The translations under genes and the position numbers were made by a program. DNA of 64,000 nucleotides from Bdellovibrionales bacterium (lineage in GTDB: Bacteria; Bdellovibrionota; Bdellovibrionia; Bdellovibrionales; Bdellovibrionaceae): contig JANMPT010000021.1 in the NCBI GenBank assembly GCA_031370005.1, positions 64,001 to 128,000 of the forward strand. The letters run 5' to 3'. Below, piece by piece: positions 1-64,000 of this stretch. Position 1 is the first letter of the stretch, and every line of letters begins with the position of its first letter. The notes below the pieces were generated by a model. It did not search any database and was not told the origin of the DNA. It saw nothing but the letters and a program-made list of their open reading frames with translations.

Positions 1-250
1 CAAAGCTAGCAAATAACAATTGACGTTTTTCAGCCAACCAATCCATAAAACGCACATAGAGCACATGAAAAGAAAGAGCAACGCAAATCACCAGATAAAA
101 AGGCGCAACCAAAGACCAATTAACAAAACTTTTTTGGAACAAAAATGAAATTTGACTGACCAATAGAATCAGCAAGTAAAGACTGATTCGCGAAAAGGCG
201 ACGATCAATCTTTGATTATAGTTTTTAGCGGGTCCTACTGCAGTATTCAC
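1..250 (-). CDS. pilS: N-terminal membrane part of a probable PilS-type sensor histidine kinase, running off the left edge
   Basis: Not in the ORF track. An open frame from GTG at 250 reads MNTAVGPAKNYNQRLIVAFSRISLYLLILLVSQISFLFQ...VAPFYLVICVALSFHVLYV, with hydrophobic helices. It starts 6 bp after the pilC stop, and the pilB-pilT-pilC-pilS-pilR order is typical of delta-proteobacterial lineages. The kinase domain is not visible. Confidence 0.6.
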   Translation of the reverse strand, partial: MNTAVGPAKNYNQRLIVAFSRISLYLLILLVSQISFLFQKSFVNWSLVAPFYLVICVALSFHVLYVRFMDWLAEKRQLLFASF

Positions 251-256
251 GAAGGA

Positions 257-1492
257 CTAACCCCCACCGACTATATCGCCCATATTAAAGATCGGCAAGT
301 ACATGGCAATAACTAGAACTGCAATGATTCCCCCTAAGAAAACCATCATCAGTGGCTCAATTAAAGACGTCATGGCCTTAACTGCTGTTTCAACTTCATC
401 TTCATAAAAATCAGCTATTTTTCCAAGCATCACGTCCATGGTTCCGGACTGCTCTCCGATAGCTATCATTTGCACAACCATTTCTGGAATTATTTTTTCT
501 TTACCAAGGGGCGCTGAGAAACTAAGACCTTGGGTTACTGACTCTTTGCTTCTCATTAAAATGGATTCAATAACACCATTGCCTGATGTGCGTGCTGCGA
601 TTTCGATAGCGTTTATCAGACCTACCCCTGAGGATAACAAAGTTGATAGCGTTCGGGTAAAGCGCGCAATGGCAGATTTTAATGCAACTTCTCCGACAAC
701 AGGAACTTTCAAAACAAAACGGTCGAAGTTTTGCTTTCCCTCAGTCGTATCCAGATAATTCATGATTCCAAAAGGAATCACAATAGCGCCTCCAACAAAT
801 AAATACCATTTTTTAACAAGACTATTACTTAGCGCCACTACCATTTGAGTCAATGCAGGCGGCGCTTTCCCAGCAGAACTAAAAAGATCATTAAATTTTG
901 GTATAATAAAAATTAAAATTCCTGAAATTACGACCGCAGCAACAACTAGAATAACAGCCGGGTATACCATGGCACCTTTTACTTGGCCTTTGATCTTCTC
1001 AGATTTCTCCATATAAAGTGCTAAACGATTTAAAATGGAGTCCAAAATACCGGCCTCTTCACCTGCTTGAATCATATTCACGTAAAGTTTATCAAAAACC
1101 CCAGAAGTACCAGACATAGAATCGGAAAGTCGTTTTCCATTTTCAATAGAAGTCTTTACTTTTGCTGCGGCATCGCGAAGTGGCCCAGGTCGCAATCCCT
1201 CCGAAAGAATTTTAAGAGCATCTACTACAGGAATACCTGCATTGATTAGTGTGGCAAACTGGCGAGTAAAAATCTGGAGATCTTTACTTTTCACTTTCGG
1301 TGCAAACAGACCGCCGCCCATGCTGGTTTTTTTTGCTGAAGCCTTGGACGTCCCGCTGCTTCTTGCTAGACGCAAAGGGATCAATTGCTGCGCTCTTAAA
1401 CGCACACGTGCTTCATTTTCATTAGCAGCCTCAAGCTCTCCTTGAAGAGTCTGCCCTGTTATGTTTTTAGCAGTATAAGAAAAACGAGCCAT
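257..1492 (-). CDS. pilC: Type IV pilus platform protein PilC (GspF family)
   Basis: FTRQFATLINAGIP, AGEEAGILD, AMVYP, IGEQSG and EPLMMVFLG..IAMYLPIF motifs. The likely start is ATG 1492 (MARFSYTA). Confidence 0.96.
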   Translation of the reverse strand: MARFSYTAKNITGQTLQGELEAANENEARVRLRAQQLIPLRLARSSGTSKASAKKTSMGGGLFAPKVKSKDLQIFTRQFATLINAGIPVVDALKILSEGLRPGPLRDAAAKVKTSIENGKRLSDSMSGTSGVFDKLYVNMIQAGEEAGILDSILNRLALYMEKSEKIKGQVKGAMVYPAVILVVAAVVISGILIFIIPKFNDLFSSAGKAPPALTQMVVALSNSLVKKWYLFVGGAIVIPFGIMNYLDTTEGKQNFDRFVLKVPVVGEVALKSAIARFTRTLSTLLSSGVGLINAIEIAARTSGNGVIESILMRSKESVTQGLSFSAPLGKEKIIPEMVVQMIAIGEQSGTMDVMLGKIADFYEDEVETAVKAMTSLIEPLMMVFLGGIIAVLVIAMYLPIFNMGDIVGGG

Positions 1493-1493
1493 C

Positions 1494-2540
1494 TTAGATA
1501 CCCACCTTTTTAAGTAGTTGGTCAAGACCATCTGGATCGTGAGTTACTAAAAAAGCTTGTTTTACATCGATTTTTCGACGAATCAGCAGTTGCAATAAAG
1601 ACTGATTAAGAGTGAGCACCCCGTTTTTTTCTTGCTGTGTTTGCAAAAGGTCTTCTAAAGACGCTAATTGCCCTTGCCCCAAAGCGGTTTTCATTTGCGG
1701 AGTATTAAGCAACATTTCAAAACCAAGAATGGTGTCCTCAGATAGCGAGGTCATTGAATGTTGCGAGATCGCCATCTTTAGATGCTCAGCAAATCTCCAG
1801 AGAGAATGTGGATTAGGTCTTTCCGAAAGAAGCTCTAGACACTTATGGAAGGCACTCATCAAAGAATGCGAAGCTATGGTCATCATCACCATTTTTCCTT
1901 CATCACAAAGATCCATGGCTTGAGTCAAAGAATGCGCAGTCACAGTTTCATGCAGAACAACCAAATCTGCCCCTGAAAAAAAACCATTTTCTGCAGCATC
2001 AGTAACTGAAGTGCTTTGATAGACAAAGCTTGCCTTTTCTTCAGGAATTCCTGGGAAGGCTTGCTTCGAAAAGACTGCACAATGGAAAGCATAATCTTTA
2101 TTTAGTCGATAAAGGGTCTGCGCCAAAGTATTTGTTTTATAAGGATGTACTGGACCGGCCAAGAGGATCAAACCTTGGCGACGGCTAAGAGTTTCTAAAA
2201 ATACCGTTGGCAGACTTAGTTCAATCTCAAAAACGTTCAGTGGCTCAAAGCAAAAATGCGCCTTGAAGCAATCATGACTCTGAAAAATACTATATGAAGT
2301 CCGAAAGCCATCTGACATCTGCACACAGCCCTGCAAAGAGCCTTTGCGCTCAAGAGTTAGCAGCTGTTCGCTCTTAAGTAGGGCTTTTAAAACATGATTC
2401 CACTCGCTTAAAAGTATGGGGGAAGAATCCAAACTTACCCAGTTTTGTTGAATACGACACTTGGGTTCGCCCCCTAACACTAAAAGAAGTTCCTGAGACT
2501 TTTTCTTTCTTGCTTCGGAAAAATAGTTCAGGTTCCCCAT
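1494..2540 (-). CDS. pilT: PilT-like protein with degenerate ATPase motifs
   Basis: Lies between pilB and pilC. Has the PilT size and layout (RRQGLILLAGP, FEMLLNTP, GVLTLNQSLLQL), but Walker A reads GPVHPYKT and Walker B reads LVVLHE. Confidence 0.75.
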   Translation of the reverse strand: MGNLNYFSEARKKKSQELLLVLGGEPKCRIQQNWVSLDSSPILLSEWNHVLKALLKSEQLLTLERKGSLQGCVQMSDGFRTSYSIFQSHDCFKAHFCFEPLNVFEIELSLPTVFLETLSRRQGLILLAGPVHPYKTNTLAQTLYRLNKDYAFHCAVFSKQAFPGIPEEKASFVYQSTSVTDAAENGFFSGADLVVLHETVTAHSLTQAMDLCDEGKMVMMTIASHSLMSAFHKCLELLSERPNPHSLWRFAEHLKMAISQHSMTSLSEDTILGFEMLLNTPQMKTALGQGQLASLEDLLQTQQEKNGVLTLNQSLLQLLIRRKIDVKQAFLVTHDPDGLDQLLKKVGI

Positions 2541-4256
2541 TTAGATATCCTTCACAGATGAGTTAAGTACCTCTTCAATTGTCGTTATCCCATGTTTTAA
2601 TTTAATCAAAGCACTTCGGCGCAGAGTCCGCATCCCTTCCTCACGAGCAAGGAAACGCAACTGCCCTGCGGAGCCTCCCTTTAAAATCGCATCTTTAATT
2701 TTTTCACTCATCGCCATTAATTCGTAAATTGCGGCGCGACCTTTAATGCCTGAGCCATTGCAAGTTGCACAACCACGACCTTTAAATAATTGATATTCAG
2801 GTACCTCGTCAGGATGAATTCCCATGTTCACCAGGGTTTTTGCTGGAACATCAATAGGGGTCTTACAGTTTTCGCAGATTTTACCCACGAGACGCTGAGC
2901 CACGATCAAATTCACAGTGGCCGTAATAATATACGGAGCAACTCCCATTTCTGTTAGACGAACAATTGTCGCAGGAGCATCATTTGTATGCAAAGTACTT
3001 ACAACCAAGTGACCTGTGGAGGCCGCTTTAAAGGCGATCTCCGCCGTTTCAAGGTCACGGATCTCCCCCACCATCACAATATCAGGATCTTGTCGAAGAA
3101 ATGATCTTAGCGCCTGAGAAAATGTTAGATTTATATCCGCATTCATTTGGACCTGATTGATTCCTTCTAAATTAAACTCCACTGGGTCTTCTGCCGTGCT
3201 GATATTTACGTCAGATTTATTTAATTCATACAGAGCAGAGTAAATAGTGGTGGTCTTACCTGAACCCGTCGGCCCCGTAATTAAAACCATACCTTGCGGA
3301 AGGTTGATGAGTTGCTTAAAAAGCTTTAAATCGTCCTCTTCAAAACCCAGCTTTGTCATGTCCAGCTGCAAGTTTGATTTATCTAAAAGACGAAGCACGA
3401 CCTTTTCGCCAAAGAGTGTTGGCAGTACGCTCACACGAAAATCCATCTCTTTCCCTTTAGAGGTTCGAACTTTCAGGCGACCATCCTGAGGTCGGCGTTT
3501 CTCTGCGATATCCAGTTTTGACATAATTTTAATACGAGACGCGATGGCTGCCGCCGAACCCGCCGGGGGAGCCGTCGCCTCAATCAAACCCCCATCGATA
3601 CGAAAGCGCACACGATAACGTTTTTCATAGGGTTCAAAGTGAATATCTGAAACACGACGTTTAATCGCATCAACCAAAATCGCATTTACAAACTTAATGA
3701 TTGGAGCGTCCTCACCGCCACTGCCTCCACTCTCGTCGATAGTTTCGATATTGGCTTCACCCATGGCTCCGAACTCTTCGTCTTGCGTTTCTTGGCTCAT
3801 GGAATTGAGAGCTTTTGAGCTGATCAAGCCACCATAATTTTTATCGATTGCAGAAGCAATTGCAGTTTCCGTACCGACCACTGCCTGAATACGACAGCGA
3901 GTAATGAAGCGCAAATCTTCTTTCACCACGACATTGCTTGGATCGGCAAAAGCGACCACCAATGTGCTGCCTGCTTTTTGAATTGGAATCAGGGTATATT
4001 TGTCGCAGATCTCTCGATTTACTAAGCTTACAACGCTTGCATCAATTTCAAAAGTATTTACCTCGACACCTGGAACTTGATAGTGCTTTTCCATGGCCCG
4101 AAGTATTTGATTATCTTTTAAAAAACCAAGGCTTATAATAATTTGACTCAGACGGGCTCCGCCTGATTTCTTTTGCTCTTCATGAGCTTGATTCAACTGA
4201 TCTGGACGTAACAATCCTTGTTTAACAAGAATTTCACCAACTTTGAGTGCAGACAT
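2541..4256 (-). CDS. pilB: Type IV pilus extension ATPase PilB
   Basis: Walker A GPTGSGKTTT, TAEDPVE, LRQDPD..MVGEIRD, STLHTND, a tetra-Cys Zn motif (CENC/CATC) and an N-terminal MshEN-like region. Confidence 0.97.
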   Translation of the reverse strand: MSALKVGEILVKQGLLRPDQLNQAHEEQKKSGGARLSQIIISLGFLKDNQILRAMEKHYQVPGVEVNTFEIDASVVSLVNREICDKYTLIPIQKAGSTLVVAFADPSNVVVKEDLRFITRCRIQAVVGTETAIASAIDKNYGGLISSKALNSMSQETQDEEFGAMGEANIETIDESGGSGGEDAPIIKFVNAILVDAIKRRVSDIHFEPYEKRYRVRFRIDGGLIEATAPPAGSAAAIASRIKIMSKLDIAEKRRPQDGRLKVRTSKGKEMDFRVSVLPTLFGEKVVLRLLDKSNLQLDMTKLGFEEDDLKLFKQLINLPQGMVLITGPTGSGKTTTIYSALYELNKSDVNISTAEDPVEFNLEGINQVQMNADINLTFSQALRSFLRQDPDIVMVGEIRDLETAEIAFKAASTGHLVVSTLHTNDAPATIVRLTEMGVAPYIITATVNLIVAQRLVGKICENCKTPIDVPAKTLVNMGIHPDEVPEYQLFKGRGCATCNGSGIKGRAAIYELMAMSEKIKDAILKGGSAGQLRFLAREEGMRTLRRSALIKLKHGITTIEEVLNSSVKDI

Positions 4257-4291
4257 AGTACTATGCTAGCGTGAAGTGACATTTTTTGTAA

Positions 4292-5179
4292 CTAGACAGA
4301 AGATGGGTTTTTCAGCATGGACATATTTTCGCGGAATTTTTCAAAATAGTCCTCAAAACCTATATTCTGCTTTGGGAAAAGTTTCATCAGAATATCAACA
4401 TCACGTTGCGCCTGAACTGCAAGTCCTGAAAGGATTTTTAGATTCGCCCGAGAGGCCTCTTCTAAAAGTTGATTGTGGTTTGTACACTCAGAGATATCGA
4501 CCACGACTCCCCCTGATTTCATAAAATTGAAGTAAGATAAGTCCCCGAGAACCGCACTATTGTCCTGCAACTGCATTGTATTTAGCATTAAAGAACCTGG
4601 TTTTTCATGAACTGTCAGTGTATGAGCTGGAATTCCTTCAATTTCAACGCCAAACAAATAACGTCGAAGCAACTTCACTTCTTTATCTAATTTTTCAGTA
4701 TCCTCGTCAACAAGACTAACATGGGAAAATCCAAGCCCCACCAAGGCAGCCACCGCTGCACGCCCAGTATGGCTTGCTCCAATCACATAGGAGTTAAGTC
4801 CAATATCTAAATCATGAAACTGATTAATAATAAGCGTCCGAAGGGTGTCATATAAAAAGAGTCGTGGCCACCACTGATTGCCTTCAAGTACCAATGCATC
4901 CGCAGCTTCTAACCAATGAACTACTGTTGGCAATCTGGGAAAGTGTTCCAACAAAATTCCTGCACCTTCGAGAGGCACCTTCAACAACAATGCACCTTCT
5001 TGTACACTAGGCAGCCAAGTTTTTAGATCTTTCAATTCGCGTCCCGGCAACGCAATACATTCGGCCTGCCAATTCCGGCTTTTAAAATAATGATTCATAT
5101 GCAAGCCTGACAAAGACAATGTCTCTGCGATCTCAAGTATTTTACCAGACACATGGCTTGTTGTATTAGCGTCGTCCAT
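4292..5179 (-). CDS. Shikimate dehydrogenase (AroE)-fold protein, apparently catalytically degenerate
   Basis: Rossmann segment YVIGASHTGRAAVAALVGLG and C-terminal VVDIS...LLEEASRANLKILSGL follow the AroE layout. The catalytic motifs are altered. Confidence 0.6.
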   Translation of the reverse strand: MDDANTTSHVSGKILEIAETLSLSGLHMNHYFKSRNWQAECIALPGRELKDLKTWLPSVQEGALLLKVPLEGAGILLEHFPRLPTVVHWLEAADALVLEGNQWWPRLFLYDTLRTLIINQFHDLDIGLNSYVIGASHTGRAAVAALVGLGFSHVSLVDEDTEKLDKEVKLLRRYLFGVEIEGIPAHTLTVHEKPGSLMLNTMQLQDNSAVLGDLSYFNFMKSGGVVVDISECTNHNQLLEEASRANLKILSGLAVQAQRDVDILMKLFPKQNIGFEDYFEKFRENMSMLKNPSSV

Positions 5180-6104
5180 GAAAAAAATCCTTCGCCTGCT
5201 TAATATCTAAACGAATCTGTAACAACAACTCCTGAATGCCAGAAAATTTTTTCTCGTCTCTGATGTATTGTATAAGATCCACTTGAATTTCTTGTCCGTA
5301 AATATCATCATCAAAGTCAAAAAGATGAGTCTCGGTTTTAACCGGCGAATTCGTCTCCGCATGGAAAGTTGGATTGAAGCCAATGTTTGTAATTGAAGGG
5401 TAAGTTTTATTTCGGTGATGAGTTTGCGTAATATAAACACCACGTCGAGGCACAAAATCCACTGTCGGCGTCATATTTGCCGTTGGCACTCCAATTGTGC
5501 GTCCCCTAGCATCTCCATGATGAACGATGCCACGCAAATAGTAATCACGTCCTAAAAAACTATACACTTTCGAAAGATCCCCAATCTTCAAGGCATCACG
5601 AATCTTCGAAGAAGAAACAATCTGATTGTTTTCCTCATGGGCAGGAACCACCACTAATTTAATATTTTTCTCTTGGCAGATTTTTTTCAAATATTCGATG
5701 TCGCCCAGGCGATTAGATCCAAAGGAAAAATCATAACCCACCACAAGTGTTTTTATCTTGAGCTTATCAATCAAATAAAACTGCACAAAATCAGAGGCTG
5801 TGAGCTTTGCAAAATTAAGGGTAAACTCTTGCTCTATTAAATAAGTAATACCCAAACGATCAAGTTGTTCACGCTGGTCTCGTGAGTCAAAAAGGCGTTG
5901 AATTTTCCGTTCAGGATAAAGCACGCTCACTGGATGCGGATAAAAAGTAAAGACCACAATTGGCAATCCGAGGGCCCTTCCCTCTTTGACCGCTTTGTGT
6001 AATAACTTTTGATGGCCGAGATGGACCCCATCAAAGTTTCCTATACTCACAACAGAGGCCCTCCAGTCCTGGGGGAGCTCCTCGACACCCTGAAAATTCT
6101 GCAT
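5166..6104 (-). CDS. ribF: Bifunctional riboflavin kinase/FAD synthetase
   Basis: IGNFDGVHLGHQ, VGYDFSFG, SSSKIR, GRTIGVPTAN, GFNPTF and ETHLFDF motifs. Confidence 0.97.
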   Translation of the reverse strand: MQNFQGVEELPQDWRASVVSIGNFDGVHLGHQKLLHKAVKEGRALGLPIVVFTFYPHPVSVLYPERKIQRLFDSRDQREQLDRLGITYLIEQEFTLNFAKLTASDFVQFYLIDKLKIKTLVVGYDFSFGSNRLGDIEYLKKICQEKNIKLVVVPAHEENNQIVSSSKIRDALKIGDLSKVYSFLGRDYYLRGIVHHGDARGRTIGVPTANMTPTVDFVPRRGVYITQTHHRNKTYPSITNIGFNPTFHAETNSPVKTETHLFDFDDDIYGQEIQVDLIQYIRDEKKFSGIQELLLQIRLDIKQAKDFFHGRR

Positions 6105-6160
6105 TAAAAAATAATACTCTATAAGCTCCTTTAATTCTTGAATTTTTCTCAGAATTTGCT

Positions 6161-8029
6161 ATGTTGCATCGCGTGAAAATCCATTTTGATATTGGGAAAA
6201 TTAGAACCCTTACGAGGCTTTTTTTACGGCGGCGTGGTTTTTGGCTGCGTACGCTCCTTTGCTGGGTGATTGGCATCATGGCTTTATCAAGTGATGAGGG
6301 GAACTCTTATGACCAACGCTTTCAACTGCGTGGGGATCAGCGGGCCTCTCCTCAGATTGTCTTAATAACCATCAAGCAATCTGATTTTTCTTCGATCTAT
6401 AGAAAACGTACAAACTCTATGCAAAACGTCAGCGAAATCACGGATATCACTGATAGTTTTTTTTGGAATAAAGATATCTGGCTATCTCTTCTTAAAAAAG
6501 TTCTCTCACAAAATCCTCGCTCAATTGGCGTGACTCTGTATTTTGGTATCAACGTTGGAGACGTGACTATTTCTCGTTCTGAGGAAAAAATCTTTAAAGA
6601 CCCACGGGTTTTTTGGTCTACCAGCACGAACAACTTTGAACGACTGTATGAGCCTTTGTTCACTAACGATGCACATACAAACATTGCCAGCAATGATCTT
6701 CGGGGCGACGAAGATGGAATCATTCGTCATATCTACGAACAAAGCGATGTCCTTCCTCACTTGGTGGAGAAAATCACTGATAAAAAACTCCCCTCCTCAC
6801 GCACAGGAATCAGTATAAACTATCGTGGATCAAGTCGGGTTTTTACTCAATATAGCCTTGCCGAAGTCCTGAATGAAGAAACTCCTGAAAATGCTTTTGC
6901 TAATAAAATTATTTTGATTGGAGCTGAAACTAACTCCGGGCCGCAGTATCTGACCCCGGTGGGAGCCCTGTCTCGCACTCAAACTCTTGGCCACATCACA
7001 GATGATTTACTTGGCAATAAATGGATTCGCCAATGGCATTTTGTCATCTATGCCTTGCTCTTTGCTGCGCTTACGTTGATTGCAGTTTTTTTGATCACAC
7101 AATACCCACAATCCGTGGCACTTGTCCTGATACTATGGCTGGGACTTTCCATTGCAGCAATCTCGGCCTGGGTCTTTGATACTTTCTATATTTGGATTCC
7201 TGCCTATTCTCCAACTATTTTACTTTTGGCCACTTGGGTAATCTTTATTGGCTATCAAGCAAATCGTATTGAGCGCATGAACTTTCGACTCCAGCAAGAG
7301 CAAAAATATTTGCAAGAACTTGAGCAGCTGAAAAATAACTTTGTGAGCCTTATCAGTCATGACTTAAAAACGCCTATTGCAAAGATTCAAGCAATTGTCG
7401 ATCGCTTGCTAACCCAGCATCCAAATCCTGAGTTGCAAGTGGACTTAAAATCCCTTCGTGGCAGTGGAGATGAACTCAATCGCTATATTCAGTCGATTCT
7501 CAAAGTTCTTCGCGCAGAATCAAGGGACTTCAAGGTCAATAAAGAAGTAGCTGATATTAACGAGATCATTGAGGACGCCATTCGACAATTATATCCTTTG
7601 GCGACAGAAAAAAACATACGTATACAAACTGAGCTGGAACCTATGTTCTCAGTGGAATTTGATACAACTCTGATCAAAGAAGTACTTGTTAATCTAATTG
7701 ATAACGCAATTAAATACACTCCCCGTAATGGGCAGATCTCGATTTACTCCAGCGAAACAGAAGATTCTGTCTATGTAAAAATAAAGGACAATGGTGAAGG
7801 AATTCGCCCCGAAGATTTAGATACTATCTGGGGCAAGTTCACCCGTGGTAAAGATCAGGATATGAAATCAAAAGGTTCTGGCCTTGGATTGTATCTGGTA
7901 AAATACTTTATCGAGCTCCATGGTGGAAAAGTAAACCTCGACAGTAAAATCGGATCTGGTAGCACAGTGTCATTTACCCTGCCCTTAAGTGATGATACAA
8001 GCGATGACTCCCATGAGGTGAATGTATGA
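6161..8029 (+). CDS. CHASE2-domain sensor histidine kinase
   Basis: Extracellular domain with DEDGIIR, INYRG and KIILIG (CHASE2-like), three TM helices, H-box SHDLKTP, N-box NLIDNAIKY and G-boxes DNGEGI/GSGLGL. Start codon uncertain. Confidence 0.9.
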   Translation: MLHRVKIHFDIGKIRTLTRLFLRRRGFWLRTLLCWVIGIMALSSDEGNSYDQRFQLRGDQRASPQIVLITIKQSDFSSIYRKRTNSMQNVSEITDITDSFFWNKDIWLSLLKKVLSQNPRSIGVTLYFGINVGDVTISRSEEKIFKDPRVFWSTSTNNFERLYEPLFTNDAHTNIASNDLRGDEDGIIRHIYEQSDVLPHLVEKITDKKLPSSRTGISINYRGSSRVFTQYSLAEVLNEETPENAFANKIILIGAETNSGPQYLTPVGALSRTQTLGHITDDLLGNKWIRQWHFVIYALLFAALTLIAVFLITQYPQSVALVLILWLGLSIAAISAWVFDTFYIWIPAYSPTILLLATWVIFIGYQANRIERMNFRLQQEQKYLQELEQLKNNFVSLISHDLKTPIAKIQAIVDRLLTQHPNPELQVDLKSLRGSGDELNRYIQSILKVLRAESRDFKVNKEVADINEIIEDAIRQLYPLATEKNIRIQTELEPMFSVEFDTTLIKEVLVNLIDNAIKYTPRNGQISIYSSETEDSVYVKIKDNGEGIRPEDLDTIWGKFTRGKDQDMKSKGSGLGLYLVKYFIELHGGKVNLDSKIGSGSTVSFTLPLSDDTSDDSHEVNV

Positions 8030-9438
8030 TGAATATCTTGAATACCTTAATCGTTGATGACGAAGCTGAACTTCGTCGCTCTGTACTTTCAATATTGAAG
8101 TCAGCAATTCCAGATGTTGAATTTGTCATTGAGGAAGCTAGCAACGGTAAAGAAGCTCTCGATAAAGTCCGTAGTCAAAGTTGGGACTTGGTTCTGATGG
8201 ATGTCAAAATGCCGGAGATGAATGGCCTTGAAGCACTTGCTGCTATTAAAGAACATGATCCACGTACTTTCGTGGTCTTGATGACTGCGCACAGTAATCT
8301 GCAAGATGCCGTTGCTGCAATCAAAGATGGCGCCTACGACTACGTAGAAAAACCAGTCAATCCACAACGACTGACTGAAATTGTGCGGACATGTTTGGAG
8401 GCTCGTGACTTGGTTTCAAGCCTTGCCTTCTCAAATCCAATTTTTGACGATGATATCGAAAGCGAATTTGTTGGCAATTCACAAAAAATGAAGGAAGTTT
8501 TTAACCTTATTTACCGCCTCTGCAAAGTAGACACCACTGTGTTAATTCGTGGTGAAAATGGAACGGGCAAAGAACTTGTTGCTCGTGCTATCCACTTCAA
8601 CTCACCTCGTAAAAGCGGCTCCTTCACTGCGATAAACTGCGGGGCCATTCCTGAGGCTTTGATGGAGAGTGAGCTCTTCGGTCATGAAAAAGGCGCTTTC
8701 ACTGGAGCCGTCGAAAGAAAAATTGGTAAGTTTCAGATCGCCAACAATGGAACTTTATTCCTCGATGAAATCGGCGAATTAAAACCAGATATGCAGGTCA
8801 AGCTCCTTCGCGTTCTTCAAGAAAAGAAATTCACACCAGTGGGTGGAAACCGCGAAGTTAAAACCAACACCCGCATTATTGCAGCTACAAATCGCAATTT
8901 AGAAAAAATGATGGAAGACGGCACCTTTCGTGAAGACTTGTTCTATCGCTTAAATGTAATGCCGATTTTCTTACCACCGCTTCGTGATCGCACTGATGAT
9001 ATCCCAGCACTTGTGCCTCACTTTATTAAGAAATTCTCAAAACAACATGCTCGTGGCATTACTAGCATCAGCTTTGAGGCTCTGCAAATCCTCAAAGCCT
9101 ATCGCTGGCCAGGAAATATTCGTGAACTCGAAAATGTGATAGAACGGGCCTTTATTGTCGAAAACTCAAATCAAATCACGGCGGAAAGCCTTCCAGAGAA
9201 TATTCGCACCGGCAGTAAAAATAATTCGCTAAAAAGCATTCCCTTTGGCTATTCTGGCCCACTAGATTTTGACGCCTTCAAAGACCAAATGGAAAAAGAT
9301 TTTGTAGTCAGTGCTCTGAAAGCCAACAAAGGTCGGATTAACCAAACCGTGGCCCAGGCCAACATTCCAAAAAACACTTTGCTAAGAAAAATCCGCAAAT
9401 ACGCTATCAATGTTAAAGACTATATAAGTGAAGATTAA
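8026..9438 (+). CDS. Sigma54-dependent response regulator (REC-AAA+-Fis HTH, NtrC family)
   Basis: REC domain (IVDDE, LMDVKMP, KP), GENGTGKE, ESELFGHEKGAFTGA, LFLDEIG and WPGNIREL. Overlaps the kinase stop codon (ATGA). Confidence 0.96.
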   Translation: MMNILNTLIVDDEAELRRSVLSILKSAIPDVEFVIEEASNGKEALDKVRSQSWDLVLMDVKMPEMNGLEALAAIKEHDPRTFVVLMTAHSNLQDAVAAIKDGAYDYVEKPVNPQRLTEIVRTCLEARDLVSSLAFSNPIFDDDIESEFVGNSQKMKEVFNLIYRLCKVDTTVLIRGENGTGKELVARAIHFNSPRKSGSFTAINCGAIPEALMESELFGHEKGAFTGAVERKIGKFQIANNGTLFLDEIGELKPDMQVKLLRVLQEKKFTPVGGNREVKTNTRIIAATNRNLEKMMEDGTFREDLFYRLNVMPIFLPPLRDRTDDIPALVPHFIKKFSKQHARGITSISFEALQILKAYRWPGNIRELENVIERAFIVENSNQITAESLPENIRTGSKNNSLKSIPFGYSGPLDFDAFKDQMEKDFVVSALKANKGRINQTVAQANIPKNTLLRKIRKYAINVKDYISED

Positions 9439-9510
9439 ACCCGAACCAACGCACCCTCGGCATATGGGATTATAAAAATAAATATACCTGGATGAGCGTA
9501 TAGAAGTGGG

Positions 9511-9945
9511 CTATTTAACTGCGCAGTTGTCGAATTGAGCGGTGAGAACCATCCCACTCGTCATTCCGGAAAAAACACGCTTTGCTTCACAGCCTTTAGT
9601 CATTACTTCAAGTGAGAATGACTCATTGCCCGCGACAGGAATGACTAATCTATCACCCTTAAAACTATGCTCAACGGAGGACCTCGTCAGCTCATTGGTG
9701 AGCTTCACAGTGCTGGTCCCACAAACTGTGAGCTGCGAATCTCTATCATATTTAGATCTGCATTTAACCACGATACTTCCCGGAACGGACTCCCCTTTTA
9801 CAGAAGGTTTCTCTTTTAGAACAGCATCTTGGCTCAGCGTTGCTACATATGGTTTATTATTTTCTGACTCCTTCACTTCCGTTACACAGCCAACCAATAA
9901 ACTCTCTAAGAGTAAAATTAATAAAAAAGATTCATTAATTCTCAT
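9511..9945 (-). CDS. Small hypothetical lipoprotein
   Basis: ATG 9945 follows an AAGGAG SD. Hydrophobic signal with an LVGC lipobox and four further Cys. Overlaps the end of the upstream GT9 gene. Confidence 0.65.
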   Translation of the reverse strand: MRINESFLLILLLESLLVGCVTEVKESENNKPYVATLSQDAVLKEKPSVKGESVPGSIVVKCRSKYDRDSQLTVCGTSTVKLTNELTRSSVEHSFKGDRLVIPVAGNESFSLEVMTKGCEAKRVFSGMTSGMVLTAQFDNCAVK

Positions 9946-11044
9946 GAAGAACTCCTTGAAGCTTCGCAAGCACTTCATCTTGTGAAATTTGCTTCATACA
10001 AAGGTGGGTTTTAATAGGACACTTATTGTGGCCATGTTTTCCGCAGGGTCTACAAGTTAACCCCTGCTTTTCAACAACATAGGCATGGTCTTGCCAAGGG
10101 CGAAATCCAAATTCTAAAACCGTAGGACCAAAGATCACTACTGAAGGAGTTTCAGCGGTCGCGGCCAGATGCATCGAAGCGCTGTCATTGCCGACCAGGG
10201 CTGCTACTTTAGATAAAATCAACGCCGCCTCATAGACACTCGTTCTAGCACAAATATCTAAAGCTTCAGGAATTTGTTTTGCGATCCGCGCGCAAAGTTC
10301 TTCCTCACCAGGACCTCCCATTATAATAATAGGAACTCCTTGATTTGACAAACTTTGCCCGATCTGGATAAAGCCTTCTTCTGTCCAACGCTTTGTAGCC
10401 CAAACACTTCCAGGGAAAAATGCCACAGATTTACTGAGAGTAATTTCATTCAAGTTAACTTTTGCAAGTGCTTGGACAATATCATTTTTATGTCTACTGT
10501 AAAAAGCGCGAAGGTTCATCGAGGCCCACTCAGGCGTAGCGGAAAGTTTTCCGTTTTTGGCAAGGCCATGAGGATTCGCCTCTTCTGAGTATTTTTGAAT
10601 TTTTCCTCTTAAGGACTCATCTATTCCTTGTAAAAGAGTCAATTGGCGAATCACCTCTGGCAAATCGTGATTCTTAGAAATGCGATTGCTGAAAAAAAAT
10701 CCATTCCAAGGTTTAGCAAAGCCAATCTTTTGCTTGGCCTTAAGTTTCTGAACAAAAAATGCGGTGCGCACAGACTCATGGGGGGAAATAACTCTATCAA
10801 TTTCAGTCTCTTTAAGTGCTCGCAAGGCCTTACGATAGGATTCGCCATCATTTTTTTGTATTTCAAGAACTTCGTCGACCATTTGAGTCTTTAAAAAAAA
10901 CTCGCCCACACCTTTACGACAAACCAAGATTAATTTCTGATCCGGCCACAGCTCTTTGATTTTTTTCATCAAAGGAATGCCTAAGAGCAGATCTCCGAGA
11001 AAGGCAGTTTGGATAAGAACATTGGCTGAACGGTACTCTGACAC
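9935..11044 (-). CDS. Glycosyltransferase family 9 (LPS core heptosyltransferase-like)
   Basis: IQTAFLGDLLL, PGSVWATKRW, GNDSASMHLAA, FGPT and a C-terminal CRPC..C..C motif. Confidence 0.92.
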   Translation of the reverse strand: MSEYRSANVLIQTAFLGDLLLGIPLMKKIKELWPDQKLILVCRKGVGEFFLKTQMVDEVLEIQKNDGESYRKALRALKETEIDRVISPHESVRTAFFVQKLKAKQKIGFAKPWNGFFFSNRISKNHDLPEVIRQLTLLQGIDESLRGKIQKYSEEANPHGLAKNGKLSATPEWASMNLRAFYSRHKNDIVQALAKVNLNEITLSKSVAFFPGSVWATKRWTEEGFIQIGQSLSNQGVPIIIMGGPGEEELCARIAKQIPEALDICARTSVYEAALILSKVAALVGNDSASMHLAATAETPSVVIFGPTVLEFGFRPWQDHAYVVEKQGLTCRPCGKHGHNKCPIKTHLCMKQISQDEVLAKLQGVLHEN

Positions 11045-12147
11045 TGATTAAAACCCCTTTTGAGAGCTTCTATAATTTCTGATAGCGAAACCTGATCGTA
11101 ACACATTGTCTGTTTATCGCAAAGCCTCTTCCAGCATGGAGCGCAGGGAGCTTTGGTCAGAATTTTTTCACCACGATCATAGAGATCAATTTCTTGAGCG
11201 CAGGTAGGACCAAACCAAGCTACCACATGTTTTTTTTGCGCAATGGCCATGTGCATCCCAAGACTATCACCAGTTAAAATTAAATCGCAGGCAGCCACGC
11301 TAACAAGACCATCACGAAGACCCGCCGTCGTTGAGCTCTGAATAACCGAAAGGCCTTCGCCAATTTGCAGATTTCTCTCGCTGTCCTCAGGGCCTCCCAA
11401 AAGAACAAGACTTACATTCAACTCGTTTTGAATTGTTTGAATCACTTGGCGCTGAAACTCTATGGAGAGCTTTTTATAAGCAATCACATGGCTACAGCCA
11501 GTATTAATTCCTAGCACTAAAGCATGATCTTGTTTCCAGCTTTCACGGCGGCGCGCCACTTCTCTTTCTTCCACTGCGCTCAAGACCAAATTATACTCAT
11601 CACGTTGAAAACTATCTAACTCAAGTGCTTCAGCCAATAATTGAGTTTCAGGCTTTTTATTTAAAAAAAACTTATGATGGTTATCAAGTCCCAAAAGCCA
11701 TAACTCCTCAGCCGCGGCAGTCGCAGGTAAAACACCGCCTCCCCTTGCTTCGCTAAAAAATCCGAAAACTTGATCTGCCAGGGTTTGCTTCAGAACACCA
11801 GCGGCCTTTAAAGACTTATCAATCATAAAGGCCACATCAAACTCCAAGGCTGAAAGACACAAAAGATCTTCTGCTTTGGTGGTCAAAACGCGATCAATCA
11901 AAGGATGATTTCTGAGAAGCTGATCACTTGGAGAGTCCGTCACCCAAGTAATATGGCTGCCAGGATATTTGCGCTTCATTGATTTCAAAAGACAGGTCGT
12001 CCGAACTACTGCTCCTATAGCGCCTAAGTGCACTATCAATAAATAATTGCTTACAAGGGATTTTTGCGGACAAGCATCTTCGCAAGAAGTATTTCTTTCA
12101 CAAGGTTTATAACCTGAAAAATGCCGACAAGAATTCATCACAGCCAT
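10981..12147 (-). CDS. Glycosyltransferase family 9 with an N-terminal Cys cluster
   Basis: HLGAIGAVVRT, TGDSLGMHMAIA, WFGPT, CAPCWKRLC and N-terminal CRHFSGYKPC..C...C. Confidence 0.9.
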   Translation of the reverse strand: MAVMNSCRHFSGYKPCERNTSCEDACPQKSLVSNYLLIVHLGAIGAVVRTTCLLKSMKRKYPGSHITWVTDSPSDQLLRNHPLIDRVLTTKAEDLLCLSALEFDVAFMIDKSLKAAGVLKQTLADQVFGFFSEARGGGVLPATAAAEELWLLGLDNHHKFFLNKKPETQLLAEALELDSFQRDEYNLVLSAVEEREVARRRESWKQDHALVLGINTGCSHVIAYKKLSIEFQRQVIQTIQNELNVSLVLLGGPEDSERNLQIGEGLSVIQSSTTAGLRDGLVSVAACDLILTGDSLGMHMAIAQKKHVVAWFGPTCAQEIDLYDRGEKILTKAPCAPCWKRLCDKQTMCYDQVSLSEIIEALKRGFNQCQSTVQPMFLSKLPFSEICS

Positions 12148-12193
12148 AGGTCATTTTACCTGGAATTAAGCAAAAAAGGACTCGACTTTGTGC

Positions 12194-13273
12194 TTAATTA
12201 TGTCCAGGAATCACTGAGGTGATCTCAGAAACAAGGGTCCCGATCTTAATCTTGGACTCGATACGCAGTGGATAATGATGTTCATCGTCTGAAAGCCAGA
12301 TATAGATATCACCGACTGGCTTAAAAGCTCCTTTAAGAATAATCTCTGGCTTAATTACGACGGCATTTTTTTCGCCAAGTTCAGTGTCAATTTTTTCACG
12401 ACGAAGACATTTACCTTTAAAAATTAAATTTTGCTCATCGTCTGCCACGCGAAAGGCAATTTCCTTACCTGGTTCCCATTGAAAGTTTCGCATATAAAAA
12501 ATCGCACTAAAAACATTCTGCGAGTATGGTAAAATATCCCAGGCCTGCTTCTTTTCCTCAACACCGTTTTTTTCAGTCACTTTCTTTTCCCAGAAGGTGG
12601 CGTGGTTGGTTTTTTCGTCAAAAAGCATTCGAGCTTCACGCAACTGTCCTGACTCTTTCACATGCAAAGAGTAGACGCTAGGAACCAAGGTCTCATAATC
12701 AACAAAAGTCTCGACCCTGTCATTCACACTATAGATATGTGAATACATTGAACCCGTAAGGATTTCGGTGACAAAATTATAAGCCTTACGCCCATTGACA
12801 TTTACCATAGGTTCGACTTTTAACTTCAAACTTCCGGCAGTTATTTTGAAATAACTGACATTATGTGTGATGACCTCTCCGACGCGAAATGGATCTATGA
12901 TCGGACGACGCCCTTGAAACCCCACATCGTCTTCTAACTCTGGTTGACGTCGAAGGCTGGCAACTGGTTCTTTTTCTTTTTTATGTCTCTTTGATTTTTT
13001 CGTAGGTTTCTCAGTTACTATTTTCTCCGGAACAAGGATCTTTTCTGACTCTGACGGAGTGGCTCTTGGTACAGGCGTCGGAGTTGTTTTTTGATTTTTT
13101 AAAGTCGCAACAGGAATCGAAGTTCCCGTATTTGAAGTGGGCACCTCTTCAATTTTAACAGCTTTTTCAAACTCAGTATTGATTTCAAGTTCTTTTGCCT
13201 TATCATATTTCAGTGGAGCTGACGAACATGAAAGCAGCAAAAGACAGCCGATCAAATAATTAAAATATTTCAC
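12194..13273 (-). CDS. DUF3108-type lipoprotein
   Basis: LLSC lipobox and a Pro/Thr/Lys-rich linker, then PFRVGE...Y.V.YF, 'IWLSDD.HHYPLRIESKIKIG' typical of DUF3108. Confidence 0.75.
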   Translation of the reverse strand: MKYFNYLIGCLLLLSCSSAPLKYDKAKELEINTEFEKAVKIEEVPTSNTGTSIPVATLKNQKTTPTPVPRATPSESEKILVPEKIVTEKPTKKSKRHKKEKEPVASLRRQPELEDDVGFQGRRPIIDPFRVGEVITHNVSYFKITAGSLKLKVEPMVNVNGRKAYNFVTEILTGSMYSHIYSVNDRVETFVDYETLVPSVYSLHVKESGQLREARMLFDEKTNHATFWEKKVTEKNGVEEKKQAWDILPYSQNVFSAIFYMRNFQWEPGKEIAFRVADDEQNLIFKGKCLRREKIDTELGEKNAVVIKPEIILKGAFKPVGDIYIWLSDDEHHYPLRIESKIKIGTLVSEITSVIPGHN

Positions 13274-14154
13274 TCAAAATCCTTCCATCGGCGGTGCACC
13301 CACATCCACTGCTCTGGATGCTTTTTCACAACCTCCTCAATCTTATCATTAAACCTTTGGGTGATTGCAAGAGTGCTTGCCTCTTTGTCTTCACTAATAA
13401 GGTCTAGAACAGAAAGTTCTGGTTCAAAAACCACATGCATTTTATTATCAGTCCCCTCGTAAGTGTAAATTGGCAGGACAGGGGCTTTGGTTCTCATTGA
13501 AAAAAGTGACAATCCATAAGCTGTACCTGTTTCTTTTCCAAAAAAACTTGTCGCAATACCATAAGGTTTTCCCATAAACTGATCGAGCACAAAGACAACA
13601 ATCTCCTGGCGTTTCAAGGCTTTTAGGATATCAAAACTAGTCCTGGCACTATGGGCGTCGATGTATTTTACGCCCTGGGCCCCTCGGAACGAAAACCATA
13701 AATCATTAAATAGTGGACTCTTAAAAACTTTGGTAATAATCGTCACCGGCTGCCCACTCATCACAATGGCGCTAGAAGCAAGGTCCCCATTCCCAAGATG
13801 AAGACTAAGGGCCAGAATCCCTTTTCCTTGTTTCTGAGCATTTCGCAGATTCTCTTCCCCCTCAAAGACCACTTGAGTTTTAAGCCATTTTTTATTTAAA
13901 TACGGTACAGTAAAAAATTCGAAAAACCCTTTCCCCATATTATAAACACTCATACGTCCAATTTTAACTTTCTTTTCTTTAGACCACTCAGGAAAAGCCT
14001 TTTTTAGATTGTCAAAAATAACATCACGGCGAATACGAAATAAATCCACCCATAAAAAACCAATAATCACGCCAAGACCCCTTACCCAAGTGCGTGGCAA
14101 TAAAAAAAGGAAATAACTGCCTATCCTAATGAAGAACTTGATCAAGGATTTCAT
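13270..14154 (-). CDS. lpxL: Lipid A late acyltransferase (LpxL/HtrB family)
   Basis: HLGNGD acyltransferase motif, LDQ, FFG and C-terminal PEQWMWVHRRWK. Confidence 0.9.
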   Translation of the reverse strand: MKSLIKFFIRIGSYFLFLLPRTWVRGLGVIIGFLWVDLFRIRRDVIFDNLKKAFPEWSKEKKVKIGRMSVYNMGKGFFEFFTVPYLNKKWLKTQVVFEGEENLRNAQKQGKGILALSLHLGNGDLASSAIVMSGQPVTIITKVFKSPLFNDLWFSFRGAQGVKYIDAHSARTSFDILKALKRQEIVVFVLDQFMGKPYGIATSFFGKETGTAYGLSLFSMRTKAPVLPIYTYEGTDNKMHVVFEPELSVLDLISEDKEASTLAITQRFNDKIEEVVKKHPEQWMWVHRRWKDFE

Positions 14155-15145
14155 AAAACTTTTCTTCCTGGGATTGAATCCGAACCTCTAATGGCGCATA
14201 CCATAGAGGTATGTCTATCGGCCATAAAGCTTTCAATTTTACAAAATCCTTCTCCGTAGTCACAATATCTGGTGAGCCACTCTTTCGCCAATTTTGAATA
14301 ATATTATCTACGTCTACCAAGCTATAAGCATGATGATCATTGAAGATCATATGATCAGCTACCTGCAAAGAAATAGCCTCAATGTTTTTCTCAAAAGACT
14401 TTGGCCGTGCAATTCCAGAAATCAAGAGCACTCTTTGATCCTTACCATCTCTAATATTTATTTTATTTCCAATTTTAAAACATCGGAGCTCAGTTATCTC
14501 ATAACTCATCGGAACAATATCAATATTAAACTTACGCAATCTTTCGTATAATGCTTCAAGCACACTTGGCTCTACCAGGTTCACCTTGGTCACGACAAAA
14601 ATTGAAGCTCTGGATAAGGAACTCCAAGACTCACGTGCACGACCAATGGGCAGGCACTCATAGTTTTCCAAAGGCTCCGTAGCATCTAGAATAACAATAT
14701 CAACGTCTCGCGCTAATTGACGATGCTGAAAACCGTCATCGATAATTAATAAAGACGGATTTATTTTTTTTAAGGCATAGAGCGCTGTTTTAAATTTCCG
14801 CGGTCCAACAAAAAAATGCGCTTGGGGATTCCTTTCAGCCAACAGAACCGGTTCATCACCAAAATACGCCGCAGCATTTTTTCGCTCGACATCGACTTCT
14901 GCAATTCCAGAAACTTGAGCACGGTAACTGCGACTAACCACTGCTACTTCAACATTGCGATTTTGATAGTATCTCAAACAAAAATCAGTTAGTGGAGTTT
15001 TTCCGGTTCCACCAACTGTCAAGTTTCCAAGACTCAAAACGGGAATGGGAAGCTCGACTGAATAAAAATATTTATTGTCATAAAGATAGTTTTTAAAACC
15101 GGCAATCTTTTCATACAAAGAGCTGAGCGGCTTCAAAAGACTCAT
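14126..15145 (-). CDS. lpxK: Tetraacyldisaccharide 4'-kinase
   Basis: GNLTVGGTGKTP, GDEP, DDGFQH, DHH and TTEKD motifs. Confidence 0.96.
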   Translation of the reverse strand: MSLLKPLSSLYEKIAGFKNYLYDNKYFYSVELPIPVLSLGNLTVGGTGKTPLTDFCLRYYQNRNVEVAVVSRSYRAQVSGIAEVDVERKNAAAYFGDEPVLLAERNPQAHFFVGPRKFKTALYALKKINPSLLIIDDGFQHRQLARDVDIVILDATEPLENYECLPIGRARESWSSLSRASIFVVTKVNLVEPSVLEALYERLRKFNIDIVPMSYEITELRCFKIGNKINIRDGKDQRVLLISGIARPKSFEKNIEAISLQVADHMIFNDHHAYSLVDVDNIIQNWRKSGSPDIVTTEKDFVKLKALWPIDIPLWYAPLEVRIQSQEEKFYEILDQVLH

Positions 15146-16290
15146 GATATAAAAAACTCCTCAAGGGATTGTGCTACTCGTTTAGTCGCACCTTTGTTTC
15201 CCAAGTGCTGACGAAGTTCACCCAGCTCTAAACGTACTTTTTCTGCATATTGTGGATCTTGAAAATAACGATCCATTAATTCAAATAAAACTTCAGAGTT
15301 AGCTTCGGACTGCCAACGCTCCGGGCATACCTCACGACCAAGAATTAAATTTACCAAGCCAAAGAACTTCACCCCACGAATAAAAAAACGAGCAAATACA
15401 CCTGTCATAAATTTCATTCGATACATGATGACCATTGGCTTTTGCAAAAGACCAACCATTAAGGTGGCAGTGCCTGAGGCAACCAACACAAAATCCGCTA
15501 GGTGAACCATTCGCGCTGGCTCATCTTTTATAATCATATAAGGCAAACGAAAATTTTCAAGATAGGGCTCGAGTTTTTCTTTGTCAAAAGTTGGCGCCAC
15601 CATAATTAAAACTTTAACGTTCTGATACTTTTTCATTAATTTACGAGCAACATCCAGCTGAATTTGAAAGTGCTGTTTAAGCTCTAAATTACGACTTCCA
15701 GGCATAAGTCCTAGAACCACTTCGTCGTCTCGAATTCCACACTGATTACGGTGGTTCTTACGATAAGTCAGGTCAAAAAGCTTGTCATCCAACTCATCAA
15801 GAATCGGGTGGCCGACAAATTCACATGGAACTTGGTGCTCTTCATAAAATGGAACTTCAAAGGGAAAAAGAACAAATACTTTTTTGCAATATTTTTTAAT
15901 AGTTTTCACTCGGCCTTTGCGCCAAGCCCAAACTTGTGGAGAAATGTAGTAAACAACTGGAATACCTAAAGCGTACATTTTTTTTGAAAGCATTAAGTTA
16001 AATTCAGGATAATCCATAACGATAACAACCTTAGGTCTGCGTGCAGCAGCAGCAGCCACCAGGTCGTTGAATACTTTTTTAAGACGGCCATAGGCTCCGA
16101 CAATTTCAGCCGCGCCAACGACTGCCATTTCCTCTGCTCTACCGAGACACTCAAAACCAAGCTTTTCCATTTCGCGGCTACCAACCCCAAAAGCTTTGAT
16201 CTTTTTACCTTCGCTTTGCCAATGCTCAAGTAGACGCTGAGCATAGGTCACACTCGACGCTTCTGCGGCGACGATCATGACCTCATTCAT
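15142..16290 (-). CDS. lpxB: Lipid A disaccharide synthase
   Basis: DYPEFNL, YISPQVWAWR, LFPFE, VGHP, MPGSR and SGTATL motifs. Probable start ATG 16290. Confidence 0.96.
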   Translation of the reverse strand: MNEVMIVAAEASSVTYAQRLLEHWQSEGKKIKAFGVGSREMEKLGFECLGRAEEMAVVGAAEIVGAYGRLKKVFNDLVAAAAARRPKVVIVMDYPEFNLMLSKKMYALGIPVVYYISPQVWAWRKGRVKTIKKYCKKVFVLFPFEVPFYEEHQVPCEFVGHPILDELDDKLFDLTYRKNHRNQCGIRDDEVVLGLMPGSRNLELKQHFQIQLDVARKLMKKYQNVKVLIMVAPTFDKEKLEPYLENFRLPYMIIKDEPARMVHLADFVLVASGTATLMVGLLQKPMVIMYRMKFMTGVFARFFIRGVKFFGLVNLILGREVCPERWQSEANSEVLFELMDRYFQDPQYAEKVRLELGELRQHLGNKGATKRVAQSLEEFFIS

Positions 16291-17230
16291 ATGCAGCCTC
16301 AATAGAGGCCTTGATCTCTTCAATCGCTTTTAGAGACCTCAATCCATCAAGACCACTCACTGCCACCGGCCTATTGTTCAATACAGACTCAACAAAAGCA
16401 TCAGTCTCCTTTTGAAGTGCATCATCTTTTGATACAGTCCACGTGCTTAGCTTCACTGGGGTGTCGCCTCCCACTGGCTGGAGTGGGTTGGACTCGCTTT
16501 TCTCAAGCTCTAGACTGGCCGTATTAACATAAACTATGCTTTCTTTTTGAGTCACGCGAATCCAGCGTTGCATGTTTGAAGAAACACGGCTGACATTAAT
16601 ATAAGCCATCGTCCCAGACTTCATTTTCAACGCCACCTGTGCTGTGTCTAGTTCTTTAGAAATAAGTTTTGAACCTGAAGCTGTGAAGCTCTCGATCTCA
16701 CTTTCAGCTAACCAATAAAGAAGATCCAAATCATGAATCATTAGATCGTGAAGTACGCTGACATCCGCCCCTCGCGCCTTGTAAGTAGCGAGGCGAGTCA
16801 TCTCGATAGTCATTGTTTTTTTAAGATGTTTTCTAAGCTCGACAATTGCAGGATTGAATCTTTCTATATGCCCCACAGCTAGCTTAAGATTTTTTTGCTG
16901 TGCTAGGTTCACAAGTTCTTCAGCCTGAGAAATACTTGCAGCTATTGGCTTTTCGACATTTACATGGATGCCATTTTGTAAAAACATCCTAGCAAGTTCA
17001 TAATGCGCTTGAGTGCTTGCCGCCACAGTAACTAAGTCGACCTTGCCAATCAGATCTTTGGCCTGATGAATCGAGGCAACACCGAGCTCCGCCGCGACTT
17101 TATCTGCCTGTACAGAGGAAAAATCACAAACTCCAACTAATTGCGCATTGGGATTCTTTGCATACTTCTGAGCATGAAAGCTTCCCAAATATCCAACCCC
17201 AACAACGGCCGCACGAAGTTGTTTAGTCAT
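16283..17230 (-). CDS. gnnA: Gfo/Idh/MocA oxidoreductase, probable UDP-GlcNAc 3-dehydrogenase (GnnA-like)
   Basis: GVGYLG.FHA, VEKP, GHIERFNP and DLMIHDLD. Sits between lpxA and lpxB, the position of gnnA in bacteria that make diamino-glucose lipid A. Probable start ATG 17230. Confidence 0.75.
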   Translation of the reverse strand: MTKQLRAAVVGVGYLGSFHAQKYAKNPNAQLVGVCDFSSVQADKVAAELGVASIHQAKDLIGKVDLVTVAASTQAHYELARMFLQNGIHVNVEKPIAASISQAEELVNLAQQKNLKLAVGHIERFNPAIVELRKHLKKTMTIEMTRLATYKARGADVSVLHDLMIHDLDLLYWLAESEIESFTASGSKLISKELDTAQVALKMKSGTMAYINVSRVSSNMQRWIRVTQKESIVYVNTASLELEKSESNPLQPVGGDTPVKLSTWTVSKDDALQKETDAFVESVLNNRPVAVSGLDGLRSLKAIEEIKASIEAAYE

Positions 17231-18035
17231 CAGAAACCTCTTTTTGACCGCGAACAATGGCAATGCCACGTTTAGAGCTCTTCACAAAATGAATAAAGTG
17301 CTCAATATTCTCGCTTGGAGTGCACTCCGCGCGAATACGCTCTACATTTTCCTCCACCGTGCCTTTTCCCATTACAAGAATACGAACGGCCTTGTGAACA
17401 TTGTTTGCCTCTTCACGGGAAAAGCCTCTTCTTATTAAACCAATTTTATTAGTTGCACGAACTGTTGCCCAGTGGCCCTCGGCCCTAACAAAAGGGGGAA
17501 TATCCTTATTCACAACTGAACCACCAGCAATGAAGGACCCACGCCCCACCCTGGTAAATTGATTAAAGCCACACATTGCACTTATAACAACATTACTTTC
17601 AATTTCACAGTGCCCACCCAACTGAGAGTTGTTAGACATGATTACATTGTCACCTAATTTGCAGTCATGACCAATATGAGTGTATGCCATGATATAGCAA
17701 TTGTTTCCGATTTCAGTTTTTCTATCAGCTTTAGCTGTTGCTATATTCACCGTTGAAAACTCACGAAAAGTATTGTTGCTACCGATGATTAAGCTGGTTT
17801 CTTCATTTTTATAGGAAATATCTTGCGGTGGGCCGCCAATCACTGCTCCGGGAGAGAAATGATTGTTCTCACCTATAGAGATGAACCCGTGTTTATATCC
17901 TAAGGTCACATGACCTTCTACAAAAGTGCCTTTACCGATTTTTCCTTTGCCCTGAATTAAACAATAAGGACCAATCTCAACATCTAAACCAATTTCAACA
18001 TCGGGCGAAACCACACTCGTGGGATGGATTTTCAC
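17223..18035 (-). CDS. lpxA: UDP-N-acetylglucosamine acyltransferase
   Basis: Hexapeptide repeats, GGPPQD, REF.T and HIGHDC. Confidence 0.96.
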   Translation of the reverse strand: MKIHPTSVVSPDVEIGLDVEIGPYCLIQGKGKIGKGTFVEGHVTLGYKHGFISIGENNHFSPGAVIGGPPQDISYKNEETSLIIGSNNTFREFSTVNIATAKADRKTEIGNNCYIMAYTHIGHDCKLGDNVIMSNNSQLGGHCEIESNVVISAMCGFNQFTRVGRGSFIAGGSVVNKDIPPFVRAEGHWATVRATNKIGLIRRGFSREEANNVHKAVRILVMGKGTVEENVERIRAECTPSENIEHFIHFVKSSKRGIAIVRGQKEVSDD

Positions 18036-18075
18036 GAGAACTCCTCTGACTAGCGATGAGTTAAAAAATTATAAA

Positions 18076-18582
18076 TTATTTTTCCTTTTCATAGGTCTTA
18101 ATAACCTCGTCAGTCAAATCTGCATCCGAATTCGCAAACAAGACCATTTGGTTGTTCTCAAGAACCATAGAGTAGCCTTTTTCTTTTGCCACCTTCGCTA
18201 TAATTTTTTTCATTTTTTCCAAAATAGGAGCCGTTAAATCACGCTCTTTCTTTTGAATTTCAATTTGACTCTTGCCAACTACATCACGGTACTTAAGCAT
18301 CTCTTCTTGAAACTCAGCTTGTTTTTTCGTTAAAATCTCTTCAGATAAGACTGATTTTTTTCTTTCAAGGTCTTCACTCATTTTCTTCAAATCAGCTTCT
18401 TTTTTCTCAAGTTCTTTTTTCTTTTTATTGAACTCGCCTTCAAGCTCTGTTTTTGCCTTTTTACCAGCAGCAGTGCTTTGAATGGCTTTTTGCATATCTA
18501 CATAGCCAATCTTTGCTTCAGCAGCGTGAACTAAGCTTGCCGCCAACACCAAACTTGCAATCATTGTTACTTGTTTTTTCAT
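18076..18582 (-). CDS. skp: Periplasmic chaperone Skp/OmpH
   Basis: Signal peptide, KIGYVDMQ, a coiled coil and C-terminal DLTDEVI. Immediately downstream of bamA. Confidence 0.93.
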   Translation of the reverse strand: MKKQVTMIASLVLAASLVHAAEAKIGYVDMQKAIQSTAAGKKAKTELEGEFNKKKKELEKKEADLKKMSEDLERKKSVLSEEILTKKQAEFQEEMLKYRDVVGKSQIEIQKKERDLTAPILEKMKKIIAKVAKEKGYSMVLENNQMVLFANSDADLTDEVIKTYEKEK

Positions 18583-18636
18583 CTGTCCTCCAAAAAATCT
18601 TTGTTGTTATTAAACCTATCCTTAAATATTTAAAAA

Positions 18637-21075
18637 TTAAAATGGTGTCCCAATAGAGAAGTCAAAAACCATTGTATCCTTATGGTATACGGGGTCGCGG
18701 CTCAAAGGGAAACCCCACTCAAACCGTAAAGGGCCTATTGGAGAAAACCAACGGATACCAAAACCCATATCCGAGAAAAAGCGATCCAAGGTCAGCTGAT
18801 CTTCAGCTTCACCAACATCATAGAATACAACTCCCATGATTTTTGCTTCTGCGATTAATGGAAATTGTAATTCTGTTTGATACATCAATTGCTGCTGACC
18901 ACCATAGAAAACCTGGGCTTGTTCGTTGGCATAGGCTTTTTGTGCGTCAGTCGGGCTTGAAATATTCAGCAAAGCATTGTTATACGCCGTTTGTGAGTAG
19001 ACCTGCTTACCTACGCGATATGGACGATATCCACGAAGTGAATAGGGGCCGCCCAGCAAATATAATTGATTGAATGGGGGGTTTCTCGAAGAATCTAAGC
19101 TTTCGATCTTTCCATACGTCAGGGAGTTTCTCCATATCACATCCCAAAAAATATTCTTAAAGTAACGGAAAATCCCCGCACCTTTTTGGTATTTTAAATC
19201 TCCACCAATACCTGCATATTCATATGAAAAACTAGTTAACATCCCCTTGCTTGTCATAAAACGATCATTCCGAGTGTCATACTGAACACTTGTCGTCAAT
19301 GAACTCGTATAGCCATTAGCAGTGCTAAGGGGGAAAACCACTGGATCCGTGATGGAAACACCATTCACTATTTTTTCATCCAGCTGAGTCTTATCGAGTT
19401 TATAACGAAGAGTCCCGCGCCAGTCCTCACCAATAGGATGCCCCAAGCTCACGGCGGCACCCGTTCTTTTTTCATCGTAATCAGAGCGTCCGGAATCAAT
19501 ACTTTGATAAAGCTCAGAGCCTAAAGACCATAAGCTATCTTGGAAATAGGGCTCTGTGAACGTGAAATTGTAGTAGCTGCCTGTATTGCTAATATTCAGT
19601 GAGGCCCCAAGGTTTTGACCACGCCCTAGAAAGTTCGTCTGATTTACGGAGCCAGTCAAAGTAAAGCCCGTCGCAGTTCCGTAACCAGCACCCAACTGTA
19701 TCTGTCCAGTATTTCGTTCTTTCACTACGATATCCATATTTAAGATATCTGGCTTGTCCGCAGAAGTAGCGGTTTTAAAATTCACTTCCTCAAAAAAGCC
19801 AAGACGCTGGATACTTTCTAAAGACTGGCGACGACGTGTTTCGTTATAAAGCTCGCCCTCTCGTATTTTTAGTTCACGCCGAACCACTTTATCACGAGTT
19901 TTGGTATTGCCCACCACATTGATTTGACCAAAATAAACCTTGTTACCCTTATCAAACTCAAATAATAAATCCACTTTTAATTCTTTATCATTGATTCGAG
20001 TGCGCGGAATAACGTTGGCAAAGGCATAACCCAAGTCCCCATATTTCGCCTGAAGATCACTTAAATCTTTATAAAGAACGTCATAGGCGAAAACTTTTCC
20101 AGGAGTGAGCTTAATAACATCAAAGAGCTCATCTTTAGAAAAAAGAACATCACCACCAAAGTCAATCTCTCCGACTTTGTACTGTTCACCCTCCACCACA
20201 CGCATAGTAATGTAGATGCTTTTTTTATCTGGAGTCACGTAGACCTGAGGACGATCAATCTTCGCCTGAATATAGCCCTGGTTAAAGTACACATAACGAA
20301 GGGCTTGAGTGTCCCGATCAAAAGCCTCTTGCTTGTATGAACCTGAGCCGCTCATGAAAGAAAAATAACCACCTTCTTTGGTAATCATGTTCGACTTTAG
20401 TGTACTCTCAGAAAGTTTCTTAGCACCCAGGATTGTGATCTTCTTTACCTTAACTTTATCATTTTCTTTAATTTTAAAAACAATACGAACAGACTCCTCT
20501 TTCTTCAAGTCTTCAACAACCGGATTAATCTTTGCGAGAAAAAATCCCTTGTCTTCATAAAGTTTTTGAATTTTCTCCGTCGCTTCTTTCAGTTTATTCA
20601 TGTTAAGAATTTCATAAGCTTTAATTCCGGAAGCTTCAGCAAGATCTTCGCTTTTTACCTCAGAGTTTCCTTCATAAACAATTTCAACAATCGAAGGTTT
20701 TTCAGTTACATGATAAGTTAAACGCACCTCATTTGCTTTGATTTCACGATCCACCTCAACATTCACAAAATAACCACTCTTAAAAAGGGCCTTTACATCT
20801 TCACGTAATTTATTGTCACTATAAACTTCACCAGTCTTGCTCACAAGACGATTGAGGATGGCGTCTTTTTCAAGCTTTCGCATTCCTACAACATCAATGC
20901 TCTTTATAAGCATTTCCCGAGTAGAGACTGCTTTCGGGCTATGACTAGATTTTTTGATTGCCCTTTTTGTTGGCGCCTTCTTAGCCCGCGCCGAAGCCTG
21001 AGTAATAAACAGATTCGCACTCATGAAAAAAATAAAAAATAGTGTCAGATTTCGGAGTGTCCATCTTGGTCGCAA
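18637..21075 (-). CDS. bamA: Outer membrane protein assembly factor BamA
   Basis: POTRA repeats, GNTKTRDKVVRRE, NFLGRGQ, LRGY, GIRWFSPIGPLRF and a terminal Phe. Confidence 0.97.
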   Translation of the reverse strand: MRPRWTLRNLTLFFIFFMSANLFITQASARAKKAPTKRAIKKSSHSPKAVSTREMLIKSIDVVGMRKLEKDAILNRLVSKTGEVYSDNKLREDVKALFKSGYFVNVEVDREIKANEVRLTYHVTEKPSIVEIVYEGNSEVKSEDLAEASGIKAYEILNMNKLKEATEKIQKLYEDKGFFLAKINPVVEDLKKEESVRIVFKIKENDKVKVKKITILGAKKLSESTLKSNMITKEGGYFSFMSGSGSYKQEAFDRDTQALRYVYFNQGYIQAKIDRPQVYVTPDKKSIYITMRVVEGEQYKVGEIDFGGDVLFSKDELFDVIKLTPGKVFAYDVLYKDLSDLQAKYGDLGYAFANVIPRTRINDKELKVDLLFEFDKGNKVYFGQINVVGNTKTRDKVVRRELKIREGELYNETRRRQSLESIQRLGFFEEVNFKTATSADKPDILNMDIVVKERNTGQIQLGAGYGTATGFTLTGSVNQTNFLGRGQNLGASLNISNTGSYYNFTFTEPYFQDSLWSLGSELYQSIDSGRSDYDEKRTGAAVSLGHPIGEDWRGTLRYKLDKTQLDEKIVNGVSITDPVVFPLSTANGYTSSLTTSVQYDTRNDRFMTSKGMLTSFSYEYAGIGGDLKYQKGAGIFRYFKNIFWDVIWRNSLTYGKIESLDSSRNPPFNQLYLLGGPYSLRGYRPYRVGKQVYSQTAYNNALLNISSPTDAQKAYANEQAQVFYGGQQQLMYQTELQFPLIAEAKIMGVVFYDVGEAEDQLTLDRFFSDMGFGIRWFSPIGPLRFEWGFPLSRDPVYHKDTMVFDFSIGTPF

Positions 21076-21178
21076 AGTAGTTCTTCCCTTATCAATAGTA
21101 TTCTAAATTCCTAAGAAATTTTATATACTTACAAAAATAAAAGAAAAGCGTAGCCCAAGACCTAGGCCTTGTCAAACA

Positions 21179-21865
21179 TTAGACCCACTGGCCATCTTTC
21201 ATTCGAAGAATTTTGGGAAACTTTTGAGCAAACGCCAGATCATGGGTCACCACCACAAGAGTCAGACCAAAACGCTCTTTGAGCTCAAAAAAAAGATCTT
21301 GAATGCGCTGACTATTTTGCATATCTAGGTTTCCAGTTGGTTCATCAGCAAAAAGTACTTTAGGACGGCGAACTAGGGCCCTGGCAATTGCTATACGCTG
21401 CAGCTCGCCACCACTCAGCTGCGTTGGATAGTGCTCAATTCTTGGGCCAAGTCCCATTTGATAAAGCAACTCAGTGGCTCTATCTTTAGCGTCGCGAACC
21501 GATTCTCCGGCTATACGACATGGGATCATGACATTTTCAAGGGCCGTGAATTCCGCCAGTAAATGGTGAAATTGAAACACAAAGCCCATTTTCTCATTGC
21601 GAAAAAGTGCCAATTCTTCGTCAGCCATTTCGAGCAAATTATGATCATGGAAGAAAAGTTGCCCGCTTTGTGGGCGATCCAAGGTTCCCAATATTTGCAA
21701 AAAAGTACTTTTACCAGCACCCGAAGCGCCTAAAATACAGATGGCTTCTCCATCTTGGATATCCAAAGACATTCCACGAAGAATTTGTAGCTCACCGCCA
21801 TCTCCTTGCGGATAGGTTTTGACAATTGAATCTGCTCTAATCATAGCCGGTGCAGAATTAACCAT
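21179..21865 (-). CDS. lolD: Lipoprotein-releasing ABC transporter ATPase
   Basis: GASGAGKST, GFVFQFHHLL, LSGGE and ADEPTGNLD. Confidence 0.93.
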   Translation of the reverse strand: MVNSAPAMIRADSIVKTYPQGDGGELQILRGMSLDIQDGEAICILGASGAGKSTFLQILGTLDRPQSGQLFFHDHNLLEMADEELALFRNEKMGFVFQFHHLLAEFTALENVMIPCRIAGESVRDAKDRATELLYQMGLGPRIEHYPTQLSGGELQRIAIARALVRRPKVLFADEPTGNLDMQNSQRIQDLFFELKERFGLTLVVVTHDLAFAQKFPKILRMKDGQWV

Positions 21866-23084
21866 ATTTCAATCCCTCCACAGGGTTGAGCTTTGAGCCT
21901 CGGAGGGCCGGTGCTAAAGTTGCTACAAAGCAGATAAGCATAGTCGCAAGTGCAATAAAAATCCAATCCACAAAACGCAGCTCTACTTGAATTGAATCAA
22001 TGCGATAGACCGAGCCCGAAAGAAGTCCCATTGTATTTTGTAAGACTGTAAAGCCCGCACATAACAGTAACCCAAACAAGGTTCCCAGGCCAAGCCCAAC
22101 CCCCCCCATTAAAATCCCTTGTAGGCTAAATATTTTAAGGATGCTTTTTTGCGGAAGACCTAAGGCTTTTAAAATTGCAATATCGGCATAACGCTGAACT
22201 ACATTCACGAAAAGTGTGCTCGATACATTGAAAGAGGCAACCACCACAATGATGAGCACCACAAAGAAAATAACTACACGTTCAATTTTTACCGCTTCAA
22301 AAAGATTCTCATTGAGATCTCGCCAGTCGCTGACCCAATAACTAGGCCCCAAAGTCTGACTTAAATTAAAAGCCGCAGTCCTTGCGTAGTTAATATCTTG
22401 GAACTTCAGCAATAGGCCGCTATAACGATCACCGATTTGTACAAGCTTTTGAGCAGTTGCCAGTGTCGAAATAATCATACGTTCATTCCACTCGGTTTTT
22501 CCCATATCCAATATTCCACGCACTTGAAACTCGACAATTCTTCTCTGAAAACGACCTGAGTCAATGGGATCTGGGATGGGCATTACCACACGGAAAGTAT
22601 CACCAATTTTAAGTCCCACACGCTGAGCAATGCGTTTTCCAATCAGTGCTGGAGTTTTGCCTCCGCCTTCTTTAAGATCAAGACTTCCTTCAATTAGCCG
22701 AGAGGAAAAATTTAGAACTTCTCCTGCGCGTTCTTCATCAATTCCCTGGATCATCACACCTTGAATTACTCCCTGATGGGCAAGAACGGCCTCCGTGCGA
22801 AGAAAGCGAACGGAAGAAACCAGGCTTGGCTCTTGTTTACGAATGCGCGCCTCAAGCTCCTGCCACGGTTCTTGAAAGGTCGCACGCTTCACCAGTTGCA
22901 CATGTCCAGTTACATCAGTCATAGCTGATCGCAAGGTGGATTCAAAACCACTCATCACTGCCATGGAGGCAACTAGCGCCCCAACCCCCAGGATCAATCC
23001 CACCAGGGAAAGCACTGCAGACCCTCCGAACAAAGTACGCCTTGAAAACAACAAACGATAGGCAATCCATAAAAGTTGCTTCAC
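21858..23084 (-). CDS. Lipoprotein-releasing ABC transporter permease LolC/E (single copy)
   Basis: AVMSGFE, IAILKALG, C-terminal PA.RGSKLNPVEGLKYG and a MacB/FtsX topology. Coupled to lolD. Confidence 0.92.
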   Translation of the reverse strand: MKQLLWIAYRLLFSRRTLFGGSAVLSLVGLILGVGALVASMAVMSGFESTLRSAMTDVTGHVQLVKRATFQEPWQELEARIRKQEPSLVSSVRFLRTEAVLAHQGVIQGVMIQGIDEERAGEVLNFSSRLIEGSLDLKEGGGKTPALIGKRIAQRVGLKIGDTFRVVMPIPDPIDSGRFQRRIVEFQVRGILDMGKTEWNERMIISTLATAQKLVQIGDRYSGLLLKFQDINYARTAAFNLSQTLGPSYWVSDWRDLNENLFEAVKIERVVIFFVVLIIVVVASFNVSSTLFVNVVQRYADIAILKALGLPQKSILKIFSLQGILMGGVGLGLGTLFGLLLCAGFTVLQNTMGLLSGSVYRIDSIQVELRFVDWIFIALATMLICFVATLAPALRGSKLNPVEGLKYG

Positions 23085-24225
23085 CTAAGTGACCGCCATC
23101 GTTTCGAGATCATTCGCAAAGCTGGATTTCAAATATGCCATAATAAAATCATCTAGTTCACCATCAAGAATATCTTCGACCTGATTGGTTTCAAAATCCG
23201 TTCTGTGATCCTTCACCAACTGATAGGGATGCATCACATAAGAACGAATTTGGGAACCCCACTCATTGGCTTTTTTAACAGAATTCATAACATCTTTTTC
23301 AGCATTGCGTTTTTCAACCTCTTTTTCATAGAGAGCCGCTTTCAACATTTTAAGAGCCTTCTCGCGATTCTGGATCTGACTGCGTTGAGTTTGACAAGAA
23401 ACAATAATTCCTGAAGGCAAATGATACATGCGAACAGCAGAATCTGTTTTATTGACATGCTGACCACCAGCACCGCTTGATCTGAAAGTTTCTACTTTCA
23501 GATCCTCAGGGCGGACCTCAATATTGATATCATCATCTACTTCTGGCCAAGCAAATACTGAGGCAAAAGAAGTATGTCGGCGGGCATTGGAATCAAAGGG
23601 TGAAATTCGCACCAAACGATGGACTCCAGATTCAGCCTTCAAATAACCATAGGCGTAGGGGCCCTCTATTAAAAGCGTACAGGATTTAATCCCTGCGCCT
23701 TCGCCCTCCGTAATATCTAGAATCTCAACACGGTATCCATGATGTTCTGCATACCGAGTGTACATTCTCATCAACATCTCAGCCCAATCACAGGATTCGG
23801 TACCACCAGCACCAGAGTTGATAGACAAATAAGTGCTACTTGAGTCCATTTCCCTATTCAGCAGGCGACTGAGCTCAAGCGCTTGCCCAATCTTTTCGAT
23901 AGCCAGGACCTCGGTTTTAACTTCATCAAAAGATGCATCATCCTCATCCTCAACGGCCATCTCCAAAAGAACTATAGCGTCCTCAAGGCGACCGCTATAG
24001 GATTTCCACTCGCCCATTGCTTTTTCAAGCAAAGTCTTTTCTTTATTGATTTTTTGCATTTCTGCAGGCTTTCCCCAGATTGCAGGATTCTCAACTGCCA
24101 TAGCTAGCTCAGCCAAGCGTCTCTGTTTTTTATCTAGGTCAAAGATACCCCCGAAGCTCGTTTCCGAACTTCTCAAGATCCATTAGTTTTTTTTTGATAT
24201 CGGATAATTCTGTAGCAATTGACAT
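23085..24225 (-). CDS. prfB: Peptide chain release factor 2, expressed via a +1 programmed frameshift
   Basis: SPF and GGQ motifs. The true start ATG 24225 gives 28 codons (MSIATELSDIKKKLMDLEKFGNELRGYL) ending in CTT TGA C, and the +1 frame continues DLDKKQ. Confidence 0.97.
24138..24153 (-). promoter_or_regulatory. RF2 frameshift cassette (internal SD plus slippery CTT-TGA-C)
   Basis: The minus strand reads CGGGGG TAT CTT TGA C, matching the canonical prfB autoregulatory site. Confidence 0.95.
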
Positions 24226-24409
24226 TTGTTTTCCTTGTATAACTTGGAGTCTATAGCCGTGACCTCGGGAGTCAATAATTTGCCGTCTTGCGTAGACTCC
24301 GCTCAGCCAATGACGGCTTGCAACATTTATCCGCCTTTGCTTGATTAAATGATTTAGAGTCTTTATTGCTTATAAACAAATTATATATATATCTGAAAGC
24401 ATTAGACAC

Positions 24410-26014
24410 TTGATGAACGACTTAAAATCTACATTTCTTACCTATTGGCTTTTGCCTTTTTTGTGCTTGATAGGGACTCTTATCATTTTTTTCTCCCCAC
24501 TTAGGTTCATTATTGTTCCGCAATTTGTAGTCTACCATACATTTCTTGAAGCTTTCTGCATCGTCATCTCACTCATGATTTTCATGACACAGTTTGTTCT
24601 TAGAAACCATAGCACTTCGGGCCTCTATCAGGTTTTAGGAATTCCCTATCTGGGCATTGGAATCATTGACTTACTGCATACCCTTTCCTTCGAAGGAGTC
24701 CCAGACTTTGTGACTCCGAATAGTTTGCAAAAAAGCATCTCTTTTTGGCTAGCAGCACGTTTCTTAGAGGCAGGCACTTTTTTATTTTTTGCTTTAAGTT
24801 TGAAATATAAATGGAATACCAGAAATAGTCGACAACAACTCATTTACTTGGTTGTTCTTGCGTATACAGTACTCGTCACCATTGTTGTTTTGTGGTTTCC
24901 AGAAATCCTCCCCAGTTTTTCCGACACGCTGGGGCACCTAAGCGCTGTTAAAAAAGGCAGTGAGTATCTGCTTATTTTCAGCCATTTAGTTATTTTATAT
25001 CTACTTATTTCCACAACAGAAAAAAATAAAAATCATGATAACATAGCCTTGTTAATTGCGGCATCCTCAATTATTGCAATCTCAGGGCTCTGTTTCAGCT
25101 CCTTTTCCGAGAGCAATGATTTAATCATTTTTACCGGGCATGTACTGAAGGCAATGGCATATTATTTTATTTTTAAAGCGGCATTGCAAAGTGAATTATT
25201 ACAGCCGTATAAACAACTCATTGAACTAAATAATGATTTACTATCTCAAACTGAAAGCCTTAAAAACATTAAAGCACTCCTATTGAAATCGGAGAGGCTT
25301 AACTCTCTCGGGATGAATGCTGGCATTGCACTTCATGATTTGAATAACATGGTGCAGATCGCTAATATTGCAGCTAAAAAAATTCTCAAATTGGTGTCTG
25401 GAAACAGTTCTGCAGAGAGTATAAGAGCGTACTCGAATACAATTGTTAACAGTTTGGCAAAAACTCAGAAGTTTCAACAACAATTGCTACAACAGGTAAA
25501 GAGCTCTGCTGATAAAGTGACCATCATAGAGCTACACGAAGAGCTCACTCAATTTTCCTCACTGCTGAAGACTTTAGTTGGCAGCAATGAGCTTGTAATT
25601 GACTGCGAAGACATGCTTAATGTCGAAATTAATCAAGTGGAGTTGGAACAGGTTTTGATGAACTTGGTTATCAATGCAAGAGATGCCATAAAGTCGCAAG
25701 ACGGAAAAATAATTATCAGAGCTAAAAAACAGACAATCCATTCCCCTGCTAATAGCCTTACCGGAACAATTAAATCAGGCAACTATATTAAGCTCTCAGT
25801 CATAGATAATGGCAGAGGCGTACCCGCAGAATCATTAACAAAAATATTTGAGCCATTCTACACTACCAAGGAAAGCAGCAATGGAACTGGTCTGGGGCTA
25901 TCCGCCGTCAAAACTATCATTGAAAAATGGAATGCTTATCTTCAAGTTCACACTATTTCTGGGAAAGGTACTGAGTTCGATATTTTTATAAACGAGATTA
26001 AGGACCCCTTGTGA
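24410..26014 (+). CDS. Orphan membrane histidine kinase with a MASE3-type sensor
   Basis: HTFLE, DLLHTLSFEGVPDF and FWLAARFLEA (MASE3-like), multiple TMs, H-box LHDLNN, NLVINARDA, FEPFYTTK and GTGLGL. Confidence 0.88.
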   Translation: MMNDLKSTFLTYWLLPFLCLIGTLIIFFSPLRFIIVPQFVVYHTFLEAFCIVISLMIFMTQFVLRNHSTSGLYQVLGIPYLGIGIIDLLHTLSFEGVPDFVTPNSLQKSISFWLAARFLEAGTFLFFALSLKYKWNTRNSRQQLIYLVVLAYTVLVTIVVLWFPEILPSFSDTLGHLSAVKKGSEYLLIFSHLVILYLLISTTEKNKNHDNIALLIAASSIIAISGLCFSSFSESNDLIIFTGHVLKAMAYYFIFKAALQSELLQPYKQLIELNNDLLSQTESLKNIKALLLKSERLNSLGMNAGIALHDLNNMVQIANIAAKKILKLVSGNSSAESIRAYSNTIVNSLAKTQKFQQQLLQQVKSSADKVTIIELHEELTQFSSLLKTLVGSNELVIDCEDMLNVEINQVELEQVLMNLVINARDAIKSQDGKIIIRAKKQTIHSPANSLTGTIKSGNYIKLSVIDNGRGVPAESLTKIFEPFYTTKESSNGTGLGLSAVKTIIEKWNAYLQVHTISGKGTEFDIFINEIKDPL

Positions 26015-26444
26015 AAAACTTTGCAAAGACTTCATCTTGGATTGAAAACATTTTTTTCGCATCCGAAGATTCTGTTTCGTGATCATAACCTAGCAAATGC
26101 AAAATCCCGTGAAGAATCATATAACCAAGCTCCTCTTGGTACTTCAGTCCGTGGTCCTTTGCTTGTTTTTGTATAACTTGAGGGCACAAGAGCAATTCGC
26201 CCAATGACTCAGAACTCATCGACTCAAAACTCAGCACATCCGTCGCATAGTCTTTTCCGCGAAATTGCTTGTTATTTGCTTTTGCATTTTTTGGATTTAA
26301 AAAAATCAAAGTCAATTCTTTGGTCGCGGTATTTTTGTCAAAGATTTTGCGTTTCAAAAATTCATTTTTTATTTGTAAGCACCATTTTTTGATAAACTTG
26401 CGTGGAGCTCGTACCGAGCTCTGGTTAATCACAAGTATCCTCAT
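25998..26444 (-). CDS. ybeY: rRNA maturation endoribonuclease YbeY
   Basis: N.QFRGKDYATDVLSF and HGILHLLGYDH. Confidence 0.97.
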   Translation of the reverse strand: MRILVINQSSVRAPRKFIKKWCLQIKNEFLKRKIFDKNTATKELTLIFLNPKNAKANNKQFRGKDYATDVLSFESMSSESLGELLLCPQVIQKQAKDHGLKYQEELGYMILHGILHLLGYDHETESSDAKKMFSIQDEVFAKFFTRGP

Positions 26445-28849
26445 GCTTTTTCACCCAAACCGCCGCCGGCACTGCGCGGATAATCAATGCGCTGATGGTA
26501 AATACCCAAAAGAATTTTTATAAAGGCATGTTCAACTTTTGAAATGTCTTTTAAAGTAAGGTTGCATTCATCAAGCTGACCATCTTGAAACTTTCTTTGA
26601 ATCACATTGCGCACAATATTCTGCAGTCGCGTTGGGGTGGGTTCATCCAAAGAGCGAGCGGCGGCTTCTATACTATCTGCCAACATACATAATGCAGACT
26701 CACGAAACTGTGGTTTTGGCCCTGGGTACCTAAAATCTTCTTCTGAAGTATCGCAATCATCAGGTTTTTTCAAATCCAATGCCTTATTATAAAAAAATGA
26801 GATCAAGGTAGTTCCATGATGCTGGATAATGCCTTCAATAATCGGCTTTCCAAGCTTGTACTGCATTCCGAGCTCCACCCCATCTTTAACATGAGCAATC
26901 AACAGAGTCCTACTCATGAAAGGTGAAATATCATCATGAGGATTATGTCCTGGTTTTTGATTTTCAATAAAATAATTGGAATGCTCTGTCTTTCCAATAT
27001 CATGATAATAGCACATCACCTTACCTAAAAGTGGGTTGGCATTAATATCTTCAGCTGCAGCCTCAACCATGCTTCCCACCATCATCGAGTGATGATATGT
27101 ACCGGGAGCCTTTATAATCATCTCTTTAAGAAGTGGATGGTTTAAATTGCTGAGCTCTAAAAGCTTGACGTCCGTAGTGTAGTTAAACAAGGACTCTAAG
27201 AGTGGAATAATCATCATGGTTACAAGGGCACTGAAAATTCCTCCGATAAAGGCCGCTGGAACCGCTACATAGACTTCATTTAAAGTTCCTTCTTGTTCTA
27301 TTTTACTTACTGTCATAAGAAAAGCCACTAAAAGGGCATTCACCAAACCCGCTCGAATGCCTGCAAAATAAATATCGTTGCGTGTCTTACACATGAAGAC
27401 GCCACGAGCGCCAGCAATTCCGCCAACCATAGTTACAAGCATGAAATTAAAATTGAAATCAGTCATGATCCCAGCGCAAAAGGCCATGAAGGCTGTAAAG
27501 AGCCATACGACTTCTCCTGAAGTTATAAGCAGTCCTATCATCATTGGCGCTGCCGCAATCGGGGCCGCATATAAAAATACTTTTGGTGTTAAAATATGTC
27601 CAAATTTTGAGACAAAGGCCGCATCAGTAATAAAAAGATAAATTTTCGTAATCAAAATTACAGTCAAAATCACCAGCATCATCACCATCGAGTCTTTGAG
27701 CGAAACTCGAACTTTATTAAGAGTAAACCGACGCATATAAGAGGCAAAAACAATGATTAACAAAGTTAAAAACATTGCCAAAGAAAAAGTCATTAAGTTG
27801 CCGCGTCGGTCGGCTTGAATGGATTGAATTTGCCGGATCATCGCCATCTGGAAAGGCTGAACCATACTTCCTTGGGGTACAATGACTTGATTTTTCTTAA
27901 TCGTGATGTTGACTGAAAGAATCGCCTCGCGAGCACTTTGTTTGCGGCTTGCCGCCTCTTGCTTATTCAGAGTTAAATTGGGGACAACTAGGGAGCGAGA
28001 AAGATATAAAATATTCGCACGATCACTTTCGGTCATCTTCACTAACATATGGGAATTATCAGCATCAAAGTGGTCCGGATTTTGTAAATCGAGGATATCT
28101 ACTTTTGCAAGATTAAACTCCCGTCCGAGATTATTCTTGTGAATCACTCGAGCTAAAACTGTCGTTTGATTCGCAGGAATGAAGCGATCTGGGGCCTCAG
28201 CAATTTTTTTCTCGTACCAATTCTCGAGGTTACGAACTACAGCACTCTCAATACGATTACTAAAGCGATTTTCGACAAGCCACTCATACATGAAATCAGA
28301 AATGCCGACACCGAGTTCTTTTTCAAACTGTGGCTTATGTTGAAAAAAATCACGCATGGCTTCTTCACGGCCTTTGTTGGTTTTCGGCCAAACCGTCTCG
28401 CGAAGAAGGCCTCTTTGAGTACGAAAAGAGCGATAAACACCGCTAGAAACTCGCTCAAAAACTGAGGTGTCGTAGTCATAAACCACTGGCACTGTCAGTT
28501 CTGCACGAAGGCGCTTCTCTTCAGTTGTCACTTCGTCAGTCATTTCAAAGCTAAAGGGCGAAACTACGTCTGATTTTGTAATATCGCCCACACGAAAATC
28601 GTAAGGGAGCTCTAACTGGAAAAAAATCAGATAAGAAAGCACCAAACAGAATGAAAAAATCGTCGCTATTCGCTTAAGATAAAGCCGCTGTTCAAATTCA
28701 TGATAAAGATGAAAGAAAATTCGACCAAAAAAAGTCTTCTCGAAATTCAAATGGCTCGTCCACTCAAGAAATTTCAAGCTATGGTCTTCGTAGTTGACAC
28801 GTTTATGAGGCGCGTCTGTTTTTTTTGGTCCAAATTTATACAACGGCAT
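26441..28849 (-). CDS. 7TM-HD phosphohydrolase (PgpH-like)
   Basis: Large extracytoplasmic domain, 7TM region, then LLELSNLNHPLL, APGTYHHS, YYHDIGK, QHHGT, FRYPGPKP and LADSIEAA. Coupled to ybeY. Confidence 0.92.
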   Translation of the reverse strand: MPLYKFGPKKTDAPHKRVNYEDHSLKFLEWTSHLNFEKTFFGRIFFHLYHEFEQRLYLKRIATIFSFCLVLSYLIFFQLELPYDFRVGDITKSDVVSPFSFEMTDEVTTEEKRLRAELTVPVVYDYDTSVFERVSSGVYRSFRTQRGLLRETVWPKTNKGREEAMRDFFQHKPQFEKELGVGISDFMYEWLVENRFSNRIESAVVRNLENWYEKKIAEAPDRFIPANQTTVLARVIHKNNLGREFNLAKVDILDLQNPDHFDADNSHMLVKMTESDRANILYLSRSLVVPNLTLNKQEAASRKQSAREAILSVNITIKKNQVIVPQGSMVQPFQMAMIRQIQSIQADRRGNLMTFSLAMFLTLLIIVFASYMRRFTLNKVRVSLKDSMVMMLVILTVILITKIYLFITDAAFVSKFGHILTPKVFLYAAPIAAAPMMIGLLITSGEVVWLFTAFMAFCAGIMTDFNFNFMLVTMVGGIAGARGVFMCKTRNDIYFAGIRAGLVNALLVAFLMTVSKIEQEGTLNEVYVAVPAAFIGGIFSALVTMMIIPLLESLFNYTTDVKLLELSNLNHPLLKEMIIKAPGTYHHSMMVGSMVEAAAEDINANPLLGKVMCYYHDIGKTEHSNYFIENQKPGHNPHDDISPFMSRTLLIAHVKDGVELGMQYKLGKPIIEGIIQHHGTTLISFFYNKALDLKKPDDCDTSEEDFRYPGPKPQFRESALCMLADSIEAAARSLDEPTPTRLQNIVRNVIQRKFQDGQLDECNLTLKDISKVEHAFIKILLGIYHQRIDYPRSAGGGLGEKA

Positions 28850-28940
28850 CAGCTATATGGTCCCCGCTTATAATAAGCTTTTCGGATTTTTTCTCGAAAT
28901 CCGCAGGCTTATATGTTAAGACTCCGGGTAATCTCTTTCT

Positions 28941-29867
28941 TTGTCGAGGTCGTTTAATATGTCAAAAGGTCCAGTGAATCCCAAAGACAACAGTGAGTAC
29001 ATACAAGCTCTCGTCAACATTGTAGCAGAACTTCGCGGCCCAGGTGGTTGTCCGTGGGATAAAGAGCAAAATCATAGCACTTTGGCGCGCTATGCCATTG
29101 AAGAATGCTTTGAAATGCTTGAGGCACTTGAAGAAAGGGAAGCTTTTCGAATCAAAATGAAGGAAAAGTCATTAAACGAGAATGAAATTAAAAGCTCAGA
29201 TCAGTTTATTTCCCTTGGTGAAAAGTTTAAAGAAGAGCTTGGTGATGTACTCTTCCAAGTGGTTTTACATGCCCAACTTGCTAATGAAGAAGGCTCCTTT
29301 AACTTCAATGATGTCGTCTCCTCGATTTCTGAAAAACTTGTGCGTCGCCATCCGCACGTCTTTGGTGACGTCAAAGTCACGAGCACTGCAGACGTCTGGA
29401 AAAACTGGGAGAGAATCAAAAAGGCAGAAAAAGTTGCTCGCGGCGAAAAAGCAGTCCTCATCTCTGTACCTACAGGCCTTCCCGCCCTGCAAAAAGCTCT
29501 TACGATAGGTGAAAAAACTCATAAAATAAAATTTGACTGGGAAGGTCCTCAAGAAGTCTGGCTCAAGGTTGAAGAGGAATTTGCAGAATTGCAAGAGGCC
29601 ATGGACAAGGATGTTATAAGTGAGATTGAGCATGAGCTTGGTGATGTTCTCTTCAGCCTTGCACAACTAGCTCGTCACTATGAACTCGATCCAGAGCAAG
29701 TGCTGCGATTAGCAAATGCAAGATTTCTCGATCGCTTTGAGAAAATGATCACAGCTTACAAAAGCGCCACTTCAAAAACATCCAGTCTAGATGAAGTGCT
29801 AATACAATTTGCTGTACTCAGTACTGATGAAAAAGAAAAATTCTGGGAAATCGCTAAAAAAAGTTAG
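28941..29867 (+). CDS. mazG: Nucleoside triphosphate pyrophosphohydrolase MazG
   Basis: LRGPGGCPWD.EQ, EELGD, KLVRRHPHVFG and a second EEF.E/ELGD domain. Start may be ATG 28959. Confidence 0.95.
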   Translation: MSRSFNMSKGPVNPKDNSEYIQALVNIVAELRGPGGCPWDKEQNHSTLARYAIEECFEMLEALEEREAFRIKMKEKSLNENEIKSSDQFISLGEKFKEELGDVLFQVVLHAQLANEEGSFNFNDVVSSISEKLVRRHPHVFGDVKVTSTADVWKNWERIKKAEKVARGEKAVLISVPTGLPALQKALTIGEKTHKIKFDWEGPQEVWLKVEEEFAELQEAMDKDVISEIEHELGDVLFSLAQLARHYELDPEQVLRLANARFLDRFEKMITAYKSATSKTSSLDEVLIQFAVLSTDEKEKFWEIAKKS

Positions 29868-30055
29868 TCTTCTCGACCAGACTTTTCGATCAATTTTTGA
29901 TCTTCATTGCATAGACCATGAAAAATTTGACATTTATAAATATGCGCCATGACATGGAAATTTTCTTTTGCCAGACCAGACTGTCAGATACTTTTTCAGT
30001 TTCTTGGACATTCACACTATGTACAACTAAAGAAAGTTTAAAATGCCAAAAAATT

Positions 30056-30072
30056 CGTCAAACTGTTTGACG
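30056..30072. promoter_or_regulatory. Perfect 17-bp dyad CGTCAAAC-T-GTTTGACG, candidate transcription-factor site
   Basis: Perfect 8-bp inverted repeat in the ~400-bp intergenic region upstream of the gliding cluster. Confidence 0.55.
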
Positions 30073-30266
30073 TCAGATTTTATTTTGAAAATAGTTATTT
30101 TTATATTTTCGATGATATTTCAAGTAGTTACCTAATATCAAATTGAGATTTTAGGACCAAACATTTAGTCGTTTCAAGCACTTCACTGCAATTTCGATTT
30201 TAATCTCAGGACCTATTAAACTGGCCACAGATCTAGACGATAGGTCTTTTGAACTGGAGGTTCACA

Positions 30267-31331
30267 ATGAAGTTCCGCTTAGCCACCCTCACACTTGCAA
30301 CAGCTGCAATAATGATTGCAGGTTGTAGTAAATCTGCTGACTCATTTTCTTTGCTATCGGACGCCTCTAGCTATAAGCAAAACGCCCAGTACATACCTCG
30401 AAAGGTAGATATCTTATGGGTTGTTGACAACTCTGGCTCAATGGCGAGTTCACAAACTCGTTTGGCCAACAACTTCTCTTCCTTTATTAGTAAGTTTATC
30501 GCAACTGATTCTGATTTCCATATGGCAGTAACTACTACGGATGCATACTTAGCTCCTTACGCTACCCAGTATGCTGATTACTCTCACATCCGTGATGGCG
30601 ATGGCAGTGTTCACTCTGGAGTCTTTGTTATTGATAAAAACACCCCCGATATTTCAAATGTATTCTTGAAAAATATCACACAAGGTACAGCGGGCTCAGG
30701 TGATGAACGTGCATTCTCAAGTTTTAAAGTGGCGTTGAATGAGCCCTGGAATGCAAGCTTCCGACGTTCAGATGCATTCTTAGCAGTTATAATAATTAGC
30801 GATGAAGATGACTTCTCTCACAATGACTCTGCAAGTGGCTTGAGCAGTTATTATTTTTCAGAAGATTACAATGATACTAATATGTACTCAATTCCCAGCT
30901 ATGTAGATTTTTTAACTAGCTATACATCTTCTGCAGGTGCTGGTAAGAACTTCTCTGTTAACACAATCAATATCTTAGATAGTACATGTTTGGGACAGTT
31001 ACAAAACGGTGCGCAAAAAATCGGGCAACGTTATATAGCTCTTGCTGACGCTACAGGCGGGCAAAAAATCAGCCTTTGCAGTGACTTTAGTCAAAGCTTG
31101 CAAGTTCTTTCTCAATCTATCGTAGAACTAGCAAGTGTGTTTCAACTGACTCGTGAACCAATTGCAGAAACAATTTCAGTAACTGTAGACGGCACTGTTG
31201 TAGCTCAAAATGCGAGCAACGGTTGGACCTATGATGCAACCACAGTTTCTATTGCCTTTCACGGAACAGCAATTCCGGCCGCAGGAGCTGATGTAAAAAT
31301 CTCTTTCGATCCTAAGAGCGTAAAAAACTAA
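30267..31331 (+). CDS. VWA-domain lipoprotein, CglB-like adhesin
   Basis: GGAGG SD then ATG 30267, IAGC lipobox, MIDAS motif VVDNSGSM, IISDEDD and a C-terminal Ig-like strand set. First gene of the gliding cluster. Confidence 0.8.
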   Translation: MKFRLATLTLATAAIMIAGCSKSADSFSLLSDASSYKQNAQYIPRKVDILWVVDNSGSMASSQTRLANNFSSFISKFIATDSDFHMAVTTTDAYLAPYATQYADYSHIRDGDGSVHSGVFVIDKNTPDISNVFLKNITQGTAGSGDERAFSSFKVALNEPWNASFRRSDAFLAVIIISDEDDFSHNDSASGLSSYYFSEDYNDTNMYSIPSYVDFLTSYTSSAGAGKNFSVNTINILDSTCLGQLQNGAQKIGQRYIALADATGGQKISLCSDFSQSLQVLSQSIVELASVFQLTREPIAETISVTVDGTVVAQNASNGWTYDATTVSIAFHGTAIPAAGADVKISFDPKSVKN

Positions 31332-31361
31332 GCTCTGAGCTTACAATGATTTAAGAGGGGA

Positions 31362-31952
31362 ATGATAATGAGCACACAACCAAACACAGCAACCACAAGT
31401 CATCATGAGTGGTACATTCTGCGCGGTGAAATGAAATTCGGACCCTATGAATACAGTGCGCTTATTCATATGATTCAAACCGGTGAGATCTTTGACTATA
31501 ATTATGTATGGGCCCCTCATATGGAATCCTGGATGGTTTTAGGGGATATTCATGAGTTTTCTAAAGACCGCCTAGCTCGTCTCATCCAGACACAGGACCA
31601 CCTGTCAGGTTCCTTTATCAAACGGAGCTCTCCTCGTATCGATGTGGACTTGGATGTATATGCCCATAATAATAATAATTTTTTCGATGGAAAATGTATA
31701 TCTATTAGTGATAATGGCGCTCTTTTGCTTCTGAATGACCCCCTTCTTTTACCGGGCCAGGAGATAGTCATTCATTTCCGCAACCACAATGAAAATAGTC
31801 CTTCAGGTTTTAATGTGAAAGCCGAAGTGATTAGAAAGAACTTTTCAAAACAAAGAATTAACGTCAAATCTGGTTTGCACTACGCTGTTCGTTTCCTTCA
31901 AGTGCCAAAAGATGGACAAGAACAAATACAAAATATGATTTTGAAAAAATAA
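31362..31952 (+). CDS. GYF_2 (DUF4339)-PilZ hybrid protein
   Basis: N-terminal WY.....KFGPY...YVW..ME.W (GYF_2) and a C-terminal PilZ with RSSPR (RxxxR) and SISDNG. Confidence 0.85.
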   Translation: MIMSTQPNTATTSHHEWYILRGEMKFGPYEYSALIHMIQTGEIFDYNYVWAPHMESWMVLGDIHEFSKDRLARLIQTQDHLSGSFIKRSSPRIDVDLDVYAHNNNNFFDGKCISISDNGALLLLNDPLLLPGQEIVIHFRNHNENSPSGFNVKAEVIRKNFSKQRINVKSGLHYAVRFLQVPKDGQEQIQNMILKK

Positions 31953-31967
31953 TTGGAGGAAAAGTAT

Positions 31968-32681
31968 ATGATGGGCTTTGTTGGTTTTATAAATGATGCA
32001 GGTGTGGTGGGTTGGATCATCCTCCTTACTGGTGTTGGCTCTTTGGTTCTTGTGTTTGAAAGAGCAAAAGCACTTTATTTCTCTTACGGTATGAATGTCG
32101 ATGACTTCATGGCTAAAACTCAAAATTTGGTTTTAGCTAAAAAACTAGATGAAGCACTTTTGATGTGCGCTCAAATGGAACAAAAACCATTAGCTCGTGC
32201 TTTCAAAACGATCCTTGAAAAAGCGGATAGGGACGATGAAACCATCTTCCAAGCACATGACATCGCGATGTCTGAGAACGTTCCTCTGTATACAAAACGC
32301 CTCCACTATCTTTCAATGCTAGCTAACGTTGCAACACTTTTGGGTCTATTAGGTACTATCCATGGTCTAATTTTGTCATTCCAGGCAGTAGCACAGGCTG
32401 ATCCTGCACAAAAACAAGCAATGCTTGCGCATGGAATCTCGGTATCCATGTATACAACTGCTTTAGGTCTTGCAGTAGCAATCCCGGCGATGGTTTTTTT
32501 CTCATTCCTAACTGCACGCCAGAATCAATTGATAGAACAAATCTCTGAAAAGTGCTCAAAGTTAACAGAATTACTTACAAGCTCTCACATTCCTACTTTG
32601 AACCGTCAGACAGTATTTCCTGACCAAGTTGCAGTGCCTAAAGCACAGAATGTACCACCTTCAAATATGAAGGCATCTTAG
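31968..32681 (+). CDS. MotA/TolQ/ExbB-family proton channel subunit (AglR-like)
   Basis: ATLLGLLGTIHGLI and GIS.SMYTTALGL.VAIP. GGAGG SD before ATG 31968. Confidence 0.92.
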   Translation: MMGFVGFINDAGVVGWIILLTGVGSLVLVFERAKALYFSYGMNVDDFMAKTQNLVLAKKLDEALLMCAQMEQKPLARAFKTILEKADRDDETIFQAHDIAMSENVPLYTKRLHYLSMLANVATLLGLLGTIHGLILSFQAVAQADPAQKQAMLAHGISVSMYTTALGLAVAIPAMVFFSFLTARQNQLIEQISEKCSKLTELLTSSHIPTLNRQTVFPDQVAVPKAQNVPPSNMKAS

Positions 32682-32715
32682 GCTTTAGAAGTTAATCTCG
32701 GCGAGGAGAGTATTT

Positions 32716-33264
32716 ATGAGAAGAACGAAAAAAATTAAAATTAGTCATGAGTATGAGTTTGAATTGGATTTAGCACCGCTGCTGGCGGTAATGGTTAAAC
32801 TGGTTCCCGTTCTTCTCATCTCCTCGGCTTTCGTGCAGTTAATGACAATTGAAACGCAGTTGCCACAAGTTGTTCAACAAGCCATCGAGAAAAATGACAA
32901 AGACCTTAAGGCAACACAGATAACTCTTGAGGTAAAAGAAAAAGAAGGTGTAAAGATTATCGTAAAGAAGAACGGCATAGAACACTCTGAAATCGTTCCA
33001 AAAACTAATGATGGTAAATTTGACTTTGCACGTCTTCAAGTAAGACTTCGCGAAGTAAAAAAACAAAATCCAGAAGTCTTCAAGGTTGATCTTTCACCAG
33101 ATGCAAACGTGTCTTATAATGATATCGTACAAGTAATGGATGAGTGCCGCCGTAGCCGTGACGCAAATACTAAATTCCCACTTTTCGACAAGGCAACCAA
33201 TAAGGAAACATCCACAGACTATATGTTTCCTGAGGTTATCTTTGCCAACACGATGGAGGGTTAG
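32716..33264 (+). CDS. ExbD/TolR-family subunit (AglQ/AglS-like) lacking the TM Asp
   Basis: Single N-terminal TM (LDLAPLLAVMVKLVPVLL) and a periplasmic 'PDANVSYNDIVQVMD' ExbD signature. Confidence 0.85.
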   Translation: MRRTKKIKISHEYEFELDLAPLLAVMVKLVPVLLISSAFVQLMTIETQLPQVVQQAIEKNDKDLKATQITLEVKEKEGVKIIVKKNGIEHSEIVPKTNDGKFDFARLQVRLREVKKQNPEVFKVDLSPDANVSYNDIVQVMDECRRSRDANTKFPLFDKATNKETSTDYMFPEVIFANTMEG

Positions 33265-33267
33265 TTT

Positions 33268-33765
33268 ATGGGAAGAAGACGCTATGAACTTCCAAAACAA
33301 AAAAATACCTTCGGCCTGAACATCACCTCAATGACCGATATGTTCACTATTCTGTTAGTGTTCTTGTTACAAACTTATTCAACTTCTGACGTTGAGCTTA
33401 TTCCCGAAAATGGAATGCGACTACCTGCTTCGTCTTCAAATACGAATCCAGTAGAATCAATTAAATTAGTGGTTTCAAAAGAGCTCGTAAAAATTGATAA
33501 AACAAAAATTGCAGATATGAAGGATTCAAATTTTGAAGCCAAAGATATTGACCCTAATGATTCAAACTTTATTCTTCCTTTATTCAACGAACTTGACAAA
33601 CTTGCTAAAGACGAAAAACTGAAAGACAACCCTGCTGTCAAAGAAGGACGTATTTTGTTGCAAGCAGATGCCGCACTCCCTTACTCAGTGTTGAGAAAGG
33701 TAATGTACACTGCTTCTATGGCTGGATTTCCACAGTTGAAGTTAGTGACCCTCGTAGGAAATTAG
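33268..33765 (+). CDS. ExbD/TolR-family subunit (AglS/AglQ-like)
   Basis: LNITSMTDMFTILLVFLL with the conserved Asp, and QAD..LPY..LRKVMYT...AGF. Confidence 0.9.
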   Translation: MGRRRYELPKQKNTFGLNITSMTDMFTILLVFLLQTYSTSDVELIPENGMRLPASSSNTNPVESIKLVVSKELVKIDKTKIADMKDSNFEAKDIDPNDSNFILPLFNELDKLAKDEKLKDNPAVKEGRILLQADAALPYSVLRKVMYTASMAGFPQLKLVTLVGN

Positions 33766-33778
33766 TCGGAGAAACTTT

Positions 33779-36700
33779 ATGAGTTCACGTATATTCTGGA
33801 TACTTCCTCTGTTCTTGCTTGCAACCCAGCCCTCATTTGCCAAAAAGCAAAACGGCAAGGGCCTTTTGCCAGAGGTTCGCATTGGCGACAGCGGCAATGA
33901 GACCGACAACGACAAAAAAGCTCTTACTTCTGAAATTTTAATTACACGTTCAGAAAATAAAGCTATTGAATCACTTCAAAAATTAATTAAAAATAAAAAG
34001 CCCGGCACCCCAGAGAGTGCCGATCTACTTTATCGTCTTGCTGAACTTTATATGAGACGCTCAAAATCAGGTCGCTTCTTTGATATGAACATCAATAACC
34101 CTGTCGTAAAAATGAGTCCATTTCCTATACCTAACGAGCGTGGCACTGATGCTGTAAAACGTGCCATTGTTATTTATACTCGCATTGAAAAAGAGAACCC
34201 CAACTTTAAAGATATGGACTCAGTTCTTTTCAATAATGCCTTTGCATATCAACAAACCGGCAATCATAAAGAAGCCACTGCGATCTTCACTCGTCTCGTT
34301 GAGAAATTTCCAAAATCACCATTAATCGCGGACGGCACTTTGGCACTTGGTGAATTACTTTATGAACAGGCGAAGTTTTCACAAGCTCTTGAGCAGTTTC
34401 TTAAACTAGAAAAATCGCCTAAATCCCGTGTTTACTCATACGGCATGTATAAAGCTGCATGGTCTTACTACAACATGAAGGATGCACAGAACGGCACTAA
34501 GCGTCTTTTAACTGTTATAAAATCAAACCAACCATTACAGGACGGTGAGGTGCCAAGTAACCGCCACAATCTTCGAAAAGAAGCACTTCGCGACTTAACT
34601 ATTTTTGTAGGTGATAATTACTCTGCAGATAAACTATATCCTTTCTTTGAAAGGATCACTCAAAACAACGAGTTGGGTCCAGCTATGATCCACCTAGCAA
34701 AACTTTATCAGTCTCATAGCCGTCAGAAAGAGATAGGCATTTTCTTGGGTGAGTTTATTGATAAAAACCCGACTAACCCATACTTAGTAAAGGCCAATCT
34801 CTATCTTGTAGAAGCTTATGAAGATCTTAAGCTACGTGATAAGGTTATCAATCACCTTCAAGCGGCCAGCGAGCTTTGCAAAGCTGATTCTCCATGGAGA
34901 TCCACCCAAAAACCTGAAGAAGCTGGTGAATATTGTGATAAAGATTTCCGCCATGAATCGCTTGATATTGCAAAAAAATGGTGGGAAATCTGGTTGAAAA
35001 ATAAACAAAACATGGCCTTTTCCGATTTAACTCAGAAATCATTTCGCTTGATTCTCGACAACGAAGATCCAGCAAAGCCCGATGTTAAAACTCACTTTGC
35101 CTTGGCAGAATTACTTTTTCAATTGGGAAAATATGATGAAGCTGGCCGTGAATATAAATTCGTAGGCGATCGTGCCCATGAGCCAACTTTGCAGCATGAT
35201 GCCAACTATGGGGCCCTCTACGCCGTTGAAAAATCTCTTGAAAAAAGCAAACAAAAAGACCCCGCAAAGGATGCGCTTCGTAAGGCACTTGCAAGTAACT
35301 ACCTTGCAAAACATCCAAATGGAAAATATGCTTTGAATGTCCGCTTTAAAATGGGCCATATCGCCTATGAAGAAAACAACTTTCCAGAGGCTGAAAAGTG
35401 GTTAAAGCAAATCGCCGAGTCTAATAAAGACCCGGATCTAAAGAAAAAATCTGAAGATTTAATGCTCGATATGCTTAACATTAAAAAGGACTACTCTGGC
35501 CTGCAAAAACTTTCTAAAAAAATTATAGCAACCGCTGTCAATGATGATCGCAAAAAAAGTATGACCAAGATCCTGGAAGAGTCTTCATTTGCTGAGATAC
35601 AGGAGTTTTCGAAAACTGCAGATCCAATGCAATCTGCTCACAAGCTATTGGATTTTGCAAAGGACAACGATAACTCTTCAATGGCCAAAGATGCTTTATG
35701 GCAAGCCATCAGTCTGCTTTACGCAAATGGACGGCAGTTTGAGGCAGCCGAGTTGAGTTTGCAGTTTGCCAAGAAATATCCCGAAGATAAAAAAACATTA
35801 GACGCACTGAAAGACGCAGCAAAATCCTATGCAGAAGTCGGCCAACTTTTAAAAGCATCAGAAACTCTCAAAATAATAGCTGATATGGATAAAAAGACTG
35901 CCAGTGCAAATCTCGAGACTGCAGCCGATTTTCTTCGTCTTGAAGGACGTAGAAAAGAGTCACGTGATATATATACAAAACTCATGCAAGGCATGGACAA
36001 TAAAAACCAAGCCCGTATGATCACAAAAATCATGGCTACATACAGCAATAAAACAGGTAATCCTGATTATGATAAACTCCAAGAAAAGATTTTATCTATT
36101 AATATGGAGCCATATGCGACACAGATTTTATTAGAACGCGCTGAAAAACTTCTAGCCTCTGGAAAGAGAGTTCATGCTTTCGATGCTGCGAAAAAAATCT
36201 TAGCACGCAATATATCCAATGATGATAAGGCTCCGGCGCGCCTCATTCAGGCTCAGGTTCTTGAATATGAACTTGTGCAACAAAGTGTGAAAGCAAAAAT
36301 GGATAAGTTTGCCTTTGTTCTTAGTATAAAAACAGAGAAACTAGACAAAGCTCAAACCGCCTATCTAAATGCCATGACTTTAAGTAAAGATGAAAAAATA
36401 GTTCGTAAAGCCCTGGCCGGTCTTGATCGTAGCTATACAAACTATATTGATAGCTTACAAAACATGCCAATGCCTAATGCTTTAACTCCAGATGAAAAAG
36501 AGACTCTCAAGGCTGAACTCGCTAAAATCACGACTCCTATCAAGGGCAAAAAAGCAGAGAACGAACAGCGTTTGAAAACTTTGGTGGTCGTTCGAGCAAC
36601 TAGTGATGCCAAAGACCGCGATTACTCTGAGCTGAGCCCGGAGTCTACAGTTACTCCAGCAGTAGCTTACCCTTTAGCAGCTCAATTTGAAGGCTATTTA

Positions 36701-37495
36701 ACTGCAAAAATCGATCTAAGCCCTCCCCGCGTACAAAAAGGTCAAACAAAAGTCTGTAACCGTTTTTTTCTTGTTAAAGATGCCAAAACCCAAGCCATCC
36801 TCGATAATGCGAATGCCTGTTATGTCTCAAAACAATACGATATAACTGAGAAATTATCCCTCGAACTCGCCAAGCTCAAAGAAACGCGGGTTTTAGGACT
36901 CTATTACTTGAGTTTGGCCGCCGATGCTCGCGAACAAAAAGAAAAGGCCTTATGGCTCATTGATCAATTGATGAAGACTCAAAGTGAGAACGCCTTAGTT
37001 TTATATCAAAAGGGACGTCTCATGTATGAACTCGAAGATATCAATACAGCGATTCCTTATTTCGCCAAAGTTATAGACATGAACATTGGTTCGTCAGAAA
37101 TCACAACTTTCGCTGCGGTCAAAGCCTTCACCGAAAAGGACTATATTACCTCAACGGAGAATTTCTCGCACCTGCCAAAAGATCAGGTATATAATTACAA
37201 TATGGGACCTTTGTATAGTGAGGCTTGGGCATTACAAGGAGAAGCAGAAAAAGGGCTTCAGTTAATTACAGAATTATCCGCTAAGAAAAGAGACAATGTG
37301 GATATCATGTTGCAACAAGCCCACTTGATTGAGGTCTATAAACCCTCAGACGTCAAAACGGCTCAGCAAGTCTATGAACGAATTGCTAAGATTACGACGA
37401 AAGTAGACTTGAAGGACTGGATTAGTAAGAAGTTAACTCTACTTAAAGGGCAAGTACCAACTCAGGGAAAGGTGACCGCTTTAGAGAGTAACTAG
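33779..37495 (+). CDS. Large secreted TPR protein, GltD/AgmU-like
   Basis: Signal peptide, LLYRLAELY, many TPRs (YGMYKAAWSYYN, LRKEALRDL) and a position directly after the AglRQS-like genes. Confidence 0.8.
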   Translation: MSSRIFWILPLFLLATQPSFAKKQNGKGLLPEVRIGDSGNETDNDKKALTSEILITRSENKAIESLQKLIKNKKPGTPESADLLYRLAELYMRRSKSGRFFDMNINNPVVKMSPFPIPNERGTDAVKRAIVIYTRIEKENPNFKDMDSVLFNNAFAYQQTGNHKEATAIFTRLVEKFPKSPLIADGTLALGELLYEQAKFSQALEQFLKLEKSPKSRVYSYGMYKAAWSYYNMKDAQNGTKRLLTVIKSNQPLQDGEVPSNRHNLRKEALRDLTIFVGDNYSADKLYPFFERITQNNELGPAMIHLAKLYQSHSRQKEIGIFLGEFIDKNPTNPYLVKANLYLVEAYEDLKLRDKVINHLQAASELCKADSPWRSTQKPEEAGEYCDKDFRHESLDIAKKWWEIWLKNKQNMAFSDLTQKSFRLILDNEDPAKPDVKTHFALAELLFQLGKYDEAGREYKFVGDRAHEPTLQHDANYGALYAVEKSLEKSKQKDPAKDALRKALASNYLAKHPNGKYALNVRFKMGHIAYEENNFPEAEKWLKQIAESNKDPDLKKKSEDLMLDMLNIKKDYSGLQKLSKKIIATAVNDDRKKSMTKILEESSFAEIQEFSKTADPMQSAHKLLDFAKDNDNSSMAKDALWQAISLLYANGRQFEAAELSLQFAKKYPEDKKTLDALKDAAKSYAEVGQLLKASETLKIIADMDKKTASANLETAADFLRLEGRRKESRDIYTKLMQGMDNKNQARMITKIMATYSNKTGNPDYDKLQEKILSINMEPYATQILLERAEKLLASGKRVHAFDAAKKILARNISNDDKAPARLIQAQVLEYELVQQSVKAKMDKFAFVLSIKTEKLDKAQTAYLNAMTLSKDEKIVRKALAGLDRSYTNYIDSLQNMPMPNALTPDEKETLKAELAKITTPIKGKKAENEQRLKTLVVVRATSDAKDRDYSELSPESTVTPAVAYPLAAQFEGYLTAKIDLSPPRVQKGQTKVCNRFFLVKDAKTQAILDNANACYVSKQYDITEKLSLELAKLKETRVLGLYYLSLAADAREQKEKALWLIDQLMKTQSENALVLYQKGRLMYELEDINTAIPYFAKVIDMNIGSSEITTFAAVKAFTEKDYITSTENFSHLPKDQVYNYNMGPLYSEAWALQGEAEKGLQLITELSAKKRDNVDIMLQQAHLIEVYKPSDVKTAQQVYERIAKITTKVDLKDWISKKLTLLKGQVPTQGKVTALESN

Positions 37496-37577
37496 AAATT
37501 AGTTTGAATATTTTAATTTGTATTGAACCAAATAAAGTCGCTCTGCTGTAATTCCGAAGACTTGTGTGGAGGAGCAA

Positions 37578-37820
37578 TTGAAAACATTAATCGTAGGATT
37601 AATTGTTGTCTTGGGATTTGTTACTAGTGCAGAGGCAAAGTCAAAAATTACTCGCAAAGTCCAAGAGGTTAATTTTGGTGAAATGAACCTCAAAGGTACG
37701 ATTCGAAATCCCGACGGAGCCTATCTTGTGCAAAAAAAAGGTATTAAGTTTTTACCTTTGTATGACATTCAAAAAGATATGGACGGCCGCATTCGTGAAT
37801 CTAGCCTTTATTTAAGATAG
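37578..37820 (+). CDS. Small secreted GltF-like protein
   Basis: GGAGG SD then TTG 37578, signal peptide, and 'VNFGEMNLKG.IRNPDG.Y' resembling GltF. Lies between the GltD-like and GltG-like genes. Confidence 0.7.
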   Translation: MKTLIVGLIVVLGFVTSAEAKSKITRKVQEVNFGEMNLKGTIRNPDGAYLVQKKGIKFLPLYDIQKDMDGRIRESSLYLR

Positions 37821-37857
37821 TAAGAGATTACTTGAGATATGACTTTACGGGGTACGT

Positions 37858-39321
37858 ATGAACAACGCTTTAATTGTAAAACAACGTCTGAAAAATGGAA
37901 CTACCAAGACTTGGAAGCTTCGTTCTACTCAGTCTATTTACACCTTTGGTGGTTCTAGACTCGCCGACGTAATCTCTATCTCCCCTACTTCTCAAGGTAT
38001 GCATGGGACTTTTGAATGTCACGATGGCAAGTGGTGCTATATTGACATGAACATGAATAACATCATGTTCGGTCAAGATTGCCGTATTCCTCTAGAAACT
38101 GAAAAAACACTTGAGATAGACGACTCAACTTTATACATAACCCCTGTACACAAAGAGGCTGATCTTTACCAAAGGCTCGAAAAGAATTCTCATGAAAACA
38201 ACGGTCATAAAAAACCGTATCAACTCTTTCTTGTTAAGCTCCATGATAAAGTGATTGAAACTCGCGTCTTGCCAATGGGCCAAAGTTTTATTCCAGAAAT
38301 GGCTATCACAAAAAAAGTTATTCCAGCAAAAGACTCTAGCTCTTGGATTCAATACACTTTAGATCAATATCTTGTTCGCCAAAAAACAGTGTATCTTACA
38401 TCTGAAGAAGCAATGACTCGCCTTACGGCAAGCCAGTTTGTCGATAAAGATACTAAAAAAGGTCTTTTAATTCTACTTATGGCCGCATTTATGATTGGCG
38501 GCCTCTCTTTGATGGCTCCAAAACAAGAACAAGTTGCTAATGTTGTTATTCCTCCACCAGCGCAAAAAGTAATTGTTAAACTCGATCATACAAAAAAAAT
38601 CAAAGTCGCTGAAGCTGTTAAACCAGCCCCGTCCCAACTACCTCCACAAGCCCATAAAGAAATACAAAAAACAGTTAGTGGACCTGTTGGCTCTAGCAAA
38701 GTCGCAAATATGTTAAAAGCTGTTGCAGACCCACGGATTTCGCGTCTAATCGGAAAAGTTTCTGCACAAGCTGCCAAAAGTGGCAATGTAATCATCTCTA
38801 ATGGCATTAAAGCCGGCTCAGGTGCCAGCGGTCGTTCACTTGCAGCAGTTGGTAACATAGATCGTTCTGGTCGTGATTATGGAACAGACTCCACAGCTCA
38901 AGGCGTAATGATTTCAACAGCTGGACGAGGCGGTGGTAAAAACACGTCTGGCATAGGTGGCCTTGGTGCGGGTAACACTGGTAATGGTGGAGTGGGCTTG
39001 ATCGAAGAAGAAAGTGAAGTTGTTGGTGGTTTAGATCGTGAAGTGATCGCTCAATATATCAAATCACAACTTGGTCAAATTTTATATTGCTATGAAAGAC
39101 AACTCAGCGCCAATCCAGATCTCTTTGGTAAGGTCGCCGTCAAGTTTACGATTGCTGGGACCGGACAGGTTGAGACCCAAACTATTGGGGATACAACACT
39201 TAAAAATGCGACCGTTGAGGGATGCATTTTGAATAAAGTTGCAAAATGGAAGTTCCCAGCCCCGGCAGGAGGAACAAAAGTGCTCGTCACTTATCCATTC
39301 TTATTTAAGAGCACAAACTAA
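37858..39321 (+). CDS. GltG/AgmX-like protein (degenerate FHA, TM, Gly-rich linker, TonB_C-like domain)
   Basis: C-terminal GLDREVI...YCYERQL..GKV.VKFTI...CI...WKFP.P.GG..V.YPF (AgmX/PglI C-terminal type) and a central TM. Confidence 0.85.
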   Translation: MNNALIVKQRLKNGTTKTWKLRSTQSIYTFGGSRLADVISISPTSQGMHGTFECHDGKWCYIDMNMNNIMFGQDCRIPLETEKTLEIDDSTLYITPVHKEADLYQRLEKNSHENNGHKKPYQLFLVKLHDKVIETRVLPMGQSFIPEMAITKKVIPAKDSSSWIQYTLDQYLVRQKTVYLTSEEAMTRLTASQFVDKDTKKGLLILLMAAFMIGGLSLMAPKQEQVANVVIPPPAQKVIVKLDHTKKIKVAEAVKPAPSQLPPQAHKEIQKTVSGPVGSSKVANMLKAVADPRISRLIGKVSAQAAKSGNVIISNGIKAGSGASGRSLAAVGNIDRSGRDYGTDSTAQGVMISTAGRGGGKNTSGIGGLGAGNTGNGGVGLIEEESEVVGGLDREVIAQYIKSQLGQILYCYERQLSANPDLFGKVAVKFTIAGTGQVETQTIGDTTLKNATVEGCILNKVAKWKFPAPAGGTKVLVTYPFLFKSTN

Positions 39322-39339
39322 TACGGAGGCACAGAAATA

Positions 39340-40089
39340 ATGAAAACTCTCATACTCACGTTGATGCTTTTAGGGAGTTCCTTTGCACACGCACAAACAC
39401 CCCCGCCGGCCACCGGTGGAAACGATAAGCTTGACATTAAAAAATTAGAACAAAAATATTGGTCCGCAAAAGACGATGATTTTGCTGTCGTTCAAAATAG
39501 ACGCTATACAAAGGCAAAAAGATTTTTCTTAAGCGGTAATTTTGGAGTTCCATTCAATGATCCTTTTAGTTCTGGAAATATTTTTGGCGTAACTTTTGGT
39601 TACTTCTTCAATGAACGCTGGGGTTTTGATATAGACTATAAAACCGCAAACCTACACGACAACGATGCGACATCCCAGTTCATCAACCAGTATGGAACAT
39701 ATCCAGACCATAATATTTTTAAGTCATCACAAATCATATCTGTAACTCTGGTCCCATTTTACGCAAAAATGAGTTTCATGGACACTTCTATTATCTATTT
39801 CGATATGGGCCTCTCTGTCGGCGCTGGAACTTTGGGATATTCCATTCAAAGAGGCGATGGCAACCAGGAAGAAACAACAGCAGTTGCAAAGCTGTCCGTA
39901 TTTCAACAAATTTTCTTTTCTGAGCACTTTGCATTACGAGCTGATCTTTCCAATACCTGGTCAAATCAAAAGCGTATGAAATACTATCTTCCAGGAGATT
40001 CGTCACATGGATACACTGGGGTTCGAGATTTAGGAACAAAAATGATCAATGATACATCACTGTTATTGGGTGTTACTTATTGGTTCTAA
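39340..40089 (+). CDS. Outer membrane beta-barrel, GltA/GltB/GltH-like
   Basis: Signal peptide, AVVQNRRY.K, NDPF, PFYAKMS, alternating beta strands and terminal YWF. Confidence 0.8.
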   Translation: MKTLILTLMLLGSSFAHAQTPPPATGGNDKLDIKKLEQKYWSAKDDDFAVVQNRRYTKAKRFFLSGNFGVPFNDPFSSGNIFGVTFGYFFNERWGFDIDYKTANLHDNDATSQFINQYGTYPDHNIFKSSQIISVTLVPFYAKMSFMDTSIIYFDMGLSVGAGTLGYSIQRGDGNQEETTAVAKLSVFQQIFFSEHFALRADLSNTWSNQKRMKYYLPGDSSHGYTGVRDLGTKMINDTSLLLGVTYWF

Positions 40090-40120
40090 GTATTGATTCT
40101 AAGTAATATTAGGGAGACGT

Positions 40121-42196
40121 ATGAAAAAAAATAAAATGGTACTTGCTTCACTTATTGTAAGTGTGTCTGCAGGGACTGCGCACGCACAAAAAGCAAAAAC
40201 CTATATGAAAAGCAGTAACGTCCCTGCGTACAAGTTTGTTCAAAACAAAAAGAAAGTCACGGAAATTCCTCGTCTTAATATTGACTCTGAAAAAGAAGTT
40301 CAGGCTAATATTAAAGCTTTGCAAATAACAGAGGCCGGAAAACTGAATTTAAACCCGATCGCAAAAAAGCAGTCTCCTCCTGTGTTGCAAGTCTCCATGG
40401 ATTTAATGAAGCCTCTTCCTATTGCTGGTGTTAAATCAGTAACAAGCAATAATGCTATCCAAAACATTCCTGATTTGAAAACCATCGACGAAGCTACTGA
40501 GCCTAACTTAGAAGTGGTAGAGACAAAGTCGCAACTCATTCCCCTTGAAAAAATGAAGCCGAATGACTATAAAATGCTTCAGGCTCTAATTTTTTTGGAA
40601 TACCAAAAAAATTATGAATTGGCGCTTGGACTCTTCTCTGAATTAATGGAAGACCCTGAGTACCGTACAGAGGCTTGGTATAACTATGCTCTGACAGCAA
40701 AAGGCCTTGGTATTAACTCTGAATTCCGAATGGGTATGATTAATGTAACGACTGAAACAAAAAGCAAAGAATGGCAGGAAAAAGCAGTTCGTCAGCTGGT
40801 TGATAATATTAATATCTTAAAAGTATCTGATATTAAATATATAGACCCTCTGATTACAAAGTATGAAATCGATACGACTCAAAACGAAGCCTATCAAATG
40901 TACCGAGCAAAATACTATTTGGAAGCTGGCCAACTGGATCAGGTTGAAGATGCCTTGCTTTTCATTAGTGAAAAATCAATCAACTATCCTGAAGCTACTA
41001 TGATCAATGCACTTTCCTTGTACCGCCAAGGCAAAGTTGATGATGCGATCATTACTTTAAACAAACTAATGGAGCTAACGGACGGAGATAAAAAAGGAAG
41101 CATTCATAACGTTGGGGCTTTAACTCTTGGTCGAATGTATTTTCAAAAAGGTGCCTATAAAGATTCTTTTCAAGCATATTTGAAGGTTGAAAAATCAAAT
41201 CCTATGTGGTTACAGGCAATGACAGAACAGGCCTGGACACAAATTATGGCTGAAGACTATGAAGGTGCCGCAGGAAATATGTTTTCACTTCATACAGATT
41301 TCTTTAAAAATGCATTTGCACCTGAATCCTACACTGTGCGCACCGTGGGTTACCTGAACCTCTGCCAATATGGTGATGGTATTCAGGTTTTAAGTGAGAT
41401 GAAAAAGAAGTTTGCACCATTAAAAGGGCGACTTGCTAGCTATCAAGAGGCTAATGACAAAAACCCAATTCACTATTATGAAACAATTAAAGCCTGGATG
41501 AAAAATGTCGATCGCAAAGAAGTCGATGGATTGCCTCGTCCCTTTATAGTAGAAATGGCCCGCCACCCATCTTTTACAGTCCCTCAAACAGAAATAAATA
41601 CTACTGAAGACGAAATTACACGTTTTAACAGGGTCACTTTAACCTTGCTACAGCGAGAAAAAGCAGTAATGAAAAAAGCCAGCGAAGCTGGTAAAGAAAT
41701 CAGTGAAATCCGAAAAAAACTTATCGACGACAAAAAATCGTCCTTACTTCAAGAGAGCTTAGCTAAAGCAGAGAAGCGCAAAATGAGTTTTAAAATTCAA
41801 CAGTTTATTGCTCAAAAAGCACGTACATCTATCAAAAAACTTCGCGAAATGGGTGTCGCACGTATGGAGAAAGAAAAGAACGAGCTTCGTGAACAGGCAG
41901 GCACAGCCTTGAAAAACCGCATGACTCAACTTGCCGGCAACTTAAATCGTGTCCTTGAGCAAAATGAAGTCCTTGCTTATGAATTGTACTCCGGAGCTGG
42001 TGAACACATCCGTTACCAAATGGCCGGTGGTAATATCACTGAAAAAGAACGCCCGGAATTAAAGGTAGAAGCAGGAAAAAGCTTGAACTGGAAATTCCAA
42101 GGTGAAATCTGGGAGGATGAAGTAGGCCACTACCGATCATCACTGAAAAATGTTTGTCCGCAAGAGGACAAGATTACTAGCTTAGATAATAATTAA
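40121..42196 (+). CDS. TPR protein, GltC-like
   Basis: Signal peptide, TPRs (LTLGRMYFQ, EQAW, PE...Y.NLC) and C-terminal W.FQGEIWEDEVGHY...NVC. Confidence 0.75.
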   Translation: MKKNKMVLASLIVSVSAGTAHAQKAKTYMKSSNVPAYKFVQNKKKVTEIPRLNIDSEKEVQANIKALQITEAGKLNLNPIAKKQSPPVLQVSMDLMKPLPIAGVKSVTSNNAIQNIPDLKTIDEATEPNLEVVETKSQLIPLEKMKPNDYKMLQALIFLEYQKNYELALGLFSELMEDPEYRTEAWYNYALTAKGLGINSEFRMGMINVTTETKSKEWQEKAVRQLVDNINILKVSDIKYIDPLITKYEIDTTQNEAYQMYRAKYYLEAGQLDQVEDALLFISEKSINYPEATMINALSLYRQGKVDDAIITLNKLMELTDGDKKGSIHNVGALTLGRMYFQKGAYKDSFQAYLKVEKSNPMWLQAMTEQAWTQIMAEDYEGAAGNMFSLHTDFFKNAFAPESYTVRTVGYLNLCQYGDGIQVLSEMKKKFAPLKGRLASYQEANDKNPIHYYETIKAWMKNVDRKEVDGLPRPFIVEMARHPSFTVPQTEINTTEDEITRFNRVTLTLLQREKAVMKKASEAGKEISEIRKKLIDDKKSSLLQESLAKAEKRKMSFKIQQFIAQKARTSIKKLREMGVARMEKEKNELREQAGTALKNRMTQLAGNLNRVLEQNEVLAYELYSGAGEHIRYQMAGGNITEKERPELKVEAGKSLNWKFQGEIWEDEVGHYRSSLKNVCPQEDKITSLDNN

Positions 42197-42212
42197 TTAT
42201 AAGGAGACGACC

Positions 42213-42881
42213 ATGAAGAACGTACAGAACTCTAAAAAAATGCTCGCGAGCTTCCTCATTGGTAGCTCTTTTCTAATTAGCTCAGTCGTGTTTGCTGAAA
42301 CGACAGCAAAAGCAGGACTTGAGAAAATTAAAAATAATGTCACCAACTCTAAAGCAAACCTGGGTGAATACCAAAAAAATCTTAAAACTGTAGTCAAAAA
42401 TATCGGCGAAATTCAAAAAGCAAAATCACAGGTAGATGATCAGAGAAAAACTGTATTATCGCAATATGAAGAAAATAAAAAATCCATAACCAAGGTCGAT
42501 TCTCAAGAGAAAGAGCTCCGCGCTTTGATGGCAGAAGAAAAAAATAAAAAAGCACTTGAAGAAAAGAAACTTCAAGAACTTCAGGCAGTAATGAGCAAGC
42601 TCCAAGACAACATCACAAAACGAGATGCAAATCTAACAGACTACGAAACACAAATGAGTTCAATTCAAGAAGAAAAAAAAATATGGACTTCCCGAGGCGA
42701 ACAAATCAGACAACAAGGTGCTCTTGTTGACCAACGCAATCGCTCTTTAGCAGGCTCTGAGAACGATTGGAAAAACAAGAAAAAAGGTTATGAGGCCGAG
42801 GTTGGTCGTTGGTTCAAAGAAGTTGACCGCCAGCAGAAACTTCAAGACAATTATACTTCACTAACAGAAGTGAGAGACTAA
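42213..42881 (+). CDS. Secreted long coiled-coil protein
   Basis: AAGGAG SD, signal peptide and about 190 aa of K/E/Q-rich heptads. Confidence 0.75.
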   Translation: MKNVQNSKKMLASFLIGSSFLISSVVFAETTAKAGLEKIKNNVTNSKANLGEYQKNLKTVVKNIGEIQKAKSQVDDQRKTVLSQYEENKKSITKVDSQEKELRALMAEEKNKKALEEKKLQELQAVMSKLQDNITKRDANLTDYETQMSSIQEEKKIWTSRGEQIRQQGALVDQRNRSLAGSENDWKNKKKGYEAEVGRWFKEVDRQQKLQDNYTSLTEVRD

Positions 42882-42932
42882 TTCCAAGATCTAATTCAAT
42901 TGGTAAAGAGCTCTCCTTCAGGGAGCTCTTTT

Positions 42933-43433
42933 ATGTCTAAAGCACCGTTAAGCCTTTTTAAGACAAATTTATTTTTAAAAGCCTATGGTTTTTTTAAAAT
43001 CCCCCTTCTTGCATATGTTAACCCAAAGTGCGTGGAGCTCTCCCCGACTCGCAGTGTGATTAAAATTAAGCTTAAACGCCGCAGTCAGAATCATCTCAAG
43101 GTCATGTACTTTGGGGCCCTGGGCATAGGAGCTGAACTCTCCATTGCAATAACTGCGGTGGCTTCTATTTATGAAAGTGGCCAAAAAATTGATTTTATTT
43201 TTAAGGATTTTAAAGCAAATTTCTTAAAACGCTGTGATGGCGATGTGTATTTTATTTGCGATGAGTCCGATAAAGTGCGCGCGCTCATTGAAAAATCAAA
43301 AACTACGAGCGAAAGACTTGAGGGCAGTTTTAAGGCCTATTCTACGGTGCCTTCCAAAAGCAAAACCGACAAAGTGGCCACCTACGAGCTGACCCTTTCT
43401 GTGAAAAATCGCTCTAAGGCAGTGACAGCTTAG
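42933..43433 (+). CDS. Hotdog-fold (DUF4442/PaaI-like) thioesterase family protein
   Basis: KIPL, NHL..MYFGAL..GAE and F.KR motifs. Probable start ATG 42933. Confidence 0.75.
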   Translation: MSKAPLSLFKTNLFLKAYGFFKIPLLAYVNPKCVELSPTRSVIKIKLKRRSQNHLKVMYFGALGIGAELSIAITAVASIYESGQKIDFIFKDFKANFLKRCDGDVYFICDESDKVRALIEKSKTTSERLEGSFKAYSTVPSKSKTDKVATYELTLSVKNRSKAVTA

Positions 43434-44409
43434 CTGCCTGATATTCAAAGATCAATTTGTGGTAAATTTCAGCTACTGATATAATATCATCAACCAATCC
43501 CACGGATTGCCCCGCGCTCCATACCGTCTTCCATGAAGGATTAGTTGCAGATTCTTCAAGAGCTCTCATTCCCATCAAGTGAATCAATGGCACTATATAC
43601 TTCTTAGTCATGAGATTATTCTTAAGAATTTTAAGTAGCCAAGGAAGATCTGTACCCAACTTCTTAATATATTCTGTATTAATAACTGCAGCTGGAGTTC
43701 CTGATACCCTTGTTGTCATAACGATATCCTCAGGGGTGGCCTGAAGCACGGCCTTCTTATAAGCCATATCCACACTTGCTTCTTGTGAGGCAATAAAACG
43801 CGTCCCTACGCTGACTCCAGAAGCGCCTAGGGCTAAGCAGGCCGCAATCTGCCCGCCATGGGATATTCCCCCAGCCGCAACTATGGGAATATGCAATTGG
43901 GTTTTTAACCAGGGTATCAGAACCAAAGGAGAAATTGGCCCAGCATGGCCCCCCGCCCCTGCTCCTACTGCGACCACGCCATCGGCACCGAGGTCTTGAA
44001 CCTTTTTAGCAAACTCAAGGTTAGTTACATCGCAAATTACTTTCGCTCCATTTTTATGCGCATCTTGAATGATAGATTTAGGATTTCCTAAAGAGGTAAT
44101 AAACAACTCAACACCAGCATCCAAGGCAATTTTCAGATCGCCCACTTGTCGGCTATTACTTTTATTTACGATAATATTAACCCCGATGGGATTTTTTGTA
44201 CGCTTTTTAATATTTATTAGAGCCTCTTTGTACTTTTCCGGCGGTCGATAATTCAAGGAAGGAAAGGTCCCGATCCCCCCCGCTTCACTGGCGGCAACAA
44301 CAAGATCCTCGTTACTTACTAAAAACATTGGAGCCGCAATGATGGGATTTTGCGTCCCCATGAGTTTAGAAAAATCTGTCTTAATCAAAAGGGGGTTGCC
44401 TTCAGCCAT
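43414..44409 (-). CDS. Nitronate monooxygenase/FabK-family flavoprotein
   Basis: PII.APMFLVS, GAGAGGHAG, AAGGI, GTRFIAS.E and WSAGQ. GGAGG SD before ATG 44409. Confidence 0.88.
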   Translation of the reverse strand: MAEGNPLLIKTDFSKLMGTQNPIIAAPMFLVSNEDLVVAASEAGGIGTFPSLNYRPPEKYKEALINIKKRTKNPIGVNIIVNKSNSRQVGDLKIALDAGVELFITSLGNPKSIIQDAHKNGAKVICDVTNLEFAKKVQDLGADGVVAVGAGAGGHAGPISPLVLIPWLKTQLHIPIVAAGGISHGGQIAACLALGASGVSVGTRFIASQEASVDMAYKKAVLQATPEDIVMTTRVSGTPAAVINTEYIKKLGTDLPWLLKILKNNLMTKKYIVPLIHLMGMRALEESATNPSWKTVWSAGQSVGLVDDIISVAEIYHKLIFEYQAAKLSLP

Positions 44410-44449
44410 AGAGCCTCCATAATAAATTATTCTAAAGGATTTTCTAAGC

Positions 44450-45250
44450 TTATTGAAGCTTTTTACACTGACGAGCATAACTGCGATCACAGACTAAGGA
44501 GTCATCACTTTGGCAGGACTCCGCCGCATCCGTTTGCCACATCTCTGCGCTCAGACACTCGTCTGCAACTTTACCAACCTCTGCGGAGTCAATATAGGAT
44601 TTCAATCGTTGGCCTTCAAAGGACTCTTCGGATAAATCTTCAGAATTATCTGCATTATTATCTTCAGGAAAATCCTCGCTTTGAACTTGATTCACATTTT
44701 GAATTTGAGAATCTATATTTTCCTCGCTTGCTACAGTCTCTGTGTTACTGAGAAGCCTTTGCATATCAGTAAAAACCTCAGTAAGATCTGATGAGAACTT
44801 AGCAAAGTCCACCCCATAGGTCTGCAAACCTTGGGTGTGCCGCTCTTCAAAAAGCTTCTCTGGATCTTTGCCATATTGAACAAGGTCCATCTCGTCTTTG
44901 GTCATTTGCAACACACTATTCACAAGTTCTTTTTTATTTTGAAAATCAAGAGGGGCTTTTTGAACTTGTTCAAAATAACGAGCTCCATCAAGTAAAATCA
45001 GCATTCGTTCGATAGAACCTTTTACTGAAACCCCCTGTTGCTTATTTGCTTGAATCTCTGGAAGAGCTGATTGGTAAAGATTATAGACTTCACTTTGGCT
45101 GAGCTCGTCGGATTGAGCAATTTTACTAAACCAATGAAGACCGCTGGGAAGGTCTTTTTCTAAAATTTGAAGGGCATATTGAGCCGGCGAGTCGGCTAAT
45201 GCACCCCAAGAGATCAGCATCACAGTGAAGAAAAAAATCACTCGCTTCAT
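44450..45250 (-). CDS. Hypothetical secreted protein
   Basis: Signal peptide (ALA|D), helical body, acidic linker and a four-Cys tail. Confidence 0.7.
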   Translation of the reverse strand: MKRVIFFFTVMLISWGALADSPAQYALQILEKDLPSGLHWFSKIAQSDELSQSEVYNLYQSALPEIQANKQQGVSVKGSIERMLILLDGARYFEQVQKAPLDFQNKKELVNSVLQMTKDEMDLVQYGKDPEKLFEERHTQGLQTYGVDFAKFSSDLTEVFTDMQRLLSNTETVASEENIDSQIQNVNQVQSEDFPEDNNADNSEDLSEESFEGQRLKSYIDSAEVGKVADECLSAEMWQTDAAESCQSDDSLVCDRSYARQCKKLQ

Positions 45251-45417
45251 AGGATGTTTTATATCACTAGTTTTTACTCATCGCCCCTACGGAATAGAGT
45301 AAATGAAACATCTTCTGATCTGTCAAAATTATTGACGACTATTTTCTTCTTTAAAATGGAGCAGAGGCGCTTTCTCATTTTGCCAAGTAAGCCCTTTTTT
45401 GTTAAAGTTTCACATAT

Positions 45418-46443
45418 ATGGCTGAAAAACCTCGCTTTTTGATCATTCGTTTCTCAAGCTTTGGAGATGTGACTCAAAGCCTTAGTATTCCGTCTGCTAT
45501 TCAAAAGTCCTATCCGAATGCGGAGATTCACTGGATCACTCGAAAAGACATGGCCCCATTACTTTATCATCACCCAGCAATTCATCGCGTTTGGGAGTAT
45601 GATCGCAAAAAAGGTCTAGTTGACCTTTGGTCTTTACTGAATGAAATGAGCAAATTTCGCTACACGCATATTTATGATGCACATAATAACTTGCGTTCAC
45701 ATATTGTGTATTGGAAACTTGGCCTCTTTCGTTCCTGTAAGTTCATTCGAAAATCACAACATCGTTTGAAACGATTTTTGCTTTTTAGACTTCGTGTAAA
45801 CACCTACGAAATGCCCTTTTCAGGTCAGAGAGACTTACTTGAGCCCTTGATACCTTGGAGTATCTCAAAAACACTTCCACCTGCCCCTCAACTTTTTATT
45901 GATCCAAATGATATGACCAAAGCCGAGGCTCTTCTCGATGACTGGAAAGATAAAAGCTATGTGGCAATAGCACCTTCTGCAGCTTATTTCCTAAAACGCT
46001 GGCCAGTGAATCATTTTAAACAACTCATACAAAGTCTGCCGGATTTAAATTTCGTTTTATTAGGCGGAGCTGAAGATTATTTTATTGAAGAACTTCAAAA
46101 AGTTGCACCGCAGAGAATCCTAAATACTGCGGGCAGAGCCACTTTAACTGTAAGCTCTGCACTTATAAAAAAATCACGTCTGCTAGTTAGTAATGACACA
46201 GGCCTTCTTCATGTTGGCGAGCAACTTGGCAAACCCGTAATTGCATTGATGGGACCAGCTCCATTTGGCTTCCCCTCCCGTCTAAGCACTAAGATTATGG
46301 AGATAAAACTATCCTGTCGGCCGTGCAGTAAGCATGGACAAGGGCCTTGCGTAAATAAAATCTATCAACAATGCCTCGTCGATATTACACCCGAACAAGT
46401 GGCTCGCGAAGTAGGTCACAAACTTGAGGTTATAATTGATTAA
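45418..46443 (+). CDS. Glycosyltransferase family 9 (heptosyltransferase-like)
   Basis: IIRFSSFGDV, KRWP, SNDTGLLH and CRPCSKHG..C...C. Confidence 0.92.
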   Translation: MAEKPRFLIIRFSSFGDVTQSLSIPSAIQKSYPNAEIHWITRKDMAPLLYHHPAIHRVWEYDRKKGLVDLWSLLNEMSKFRYTHIYDAHNNLRSHIVYWKLGLFRSCKFIRKSQHRLKRFLLFRLRVNTYEMPFSGQRDLLEPLIPWSISKTLPPAPQLFIDPNDMTKAEALLDDWKDKSYVAIAPSAAYFLKRWPVNHFKQLIQSLPDLNFVLLGGAEDYFIEELQKVAPQRILNTAGRATLTVSSALIKKSRLLVSNDTGLLHVGEQLGKPVIALMGPAPFGFPSRLSTKIMEIKLSCRPCSKHGQGPCVNKIYQQCLVDITPEQVAREVGHKLEVIID

Positions 46444-47710
46444 GTTTTTTTATATTTTTTTTCTTTATCCATTCGCCTATATAATTCTGCAGGCACTTCA
46501 AGTCTTCATGGGTAAAAAAAACAAGCAGTTAGTGACATATAAAAATAATAACTTTTTCGAAGTAAGAAATCAAAGCTCTCAGTGGATTAGTTTGAAACGC
46601 CCCTTTTGGATTCATGCTGCCAGTGGCGAGGTCGAGTACGCTAGACCCATCATTCGTGAACTAAAAAATACTTATCCAGAGATTCCCATCATAGTTACTT
46701 TCTCATCTCCTTCAGCAAAAAAAATTATCATGGGAATTGCCGATATCGAGGCCTGGGGAATTCTTCCCTGGGACTTTGAAGAGTCTTGCCTTTCATTTTT
46801 AGAAAAATGGCAACCTCGCTGTTGCTTAATTGCCCGCACTGATGTGTGGCCTGTAATGGCCTCCTGCTGTCATAAAAAGCAAATCCCGAGCCTTTTGTTT
46901 TCAGCCACTTTTGCAACAAATAGCTCTCGACTGAAGGGCCTTTCTGCAAAGGTTACTCGCTGGGCCCTAAACAATCTTTCTGAAATTCACTGCGTTTCTA
47001 CTGAGGACGCCATTCAATTGGAGCAGCTCAAGTTACAAGTACCCGTTCATGTTCATGGTGATAGCCGTTTTGATCAGGTCTTTTATCGCTTGCAGCACCC
47101 CAAATGTATTAAGAAAGAGCTTCGCCCCAGTCAAAATGATAAAATTTTAGTGGCAGGATCAACATGGCCTGAAGACGAAAAAGTACTTCTACCTGCCTAT
47201 TCCAATATGAAAAATAATTGCAAACTGATCTTAGCTCCCCATGAAATTCACGAATCCCATATGAAGCTCTTGGAAAATCAGTTAAAAATTTTAGACCTTA
47301 GTTTCTGTAAATACTCCGCAGCAACTTCTTGGACAACCGAAAATGTTTTGATTATTGATCAGATCGGCATTCTTGCAGAGCTTTACACCTGGGGAACTTT
47401 CGCTTTTGTGGGTGGCTCTTTCCGTAAACAAGTCCACAGCGTTATGGAACCGCTTGCGGCAGGTCTTCCGGTCCTAGTGGGACCTTATCATCATAATAAC
47501 CGCGAGGCCCTATTGTTTAAGGAAAAATCTGTCAATGGCCAAAGAGTGGTGACTGAAGTCATCGACGAAGAGGGCCTGGCCGCGCAACTTGCAATTTTTC
47601 TCAAGAAGCTAGCTCCTTCATTTTCTAAATCGCTTGTTTACGAACTTGAACAACATCTCCGCTCCAGCCACAGCGTACTAGAGTGGTGTACACGGAAAAT
47701 TGATGAGTAA
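46436..47710 (+). CDS. waaA: Kdo transferase
   Basis: WIHAASGEVE, GDSRFD, AGSTW.ED, APH, GILAELY, FVGGSF and EP. Confidence 0.93.
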   Translation: MIKFFYIFFLYPFAYIILQALQVFMGKKNKQLVTYKNNNFFEVRNQSSQWISLKRPFWIHAASGEVEYARPIIRELKNTYPEIPIIVTFSSPSAKKIIMGIADIEAWGILPWDFEESCLSFLEKWQPRCCLIARTDVWPVMASCCHKKQIPSLLFSATFATNSSRLKGLSAKVTRWALNNLSEIHCVSTEDAIQLEQLKLQVPVHVHGDSRFDQVFYRLQHPKCIKKELRPSQNDKILVAGSTWPEDEKVLLPAYSNMKNNCKLILAPHEIHESHMKLLENQLKILDLSFCKYSAATSWTTENVLIIDQIGILAELYTWGTFAFVGGSFRKQVHSVMEPLAAGLPVLVGPYHHNNREALLFKEKSVNGQRVVTEVIDEEGLAAQLAIFLKKLAPSFSKSLVYELEQHLRSSHSVLEWCTRKIDE

Positions 47711-49196
47711 AACATCCAAGGAGCAAATTATAGCTGAACTGGATGTTTTGACTAAACAAGGTCAAAAGCAGCATGTGCTTAAAGAACTCATAAAAATATT
47801 AAAGAACTCACCCCCAAAGCCCTTACTCCCTCAATTGGCTCGATTGGCTAATCGTAACCATGCCTATGTGTTGGCACTTAGAATCCTGCATCCCCTGATT
47901 CGCGACGATCGAGAACAAATATCTGAAGCTAGCCCAGAGGTCTTGAATATTTATGCCACCTCTTTGATGTGGATAGGTGCACTTGAGGAATCCCATCAGT
48001 GTCTGCAAAGAATAAAATTATCCACGGAAGCACTGCTAACAGGCGCCTTTATTCATTTTGCACGATGGAACTATCATAATGCTATTCCGCTCCTAATAAA
48101 ATATGTCAATTCGTCTCAAATCGACAATTATCAAAAGCTTGTGGGACAAATTAATTTGCTTGCCGCCTTCGTCGCAACTGGAAATCTAAAGCAAGCAAGG
48201 TCTATTTTAGAAACACTATTGAGTGTCTTCAGTGAAAACCCAAGTTACAAACTTCTGCTGGGTAATTGTCTGGAATTAAGAGCTCAAATTGAAATTCTCG
48301 AAAATTCCTACGACAAAGCACTCCTTTCTTTAACTGAAGCCGAAAGATCATTGGCAGACCAACCAGGGCGCTATCTCCTGTATGTCAACAAATGGCGCTC
48401 AATTGCACAACTTGGATTGTCACCACAAGATTCTGAGGCACATAGTGCCTTAGCACAAGTTAAACAAGACGCTTTAAAACTGAGAAATTGGGAAACTCTC
48501 AGAGATTGCGATTTTCACCTGGCTAGACTGACACAAAATAACACGCTTTTGCAGCGGATTCTTTTAGGCACACCCTACCAGGGATATCATGACCGGATTC
48601 AATCCACTTTTGGAATCACGGTGACTGAGTCCCGAAACTTGGAATACTGTCCTGGTGATGTGCTTGCAAAGCCACGCCTAATCGGCTTGGATCTTGACAG
48701 TATTTCTGAAAACTCTTTATTGAATTCAACTTCTTGGCCATTACTTCAGCTAATAACACGAGATATCTACCGGCCACCACGCATGGGAGTAGTTTTTTCA
48801 GAACTATATAAAAATGAGTATTTCAACCCTTTTACCTCACCCCAAAGAGTTCGAAATAGTGTTTTCCGATTTAATGAGTGGGCTAAAGACCATACAAATA
48901 GCTTTCACATCAAGATCAGCCAAGGTGACTTCCTTCTAATGGCCCCTATAGGCCTTAGCGTTTCATCCACACGACGTGAGCGCCCATTAGACAGTTGGCA
49001 AGCCGCACTCAAGTTTTTTAAGTTACAAAATAACTCGCGAAGCTTTACCAGTTCTGACTTGGCAAAAGTGCTGGGAATAACTCAACGAAGCGCTTTGAAC
49101 ATTCTCAAAAAAGCGTTGGCCTCACGAAAAGTACAAAAAATTAATCGCGGTAAAAATTGCCGCTATATTTTCTTTTCTGGAAGACGAACTGGCTAG
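47703..49196 (+). CDS. TPR-like helical protein with C-terminal winged-helix domain(s), putative regulator
   Basis: Helical repeats in the N-terminal ~300 aa and a C-terminal 'FTSSDLAKVLGITQRSALNILK...KINRGKNCRY' wHTH. No signal peptide. Confidence 0.6.
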   Translation: MSKTSKEQIIAELDVLTKQGQKQHVLKELIKILKNSPPKPLLPQLARLANRNHAYVLALRILHPLIRDDREQISEASPEVLNIYATSLMWIGALEESHQCLQRIKLSTEALLTGAFIHFARWNYHNAIPLLIKYVNSSQIDNYQKLVGQINLLAAFVATGNLKQARSILETLLSVFSENPSYKLLLGNCLELRAQIEILENSYDKALLSLTEAERSLADQPGRYLLYVNKWRSIAQLGLSPQDSEAHSALAQVKQDALKLRNWETLRDCDFHLARLTQNNTLLQRILLGTPYQGYHDRIQSTFGITVTESRNLEYCPGDVLAKPRLIGLDLDSISENSLLNSTSWPLLQLITRDIYRPPRMGVVFSELYKNEYFNPFTSPQRVRNSVFRFNEWAKDHTNSFHIKISQGDFLLMAPIGLSVSSTRRERPLDSWQAALKFFKLQNNSRSFTSSDLAKVLGITQRSALNILKKALASRKVQKINRGKNCRYIFFSGRRTG

Positions 49197-49197
49197 C

Positions 49198-51324
49198 TTA
49201 TTTCAGATCAAATGAAAAGATTCTAAAAATACCATCTGATGCTGGTCCAGCCAGAATCACTCGATTCTTATCTGCTGATACATCAATTTTCCATGGCCCC
49301 TTATCAGTGGGATTTAGTTTAAGTGGAGGGCGCCCATCAATGGGCACAAAGACTACTTCCTTTGACGGCTGGTTGTTGCCATCATTAAGTGCTAAACCGA
49401 AACCAATATTTGTTGATTTTAAATCAGGAACAGAAGAGTGCACACTAGGAAATTCATTGATTCTCAAGCACTCGCTTTCACTTTTAACATAATAAAATCG
49501 ATAAAGTTTCAATAGACTATCATAAGTAAAGAGATAAATCCTTTGATCAGGCAAGGCGCCGACAAATAGTTTTTTGCCAAGCACTCCTTCACATAATACC
49601 CTTGTAGACTTCGTAGTTAAGTTTATTTGGTATAGTGATGGGCTCTGGGGATCCCCACCGAAACCATATAGCCATTGATTGTCTATCAAGACAATTTTTG
49701 AAGGAAATTGCATTGCAGAAAAATTATTTGAAGCACTATCGTAACCAAGCCGCGGATCGATCGAAACACTTAAAAGATCCCCTGTCTCTGTATTATAAGC
49801 CATTGGATTTTTGGATGATGAAACTGCATCCCCAAGCAGGATCCATTTACGGTCATCAGAAATCCAAAGCAAAAACTTATTCTTCGCAATCTGTTTAACA
49901 CTTCCATCGGAAAGAGATACTAAAACGGTATCAATGGTATCATCACATGTAGAAGAAATTAAAACAGACTGTTCCGAATTGAAAGTCTCTAAAGAAAATC
50001 TTAAGTCCGTGCAGGAAGATAAAATATCGATTGGAAGATCCGTCATCGACCTTGTCGCTACATCATAGATTTTAAATTTTTTAAAATCTCCATTATTCAG
50101 TGGACCAATTATTACTTTGTTTGAATTAGCTAAAGTTTTATAGACAACCCTGCTAAGGGAACTAAAAATATCAATTAAATTATTAGATTGAATATCAAAA
50201 TCATGCAAAATCATTAATTGCGAAGAGATATTGGTTTCTTCATAAATCAAATGCTGATTCTGTGTCACTTCGGGTCTGTCTAACATATAATTGGGCGAAG
50301 TCGCTCCAGCCTGAAGGTTGGTAAGTCTGGTCACACGGGCTTGTTTTGAATTAAAAACATACCATGAACTAAAGGTCTCCGAAAATGCGCGAGCACTAAA
50401 CACTCTCAAATTTTTATCGGCAATAGGAAAGTTTTCAAGTGATGAATAGTTATCACCAAGAATTGCCTTAGTAAAATCAGTGACTGAGTTATCCAAGCCA
50501 ATTTTATAGGTATGTGTAACAAAAGGCGCCAAGTCAACTGGGAAGAAAATTTCTCCACTTCCAAAAATATCAAAAGTCGACGTAGATAAATCCGACAATT
50601 GGCGTAGTGACCAATTAGAGGTATCCAGCGATCCCCCAATTACACACGTAAGATTGTGGGACTTCATACCTGACAAACTAGTAGATTCGATACGTCCTGC
50701 GAATTTTTTATGAAGCATTGCAGGCTTCGACAAATCCACCTTAAATTTAATTTTGTCAGAAACATATTCAACTTCATTTGGCGATAATATGCGCCCAGTT
50801 GGAAAATCACTTTCAATGCTTTGTGGAAAATACACACGAGTTCGAACTTCATTTGTGTCTCTATCATAATGCGACACAATTTCAAAACTAGGACTTTCAA
50901 AATCATCTCGGCATAGGACTTCTGCAAGATTGCTAGGGATGCCCTGCGGTTTTATTTCGTAGCGTTTAAAAAGTGCGTCATTGACAGAAATAAATTCATT
51001 TTGAAAAGGGGAAATATTGATATCTGAGACCGAGATAGGCGTACTCTGCTTGGAACACTGAGTGCTTTTATTTTCATAAATATAAGCTTGGCCATTTTTA
51101 ATTTCTGCAACTTGATCTGGAGCAGGACTTCCCTCGCAAGTGTAGTTTGGAATAAACCGATAGTAGGCGCCATCAATCTTTCCCTCATAACCGCCGCCAT
51201 TTCCAGAATTTTTTGATGAAATATTGAATTGCTCTGGGATTGAATAATTCAAGCCACAACCCTGGTAACCCAACAGCATAAAAGCCAGAGCTAAAAAATG
51301 AAACAAACGTTTGAATCTTCTCAT
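49198..51324 (-). CDS. Large lipoprotein with a probable C-terminal beta-propeller
   Basis: Signal with YQGC lipobox, GNGGGYEGK motif, paired Cys, and TolB-like blades (VTRLTNL, WISDDRKWILL, VSADKNRVIL). Confidence 0.65.
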   Translation of the reverse strand: MRRFKRLFHFLALAFMLLGYQGCGLNYSIPEQFNISSKNSGNGGGYEGKIDGAYYRFIPNYTCEGSPAPDQVAEIKNGQAYIYENKSTQCSKQSTPISVSDINISPFQNEFISVNDALFKRYEIKPQGIPSNLAEVLCRDDFESPSFEIVSHYDRDTNEVRTRVYFPQSIESDFPTGRILSPNEVEYVSDKIKFKVDLSKPAMLHKKFAGRIESTSLSGMKSHNLTCVIGGSLDTSNWSLRQLSDLSTSTFDIFGSGEIFFPVDLAPFVTHTYKIGLDNSVTDFTKAILGDNYSSLENFPIADKNLRVFSARAFSETFSSWYVFNSKQARVTRLTNLQAGATSPNYMLDRPEVTQNQHLIYEETNISSQLMILHDFDIQSNNLIDIFSSLSRVVYKTLANSNKVIIGPLNNGDFKKFKIYDVATRSMTDLPIDILSSCTDLRFSLETFNSEQSVLISSTCDDTIDTVLVSLSDGSVKQIAKNKFLLWISDDRKWILLGDAVSSSKNPMAYNTETGDLLSVSIDPRLGYDSASNNFSAMQFPSKIVLIDNQWLYGFGGDPQSPSLYQINLTTKSTRVLCEGVLGKKLFVGALPDQRIYLFTYDSLLKLYRFYYVKSESECLRINEFPSVHSSVPDLKSTNIGFGLALNDGNNQPSKEVVFVPIDGRPPLKLNPTDKGPWKIDVSADKNRVILAGPASDGIFRIFSFDLK

Positions 51325-51541
51325 TTATTTTATGATATCCCCATCTCTCAATTATACCTGGGTCTTATAGAATCGAGTTGTTTTCCTTTAAAATTAAAAA
51401 ACAATGTCTTACTTTGAGATACTTAAGCTAAGCCATTGAAATGACCTGAGGTCTAACCTGTTTCCAGAATTTTTTGAAATTTCATAAGCGGGCTCCATTG
51501 TTTTATTCTAAATGCATCAACAAAACTTCGAGGAGGAATAA

Positions 51542-52246
51542 ATGGAAAAACAAATTTTTAATGATCGAAATAAAAATAAGCAGCCAGAACAGAGTAAAAT
51601 AGAAAAGGTCGATATCGCCTACTCATCGGAACCTTGGTGGTATGATATACGAGGATTTTTAATCCTTACTTTCTCATATCGCAGCACCTTGCCAGCGCAA
51701 ATCCATTTATTTGGTACAGGCATTGGCCCTAAGCATCTTGAGGCTGCAATCGGCACTGGCACTCTTTTTGATTTGATTTTAAAATGGCGCAAGTGGAAAA
51801 AACTTCCAACTATTGACGTGCTAGGATTTGACTATGCCGAGCGCATGCTAGCTGGGGCAAGAAAACGTTTTGCAAAAGAAAAACAGATCAAATTATTACG
51901 AGCAGATGCCGCTCACCTTGATCTGACAAATAACTCCTTCGATACAGTCAATATAGCCAATGCCATTCATTGCCTACCAGAGGTTGAATCCAGCCTCAGC
52001 GAAATGTATCGAGTTCTAAAGCCAGGAGGACTTTTGCTTGGAAACTGTCTGCTAGAACCAAAAGCAAATAGCTTTTGGGACCGCCTTTCCCGCAAAATTA
52101 ATAACTGGGGAATGAAAAAAGGGATTCTCTATCGTCCGTATATGGAGGACGAAATTATCGAATTACTACTCAAGGTAGGTTTTGAAATAAAATTTCGGCA
52201 AGTCAGCGGCAACTGTTTTAATTTTATCATGCAGAAACCATTTTGA
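51542..52246 (+). CDS. Class I SAM-dependent methyltransferase
   Basis: GAGGAGG SD, LEAAIGTG, GFD..ERML, ADA..L...SFD and RVLKPGG. Confidence 0.88.
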   Translation: MEKQIFNDRNKNKQPEQSKIEKVDIAYSSEPWWYDIRGFLILTFSYRSTLPAQIHLFGTGIGPKHLEAAIGTGTLFDLILKWRKWKKLPTIDVLGFDYAERMLAGARKRFAKEKQIKLLRADAAHLDLTNNSFDTVNIANAIHCLPEVESSLSEMYRVLKPGGLLLGNCLLEPKANSFWDRLSRKINNWGMKKGILYRPYMEDEIIELLLKVGFEIKFRQVSGNCFNFIMQKPF

Positions 52247-52253
52247 AAATTAA

Positions 52254-52296
52254 GTCACGAATGAACTGAATCTAAATTGTTCAGCTCACTCGTGAC
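52254..52296 (-). terminator. 17-bp stem hairpin between convergent genes, probable intrinsic terminator
   Basis: Arms GTCACGAATGAACTGAA and TTCAGCTCACTCGTGAC pair 15/17 around a 9-nt loop. Both mismatches become G-U on the minus-strand RNA, which continues UUAAUUUUC. Confidence 0.6.
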
Positions 52297-52303
52297 GAGC
52301 ATA

Positions 52304-52897
52304 TTATGCTTGCGGATGATAGTCTTTACTTGAAGGTTTTGACGGTTTCACTTTTTCTTCTGAGCTCGTTGCTATATCTTTAGCTCCTCCGTCTTTTAAT
52401 ATCTCTTTGGCACTTTTCTGCAAATTAGAATCATCTACATGTACCGACAAGAGCATGCCGCCGTCTTTCATAAAGTCTTCATAGCGTTTGGCCTCATACT
52501 CAGGAATGCCAAAGCCGACCAATGCGCCTGTAATACCTCCAACAGTTCCACCGATTCCTGCGCCGGCAATTGCAGCAACGATAGGGCCTGCTGCCACAAA
52601 GGGGCCTAAACCTGGAATCGCTAGAGAACCAATTCCGACTAGCCAACCAAATATACCGCCAATGGCAAGTCCACTTGTAGCTCCTACTGTAGCTCCTTCG
52701 GGAGCTTTCGTCGACTTTTCATGAGCGAAGTTTCTTGTGCTTTCCGGAGTCGGCATTAGCACTGAGATATCGGTGCTATTAAACCCATTGGTCTTAAGGT
52801 TCTCAACCGTGGTTTCTAACGCCGATCTACTGTCAAAAATGCCAAATACCGCCTTGTGATTATGACCTTTTTCATGTTCATTTTTTTCAAATACCAT
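52304..52897 (-). CDS. General-stress-type membrane protein (DUF3341/YflT-like, glycine zipper)
   Basis: AAGGAGG SD, AVFGIF...L..GF...DISVL, Gly-zipper LAIPGLGP.VAAGP and GIPEYEAKRYE. Confidence 0.82.
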   Translation of the reverse strand: MVFEKNEHEKGHNHKAVFGIFDSRSALETTVENLKTNGFNSTDISVLMPTPESTRNFAHEKSTKAPEGATVGATSGLAIGGIFGWLVGIGSLAIPGLGPFVAAGPIVAAIAGAGIGGTVGGITGALVGFGIPEYEAKRYEDFMKDGGMLLSVHVDDSNLQKSAKEILKDGGAKDIATSSEEKVKPSKPSSKDYHPQA

Positions 52898-52961
52898 AGA
52901 ATCCTCCTTGTGATCATCGCCTCTAATGCAATGATGATTTAATTTCTAATGCTTACATTAT

Positions 52962-53141
52962 TCAATGACGATCTTTTTTTCGATTTTTGTCTTTTTTTGA
53001 TTTGTTCATTGTTGTTGCGAAAGAAATTTCTTTGGCATTATTTTCAGAGTTTCCCTGCTCTATCTCACTTTTTGCAGTATGTTTCTCCATTCTTTTTTCA
53101 TTGTTTGGCTGCTGTTCTCTTTTAGATTGTGTCTGTCTCAT
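52962..53141 (-). CDS. Small hydrophilic charged protein (59 aa)
   Basis: Strong AAGGAGGT SD before ATG 53141, same strand and directly upstream of the stress protein gene. No recognisable domain. Confidence 0.5.
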   Translation of the reverse strand: MRQTQSKREQQPNNEKRMEKHTAKSEIEQGNSENNAKEISFATTMNKSKKDKNRKKDRH

Positions 53142-53435
53142 AACCACCTCCTTGGCAGTGCAAATATAAGATCAGTAATACTAAAAAAATACACTTCAGT
53201 TTTGCGGAAAAAACTTGGAACTTTTCTTCTTATCTGACAATGACAAATTACCCGCCTATTCGTCACTGTCTCAAAACAAGGCATAGCACACTCTAACTGT
53301 TTGCCTAATCACAGGTGTTAAGCCAAAAACGTCACAACCTCTTTAAATCAAGCATAAAGTTCTAGTCCCTTTGCCTACTTAAGCCATTTTTTCGTAGCAC
53401 GATCTTTGAACTTACTTGCTTTTGAGAAAGGTAAT

Positions 53436-54551
53436 ATGAAAAAAATAAAATTTACGCCATTTTTATTTATATTGTTCCTGGGGCTTCTTCACCTTTGTTG
53501 TGCCTCCTTATCTTTTGCGGGGCCAACCGATGCTTCATGGAAAATGGGGCTTGCTGGTATCGATGCCCAAGACACACAAGCCTCAAGTAAATTTGTGGGT
53601 TTCATGTTTGACGCGAAAATGAAATACTGGCTTCACCCAGAACTTTTTATGAATCTCGATCCTAATATTAAATTTGAAAATGGCAGCTTCCAATCAATTG
53701 ACGGCGAACGTAAAAATGAAAGCGGCCTCTACCTGAAAGAAGCCGGAATACATTGGCTCTTTACAAAGAACTCCTTCCTTTCTGGCGGAGCCCTCCATCA
53801 GGGGACAAATCACTCAGAGCTTTTGATAGGCGATCAAGCCTTTCCCGCTGTACGCGGTGAGCTAGAAATTGCAAATACTGGCAATCTTAAAACTCTTCTA
53901 GATATTGAACAAGCCATCCCAACTTCAAGCTCCTTAAGTACTAACACCACTGGCGTTGAATCCACACCAAGATTCTTAAGTGCCTCCATGGCTGTTAATT
54001 TCGAAAATAATAATTACTTTTGGAAAACCCGACTCGGAGTCTTTAGCTATGACAATTTGCCAAGTGCCGTGGCATACCAAAGTGCACTTCGTGGCAATAC
54101 TGTTTTGTCACTCACAGAAAATGAGTCTTTATTTGTTTATCAGTACCAAGGGGTCGAAGTCATGACTTCCTTGCGCTTACCAATAACGCACGGTTGGGAC
54201 TTGATGAGCTCTGCTTCTTACTTGCAAAACAGCAAGGCAAGCAGTGATCTCAATCAAGCATATGCCATTAGCGCTGGTTCTGAATTCTTTCTTGTTGGAA
54301 GAAAAAGTATTGATGTCAAACTCACAAGCTTTCGAATTGAACCTGATGCCGCAATTGCATACTTTAATACGGGAAAATACTTCAATACGAATCGTATTGG
54401 CTACAATATAGAATCATTTGTTTATTTAAATAAATATAAGTTCAAAATCGGCTTGGGCTATACTGAGGCGGAAGTTATTTATCTAAACCCAGCTCAAAGT
54501 CGCGAAAAAAGTCTAATGCTCATGCTGGAGACCTTTTATGCCAATATCTAA
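53436..54551 (+). CDS. Uncharacterised outer membrane beta-barrel protein
   Basis: GAAAGG SD, signal peptide (SFA|G) and alternating amphipathic strands with aromatic ends throughout. Overlaps the next gene by 14 bp. Confidence 0.7.
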   Translation: MKKIKFTPFLFILFLGLLHLCCASLSFAGPTDASWKMGLAGIDAQDTQASSKFVGFMFDAKMKYWLHPELFMNLDPNIKFENGSFQSIDGERKNESGLYLKEAGIHWLFTKNSFLSGGALHQGTNHSELLIGDQAFPAVRGELEIANTGNLKTLLDIEQAIPTSSSLSTNTTGVESTPRFLSASMAVNFENNNYFWKTRLGVFSYDNLPSAVAYQSALRGNTVLSLTENESLFVYQYQGVEVMTSLRLPITHGWDLMSSASYLQNSKASSDLNQAYAISAGSEFFLVGRKSIDVKLTSFRIEPDAAIAYFNTGKYFNTNRIGYNIESFVYLNKYKFKIGLGYTEAEVIYLNPAQSREKSLMLMLETFYANI

Positions 54552-57500
54552 GCAGCTATTACTCATGTTGTTATGCATAAATTTACTGGGACTCACAGCT
54601 TGCAATATCCCAAATCCCAAATCAAGGGAAACAGAGGGTCATTCAGTGGCCACTTTCTTCGTCACCGAGGCAAAGGGTGATGCTCTGGCTGCAAAACTAA
54701 ATAAAGACTATTCAATTCCTCAAAGTAAAACCTTCAACTTCACAGCTTGCATAAAAGACCATGCACAATCAAAGCCTCTCATTGGCCATCCCTTCCGCAT
54801 CGGGCCAATCAATAAAGAAGTTAAGAGCGATGAAAAAGGCTGCTTAAATTGGAGTGAAGAGGTTTCTTTTAATTTCTTTTCAGAGCCTAAATATTTGGAT
54901 TGGAAACGTCAAATCACTGCCACTGGACTACACAAAGGAACTCGCATTGTTCGCTTTGCTATCAATCCCTGGAGTGACAATGATAAATCTCCGGCAGTTG
55001 TGAATCTTGAAACTGTGACTCCTCCACAGCTGGTCAGTGACTTTGAAAAAATTCAGGAAACATTGCAAGGCTCCTCAGCGGGTGCCCATGTATCCAAAAA
55101 TTCGTTATGGGTAAATGATATGCGAATTCAGAGTAATGAGCAAAAATTTACTCAAAATGGAGTTGTCCTGAATCTTGAATTGATGGCTATTCCCCAATTG
55201 CAAGTCTCAACTATTAACGGTGAAAAAATACTCCGTCCACTCACACAAGGACGCTTTAAAGCAAAAATATATCTGATTCACACACTGGTTGAGGACAACA
55301 AAGAAGTCCATCGTATCTTGTCTCAATCTATTCCACAAACAGCAGCAATACATGGTGGAAATTTGTTTATAAAATCACTTATAAAACTCACCTCCATTCC
55401 AACTCGTGGCCAATTGGTATTGGGCCTTGATATCTCCGCAGAGGATAACAATGCAAATATTGGAAACTTCCAAGGCATTTACATGATGGGTGATTATGAT
55501 CAACTCAAAAGCTCTGGTTTCTTGAGATTGATGAGCGTTGTAACAGAGAGCAATGAATTTAAAATATCAAACTTTATCAATTCAAAACTTGAAGACAAGC
55601 TTTCAGAGAACTCCCTAAACAAAGACGCGTACGTGAAACCACGCATTGAAATAGCACCTTTAGAATTTAAATATATCCGCGTAGGAAAAGAAACCACCTC
55701 AGAAAGAGAAATTATTTATAACGTCAAAGCATGTATTAAAAATGGTCTCGAGCAAAAAACTACTCGAGGTTATACTTTTAATGTACAGGGTTTTCGTCAA
55801 AACGTTCGTCAAAACGATAGTGACGCAATAAAAACAACAAAAATTACCACAGATAACTCATCATGTATTAACTGGGATGAGGCAATGACATTTAAGTACT
55901 ACGAATGTCAAAAGTATATCAAAGGCTTTATCGAAATCGAAAACAAGGATCTTGCACTGAAACAAAAAATCGAAGTCGCCATCAATCCATGGGAATCTTG
56001 GGGGACTTTTGCCCGTGACCTCAGATATGTCGATAGCCAGGAACGTCTTCTTACAGACTGTAAAAAGGAAAATGTCCTGCCTTCAACTGTCTCCCTGAAA
56101 AACCTGAGCTACTCGACTCTTTCCTATAATTATGAAATCGATAATCTCTTAAACTTGACCTTTAAAAAGAAACTCCGTCTTAAGCTCGACGCTACCGTGA
56201 GCCTCTTTAGCGATATGGCCAGAGGGCGTATGCAGAGTGCCCAGAAGCTCCGTCCAGGGATTTATTTGCTTAAATTGGCATTAATTAAAAATCGCGACTA
56301 CTACAATCAAAATTCCTATGTCAGCTCAGTAGAAAAACTCGTAGCCACCTTGGATGGGGACATCAAAACCGATGTCGAGTTTAAAACATCTGATTTAAAA
56401 GCCATTGGGGACCGCAATACCTTATTAGTTGAGCTAGATCCTGTTAATGAGGACAAAATAACTGTAGATAAAGATGGTAACGTTTCTGTCAAAGAAAAAG
56501 TGAGCTCCCTAGATGAGATCATCAATCACAACACAGGCTTATATAACCGAACCTTTAGTACAGCAATAAATTTGAATACAGATAGAGACACTCAAGAGCT
56601 TACAGCAATGGAGACCACAGAAGCCAATCAGTACTTAGTCAACGCGAATTTGCCAAAACTTGATGAGGCCCGCAAGTCATTAATCCGTGAGTATATTAAA
56701 TACGGTGAAAGACTTGCTTTTCAAAACTTTCAAGCTCAAAAAGCTCAAGCAGATATGAAACTTTTTGCAAAAAATAATTCATTAAAACAAATTTCAGCGA
56801 GCGAAAATAGCGACTCCGTGGATATGCGCACTATCTTAGCAACGTCCCAGACTCATGTCAGCGAAACACAAATGAAAAAGAATCTAATGCAACTTTCAAC
56901 AAGCGGTAAAATCAACACAGAATTAAGCGAAGATCTTTGTTCCTATTGGTTCGAAAGCCTTATAGCTAAGGATCTCTGGGGCTCTTATGGTAAATTTGCA
57001 CTTCTGATTTGTAGCGTAAATGGAAAACATCCCGAGCTTCTTTTTAATATCGAAAAGCGTCTTTTTATAAAAGAACTTGAAAGCTATAACTATTTAAAGG
57101 GCTATAATTCGGTGATCTCTGTTGGTAATAATATCACTTTAACAAAATCACTTGCTCATTCAAATTATGTTACAAAATCTTTAAGCTTCAGCATGGGGCT
57201 CTTAAAAAAATTCGCAGATGTCTTCTCCATTGGGGTTTCGGGCAGCTATACAATTTCCCAATCTGATTCGAAGGCCGAAACAAGCGCTAACAGTATCTCT
57301 GTGAGCATGAACACCTCATTGCTGATGCAACAAAATATCTATCAATTAAAGCTCAGACGTTACCAAGAATGCAGTATTGTCAGGATAAAACCGAAGCTTT
57401 TCATAAAAGGCGGTTTTTTTGCATCCGCACTTAATTCAAGGCTTTCTGAAAACGAAAAAGCTGAAGTGGTTTCCCGTGGTCTTATGATTTGCACGGGTAC

Positions 57501-57789
57501 AGATAATATGACTCCCCTGCTACGAAATGAAAATTATTATTTATTAGCCCAGGATACAGCCAATGCCCAAATGCAAGATAATGGTGATGCTAGAAATCGC
57601 AATTTTTTCATCGCCCTTCGTGGTGAAAAAGAATATCAACGCCTGATGTATTTCATGAAAGGCCGGATTAAAATGCCAGAAGCTGCCGATCACTCTGCTG
57701 ATGAGAAAAATAATAGTTTTACAAATCTGGACAGGCTCCTTAGCTCAGGATCTGCAAATGTTCCAGGCAGCTATAACGACAGCCCGTAA
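54538..57789 (+). CDS. Uncharacterised 1083-aa lipoprotein
   Basis: LTAC lipobox, a duplicated ACIK...C.NW.E...KY...AINPW domain and a Ser/Thr-rich amphipathic segment near the C-terminus. Confidence 0.8.
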   Translation: MPISKQLLLMLLCINLLGLTACNIPNPKSRETEGHSVATFFVTEAKGDALAAKLNKDYSIPQSKTFNFTACIKDHAQSKPLIGHPFRIGPINKEVKSDEKGCLNWSEEVSFNFFSEPKYLDWKRQITATGLHKGTRIVRFAINPWSDNDKSPAVVNLETVTPPQLVSDFEKIQETLQGSSAGAHVSKNSLWVNDMRIQSNEQKFTQNGVVLNLELMAIPQLQVSTINGEKILRPLTQGRFKAKIYLIHTLVEDNKEVHRILSQSIPQTAAIHGGNLFIKSLIKLTSIPTRGQLVLGLDISAEDNNANIGNFQGIYMMGDYDQLKSSGFLRLMSVVTESNEFKISNFINSKLEDKLSENSLNKDAYVKPRIEIAPLEFKYIRVGKETTSEREIIYNVKACIKNGLEQKTTRGYTFNVQGFRQNVRQNDSDAIKTTKITTDNSSCINWDEAMTFKYYECQKYIKGFIEIENKDLALKQKIEVAINPWESWGTFARDLRYVDSQERLLTDCKKENVLPSTVSLKNLSYSTLSYNYEIDNLLNLTFKKKLRLKLDATVSLFSDMARGRMQSAQKLRPGIYLLKLALIKNRDYYNQNSYVSSVEKLVATLDGDIKTDVEFKTSDLKAIGDRNTLLVELDPVNEDKITVDKDGNVSVKEKVSSLDEIINHNTGLYNRTFSTAINLNTDRDTQELTAMETTEANQYLVNANLPKLDEARKSLIREYIKYGERLAFQNFQAQKAQADMKLFAKNNSLKQISASENSDSVDMRTILATSQTHVSETQMKKNLMQLSTSGKINTELSEDLCSYWFESLIAKDLWGSYGKFALLICSVNGKHPELLFNIEKRLFIKELESYNYLKGYNSVISVGNNITLTKSLAHSNYVTKSLSFSMGLLKKFADVFSIGVSGSYTISQSDSKAETSANSISVSMNTSLLMQQNIYQLKLRRYQECSIVRIKPKLFIKGGFFASALNSRLSENEKAEVVSRGLMICTGTDNMTPLLRNENYYLLAQDTANAQMQDNGDARNRNFFIALRGEKEYQRLMYFMKGRIKMPEAADHSADEKNNSFTNLDRLLSSGSANVPGSYNDSP

Positions 57790-58523
57790 ACTTTTTTTAG
57801 GAAATCTAAACTGCGAATGCCAAACCACGAGTAAGATTCGCCGTCCACGACGGCCCCCTGCAAACCATCTCTGCGCAGGTCTCCTATTTTTTTATGAAAA
57901 GGGTATGGTTCTGATGAATATAAAATAAGAGCCTCTTGGAAATCTTGAATTTTTATAACTGGATACTTCTCCTCCGGAAAGTTTATAACTTGTGCGCCCA
58001 ACTGTTTGAGTACAGAACCAATATAAGTTTCGCGATTAATTGCCATCCAGGGCTTACTCCAAATCACATAAAGCACTGGTCGTCTTTGCCTTGGGCTTGG
58101 GCGCACCGGTGGAATCACCCACTCCATCAATGCAGGTATATTTTCTTCATTCCAAAACAAGGGACCGCGATCAATTATTGCCTGCATTTCCAACGACCAT
58201 GCAATTAATCGTTGATTGCCCAACTCCGTACCGAGACGTTGCAATTCAAATTGCAAGCTCTCCAGAGAATACACATCTGTGGCCAAATAAGGGCATGGAC
58301 ATTCCTCTGCCATCTTTAAGGGGTTTTCCTCTTTATCCAGCAATACCAAGTCAGGATTGAGGGCTTTGACTACCTCCCATTGAGACTCCTTGGTACCGCC
58401 CACCACAGGGATACATTTAACAAGTTCAGCGGGATGAACACAAAAACGCGTTCTTCCTACAACGGGAATTCCAGCTCGCAATAAAGTCTCCGTCCACGAG
58501 GGCACCATCGATACAATTCGCAT
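57771..58523 (-). CDS. Helical-backbone metal receptor (BtuF/cobalamin-binding-like), no signal peptide
   Basis: MRIVSMVPS.TETL, GRTRFC.HP, VGGTK, LNPDL...EEN, SSEPYPF and VDGE..SWFG.R. Confidence 0.82.
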   Translation of the reverse strand: MRIVSMVPSWTETLLRAGIPVVGRTRFCVHPAELVKCIPVVGGTKESQWEVVKALNPDLVLLDKEENPLKMAEECPCPYLATDVYSLESLQFELQRLGTELGNQRLIAWSLEMQAIIDRGPLFWNEENIPALMEWVIPPVRPSPRQRRPVLYVIWSKPWMAINRETYIGSVLKQLGAQVINFPEEKYPVIKIQDFQEALILYSSEPYPFHKKIGDLRRDGLQGAVVDGESYSWFGIRSLDFLKKVYGLSL

Positions 58524-58633
58524 CTTTTAATATCACCAATTATTGCCAATTGAGTCAAGATTGCTGTATTGTCACTTGAGCCCTACCTTATCACTAAGTT
58601 AAAAATAGTTTTTTGTATTAAAGGAATTTACCT

Positions 58634-59926
58634 ATGAATGCTGCTGCTTTTTTGAAGAAGAAACCTGAACTCAGCCCTTACAAAAAAGGCGATGTTCTCG
58701 TACTTTTTGGCGAGCTCTTTCAACGAGGCTATGCCAACGGCTTAGTTGAAGAAGCCCATGACCGAGGAATGACCATTGTTCGCGCCACCGTTGGTCGACG
58801 GGAGGATGGAAAACTTCGGGCTTTAAATATTGAAGAAACAAAAAATATACCAAAACCATTTATCAATATACCCCTGGAGGCCGGTTTTGATTTTGAGCCT
58901 GACTCCGAAGGTCAAACCCCTATTGATCAACTCAAAGACGTCAAGCTCTCTGAGTGGGAAAATTTAAAGATTAACTTTGCCCCACTAGAGCTAAGTCGCC
59001 AAAGTGCTGTTGCACGCTTTCGTAAAAATGTTGATGCGTTTCTTCAAGAGCTTGAACACCACATCCCCACTGGAGCAAACGTCCTCTTTGCACATCTTAT
59101 GGCTGGAGGCGTGCCTCGAACCAAAATCGTCATGCCACTAATGAACCGCACCTGCAAAGGCAGCGGTGATCGTTATTTATCCTCTGAACAGCTTTGGAAC
59201 TCGGATATCGGTAAGTTCTGCTCTATGAATTTTAAAGAAGTCACGGCCGAGACACTTCGTCATTTACTTGAACTTTCAACGCCACTTCGCCAAAAGCTAG
59301 AATCTAAAGGCTCTCACATCTCCTACACGGCCTATGGATACCATGGAACGGAGATTCTGATTGACGGTCAATATAAGTGGCAAACCTATACTCCTTATAT
59401 CCAAGGATGGGCAAAGATAGAGCTTGAAAAGATTGCCACAGATGCTCACAAAAAAGGCATTAATGTCTGCGTCTACAACTGCCCAGAGATCCTTACCAAC
59501 TCAAGCTCAATTTTTCAGGGAGTTGAAGTGTCACTTTATCCTTTAACCAAAGCTATTGAGAAAGAGTGTAAAAATTCACCTACTAGTCAAGAACTCATTG
59601 CAGACTGTAAAGCCCTTCTAAAAGAGGATGTAAGTCTGAACGATATTGAAAAAATCGCAAATACCTACTTTATCGAACCTGAAATTAAATCTCACTGTAT
59701 TTTTGAAAGATGGCCCCAGCATAGCAACAAGCTACAACTTGAAACCATGCTGACTGCTTCAGACAAATTGATTTCACTTCATAAAGATGAGAAAAAGTTG
59801 ATCACTTTTGTCCTCAGCGAGGCGGTCATTAAGTCCTGTGGATATGTTATGCTACATGATTCGTGGAAACCCCGAAGCCCCGTGGCTTGGATCGGCCATG
59901 AACTTGTGGCAAACTGTATTTGCTAA
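58634..59926 (+). CDS. FabMG-family enoyl-ACP reductase-like protein
   Basis: Recognised from recalled family motifs: KGDVLVLFGELF.RGYANGL, TVGRR, AGFD, FAH.MAGG.P, AYGYHGT, WQTY..Y.QG.AK and NCPEI.TNSS. Confidence 0.7.
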   Translation: MNAAAFLKKKPELSPYKKGDVLVLFGELFQRGYANGLVEEAHDRGMTIVRATVGRREDGKLRALNIEETKNIPKPFINIPLEAGFDFEPDSEGQTPIDQLKDVKLSEWENLKINFAPLELSRQSAVARFRKNVDAFLQELEHHIPTGANVLFAHLMAGGVPRTKIVMPLMNRTCKGSGDRYLSSEQLWNSDIGKFCSMNFKEVTAETLRHLLELSTPLRQKLESKGSHISYTAYGYHGTEILIDGQYKWQTYTPYIQGWAKIELEKIATDAHKKGINVCVYNCPEILTNSSSIFQGVEVSLYPLTKAIEKECKNSPTSQELIADCKALLKEDVSLNDIEKIANTYFIEPEIKSHCIFERWPQHSNKLQLETMLTASDKLISLHKDEKKLITFVLSEAVIKSCGYVMLHDSWKPRSPVAWIGHELVANCIC

Positions 59927-60768
59927 TGGACTTAAGTACGGGGGCCGATTACAGTTATGCGGGCATTAACTTGCGGGGACTATCGCTCTCTGGCATACGC
60001 ACTGCAATCTGTCTTCCCGATTTTTCACTCACTTTTGACGTCGCACAGGGCTATCCCTTTCTTCTAAATTTAAAGCAATTCTTTCTAAGCCACGGCCATC
60101 TAGATCACTCAGCAGGTGTTCCCTATATCATTTCGCAAAAGGCGATGAATCACCAAGCGGCCCCTAAATTTTATATGCCGAGCAGCTTGGTCGAACCTCT
60201 TGAGCGTATTATGAAAATCTGGCAACAAATCGAGGGTCACGAATACAAATATGAGTTCATCCCACTGGAAGCTGACCTTGAAATTCCCGTTAAGGGAGCT
60301 CATTTTGTAAAAGTCTTTCCGACCAAACATCGCATTGATTCCTTTGGTTACACTCTTTTTGAAGCTTGCAAAAAGCTTGCACCAAAGTTCCATGGTCTTT
60401 CGCAGCAGGAGCTGCTAAAACTAAAAAAAGAAGGCCACTCGCTAAATGAAATCGTTAACAAACCCCTTGTAAGCTTTACAGGTGATACTCAGATAGAGTT
60501 TCTTCATAGCCGACCCTGGATTCGAAGATCAAAGATACTATTGCTAGAATCAACCTACTTAGATGACAAAAAATCCATTGAACACGCTCGGGCCTGGGGG
60601 CATACACATTTGCACGAAATCCTGCCTCATCTTGACGAAATTGAAAGTGAACGAATTGTCCTTATCCATACCTCAAGCCGCTACTCATGGGCGGAAGCAC
60701 AAGACTTAATTCGCAAGCAAGTCCCAGAAAAACACCGTGAGCGCGTTGTCCTATTTCCAGGAAGATAG
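59926..60768 (+). CDS. Metallo-beta-lactamase-fold hydrolase, short tRNase Z-like
   Basis: SHGHLDH, TGDT, E.TY, HTH and LIHTSSRY. The start ATG overlaps the upstream stop (TAATG). Confidence 0.8.
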   Translation: MDLSTGADYSYAGINLRGLSLSGIRTAICLPDFSLTFDVAQGYPFLLNLKQFFLSHGHLDHSAGVPYIISQKAMNHQAAPKFYMPSSLVEPLERIMKIWQQIEGHEYKYEFIPLEADLEIPVKGAHFVKVFPTKHRIDSFGYTLFEACKKLAPKFHGLSQQELLKLKKEGHSLNEIVNKPLVSFTGDTQIEFLHSRPWIRRSKILLLESTYLDDKKSIEHARAWGHTHLHEILPHLDEIESERIVLIHTSSRYSWAEAQDLIRKQVPEKHRERVVLFPGR

Positions 60769-60780
60769 TTTGAAAGTGTT

Positions 60781-61482
60781 TTATCGATCAAGCAAGTCGT
60801 CAGCATCCAACCAGATTTTTCGACTTTTAATTTTCTTAATTTTAAAATGCTGAAGCCAATCCGCAGGCTTCCGTTTGTTCCAATTGATTGCTAAGCGAGC
60901 TGCAAAATACAAGGCGCCCATATCTTGATTTGAAAAATCCTTTGGAGCGCGAATTGCTGTTAACATTTCAGGACCAAAATAACTCTGAGGCAACATACGT
61001 TCATTGCCTATAATCTCACCGATAATAATCACATCTTTAGTTTGTCCCATGACCGTGCGACTAAGGGGCAATCCGGACTCCCCGATGGCAGCTTGCCCCG
61101 TCGGCGCAATGACAAGCTTACCACTTTCCACTTCGTTACCCAGAGCTTCTATCAGTTCCTTATTCCGATCCGTAGCCTTTTTATTCCAAGAGAAAAAATA
61201 AAAAGCAATTTCTTGCGGCGGATTTTTTAGTTTTTCGACAAGCCCCTTCTCTGAATAGGCTCCTTTATCGTCATAGGGAGTCAGGTTGACTATCTCACAA
61301 TTTTTGCAATTGCCCTTGAGCCGTTCAAAAGCTGGCTTTGCTTTATTCGTAAATGCCTCTTGATTTTCTGTTGAGAAATAGCCAATGACAACTTTAGATT
61401 CAGCCATGACCTTCACAGAAACAAGCAGAGCACTAGAAAATAAAGATAAGAAAACAATAAAACGCATAGCGATATTTTTCAT
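60781..61482 (-). CDS. Secreted protein with a degenerate subtilase (S8)-like fold
   Basis: Signal peptide, then an S8-like motif order (FFSWN, GKLVIAPTGQ, VIIIGE, SYFGPE, IRAP) with no catalytic triad. Start uncertain (61482 or 61467). Confidence 0.5.
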   Translation of the reverse strand: MKNIAMRFIVFLSLFSSALLVSVKVMAESKVVIGYFSTENQEAFTNKAKPAFERLKGNCKNCEIVNLTPYDDKGAYSEKGLVEKLKNPPQEIAFYFFSWNKKATDRNKELIEALGNEVESGKLVIAPTGQAAIGESGLPLSRTVMGQTKDVIIIGEIIGNERMLPQSYFGPEMLTAIRAPKDFSNQDMGALYFAARLAINWNKRKPADWLQHFKIKKIKSRKIWLDADDLLDR

Positions 61483-61543
61483 AAAAATATTATGAACTCG
61501 ACTTTTTGAGGATGTCGACCAAAATATCATTCAACGTTGCATC

Positions 61544-62704
61544 ATGACTAAAACTTGGGACCGAATTCTACTTTTTCACAGCGGAGATGAGTTTTTCACA
61601 GAACTTATCTCAAACATACGGCGGGCGCAGAAAAGCATCACGCTAGAGTACTATATTTTTGAAATCAACCAAGTTACAGAAATTCTTTTTTCAGAACTTC
61701 AACTGGCAGTGCTCCGTGGCTGCAAAGTTCAACTTTTAGTAGATGGTGTAGGCTCATTTTTTTGGCTAGACTCAATCAGCAAACGCTGTCAATACGAAGG
61801 CATTCACTTCCGCGTCTACCACCCACTACCTGGTTTCCTACAGTGGTTCATGCTTCTGCCAAAAGCAATATTTTCAAAAACTCCCAAAATTTTTCGCCGC
61901 GCCAATCGCCGCAACCATCGCAAAACCGTAGTTATCGATGAACAAATAGCCTTTCTTGGTAGCTTTAATATGTCAAAGGTACATTACTCAAATCTCGTTG
62001 GAGCAAACAACTCCTGGCGAGACTCTGGAGTCATGGTTCAAGGCGAAGCTATAGAAAGTTTGATCGCGGCCTATGACTTGGCATGGACCTTTGCGCGAAA
62101 AAAAGCTCTTCTACCCGCTCATGCCACCTATATACGCATAAGAATTCAGACGATTTTGAAATGGCAGAGCATTTTGAGGCTGAACGCCAATGATAAAATT
62201 CGCCGACATCTTTATAAAGACCTCTGTCGCCGCATTTTATATGCGAACAATCATGTCTATATTGCCACTGCCTACTTTTTACCTAAGAGAGCTCTTGCGA
62301 AAGCCCTCGCAAAGGCCGCTCAGCGTGGCATTGACGTCCGCGTGATCATCCCCGGACCAAGCGATGCTCCCTTTGTAAAATGGGCCGCATATCAACTACC
62401 CTATAAGCTTCACGAAAAAGGCGTGAAAATATTCGAATATCAGCCTTGTGTTTTCCACGCAAAATATATGATCATCGACGACTGGTGCAGCATTGGGTCT
62501 CTCAACCTGAATCATCGCAGTCTTTTGCATGATCTCGAAGCAGAGGCGGTGTTAACGGATGCCGAAAGCCTCGACAATATCAACAAACAATATCAAAAGG
62601 ATCTGAAAGAGTGCCGGGCTTTGGATCTATCTCGTTATGAGCAGATTTCATTTTGGCATAATTTAATTGCCAAAACTCTCTTCAGATTAAGATATTGGTT
62701 TTAA
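61544..62704 (+). CDS. Phospholipase D family, cardiolipin synthase (ClsB-like)
   Basis: Two HKD motifs (NHRKTVVID, FHAKYMIID), DGVGS, WRD, AYFLP and GS.NLN.RS. No N-terminal TM pair. Confidence 0.88.
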   Translation: MTKTWDRILLFHSGDEFFTELISNIRRAQKSITLEYYIFEINQVTEILFSELQLAVLRGCKVQLLVDGVGSFFWLDSISKRCQYEGIHFRVYHPLPGFLQWFMLLPKAIFSKTPKIFRRANRRNHRKTVVIDEQIAFLGSFNMSKVHYSNLVGANNSWRDSGVMVQGEAIESLIAAYDLAWTFARKKALLPAHATYIRIRIQTILKWQSILRLNANDKIRRHLYKDLCRRILYANNHVYIATAYFLPKRALAKALAKAAQRGIDVRVIIPGPSDAPFVKWAAYQLPYKLHEKGVKIFEYQPCVFHAKYMIIDDWCSIGSLNLNHRSLLHDLEAEAVLTDAESLDNINKQYQKDLKECRALDLSRYEQISFWHNLIAKTLFRLRYWF

Positions 62705-62775
62705 ATTTTATTTCTTAATCCGCTAGTATTGCGAAGCACTTGCATCCTATCGAGAGTCGGAGTAATTTAATATTT

Positions 62776-64000
62776 ATGCAAACAAGCTTAATTAAATTTA
62801 TTTTTTTGACAATCGCCGCTGGAACATTAGTGGCCGCAACACCTGCTCAAAAAAAAACTGCAGATGAAGTTCCGCTTTTTTTTCAAGCAGATAAGAATAA
62901 TATTCAAGTATTGCCTCAACGCTTTGAATATAATCTAGTCAATGAAGATCATATTAAAATTGGCGATATCGTTATTGATTCTACAACTTTTGGTTTTCAG
63001 ATTGCCCCTTCGATAAATTTTCCTGGAAAATATCGAGCACGCTTTATCTGGCCTGCTGGTCTTTTGAAGGACGGCTCTCTTTTTTTAAAGGATAATACTG
63101 GCAAAGCGATTTGGACAACAAACTTTACCCGTAAAAATATTCACTTAGTAAACCCACAGCCTACTGAGCAAAATAAGGGCTTTCGAACCCAATTGGCTGA
63201 GCTTCTTGTGGATCAATTGAATCCGGCTCTGATTGAAGATATGAAGTACTTTCCATTCATGAACTTATGTATTTCTCGCACCAATGAAGACACCCGTATT
63301 TATCTTTGTTCTAAAGAAGTTTACCTTACAAAAAAAGACAACCGCCTAACAATTAGGGCCCGCTCACAAGGAAAAAGAACACCTCTTGTAGAGATTAACG
63401 GCAAAAATGTGGGCTACCAAGGGATCATCTTCTTAAATAGTGAAAATGAAAATATCGGCTTTCGCGCGATAACTCAATCTGGAGCCATTCTAGAGGTAGA
63501 AACCCGCATGAAACCGGTTGATTTCAAGGATGTAACTTTAAGTGATGATAAAAAAGAAATGCTTCTTATGGCCTCAGGCACAGAACCTGTGAATGAAGAA
63601 GCGGTAAAACGCATCTCGAATGATACATGGCAAATTAGCCTCGACGCCAGCCGCCCTATCCTCTACCTAAAAGGTGAGGGCAATATTCCGATGCGCCAGG
63701 AGTTTTATATAAAGGGTAATATTCCTTCAGATACGATGCGCCCTTTTTTGAAAAATGGTTCTTTTAATCGTATCTACAAATCCAAGATCAGTCTCGAGGG
63801 TACATTTGCTCCTGATACTACTGTAACCGCAAATAGCCCCAACGAGAGTCTTGAAAAACTCAGCTCTAACAAATTCAACTGGCATTTGACTGAAATTCCT
63901 GCCGGGGAAAGTTCACGCCACTATCTTCGTATTAATCATGATCAGGACACTTTCCTTGCCGCCTACGATATCTATCGTGACTTTCCTTTTGACATTGGGC
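62776..64000 (+). CDS. Hypothetical secreted protein, truncated by the right edge
   Basis: Not in the ORF track. Open frame from ATG 62776 (MQTSLIKFIFLTIAAGTLVAATPAQ...) with no stop before 64000. Beta-rich. Confidence 0.8.
   Translation, partial: MQTSLIKFIFLTIAAGTLVAATPAQKKTADEVPLFFQADKNNIQVLPQRFEYNLVNEDHIKIGDIVIDSTTFGFQIAPSINFPGKYRARFIWPAGLLKDGSLFLKDNTGKAIWTTNFTRKNIHLVNPQPTEQNKGFRTQLAELLVDQLNPALIEDMKYFPFMNLCISRTNEDTRIYLCSKEVYLTKKDNRLTIRARSQGKRTPLVEINGKNVGYQGIIFLNSENENIGFRAITQSGAILEVETRMKPVDFKDVTLSDDKKEMLLMASGTEPVNEEAVKRISNDTWQISLDASRPILYLKGEGNIPMRQEFYIKGNIPSDTMRPFLKNGSFNRIYKSKISLEGTFAPDTTVTANSPNESLEKLSSNKFNWHLTEIPAGESSRHYLRINHDQDTFLAAYDIYRDFPFDIG

Follow-up and report, generated by a model that had tools for sequence, protein, structure and literature searches.

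Slam and its substrates, SusC/D and MtrB/MtrC each pair a barrel gene with a lipoprotein gene, as does the locus described here. Slam, TpsB and SusC exporters carry an N-terminal TPR, POTRA or plug domain. Aerolysin-type toxins and the B components of binary toxins (C2II, Vip1, Vip4) possess a long hairpin whose tip alternates and whose arms are rich in Ser/Thr. PMC3110756 describes the aerolysin core as five strands (b1-b2, loop, b3-b4-b5) and states that, among the features of aerolysin-type toxins, the insertion loop with its alternation is conserved best. BSAP-1 of the Bacteroidales and the CDCL toxins are made by Gram-negative bacteria and form pores, with bacteria as their targets. According to the accessible parts of the sources, the BSAP-1 gene adjoins an outer membrane protein gene, as the lipoprotein gene does here, and CDCLs consist of two components (PMC11169675). 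The macromolecular complexes at the contact and entry site of Bdellovibrio and its prey were still unidentified according to the available portion of bioRxiv 2022.06.13.496000.

The pair described here is tentatively interpreted, with somewhat less than even confidence, as an accessory, barrel-displayed, surface-tethered beta-pore-former that acts on prey membranes in predators of the Bdellovibrionota.

Gene layout and the barrel protein

The window is the whole 64,000-nucleotide stretch of the Bdellovibrionales contig JANMPT010000021.1 that was analysed. The features of the locus are as follows.

53148..53435, + strand: upstream intergenic region, presumed promoter (288 bp; consensus matches not above chance)
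53436..54551, + strand: outer membrane beta-barrel gene (371 aa counted from ATG)
54538..54551, + strand: overlap of barrel stop and lipoprotein start (14 bp; presumably translationally coupled)
54538..57789, + strand: lipoprotein gene (1083 aa)
54592..54603, + strand: lipobox LTAC (L19-T20-A21-C22; Cys22 invariant in 81/81 aligned homologues)
54652..54987, + strand: predicted Ig-like domain 1 (residues 39-150, conserved Cys71/Cys102)
55090..56607, + strand: predicted Ig-like domains 2-4 (about residues 185-350, 369-486 and 516-690)
56608..57027, + strand: helical region (about residues 691-830; length varies among homologues)
57013..57675, + strand: C-terminal module (residues 826-1046; invariant Cys945/Cys985)
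57115..57327, + strand: beta-pore-toxin-like hairpin (residues 860-930, about 70 residues; pLDDT <50 in the monomer model)

The ORF coordinates confirm the initial annotation in that two plus-strand genes overlap by 14 bp between opposite-strand flanks. A 61-aa ORF on the minus strand lies upstream of the 288-bp gap, and a Peripla_BP_2 gene (57771-58523) is convergent with the lipoprotein gene downstream. The gap had been described as the pair's own promoter region of about 290 bp; it exists, but a sigma-70 scan of 53148-53435 gave nothing above chance (1 site against 1.8 expected, the site overlapping the start codon), so the designation as a promoter region is based on position only. Of 80 homologous adjacent pairs, 71 have a start codon lying in frame precisely 14 nt ahead of where the barrel stop ends, whereas the expected share for any given in-frame position is about 5%. 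The 14-bp coupling of the barrel and lipoprotein genes is thus beyond chance.

Searches of Pfam, NCBIfam and PDB sequences placed no family over its cut-off for either protein, in agreement with the earlier description of both genes as having no recognisable family, and the lipoprotein showed no sign of being a periplasmic enzyme. Phosphoketolase matches (Pfam E 0.0046, NCBIfam E 0.0045) fell below the cut-off and were judged to be due to chance. The barrel is the orthologue of Bd2381 of strain HD100, and the lipoprotein is the orthologue of CAE80201.1 (Bd2382). The named homologues belong to Bdellovibrio and the Pseudobdellovibrionaceae, which supports the supposed predatory host.

An AlphaFold model of the first gene product (pLDDT 87.6) has 16 long strands and upholds the original assignment as an outer membrane beta-barrel. 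A cleavable signal peptide covers about residues 1-28, and the first strand starts at residue 31. With its 16 strands, long outer loops and short periplasmic turns, all features of the general porin superfamily, the model predicts a porin-like barrel. OmpM1, a 16-stranded porin, is similar in fold (Z 25.5, rmsd 5.0, 300 residues aligned), as are the 16-stranded OprB (Z 21.7) and OprP (Z 20.5), and the Atlas look-alikes of the barrel have a Porin_5 domain. The barrel differs from all of these in being only about 10% identical, in its conserved loops and in the coupling of its gene to a lipoprotein gene. The Porin_5 profile (PF16930) gave no match for the window's barrel and weak matches in 3 of 81 members (best E 7.9e-5), with a score of 20.9 bits for one of them where 22 is the cut-off. 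PopA (Bd0427) of B. bacteriovorus is, in the accessible part of its source, likewise an outer membrane barrel of these predators, but it lies at another locus, ranks 47th among the matches (Z 11.3) and is up in host-independent growth and not at entry, unlike Bd2381. MtrB reaches only Z 11.0. Neither the model nor Pfam revealed a TPR, POTRA or plug domain in the barrel. Together with the lack of family matches and of any noted haem motifs, this distinguishes the locus from Slam/substrate, SusC/D and MtrB/MtrC. At a threshold of 70% or more, 35 residues of the barrel are conserved; 19 of them are in the predicted extracellular loops, which make up 32% of the length, and 0 are in the periplasmic turns.

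The lipoprotein and its toxin-like hairpin

The invariant lipobox cysteine supports the reading of the second gene as a 1083-aa LTAC lipoprotein. Four Ig-like domains are predicted from the model, and the third is an internal repeat of the first (hhalign 99.1%). Ig domain 1 occurs in barrel-linked homologues, among them two Ig1-only lipoproteins, each encoded beside a barrel gene. Three barrel-less homologues of family f5 have neither Ig1 nor a lipobox. Barrel and Ig1 identities covary (Spearman 0.56, with kin not independent). These sequence comparisons suggest that Ig1 is likely the barrel-docking module.

In structure, the N-terminal two thirds of the lipoprotein resemble the Ig-like domains found in intimin, invasin, macroglobulins and MtrC (Z 6-7.8), an arrangement that is common, with MtrC/UndA among the tied top matches (Z 7.3-7.8). 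Across homologues the stalk measures about 700-1,900 aa. Fold searches with the whole lipoprotein (Foldseek against PDB, two VIA searches and a viral library) returned Ig-type matches at Z of at most 7.8 or low-TM matches; they barely covered residues 690-1083, and the lack of toxin folds there is no evidence. An Atlas search with the lipoprotein gave scores under 0.9.

The whole C-terminal module is carried by 182 of 207 homologues, including 680-810-aa paralogues without Ig2 and Ig3. Its hairpin is disordered in the monomer model and is flanked by two long strands, 836-868 and 920-950; with 981-1005 and 1024-1028 these are the modelled strands around the loop, and in fold searches with the whole model the Ig domains took up the matches. 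The hairpin tip (882-904) has alternating hydrophobic residues, the polar/hydrophobic pattern of the insertion loop of aerolysin/ETX_MTX2 proteins, and the polar arms (869-881 and 905-919) have Ser at every second residue. Compared with shuffles, the tip alternation has z>0 in 55 of 69 sequences and z>1.65 in only 15 of 69. Ser and Thr account for 26% of the hairpin and 12% of the rest of the module.

When 177,635 PDB sequences were searched with a profile built from 69 sequences of the C-terminal module, 20 matched at E of 10 or less. Eighteen of these, about a dozen distinct proteins, are beta-pore toxins or pore components of binary toxins. The best match is C2II (E 0.0026), the sole one with E<0.01; the others include natterin-like protein, epsilon toxin, monalysin, LSL, SaroL-1, Cry23, Vip1 and Vip4. 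All 18 align at profile positions 19-114, which correspond to the hairpin, and the toxin-like hairpin of the initial annotation is thereby supported. A shallower full-length profile already had 2ztb and monalysin on top. The remaining two matches are Ser-rich non-toxins, and a serine-rich family matches the same stretch weakly (E 0.0075), so composition contributes to the toxin likeness. ETX_MTX2 (PF03318) matched in 0 of 5 genomes at E of 10 or less, in a loose first look that can overlook weak matches. Binary_toxB_2 (PF17475) matched elsewhere in 5 genomes, below the cut-off and never on the lipoprotein gene. No aerolysin, ETX or binary-toxin family is among the 25 listed of 34 Pfam families for the 69 members. 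Membership of the lipoprotein in a toxin family is therefore not supported by Pfam profiles. The likeness to aerolysin-type toxins and binary-toxin B components is limited to the hairpin and the adjacent strands, and here the module forms the C-terminus of a lipid-anchored Ig stalk whose gene is coupled to a barrel gene. A word-limited search of 6,326 candidates yielded no small standalone hairpin protein.

The Ig-like matches of the N-terminal two thirds, the variable stalk length, the failure of the reciprocal toxin Pfams and the serine-rich family match would all agree with a non-lytic adhesin or structural stalk, in which an Ig-repeat lipoprotein sits on a barrel and the Ser/Thr-rich hairpin serves self-assembly or binding. 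This explanation is improbable: the PDB is rich in Ser/Thr-rich beta adhesins, yet none of the 20 matches is one and 18 are pore toxins, and alternating hydrophobic residues occur only in the tip, whose length is about that of one membrane span.

Distribution across the Bdellovibrionota

In a first pass over 201 genomes of the phylum, 66 had both genes, 122 neither, 7 the barrel only and 6 the hairpin only (13 discordant). Deeper profiles recovered the missing partner in G241, G311, G212 and G297 and, in G260, a partial barrel at the edge of a contig. The tight linkage of the two genes across the phylum supports the initial annotation on this point. The family comprises 1,027 clusters at 50% identity (E of 0.001 or less), and a plasmid search gave no match. 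In genus g10, which contains the closest well-assembled relatives, 20 of the 22 genomes retain the pair and 2 have lost only the lipoprotein. Both genes are missing from two genus-mates of the window's genome, and the genomes without either gene include G003, G006 and G009. In G086 and G134 the barrel is kept and there is no lipoprotein or Ig1 protein. These solo barrels are under purifying selection (dN/dS about 0.03) and retain 18 of 19 loop residues, and their presence indicates that the barrel is not only the lipoprotein's exporter.

Both genes are absent from all 11 genomes of genus g3, 9 of which have AnmK, a marker that reports describe for epibiotic strains only. A scan of named genomes with the neighbouring gene FabMG gave no records from the Bdellovibrionota, and lifestyle, in g3 as in other genomes, was inferred from this marker only. 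One genome (G053) has AnmK and the gene pair together. The absence from g3 disfavours the initial annotation's "membrane-bridging" in the sense of epibiotic feeding junctions. A barrel and helical-lipoprotein pair found in g3 is unrelated (hhalign 0.1-9.4%), and DacB copy number does not distinguish g3 from other genera. The loss in g3 represents a single clade.

The locus has a constant position among envelope genes (WaaF, KdtA, FabMG), the pair being usually single-copy, and in family f5 a barrel-less homologue heads an MFP-AcrB operon. Both observations could point to a channel in the predator's own outer membrane, comparable to CsgG, in which copies of the lipoprotein would oligomerise on the periplasmic side, insert their hairpins into that membrane with the barrel assisting assembly, and form an export or uptake conduit at entry. 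The f5 operon, however, has a separate signal-peptide gene, presumably TolC, in the TolC position. The hairpin lies four Ig domains away from the lipid anchor, the conserved surface of the barrel is the predicted extracellular one, and the lipoprotein is dispensable. Such a channel is considered quite unlikely.

Expression, fitness and possible role

Bd2381 and Bd2382 are both among the 240 predatosome genes in the accessible data of PMC2797640, with fold values at 30 min of 1.56/1.36 and 1.60/1.36, respectively. The initial annotation had proposed to compare expression in attack phase and growth phase. There is induction at prey entry, weak at 1.4-1.6-fold and barely over the 1.3-fold cut-off, and the RNA-seq level is low in attack phase and in 3-h growth phase. 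The operon is covered in RNA run X16 and not in X21 of the same study, in contigs that cannot show level.

In a Tn-seq study in which genes were assigned by order and predation defects correspond to W<0.1, the barrel had W 1.05-1.21 and the lipoprotein W 1.52-1.78 under four prey conditions, and neither gene showed a predation defect on V. cholerae or E. coli (PMC6561027). This negative result marks the pair as accessory, or as redundant when standard prey is used. The idea of a core or essential apparatus for prey contact is not supported, as there is no cost in Tn-seq, the lipoprotein is lost in 2 of 22 g10 genomes and both genes are missing from two genus-mates. The initial annotation had named an ordinary porin unlinked to the lipoprotein, a lack of co-occurrence or a known periplasmic enzyme as grounds against its reading. 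None of these was found outright, but the barrel is porin-like and two genomes keep the barrel alone.

The absence of a cost of lipoprotein loss in a one-strain screen (W >1) would also fit a BSAP-1-like interference toxin directed against competing predators or grazers, for which the barrel of rival strains would be the receptor and the adjacent barrel the producer's non-targeted version. Genomes with the barrel only have it at an unchanged locus and under selection, and between G086 and G134 its synonymous divergence is about 2.6, above the 0.6-1.1 of its neighbours. A tandem two-lipoprotein operon, as in G029, resembles the two-component CDCL toxins in the accessible text of PMC11169675. 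The pair, however, is not strain-patchy, being present in 20 of 22 g10 genomes, whereas BSAP-1 and CDCLs are, and a BSAP-type locus would have such a patchy toxin next to a receptor that has been replaced. The exact overlap is kept phylum-wide, the barrel loops are conserved and not diversified, whether the barrel is paired or solo (with 18/19 loop residues kept in the solo barrels), induction falls at prey entry and no immunity gene is evident. BSAP-1 and CDCLs also have MACPF/CDC folds and not a single long hairpin, and Pfam gave no MACPF match in either protein. An interference toxin is therefore regarded as unlikely.

Under the favoured interpretation, a tethered pore-former acting on prey, the lipoprotein would be docked on the barrel, or exported by it, via the first Ig domain. 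The Ig stalk, if surface-exposed, would hold the toxin-like hairpin away from the predator surface, and the hairpins of several lipoprotein copies may oligomerise and insert as a beta-barrel into the prey membrane during entry. The wider proposal is doubtful, namely that the pair represents a new class of cell-tethered antibacterial pore-former across the predatory phylum, with swappable Ig1 docking, a tunable stalk and a beta-barrel in the prey envelope at entry that serves as a breach or an enzyme channel.

Full-text searches (Bd2381-Bd2386, CAE80201; Bdellovibrio with pore-forming or aerolysin) of literature other than subscription titles and the supplementary files of bioRxiv preprints brought up no publication dealing with these genes, and the accessible portions of the supplements of PMC10769870 and PMC11870529 had no matches to them. 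If the tethered pore-former is real, the means by which invasive predators get through the membranes of their prey could be studied with a named, deletable gene pair. Bacteria would then be the target of a beta-hairpin pore-former on a tether, and the display of lipoproteins by way of a barrel would gain a new route. Its importance is capped by the negative Tn-seq result. The family is large and unannotated and has orthologues in the genetically tractable HD100 (Bd2381/Bd2382), and the model is directly testable. The pair is vertically inherited, usually as one copy at its fixed locus, unlike typical fast-evolving toxins.

Gene pair in the window

The pair comprises two genes:
53436-54551, plus strand, outer-membrane beta-barrel protein, 371 aa
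54538-57789, plus strand, lipoprotein with an LTAC lipobox, 1083 aa

The two ORFs share 14 bp, follow a 288-bp gap and have minus-strand genes on either side. Searches of Pfam, NCBIfam and PDB sequences returned no family above the cut-off for either product. The initial annotation, which described overlapping genes of no recognisable family behind an upstream stretch of about 290 bp between opposite-strand genes, is thereby confirmed. Each gene occurs once in the 3.2-Mb genome, and homologs with organism names are from Bdellovibrio or Pseudobdellovibrionaceae.

A gene block (47700-53147) separates KdtA from the barrel gene; it encodes a TPR-HTH protein, a 708-aa lipoprotein-like protein without a Pfam match, a probable methyltransferase, a YflT-like protein and a 61-aa ORF. 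In genomes G086 and G134 a single small gene takes its place. Positions 31953-42881 hold what we take to be an Agl/Glt-type gliding or TonB-like cluster (MotA/TolQ-like, two ExbD-like and TPR proteins, and a small barrel), and a similar cluster sits just upstream of Bd2381, the barrel ortholog of strain HD100.

Predicted structures of the two proteins

Structure prediction and fold searches, as suggested initially, were run on both proteins. The first had been read as an outer-membrane beta-barrel, and its AlphaFold model (pLDDT 87.6) agrees, with 16 long predicted strands, the first directly after the signal peptide. The barrel comes closest in structure to 16-stranded porins (OmpM1, Z 25.5; OprB, 21.7; OprP, 20.5) at about 10% identity, whereas PopA reaches just Z 11.3 and Porin_5 matches weakly in 3 of 81 family members. 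Conserved in at least 70% of the family are 35 positions; by the topology of the model, the long loops predicted to be extracellular hold 19 of them in 32% of the length, and the periplasmic turns hold none. Since ordinary porins usually vary in their outer loops, such conservation suggests a docking surface or loops that fold into the lumen.

The lipoprotein model (pLDDT 79.4, pTM 0.59) contains four Ig-like domains (Ig1 to Ig4), of which Ig1 and Ig3 are repeats of each other, then a helical region, and ends in a C-terminal module. Fold searches with the whole protein matched mainly the Ig part (Z ≤7.8); an unlikely reading of the lipoprotein is a non-lytic adhesin or structural stalk. In the module, strands 836-868 and 920-950 lie on both sides of residues 866-923, where pLDDT is <50. 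A module profile built from 69 diverse homologs gave 20 matches against PDB at E≤10 (best E 0.0026). Eighteen are beta-pore toxins or pore components of binary toxins, and each of these aligns on one stretch of about 70 residues, the hairpin; the remaining two matches are mitoribosomal proteins rich in Ser. The hairpin has a hydrophobic alternating tip (882-904) flanked by polar arms in which every second residue is Ser, and its Ser/Thr content is 26%, versus 12% in the remaining module. Alternation exceeds that of shuffles in 55 of the 69 sequences and is significant in only 15. Reciprocally, the ETX_MTX2 and Binary_toxB_2 profiles miss the lipoprotein gene. According to PMC3110756, anthrax protective antigen, despite its different fold, is matched by aerolysin profiles via this insertion loop. 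The lipoprotein may therefore act as beta-pore toxins do, with membership of their families left unsupported by either profile.

Distribution, linkage and losses

A lipoprotein profile matched 1,027 clusters at 50% identity. Order-wide, the lipoprotein is present in 110 and the barrel in 108 of 151 genomes. A first pass over 201 genomes of the phylum found both in 66, neither in 122, the barrel only in 7 and the hairpin only in 6. Retesting recovered the missing partner in G241, G311, G212 and G297, and G260 proved to have a fragment of the barrel; in G217 the lipoprotein adjoins the barrel and the hairpin match is undetectable. Discordant genomes G273 and G294 were outside the retest. Around lipoprotein matches the barrel is directly upstream at 47 of 50 loci (five loci are duplicates), and two of the other three begin at contig ends. 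Tight linkage across Bdellovibrionota, which the initial annotation suggested testing, is supported. Around 20 barrels outside the order, the lipoprotein is adjacent in 14, within a few kb in three and absent in three. The start codon falls at exactly the 14-bp overlap in 71/80 adjacent pairs, and the lipobox Cys is invariant among homologs compared. In several families the neighbors are WaaF, KdtA and FabMG. The shortest lipoproteins, with Ig1, Ig4 and the hairpin, have about 700 aa and the longest 1,900 aa. Outside the phylum, a plasmid collection was searched and gave no match.

At two loci of G153 (L116:11017-12754 and L117:10498-12136) an Ig1-only lipoprotein of about 175-180 aa, either a minimal docking unit or a remnant, lies beside the barrel, and in three barrel-less genomes of family f5 the homolog has neither Ig1-3 nor a lipobox. 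Judged from these sequences, Ig1 is therefore likely the barrel-facing module. The f5 homolog heads a run in 3/3 genomes (L113:3199-11835, L114:7711-16342, L115:2971-11414), followed by MFP, AcrB, a probable TolC-like gene, and a FabMG-like gene.

Both genes are missing from all 11 genomes of genus g3, and the flanking genes directly adjoin in five examined. AnmK, reported from epibiotic strains only (PMC11870529), is present in 9/11 g3, 0/11 g10 and 0/3 g1 genomes, and occurs together with the pair in G053. We infer from this marker, in one clade, an epibiotic link of the loss. G003, G006 and G009 also have neither gene. G086 and G134 retain only the barrel, conserved under purifying selection, and no Ig1 protein was found in either; thus either the barrel has a role without its partner or the lipoprotein was lost recently. 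Synonymous divergence between solo barrels L051:3185-4318 and L052:8118-9251 is about 2.6, versus 0.6-1.1 for four neighbors (approximate, near saturation), and recombination at the gene is possible.

Expression of orthologs and candidate role

CAE80201.1 (HD100, 1098 aa) fits Bd2382, the lipoprotein ortholog, by length and neighbor order, and overlaps Bd2381 by 14 bp (PMC3627812, within supplement 2). For the proposed comparison of attack- and growth-phase expression, published data put Bd2381/Bd2382 at low levels in attack phase and in 3-h growth phase (RPKM 1.3/2.7 and 19.4/9.5, as read from partly labelled columns; PMC3627812). Both stand on the predatosome sheet as 1.4-1.6-fold up at 30 min and are not up in host-independent growth (PMC2797640). 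In studies P1 and P6, RNA contigs share their first base, which lies 17 nt ahead of the barrel gene, and one contig of P2 begins 38 nt later, a weak hint of an operon start. The predation phenotype looked for did not appear in the 109J Tn-seq screen, where insertions were neutral (W 1.05-1.21 for the barrel, 1.52-1.78 for the lipoprotein; genes assigned by order, 15 of them staying in register from one anchor to the other; PMC6561027, file 5). Its authors note that redundancy masks many predation genes; the library was host-independent.

Nothing on these two genes turned up in the literature within reach, which left out subscription journals and bioRxiv supplements (e.g. proteome tables) that could bear on the point. 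The components resemble known kinds, and as far as these searches reach their coupled arrangement is undescribed; that the pair is a new class of tethered pore-former is rather doubtful. The most likely mechanism, held tentatively, is that the barrel would display the lipoprotein through putative docking to Ig1, the Ig stalk would extend to the prey, and hairpins of several copies would build a long beta-barrel in a membrane of the prey at entry, serving as an accessory breach or channel. A BSAP-like interference toxin is an improbable alternative, and a channel that the predator would form in its own membrane is more improbable still.

G029 carries the barrel followed by two tandem lipoprotein paralogs at two loci (L056:2706-10640, L057:2766-10514), possibly a two-component pore. 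The strongly reduced genomes G154, G157 and G165 (1.3-1.5 Mb; L063-L066, L092) have one or two copies with lipoproteins of 1,730-1,875 aa, and their lifestyle may be other than bacterial predation. A second, unrelated barrel and helical lipoprotein pair (L123:7328-11030; contig C23:29355-33318 of the window's genome) adjoins WaaF in 5/5 g3 genomes examined and in the window's genome too.
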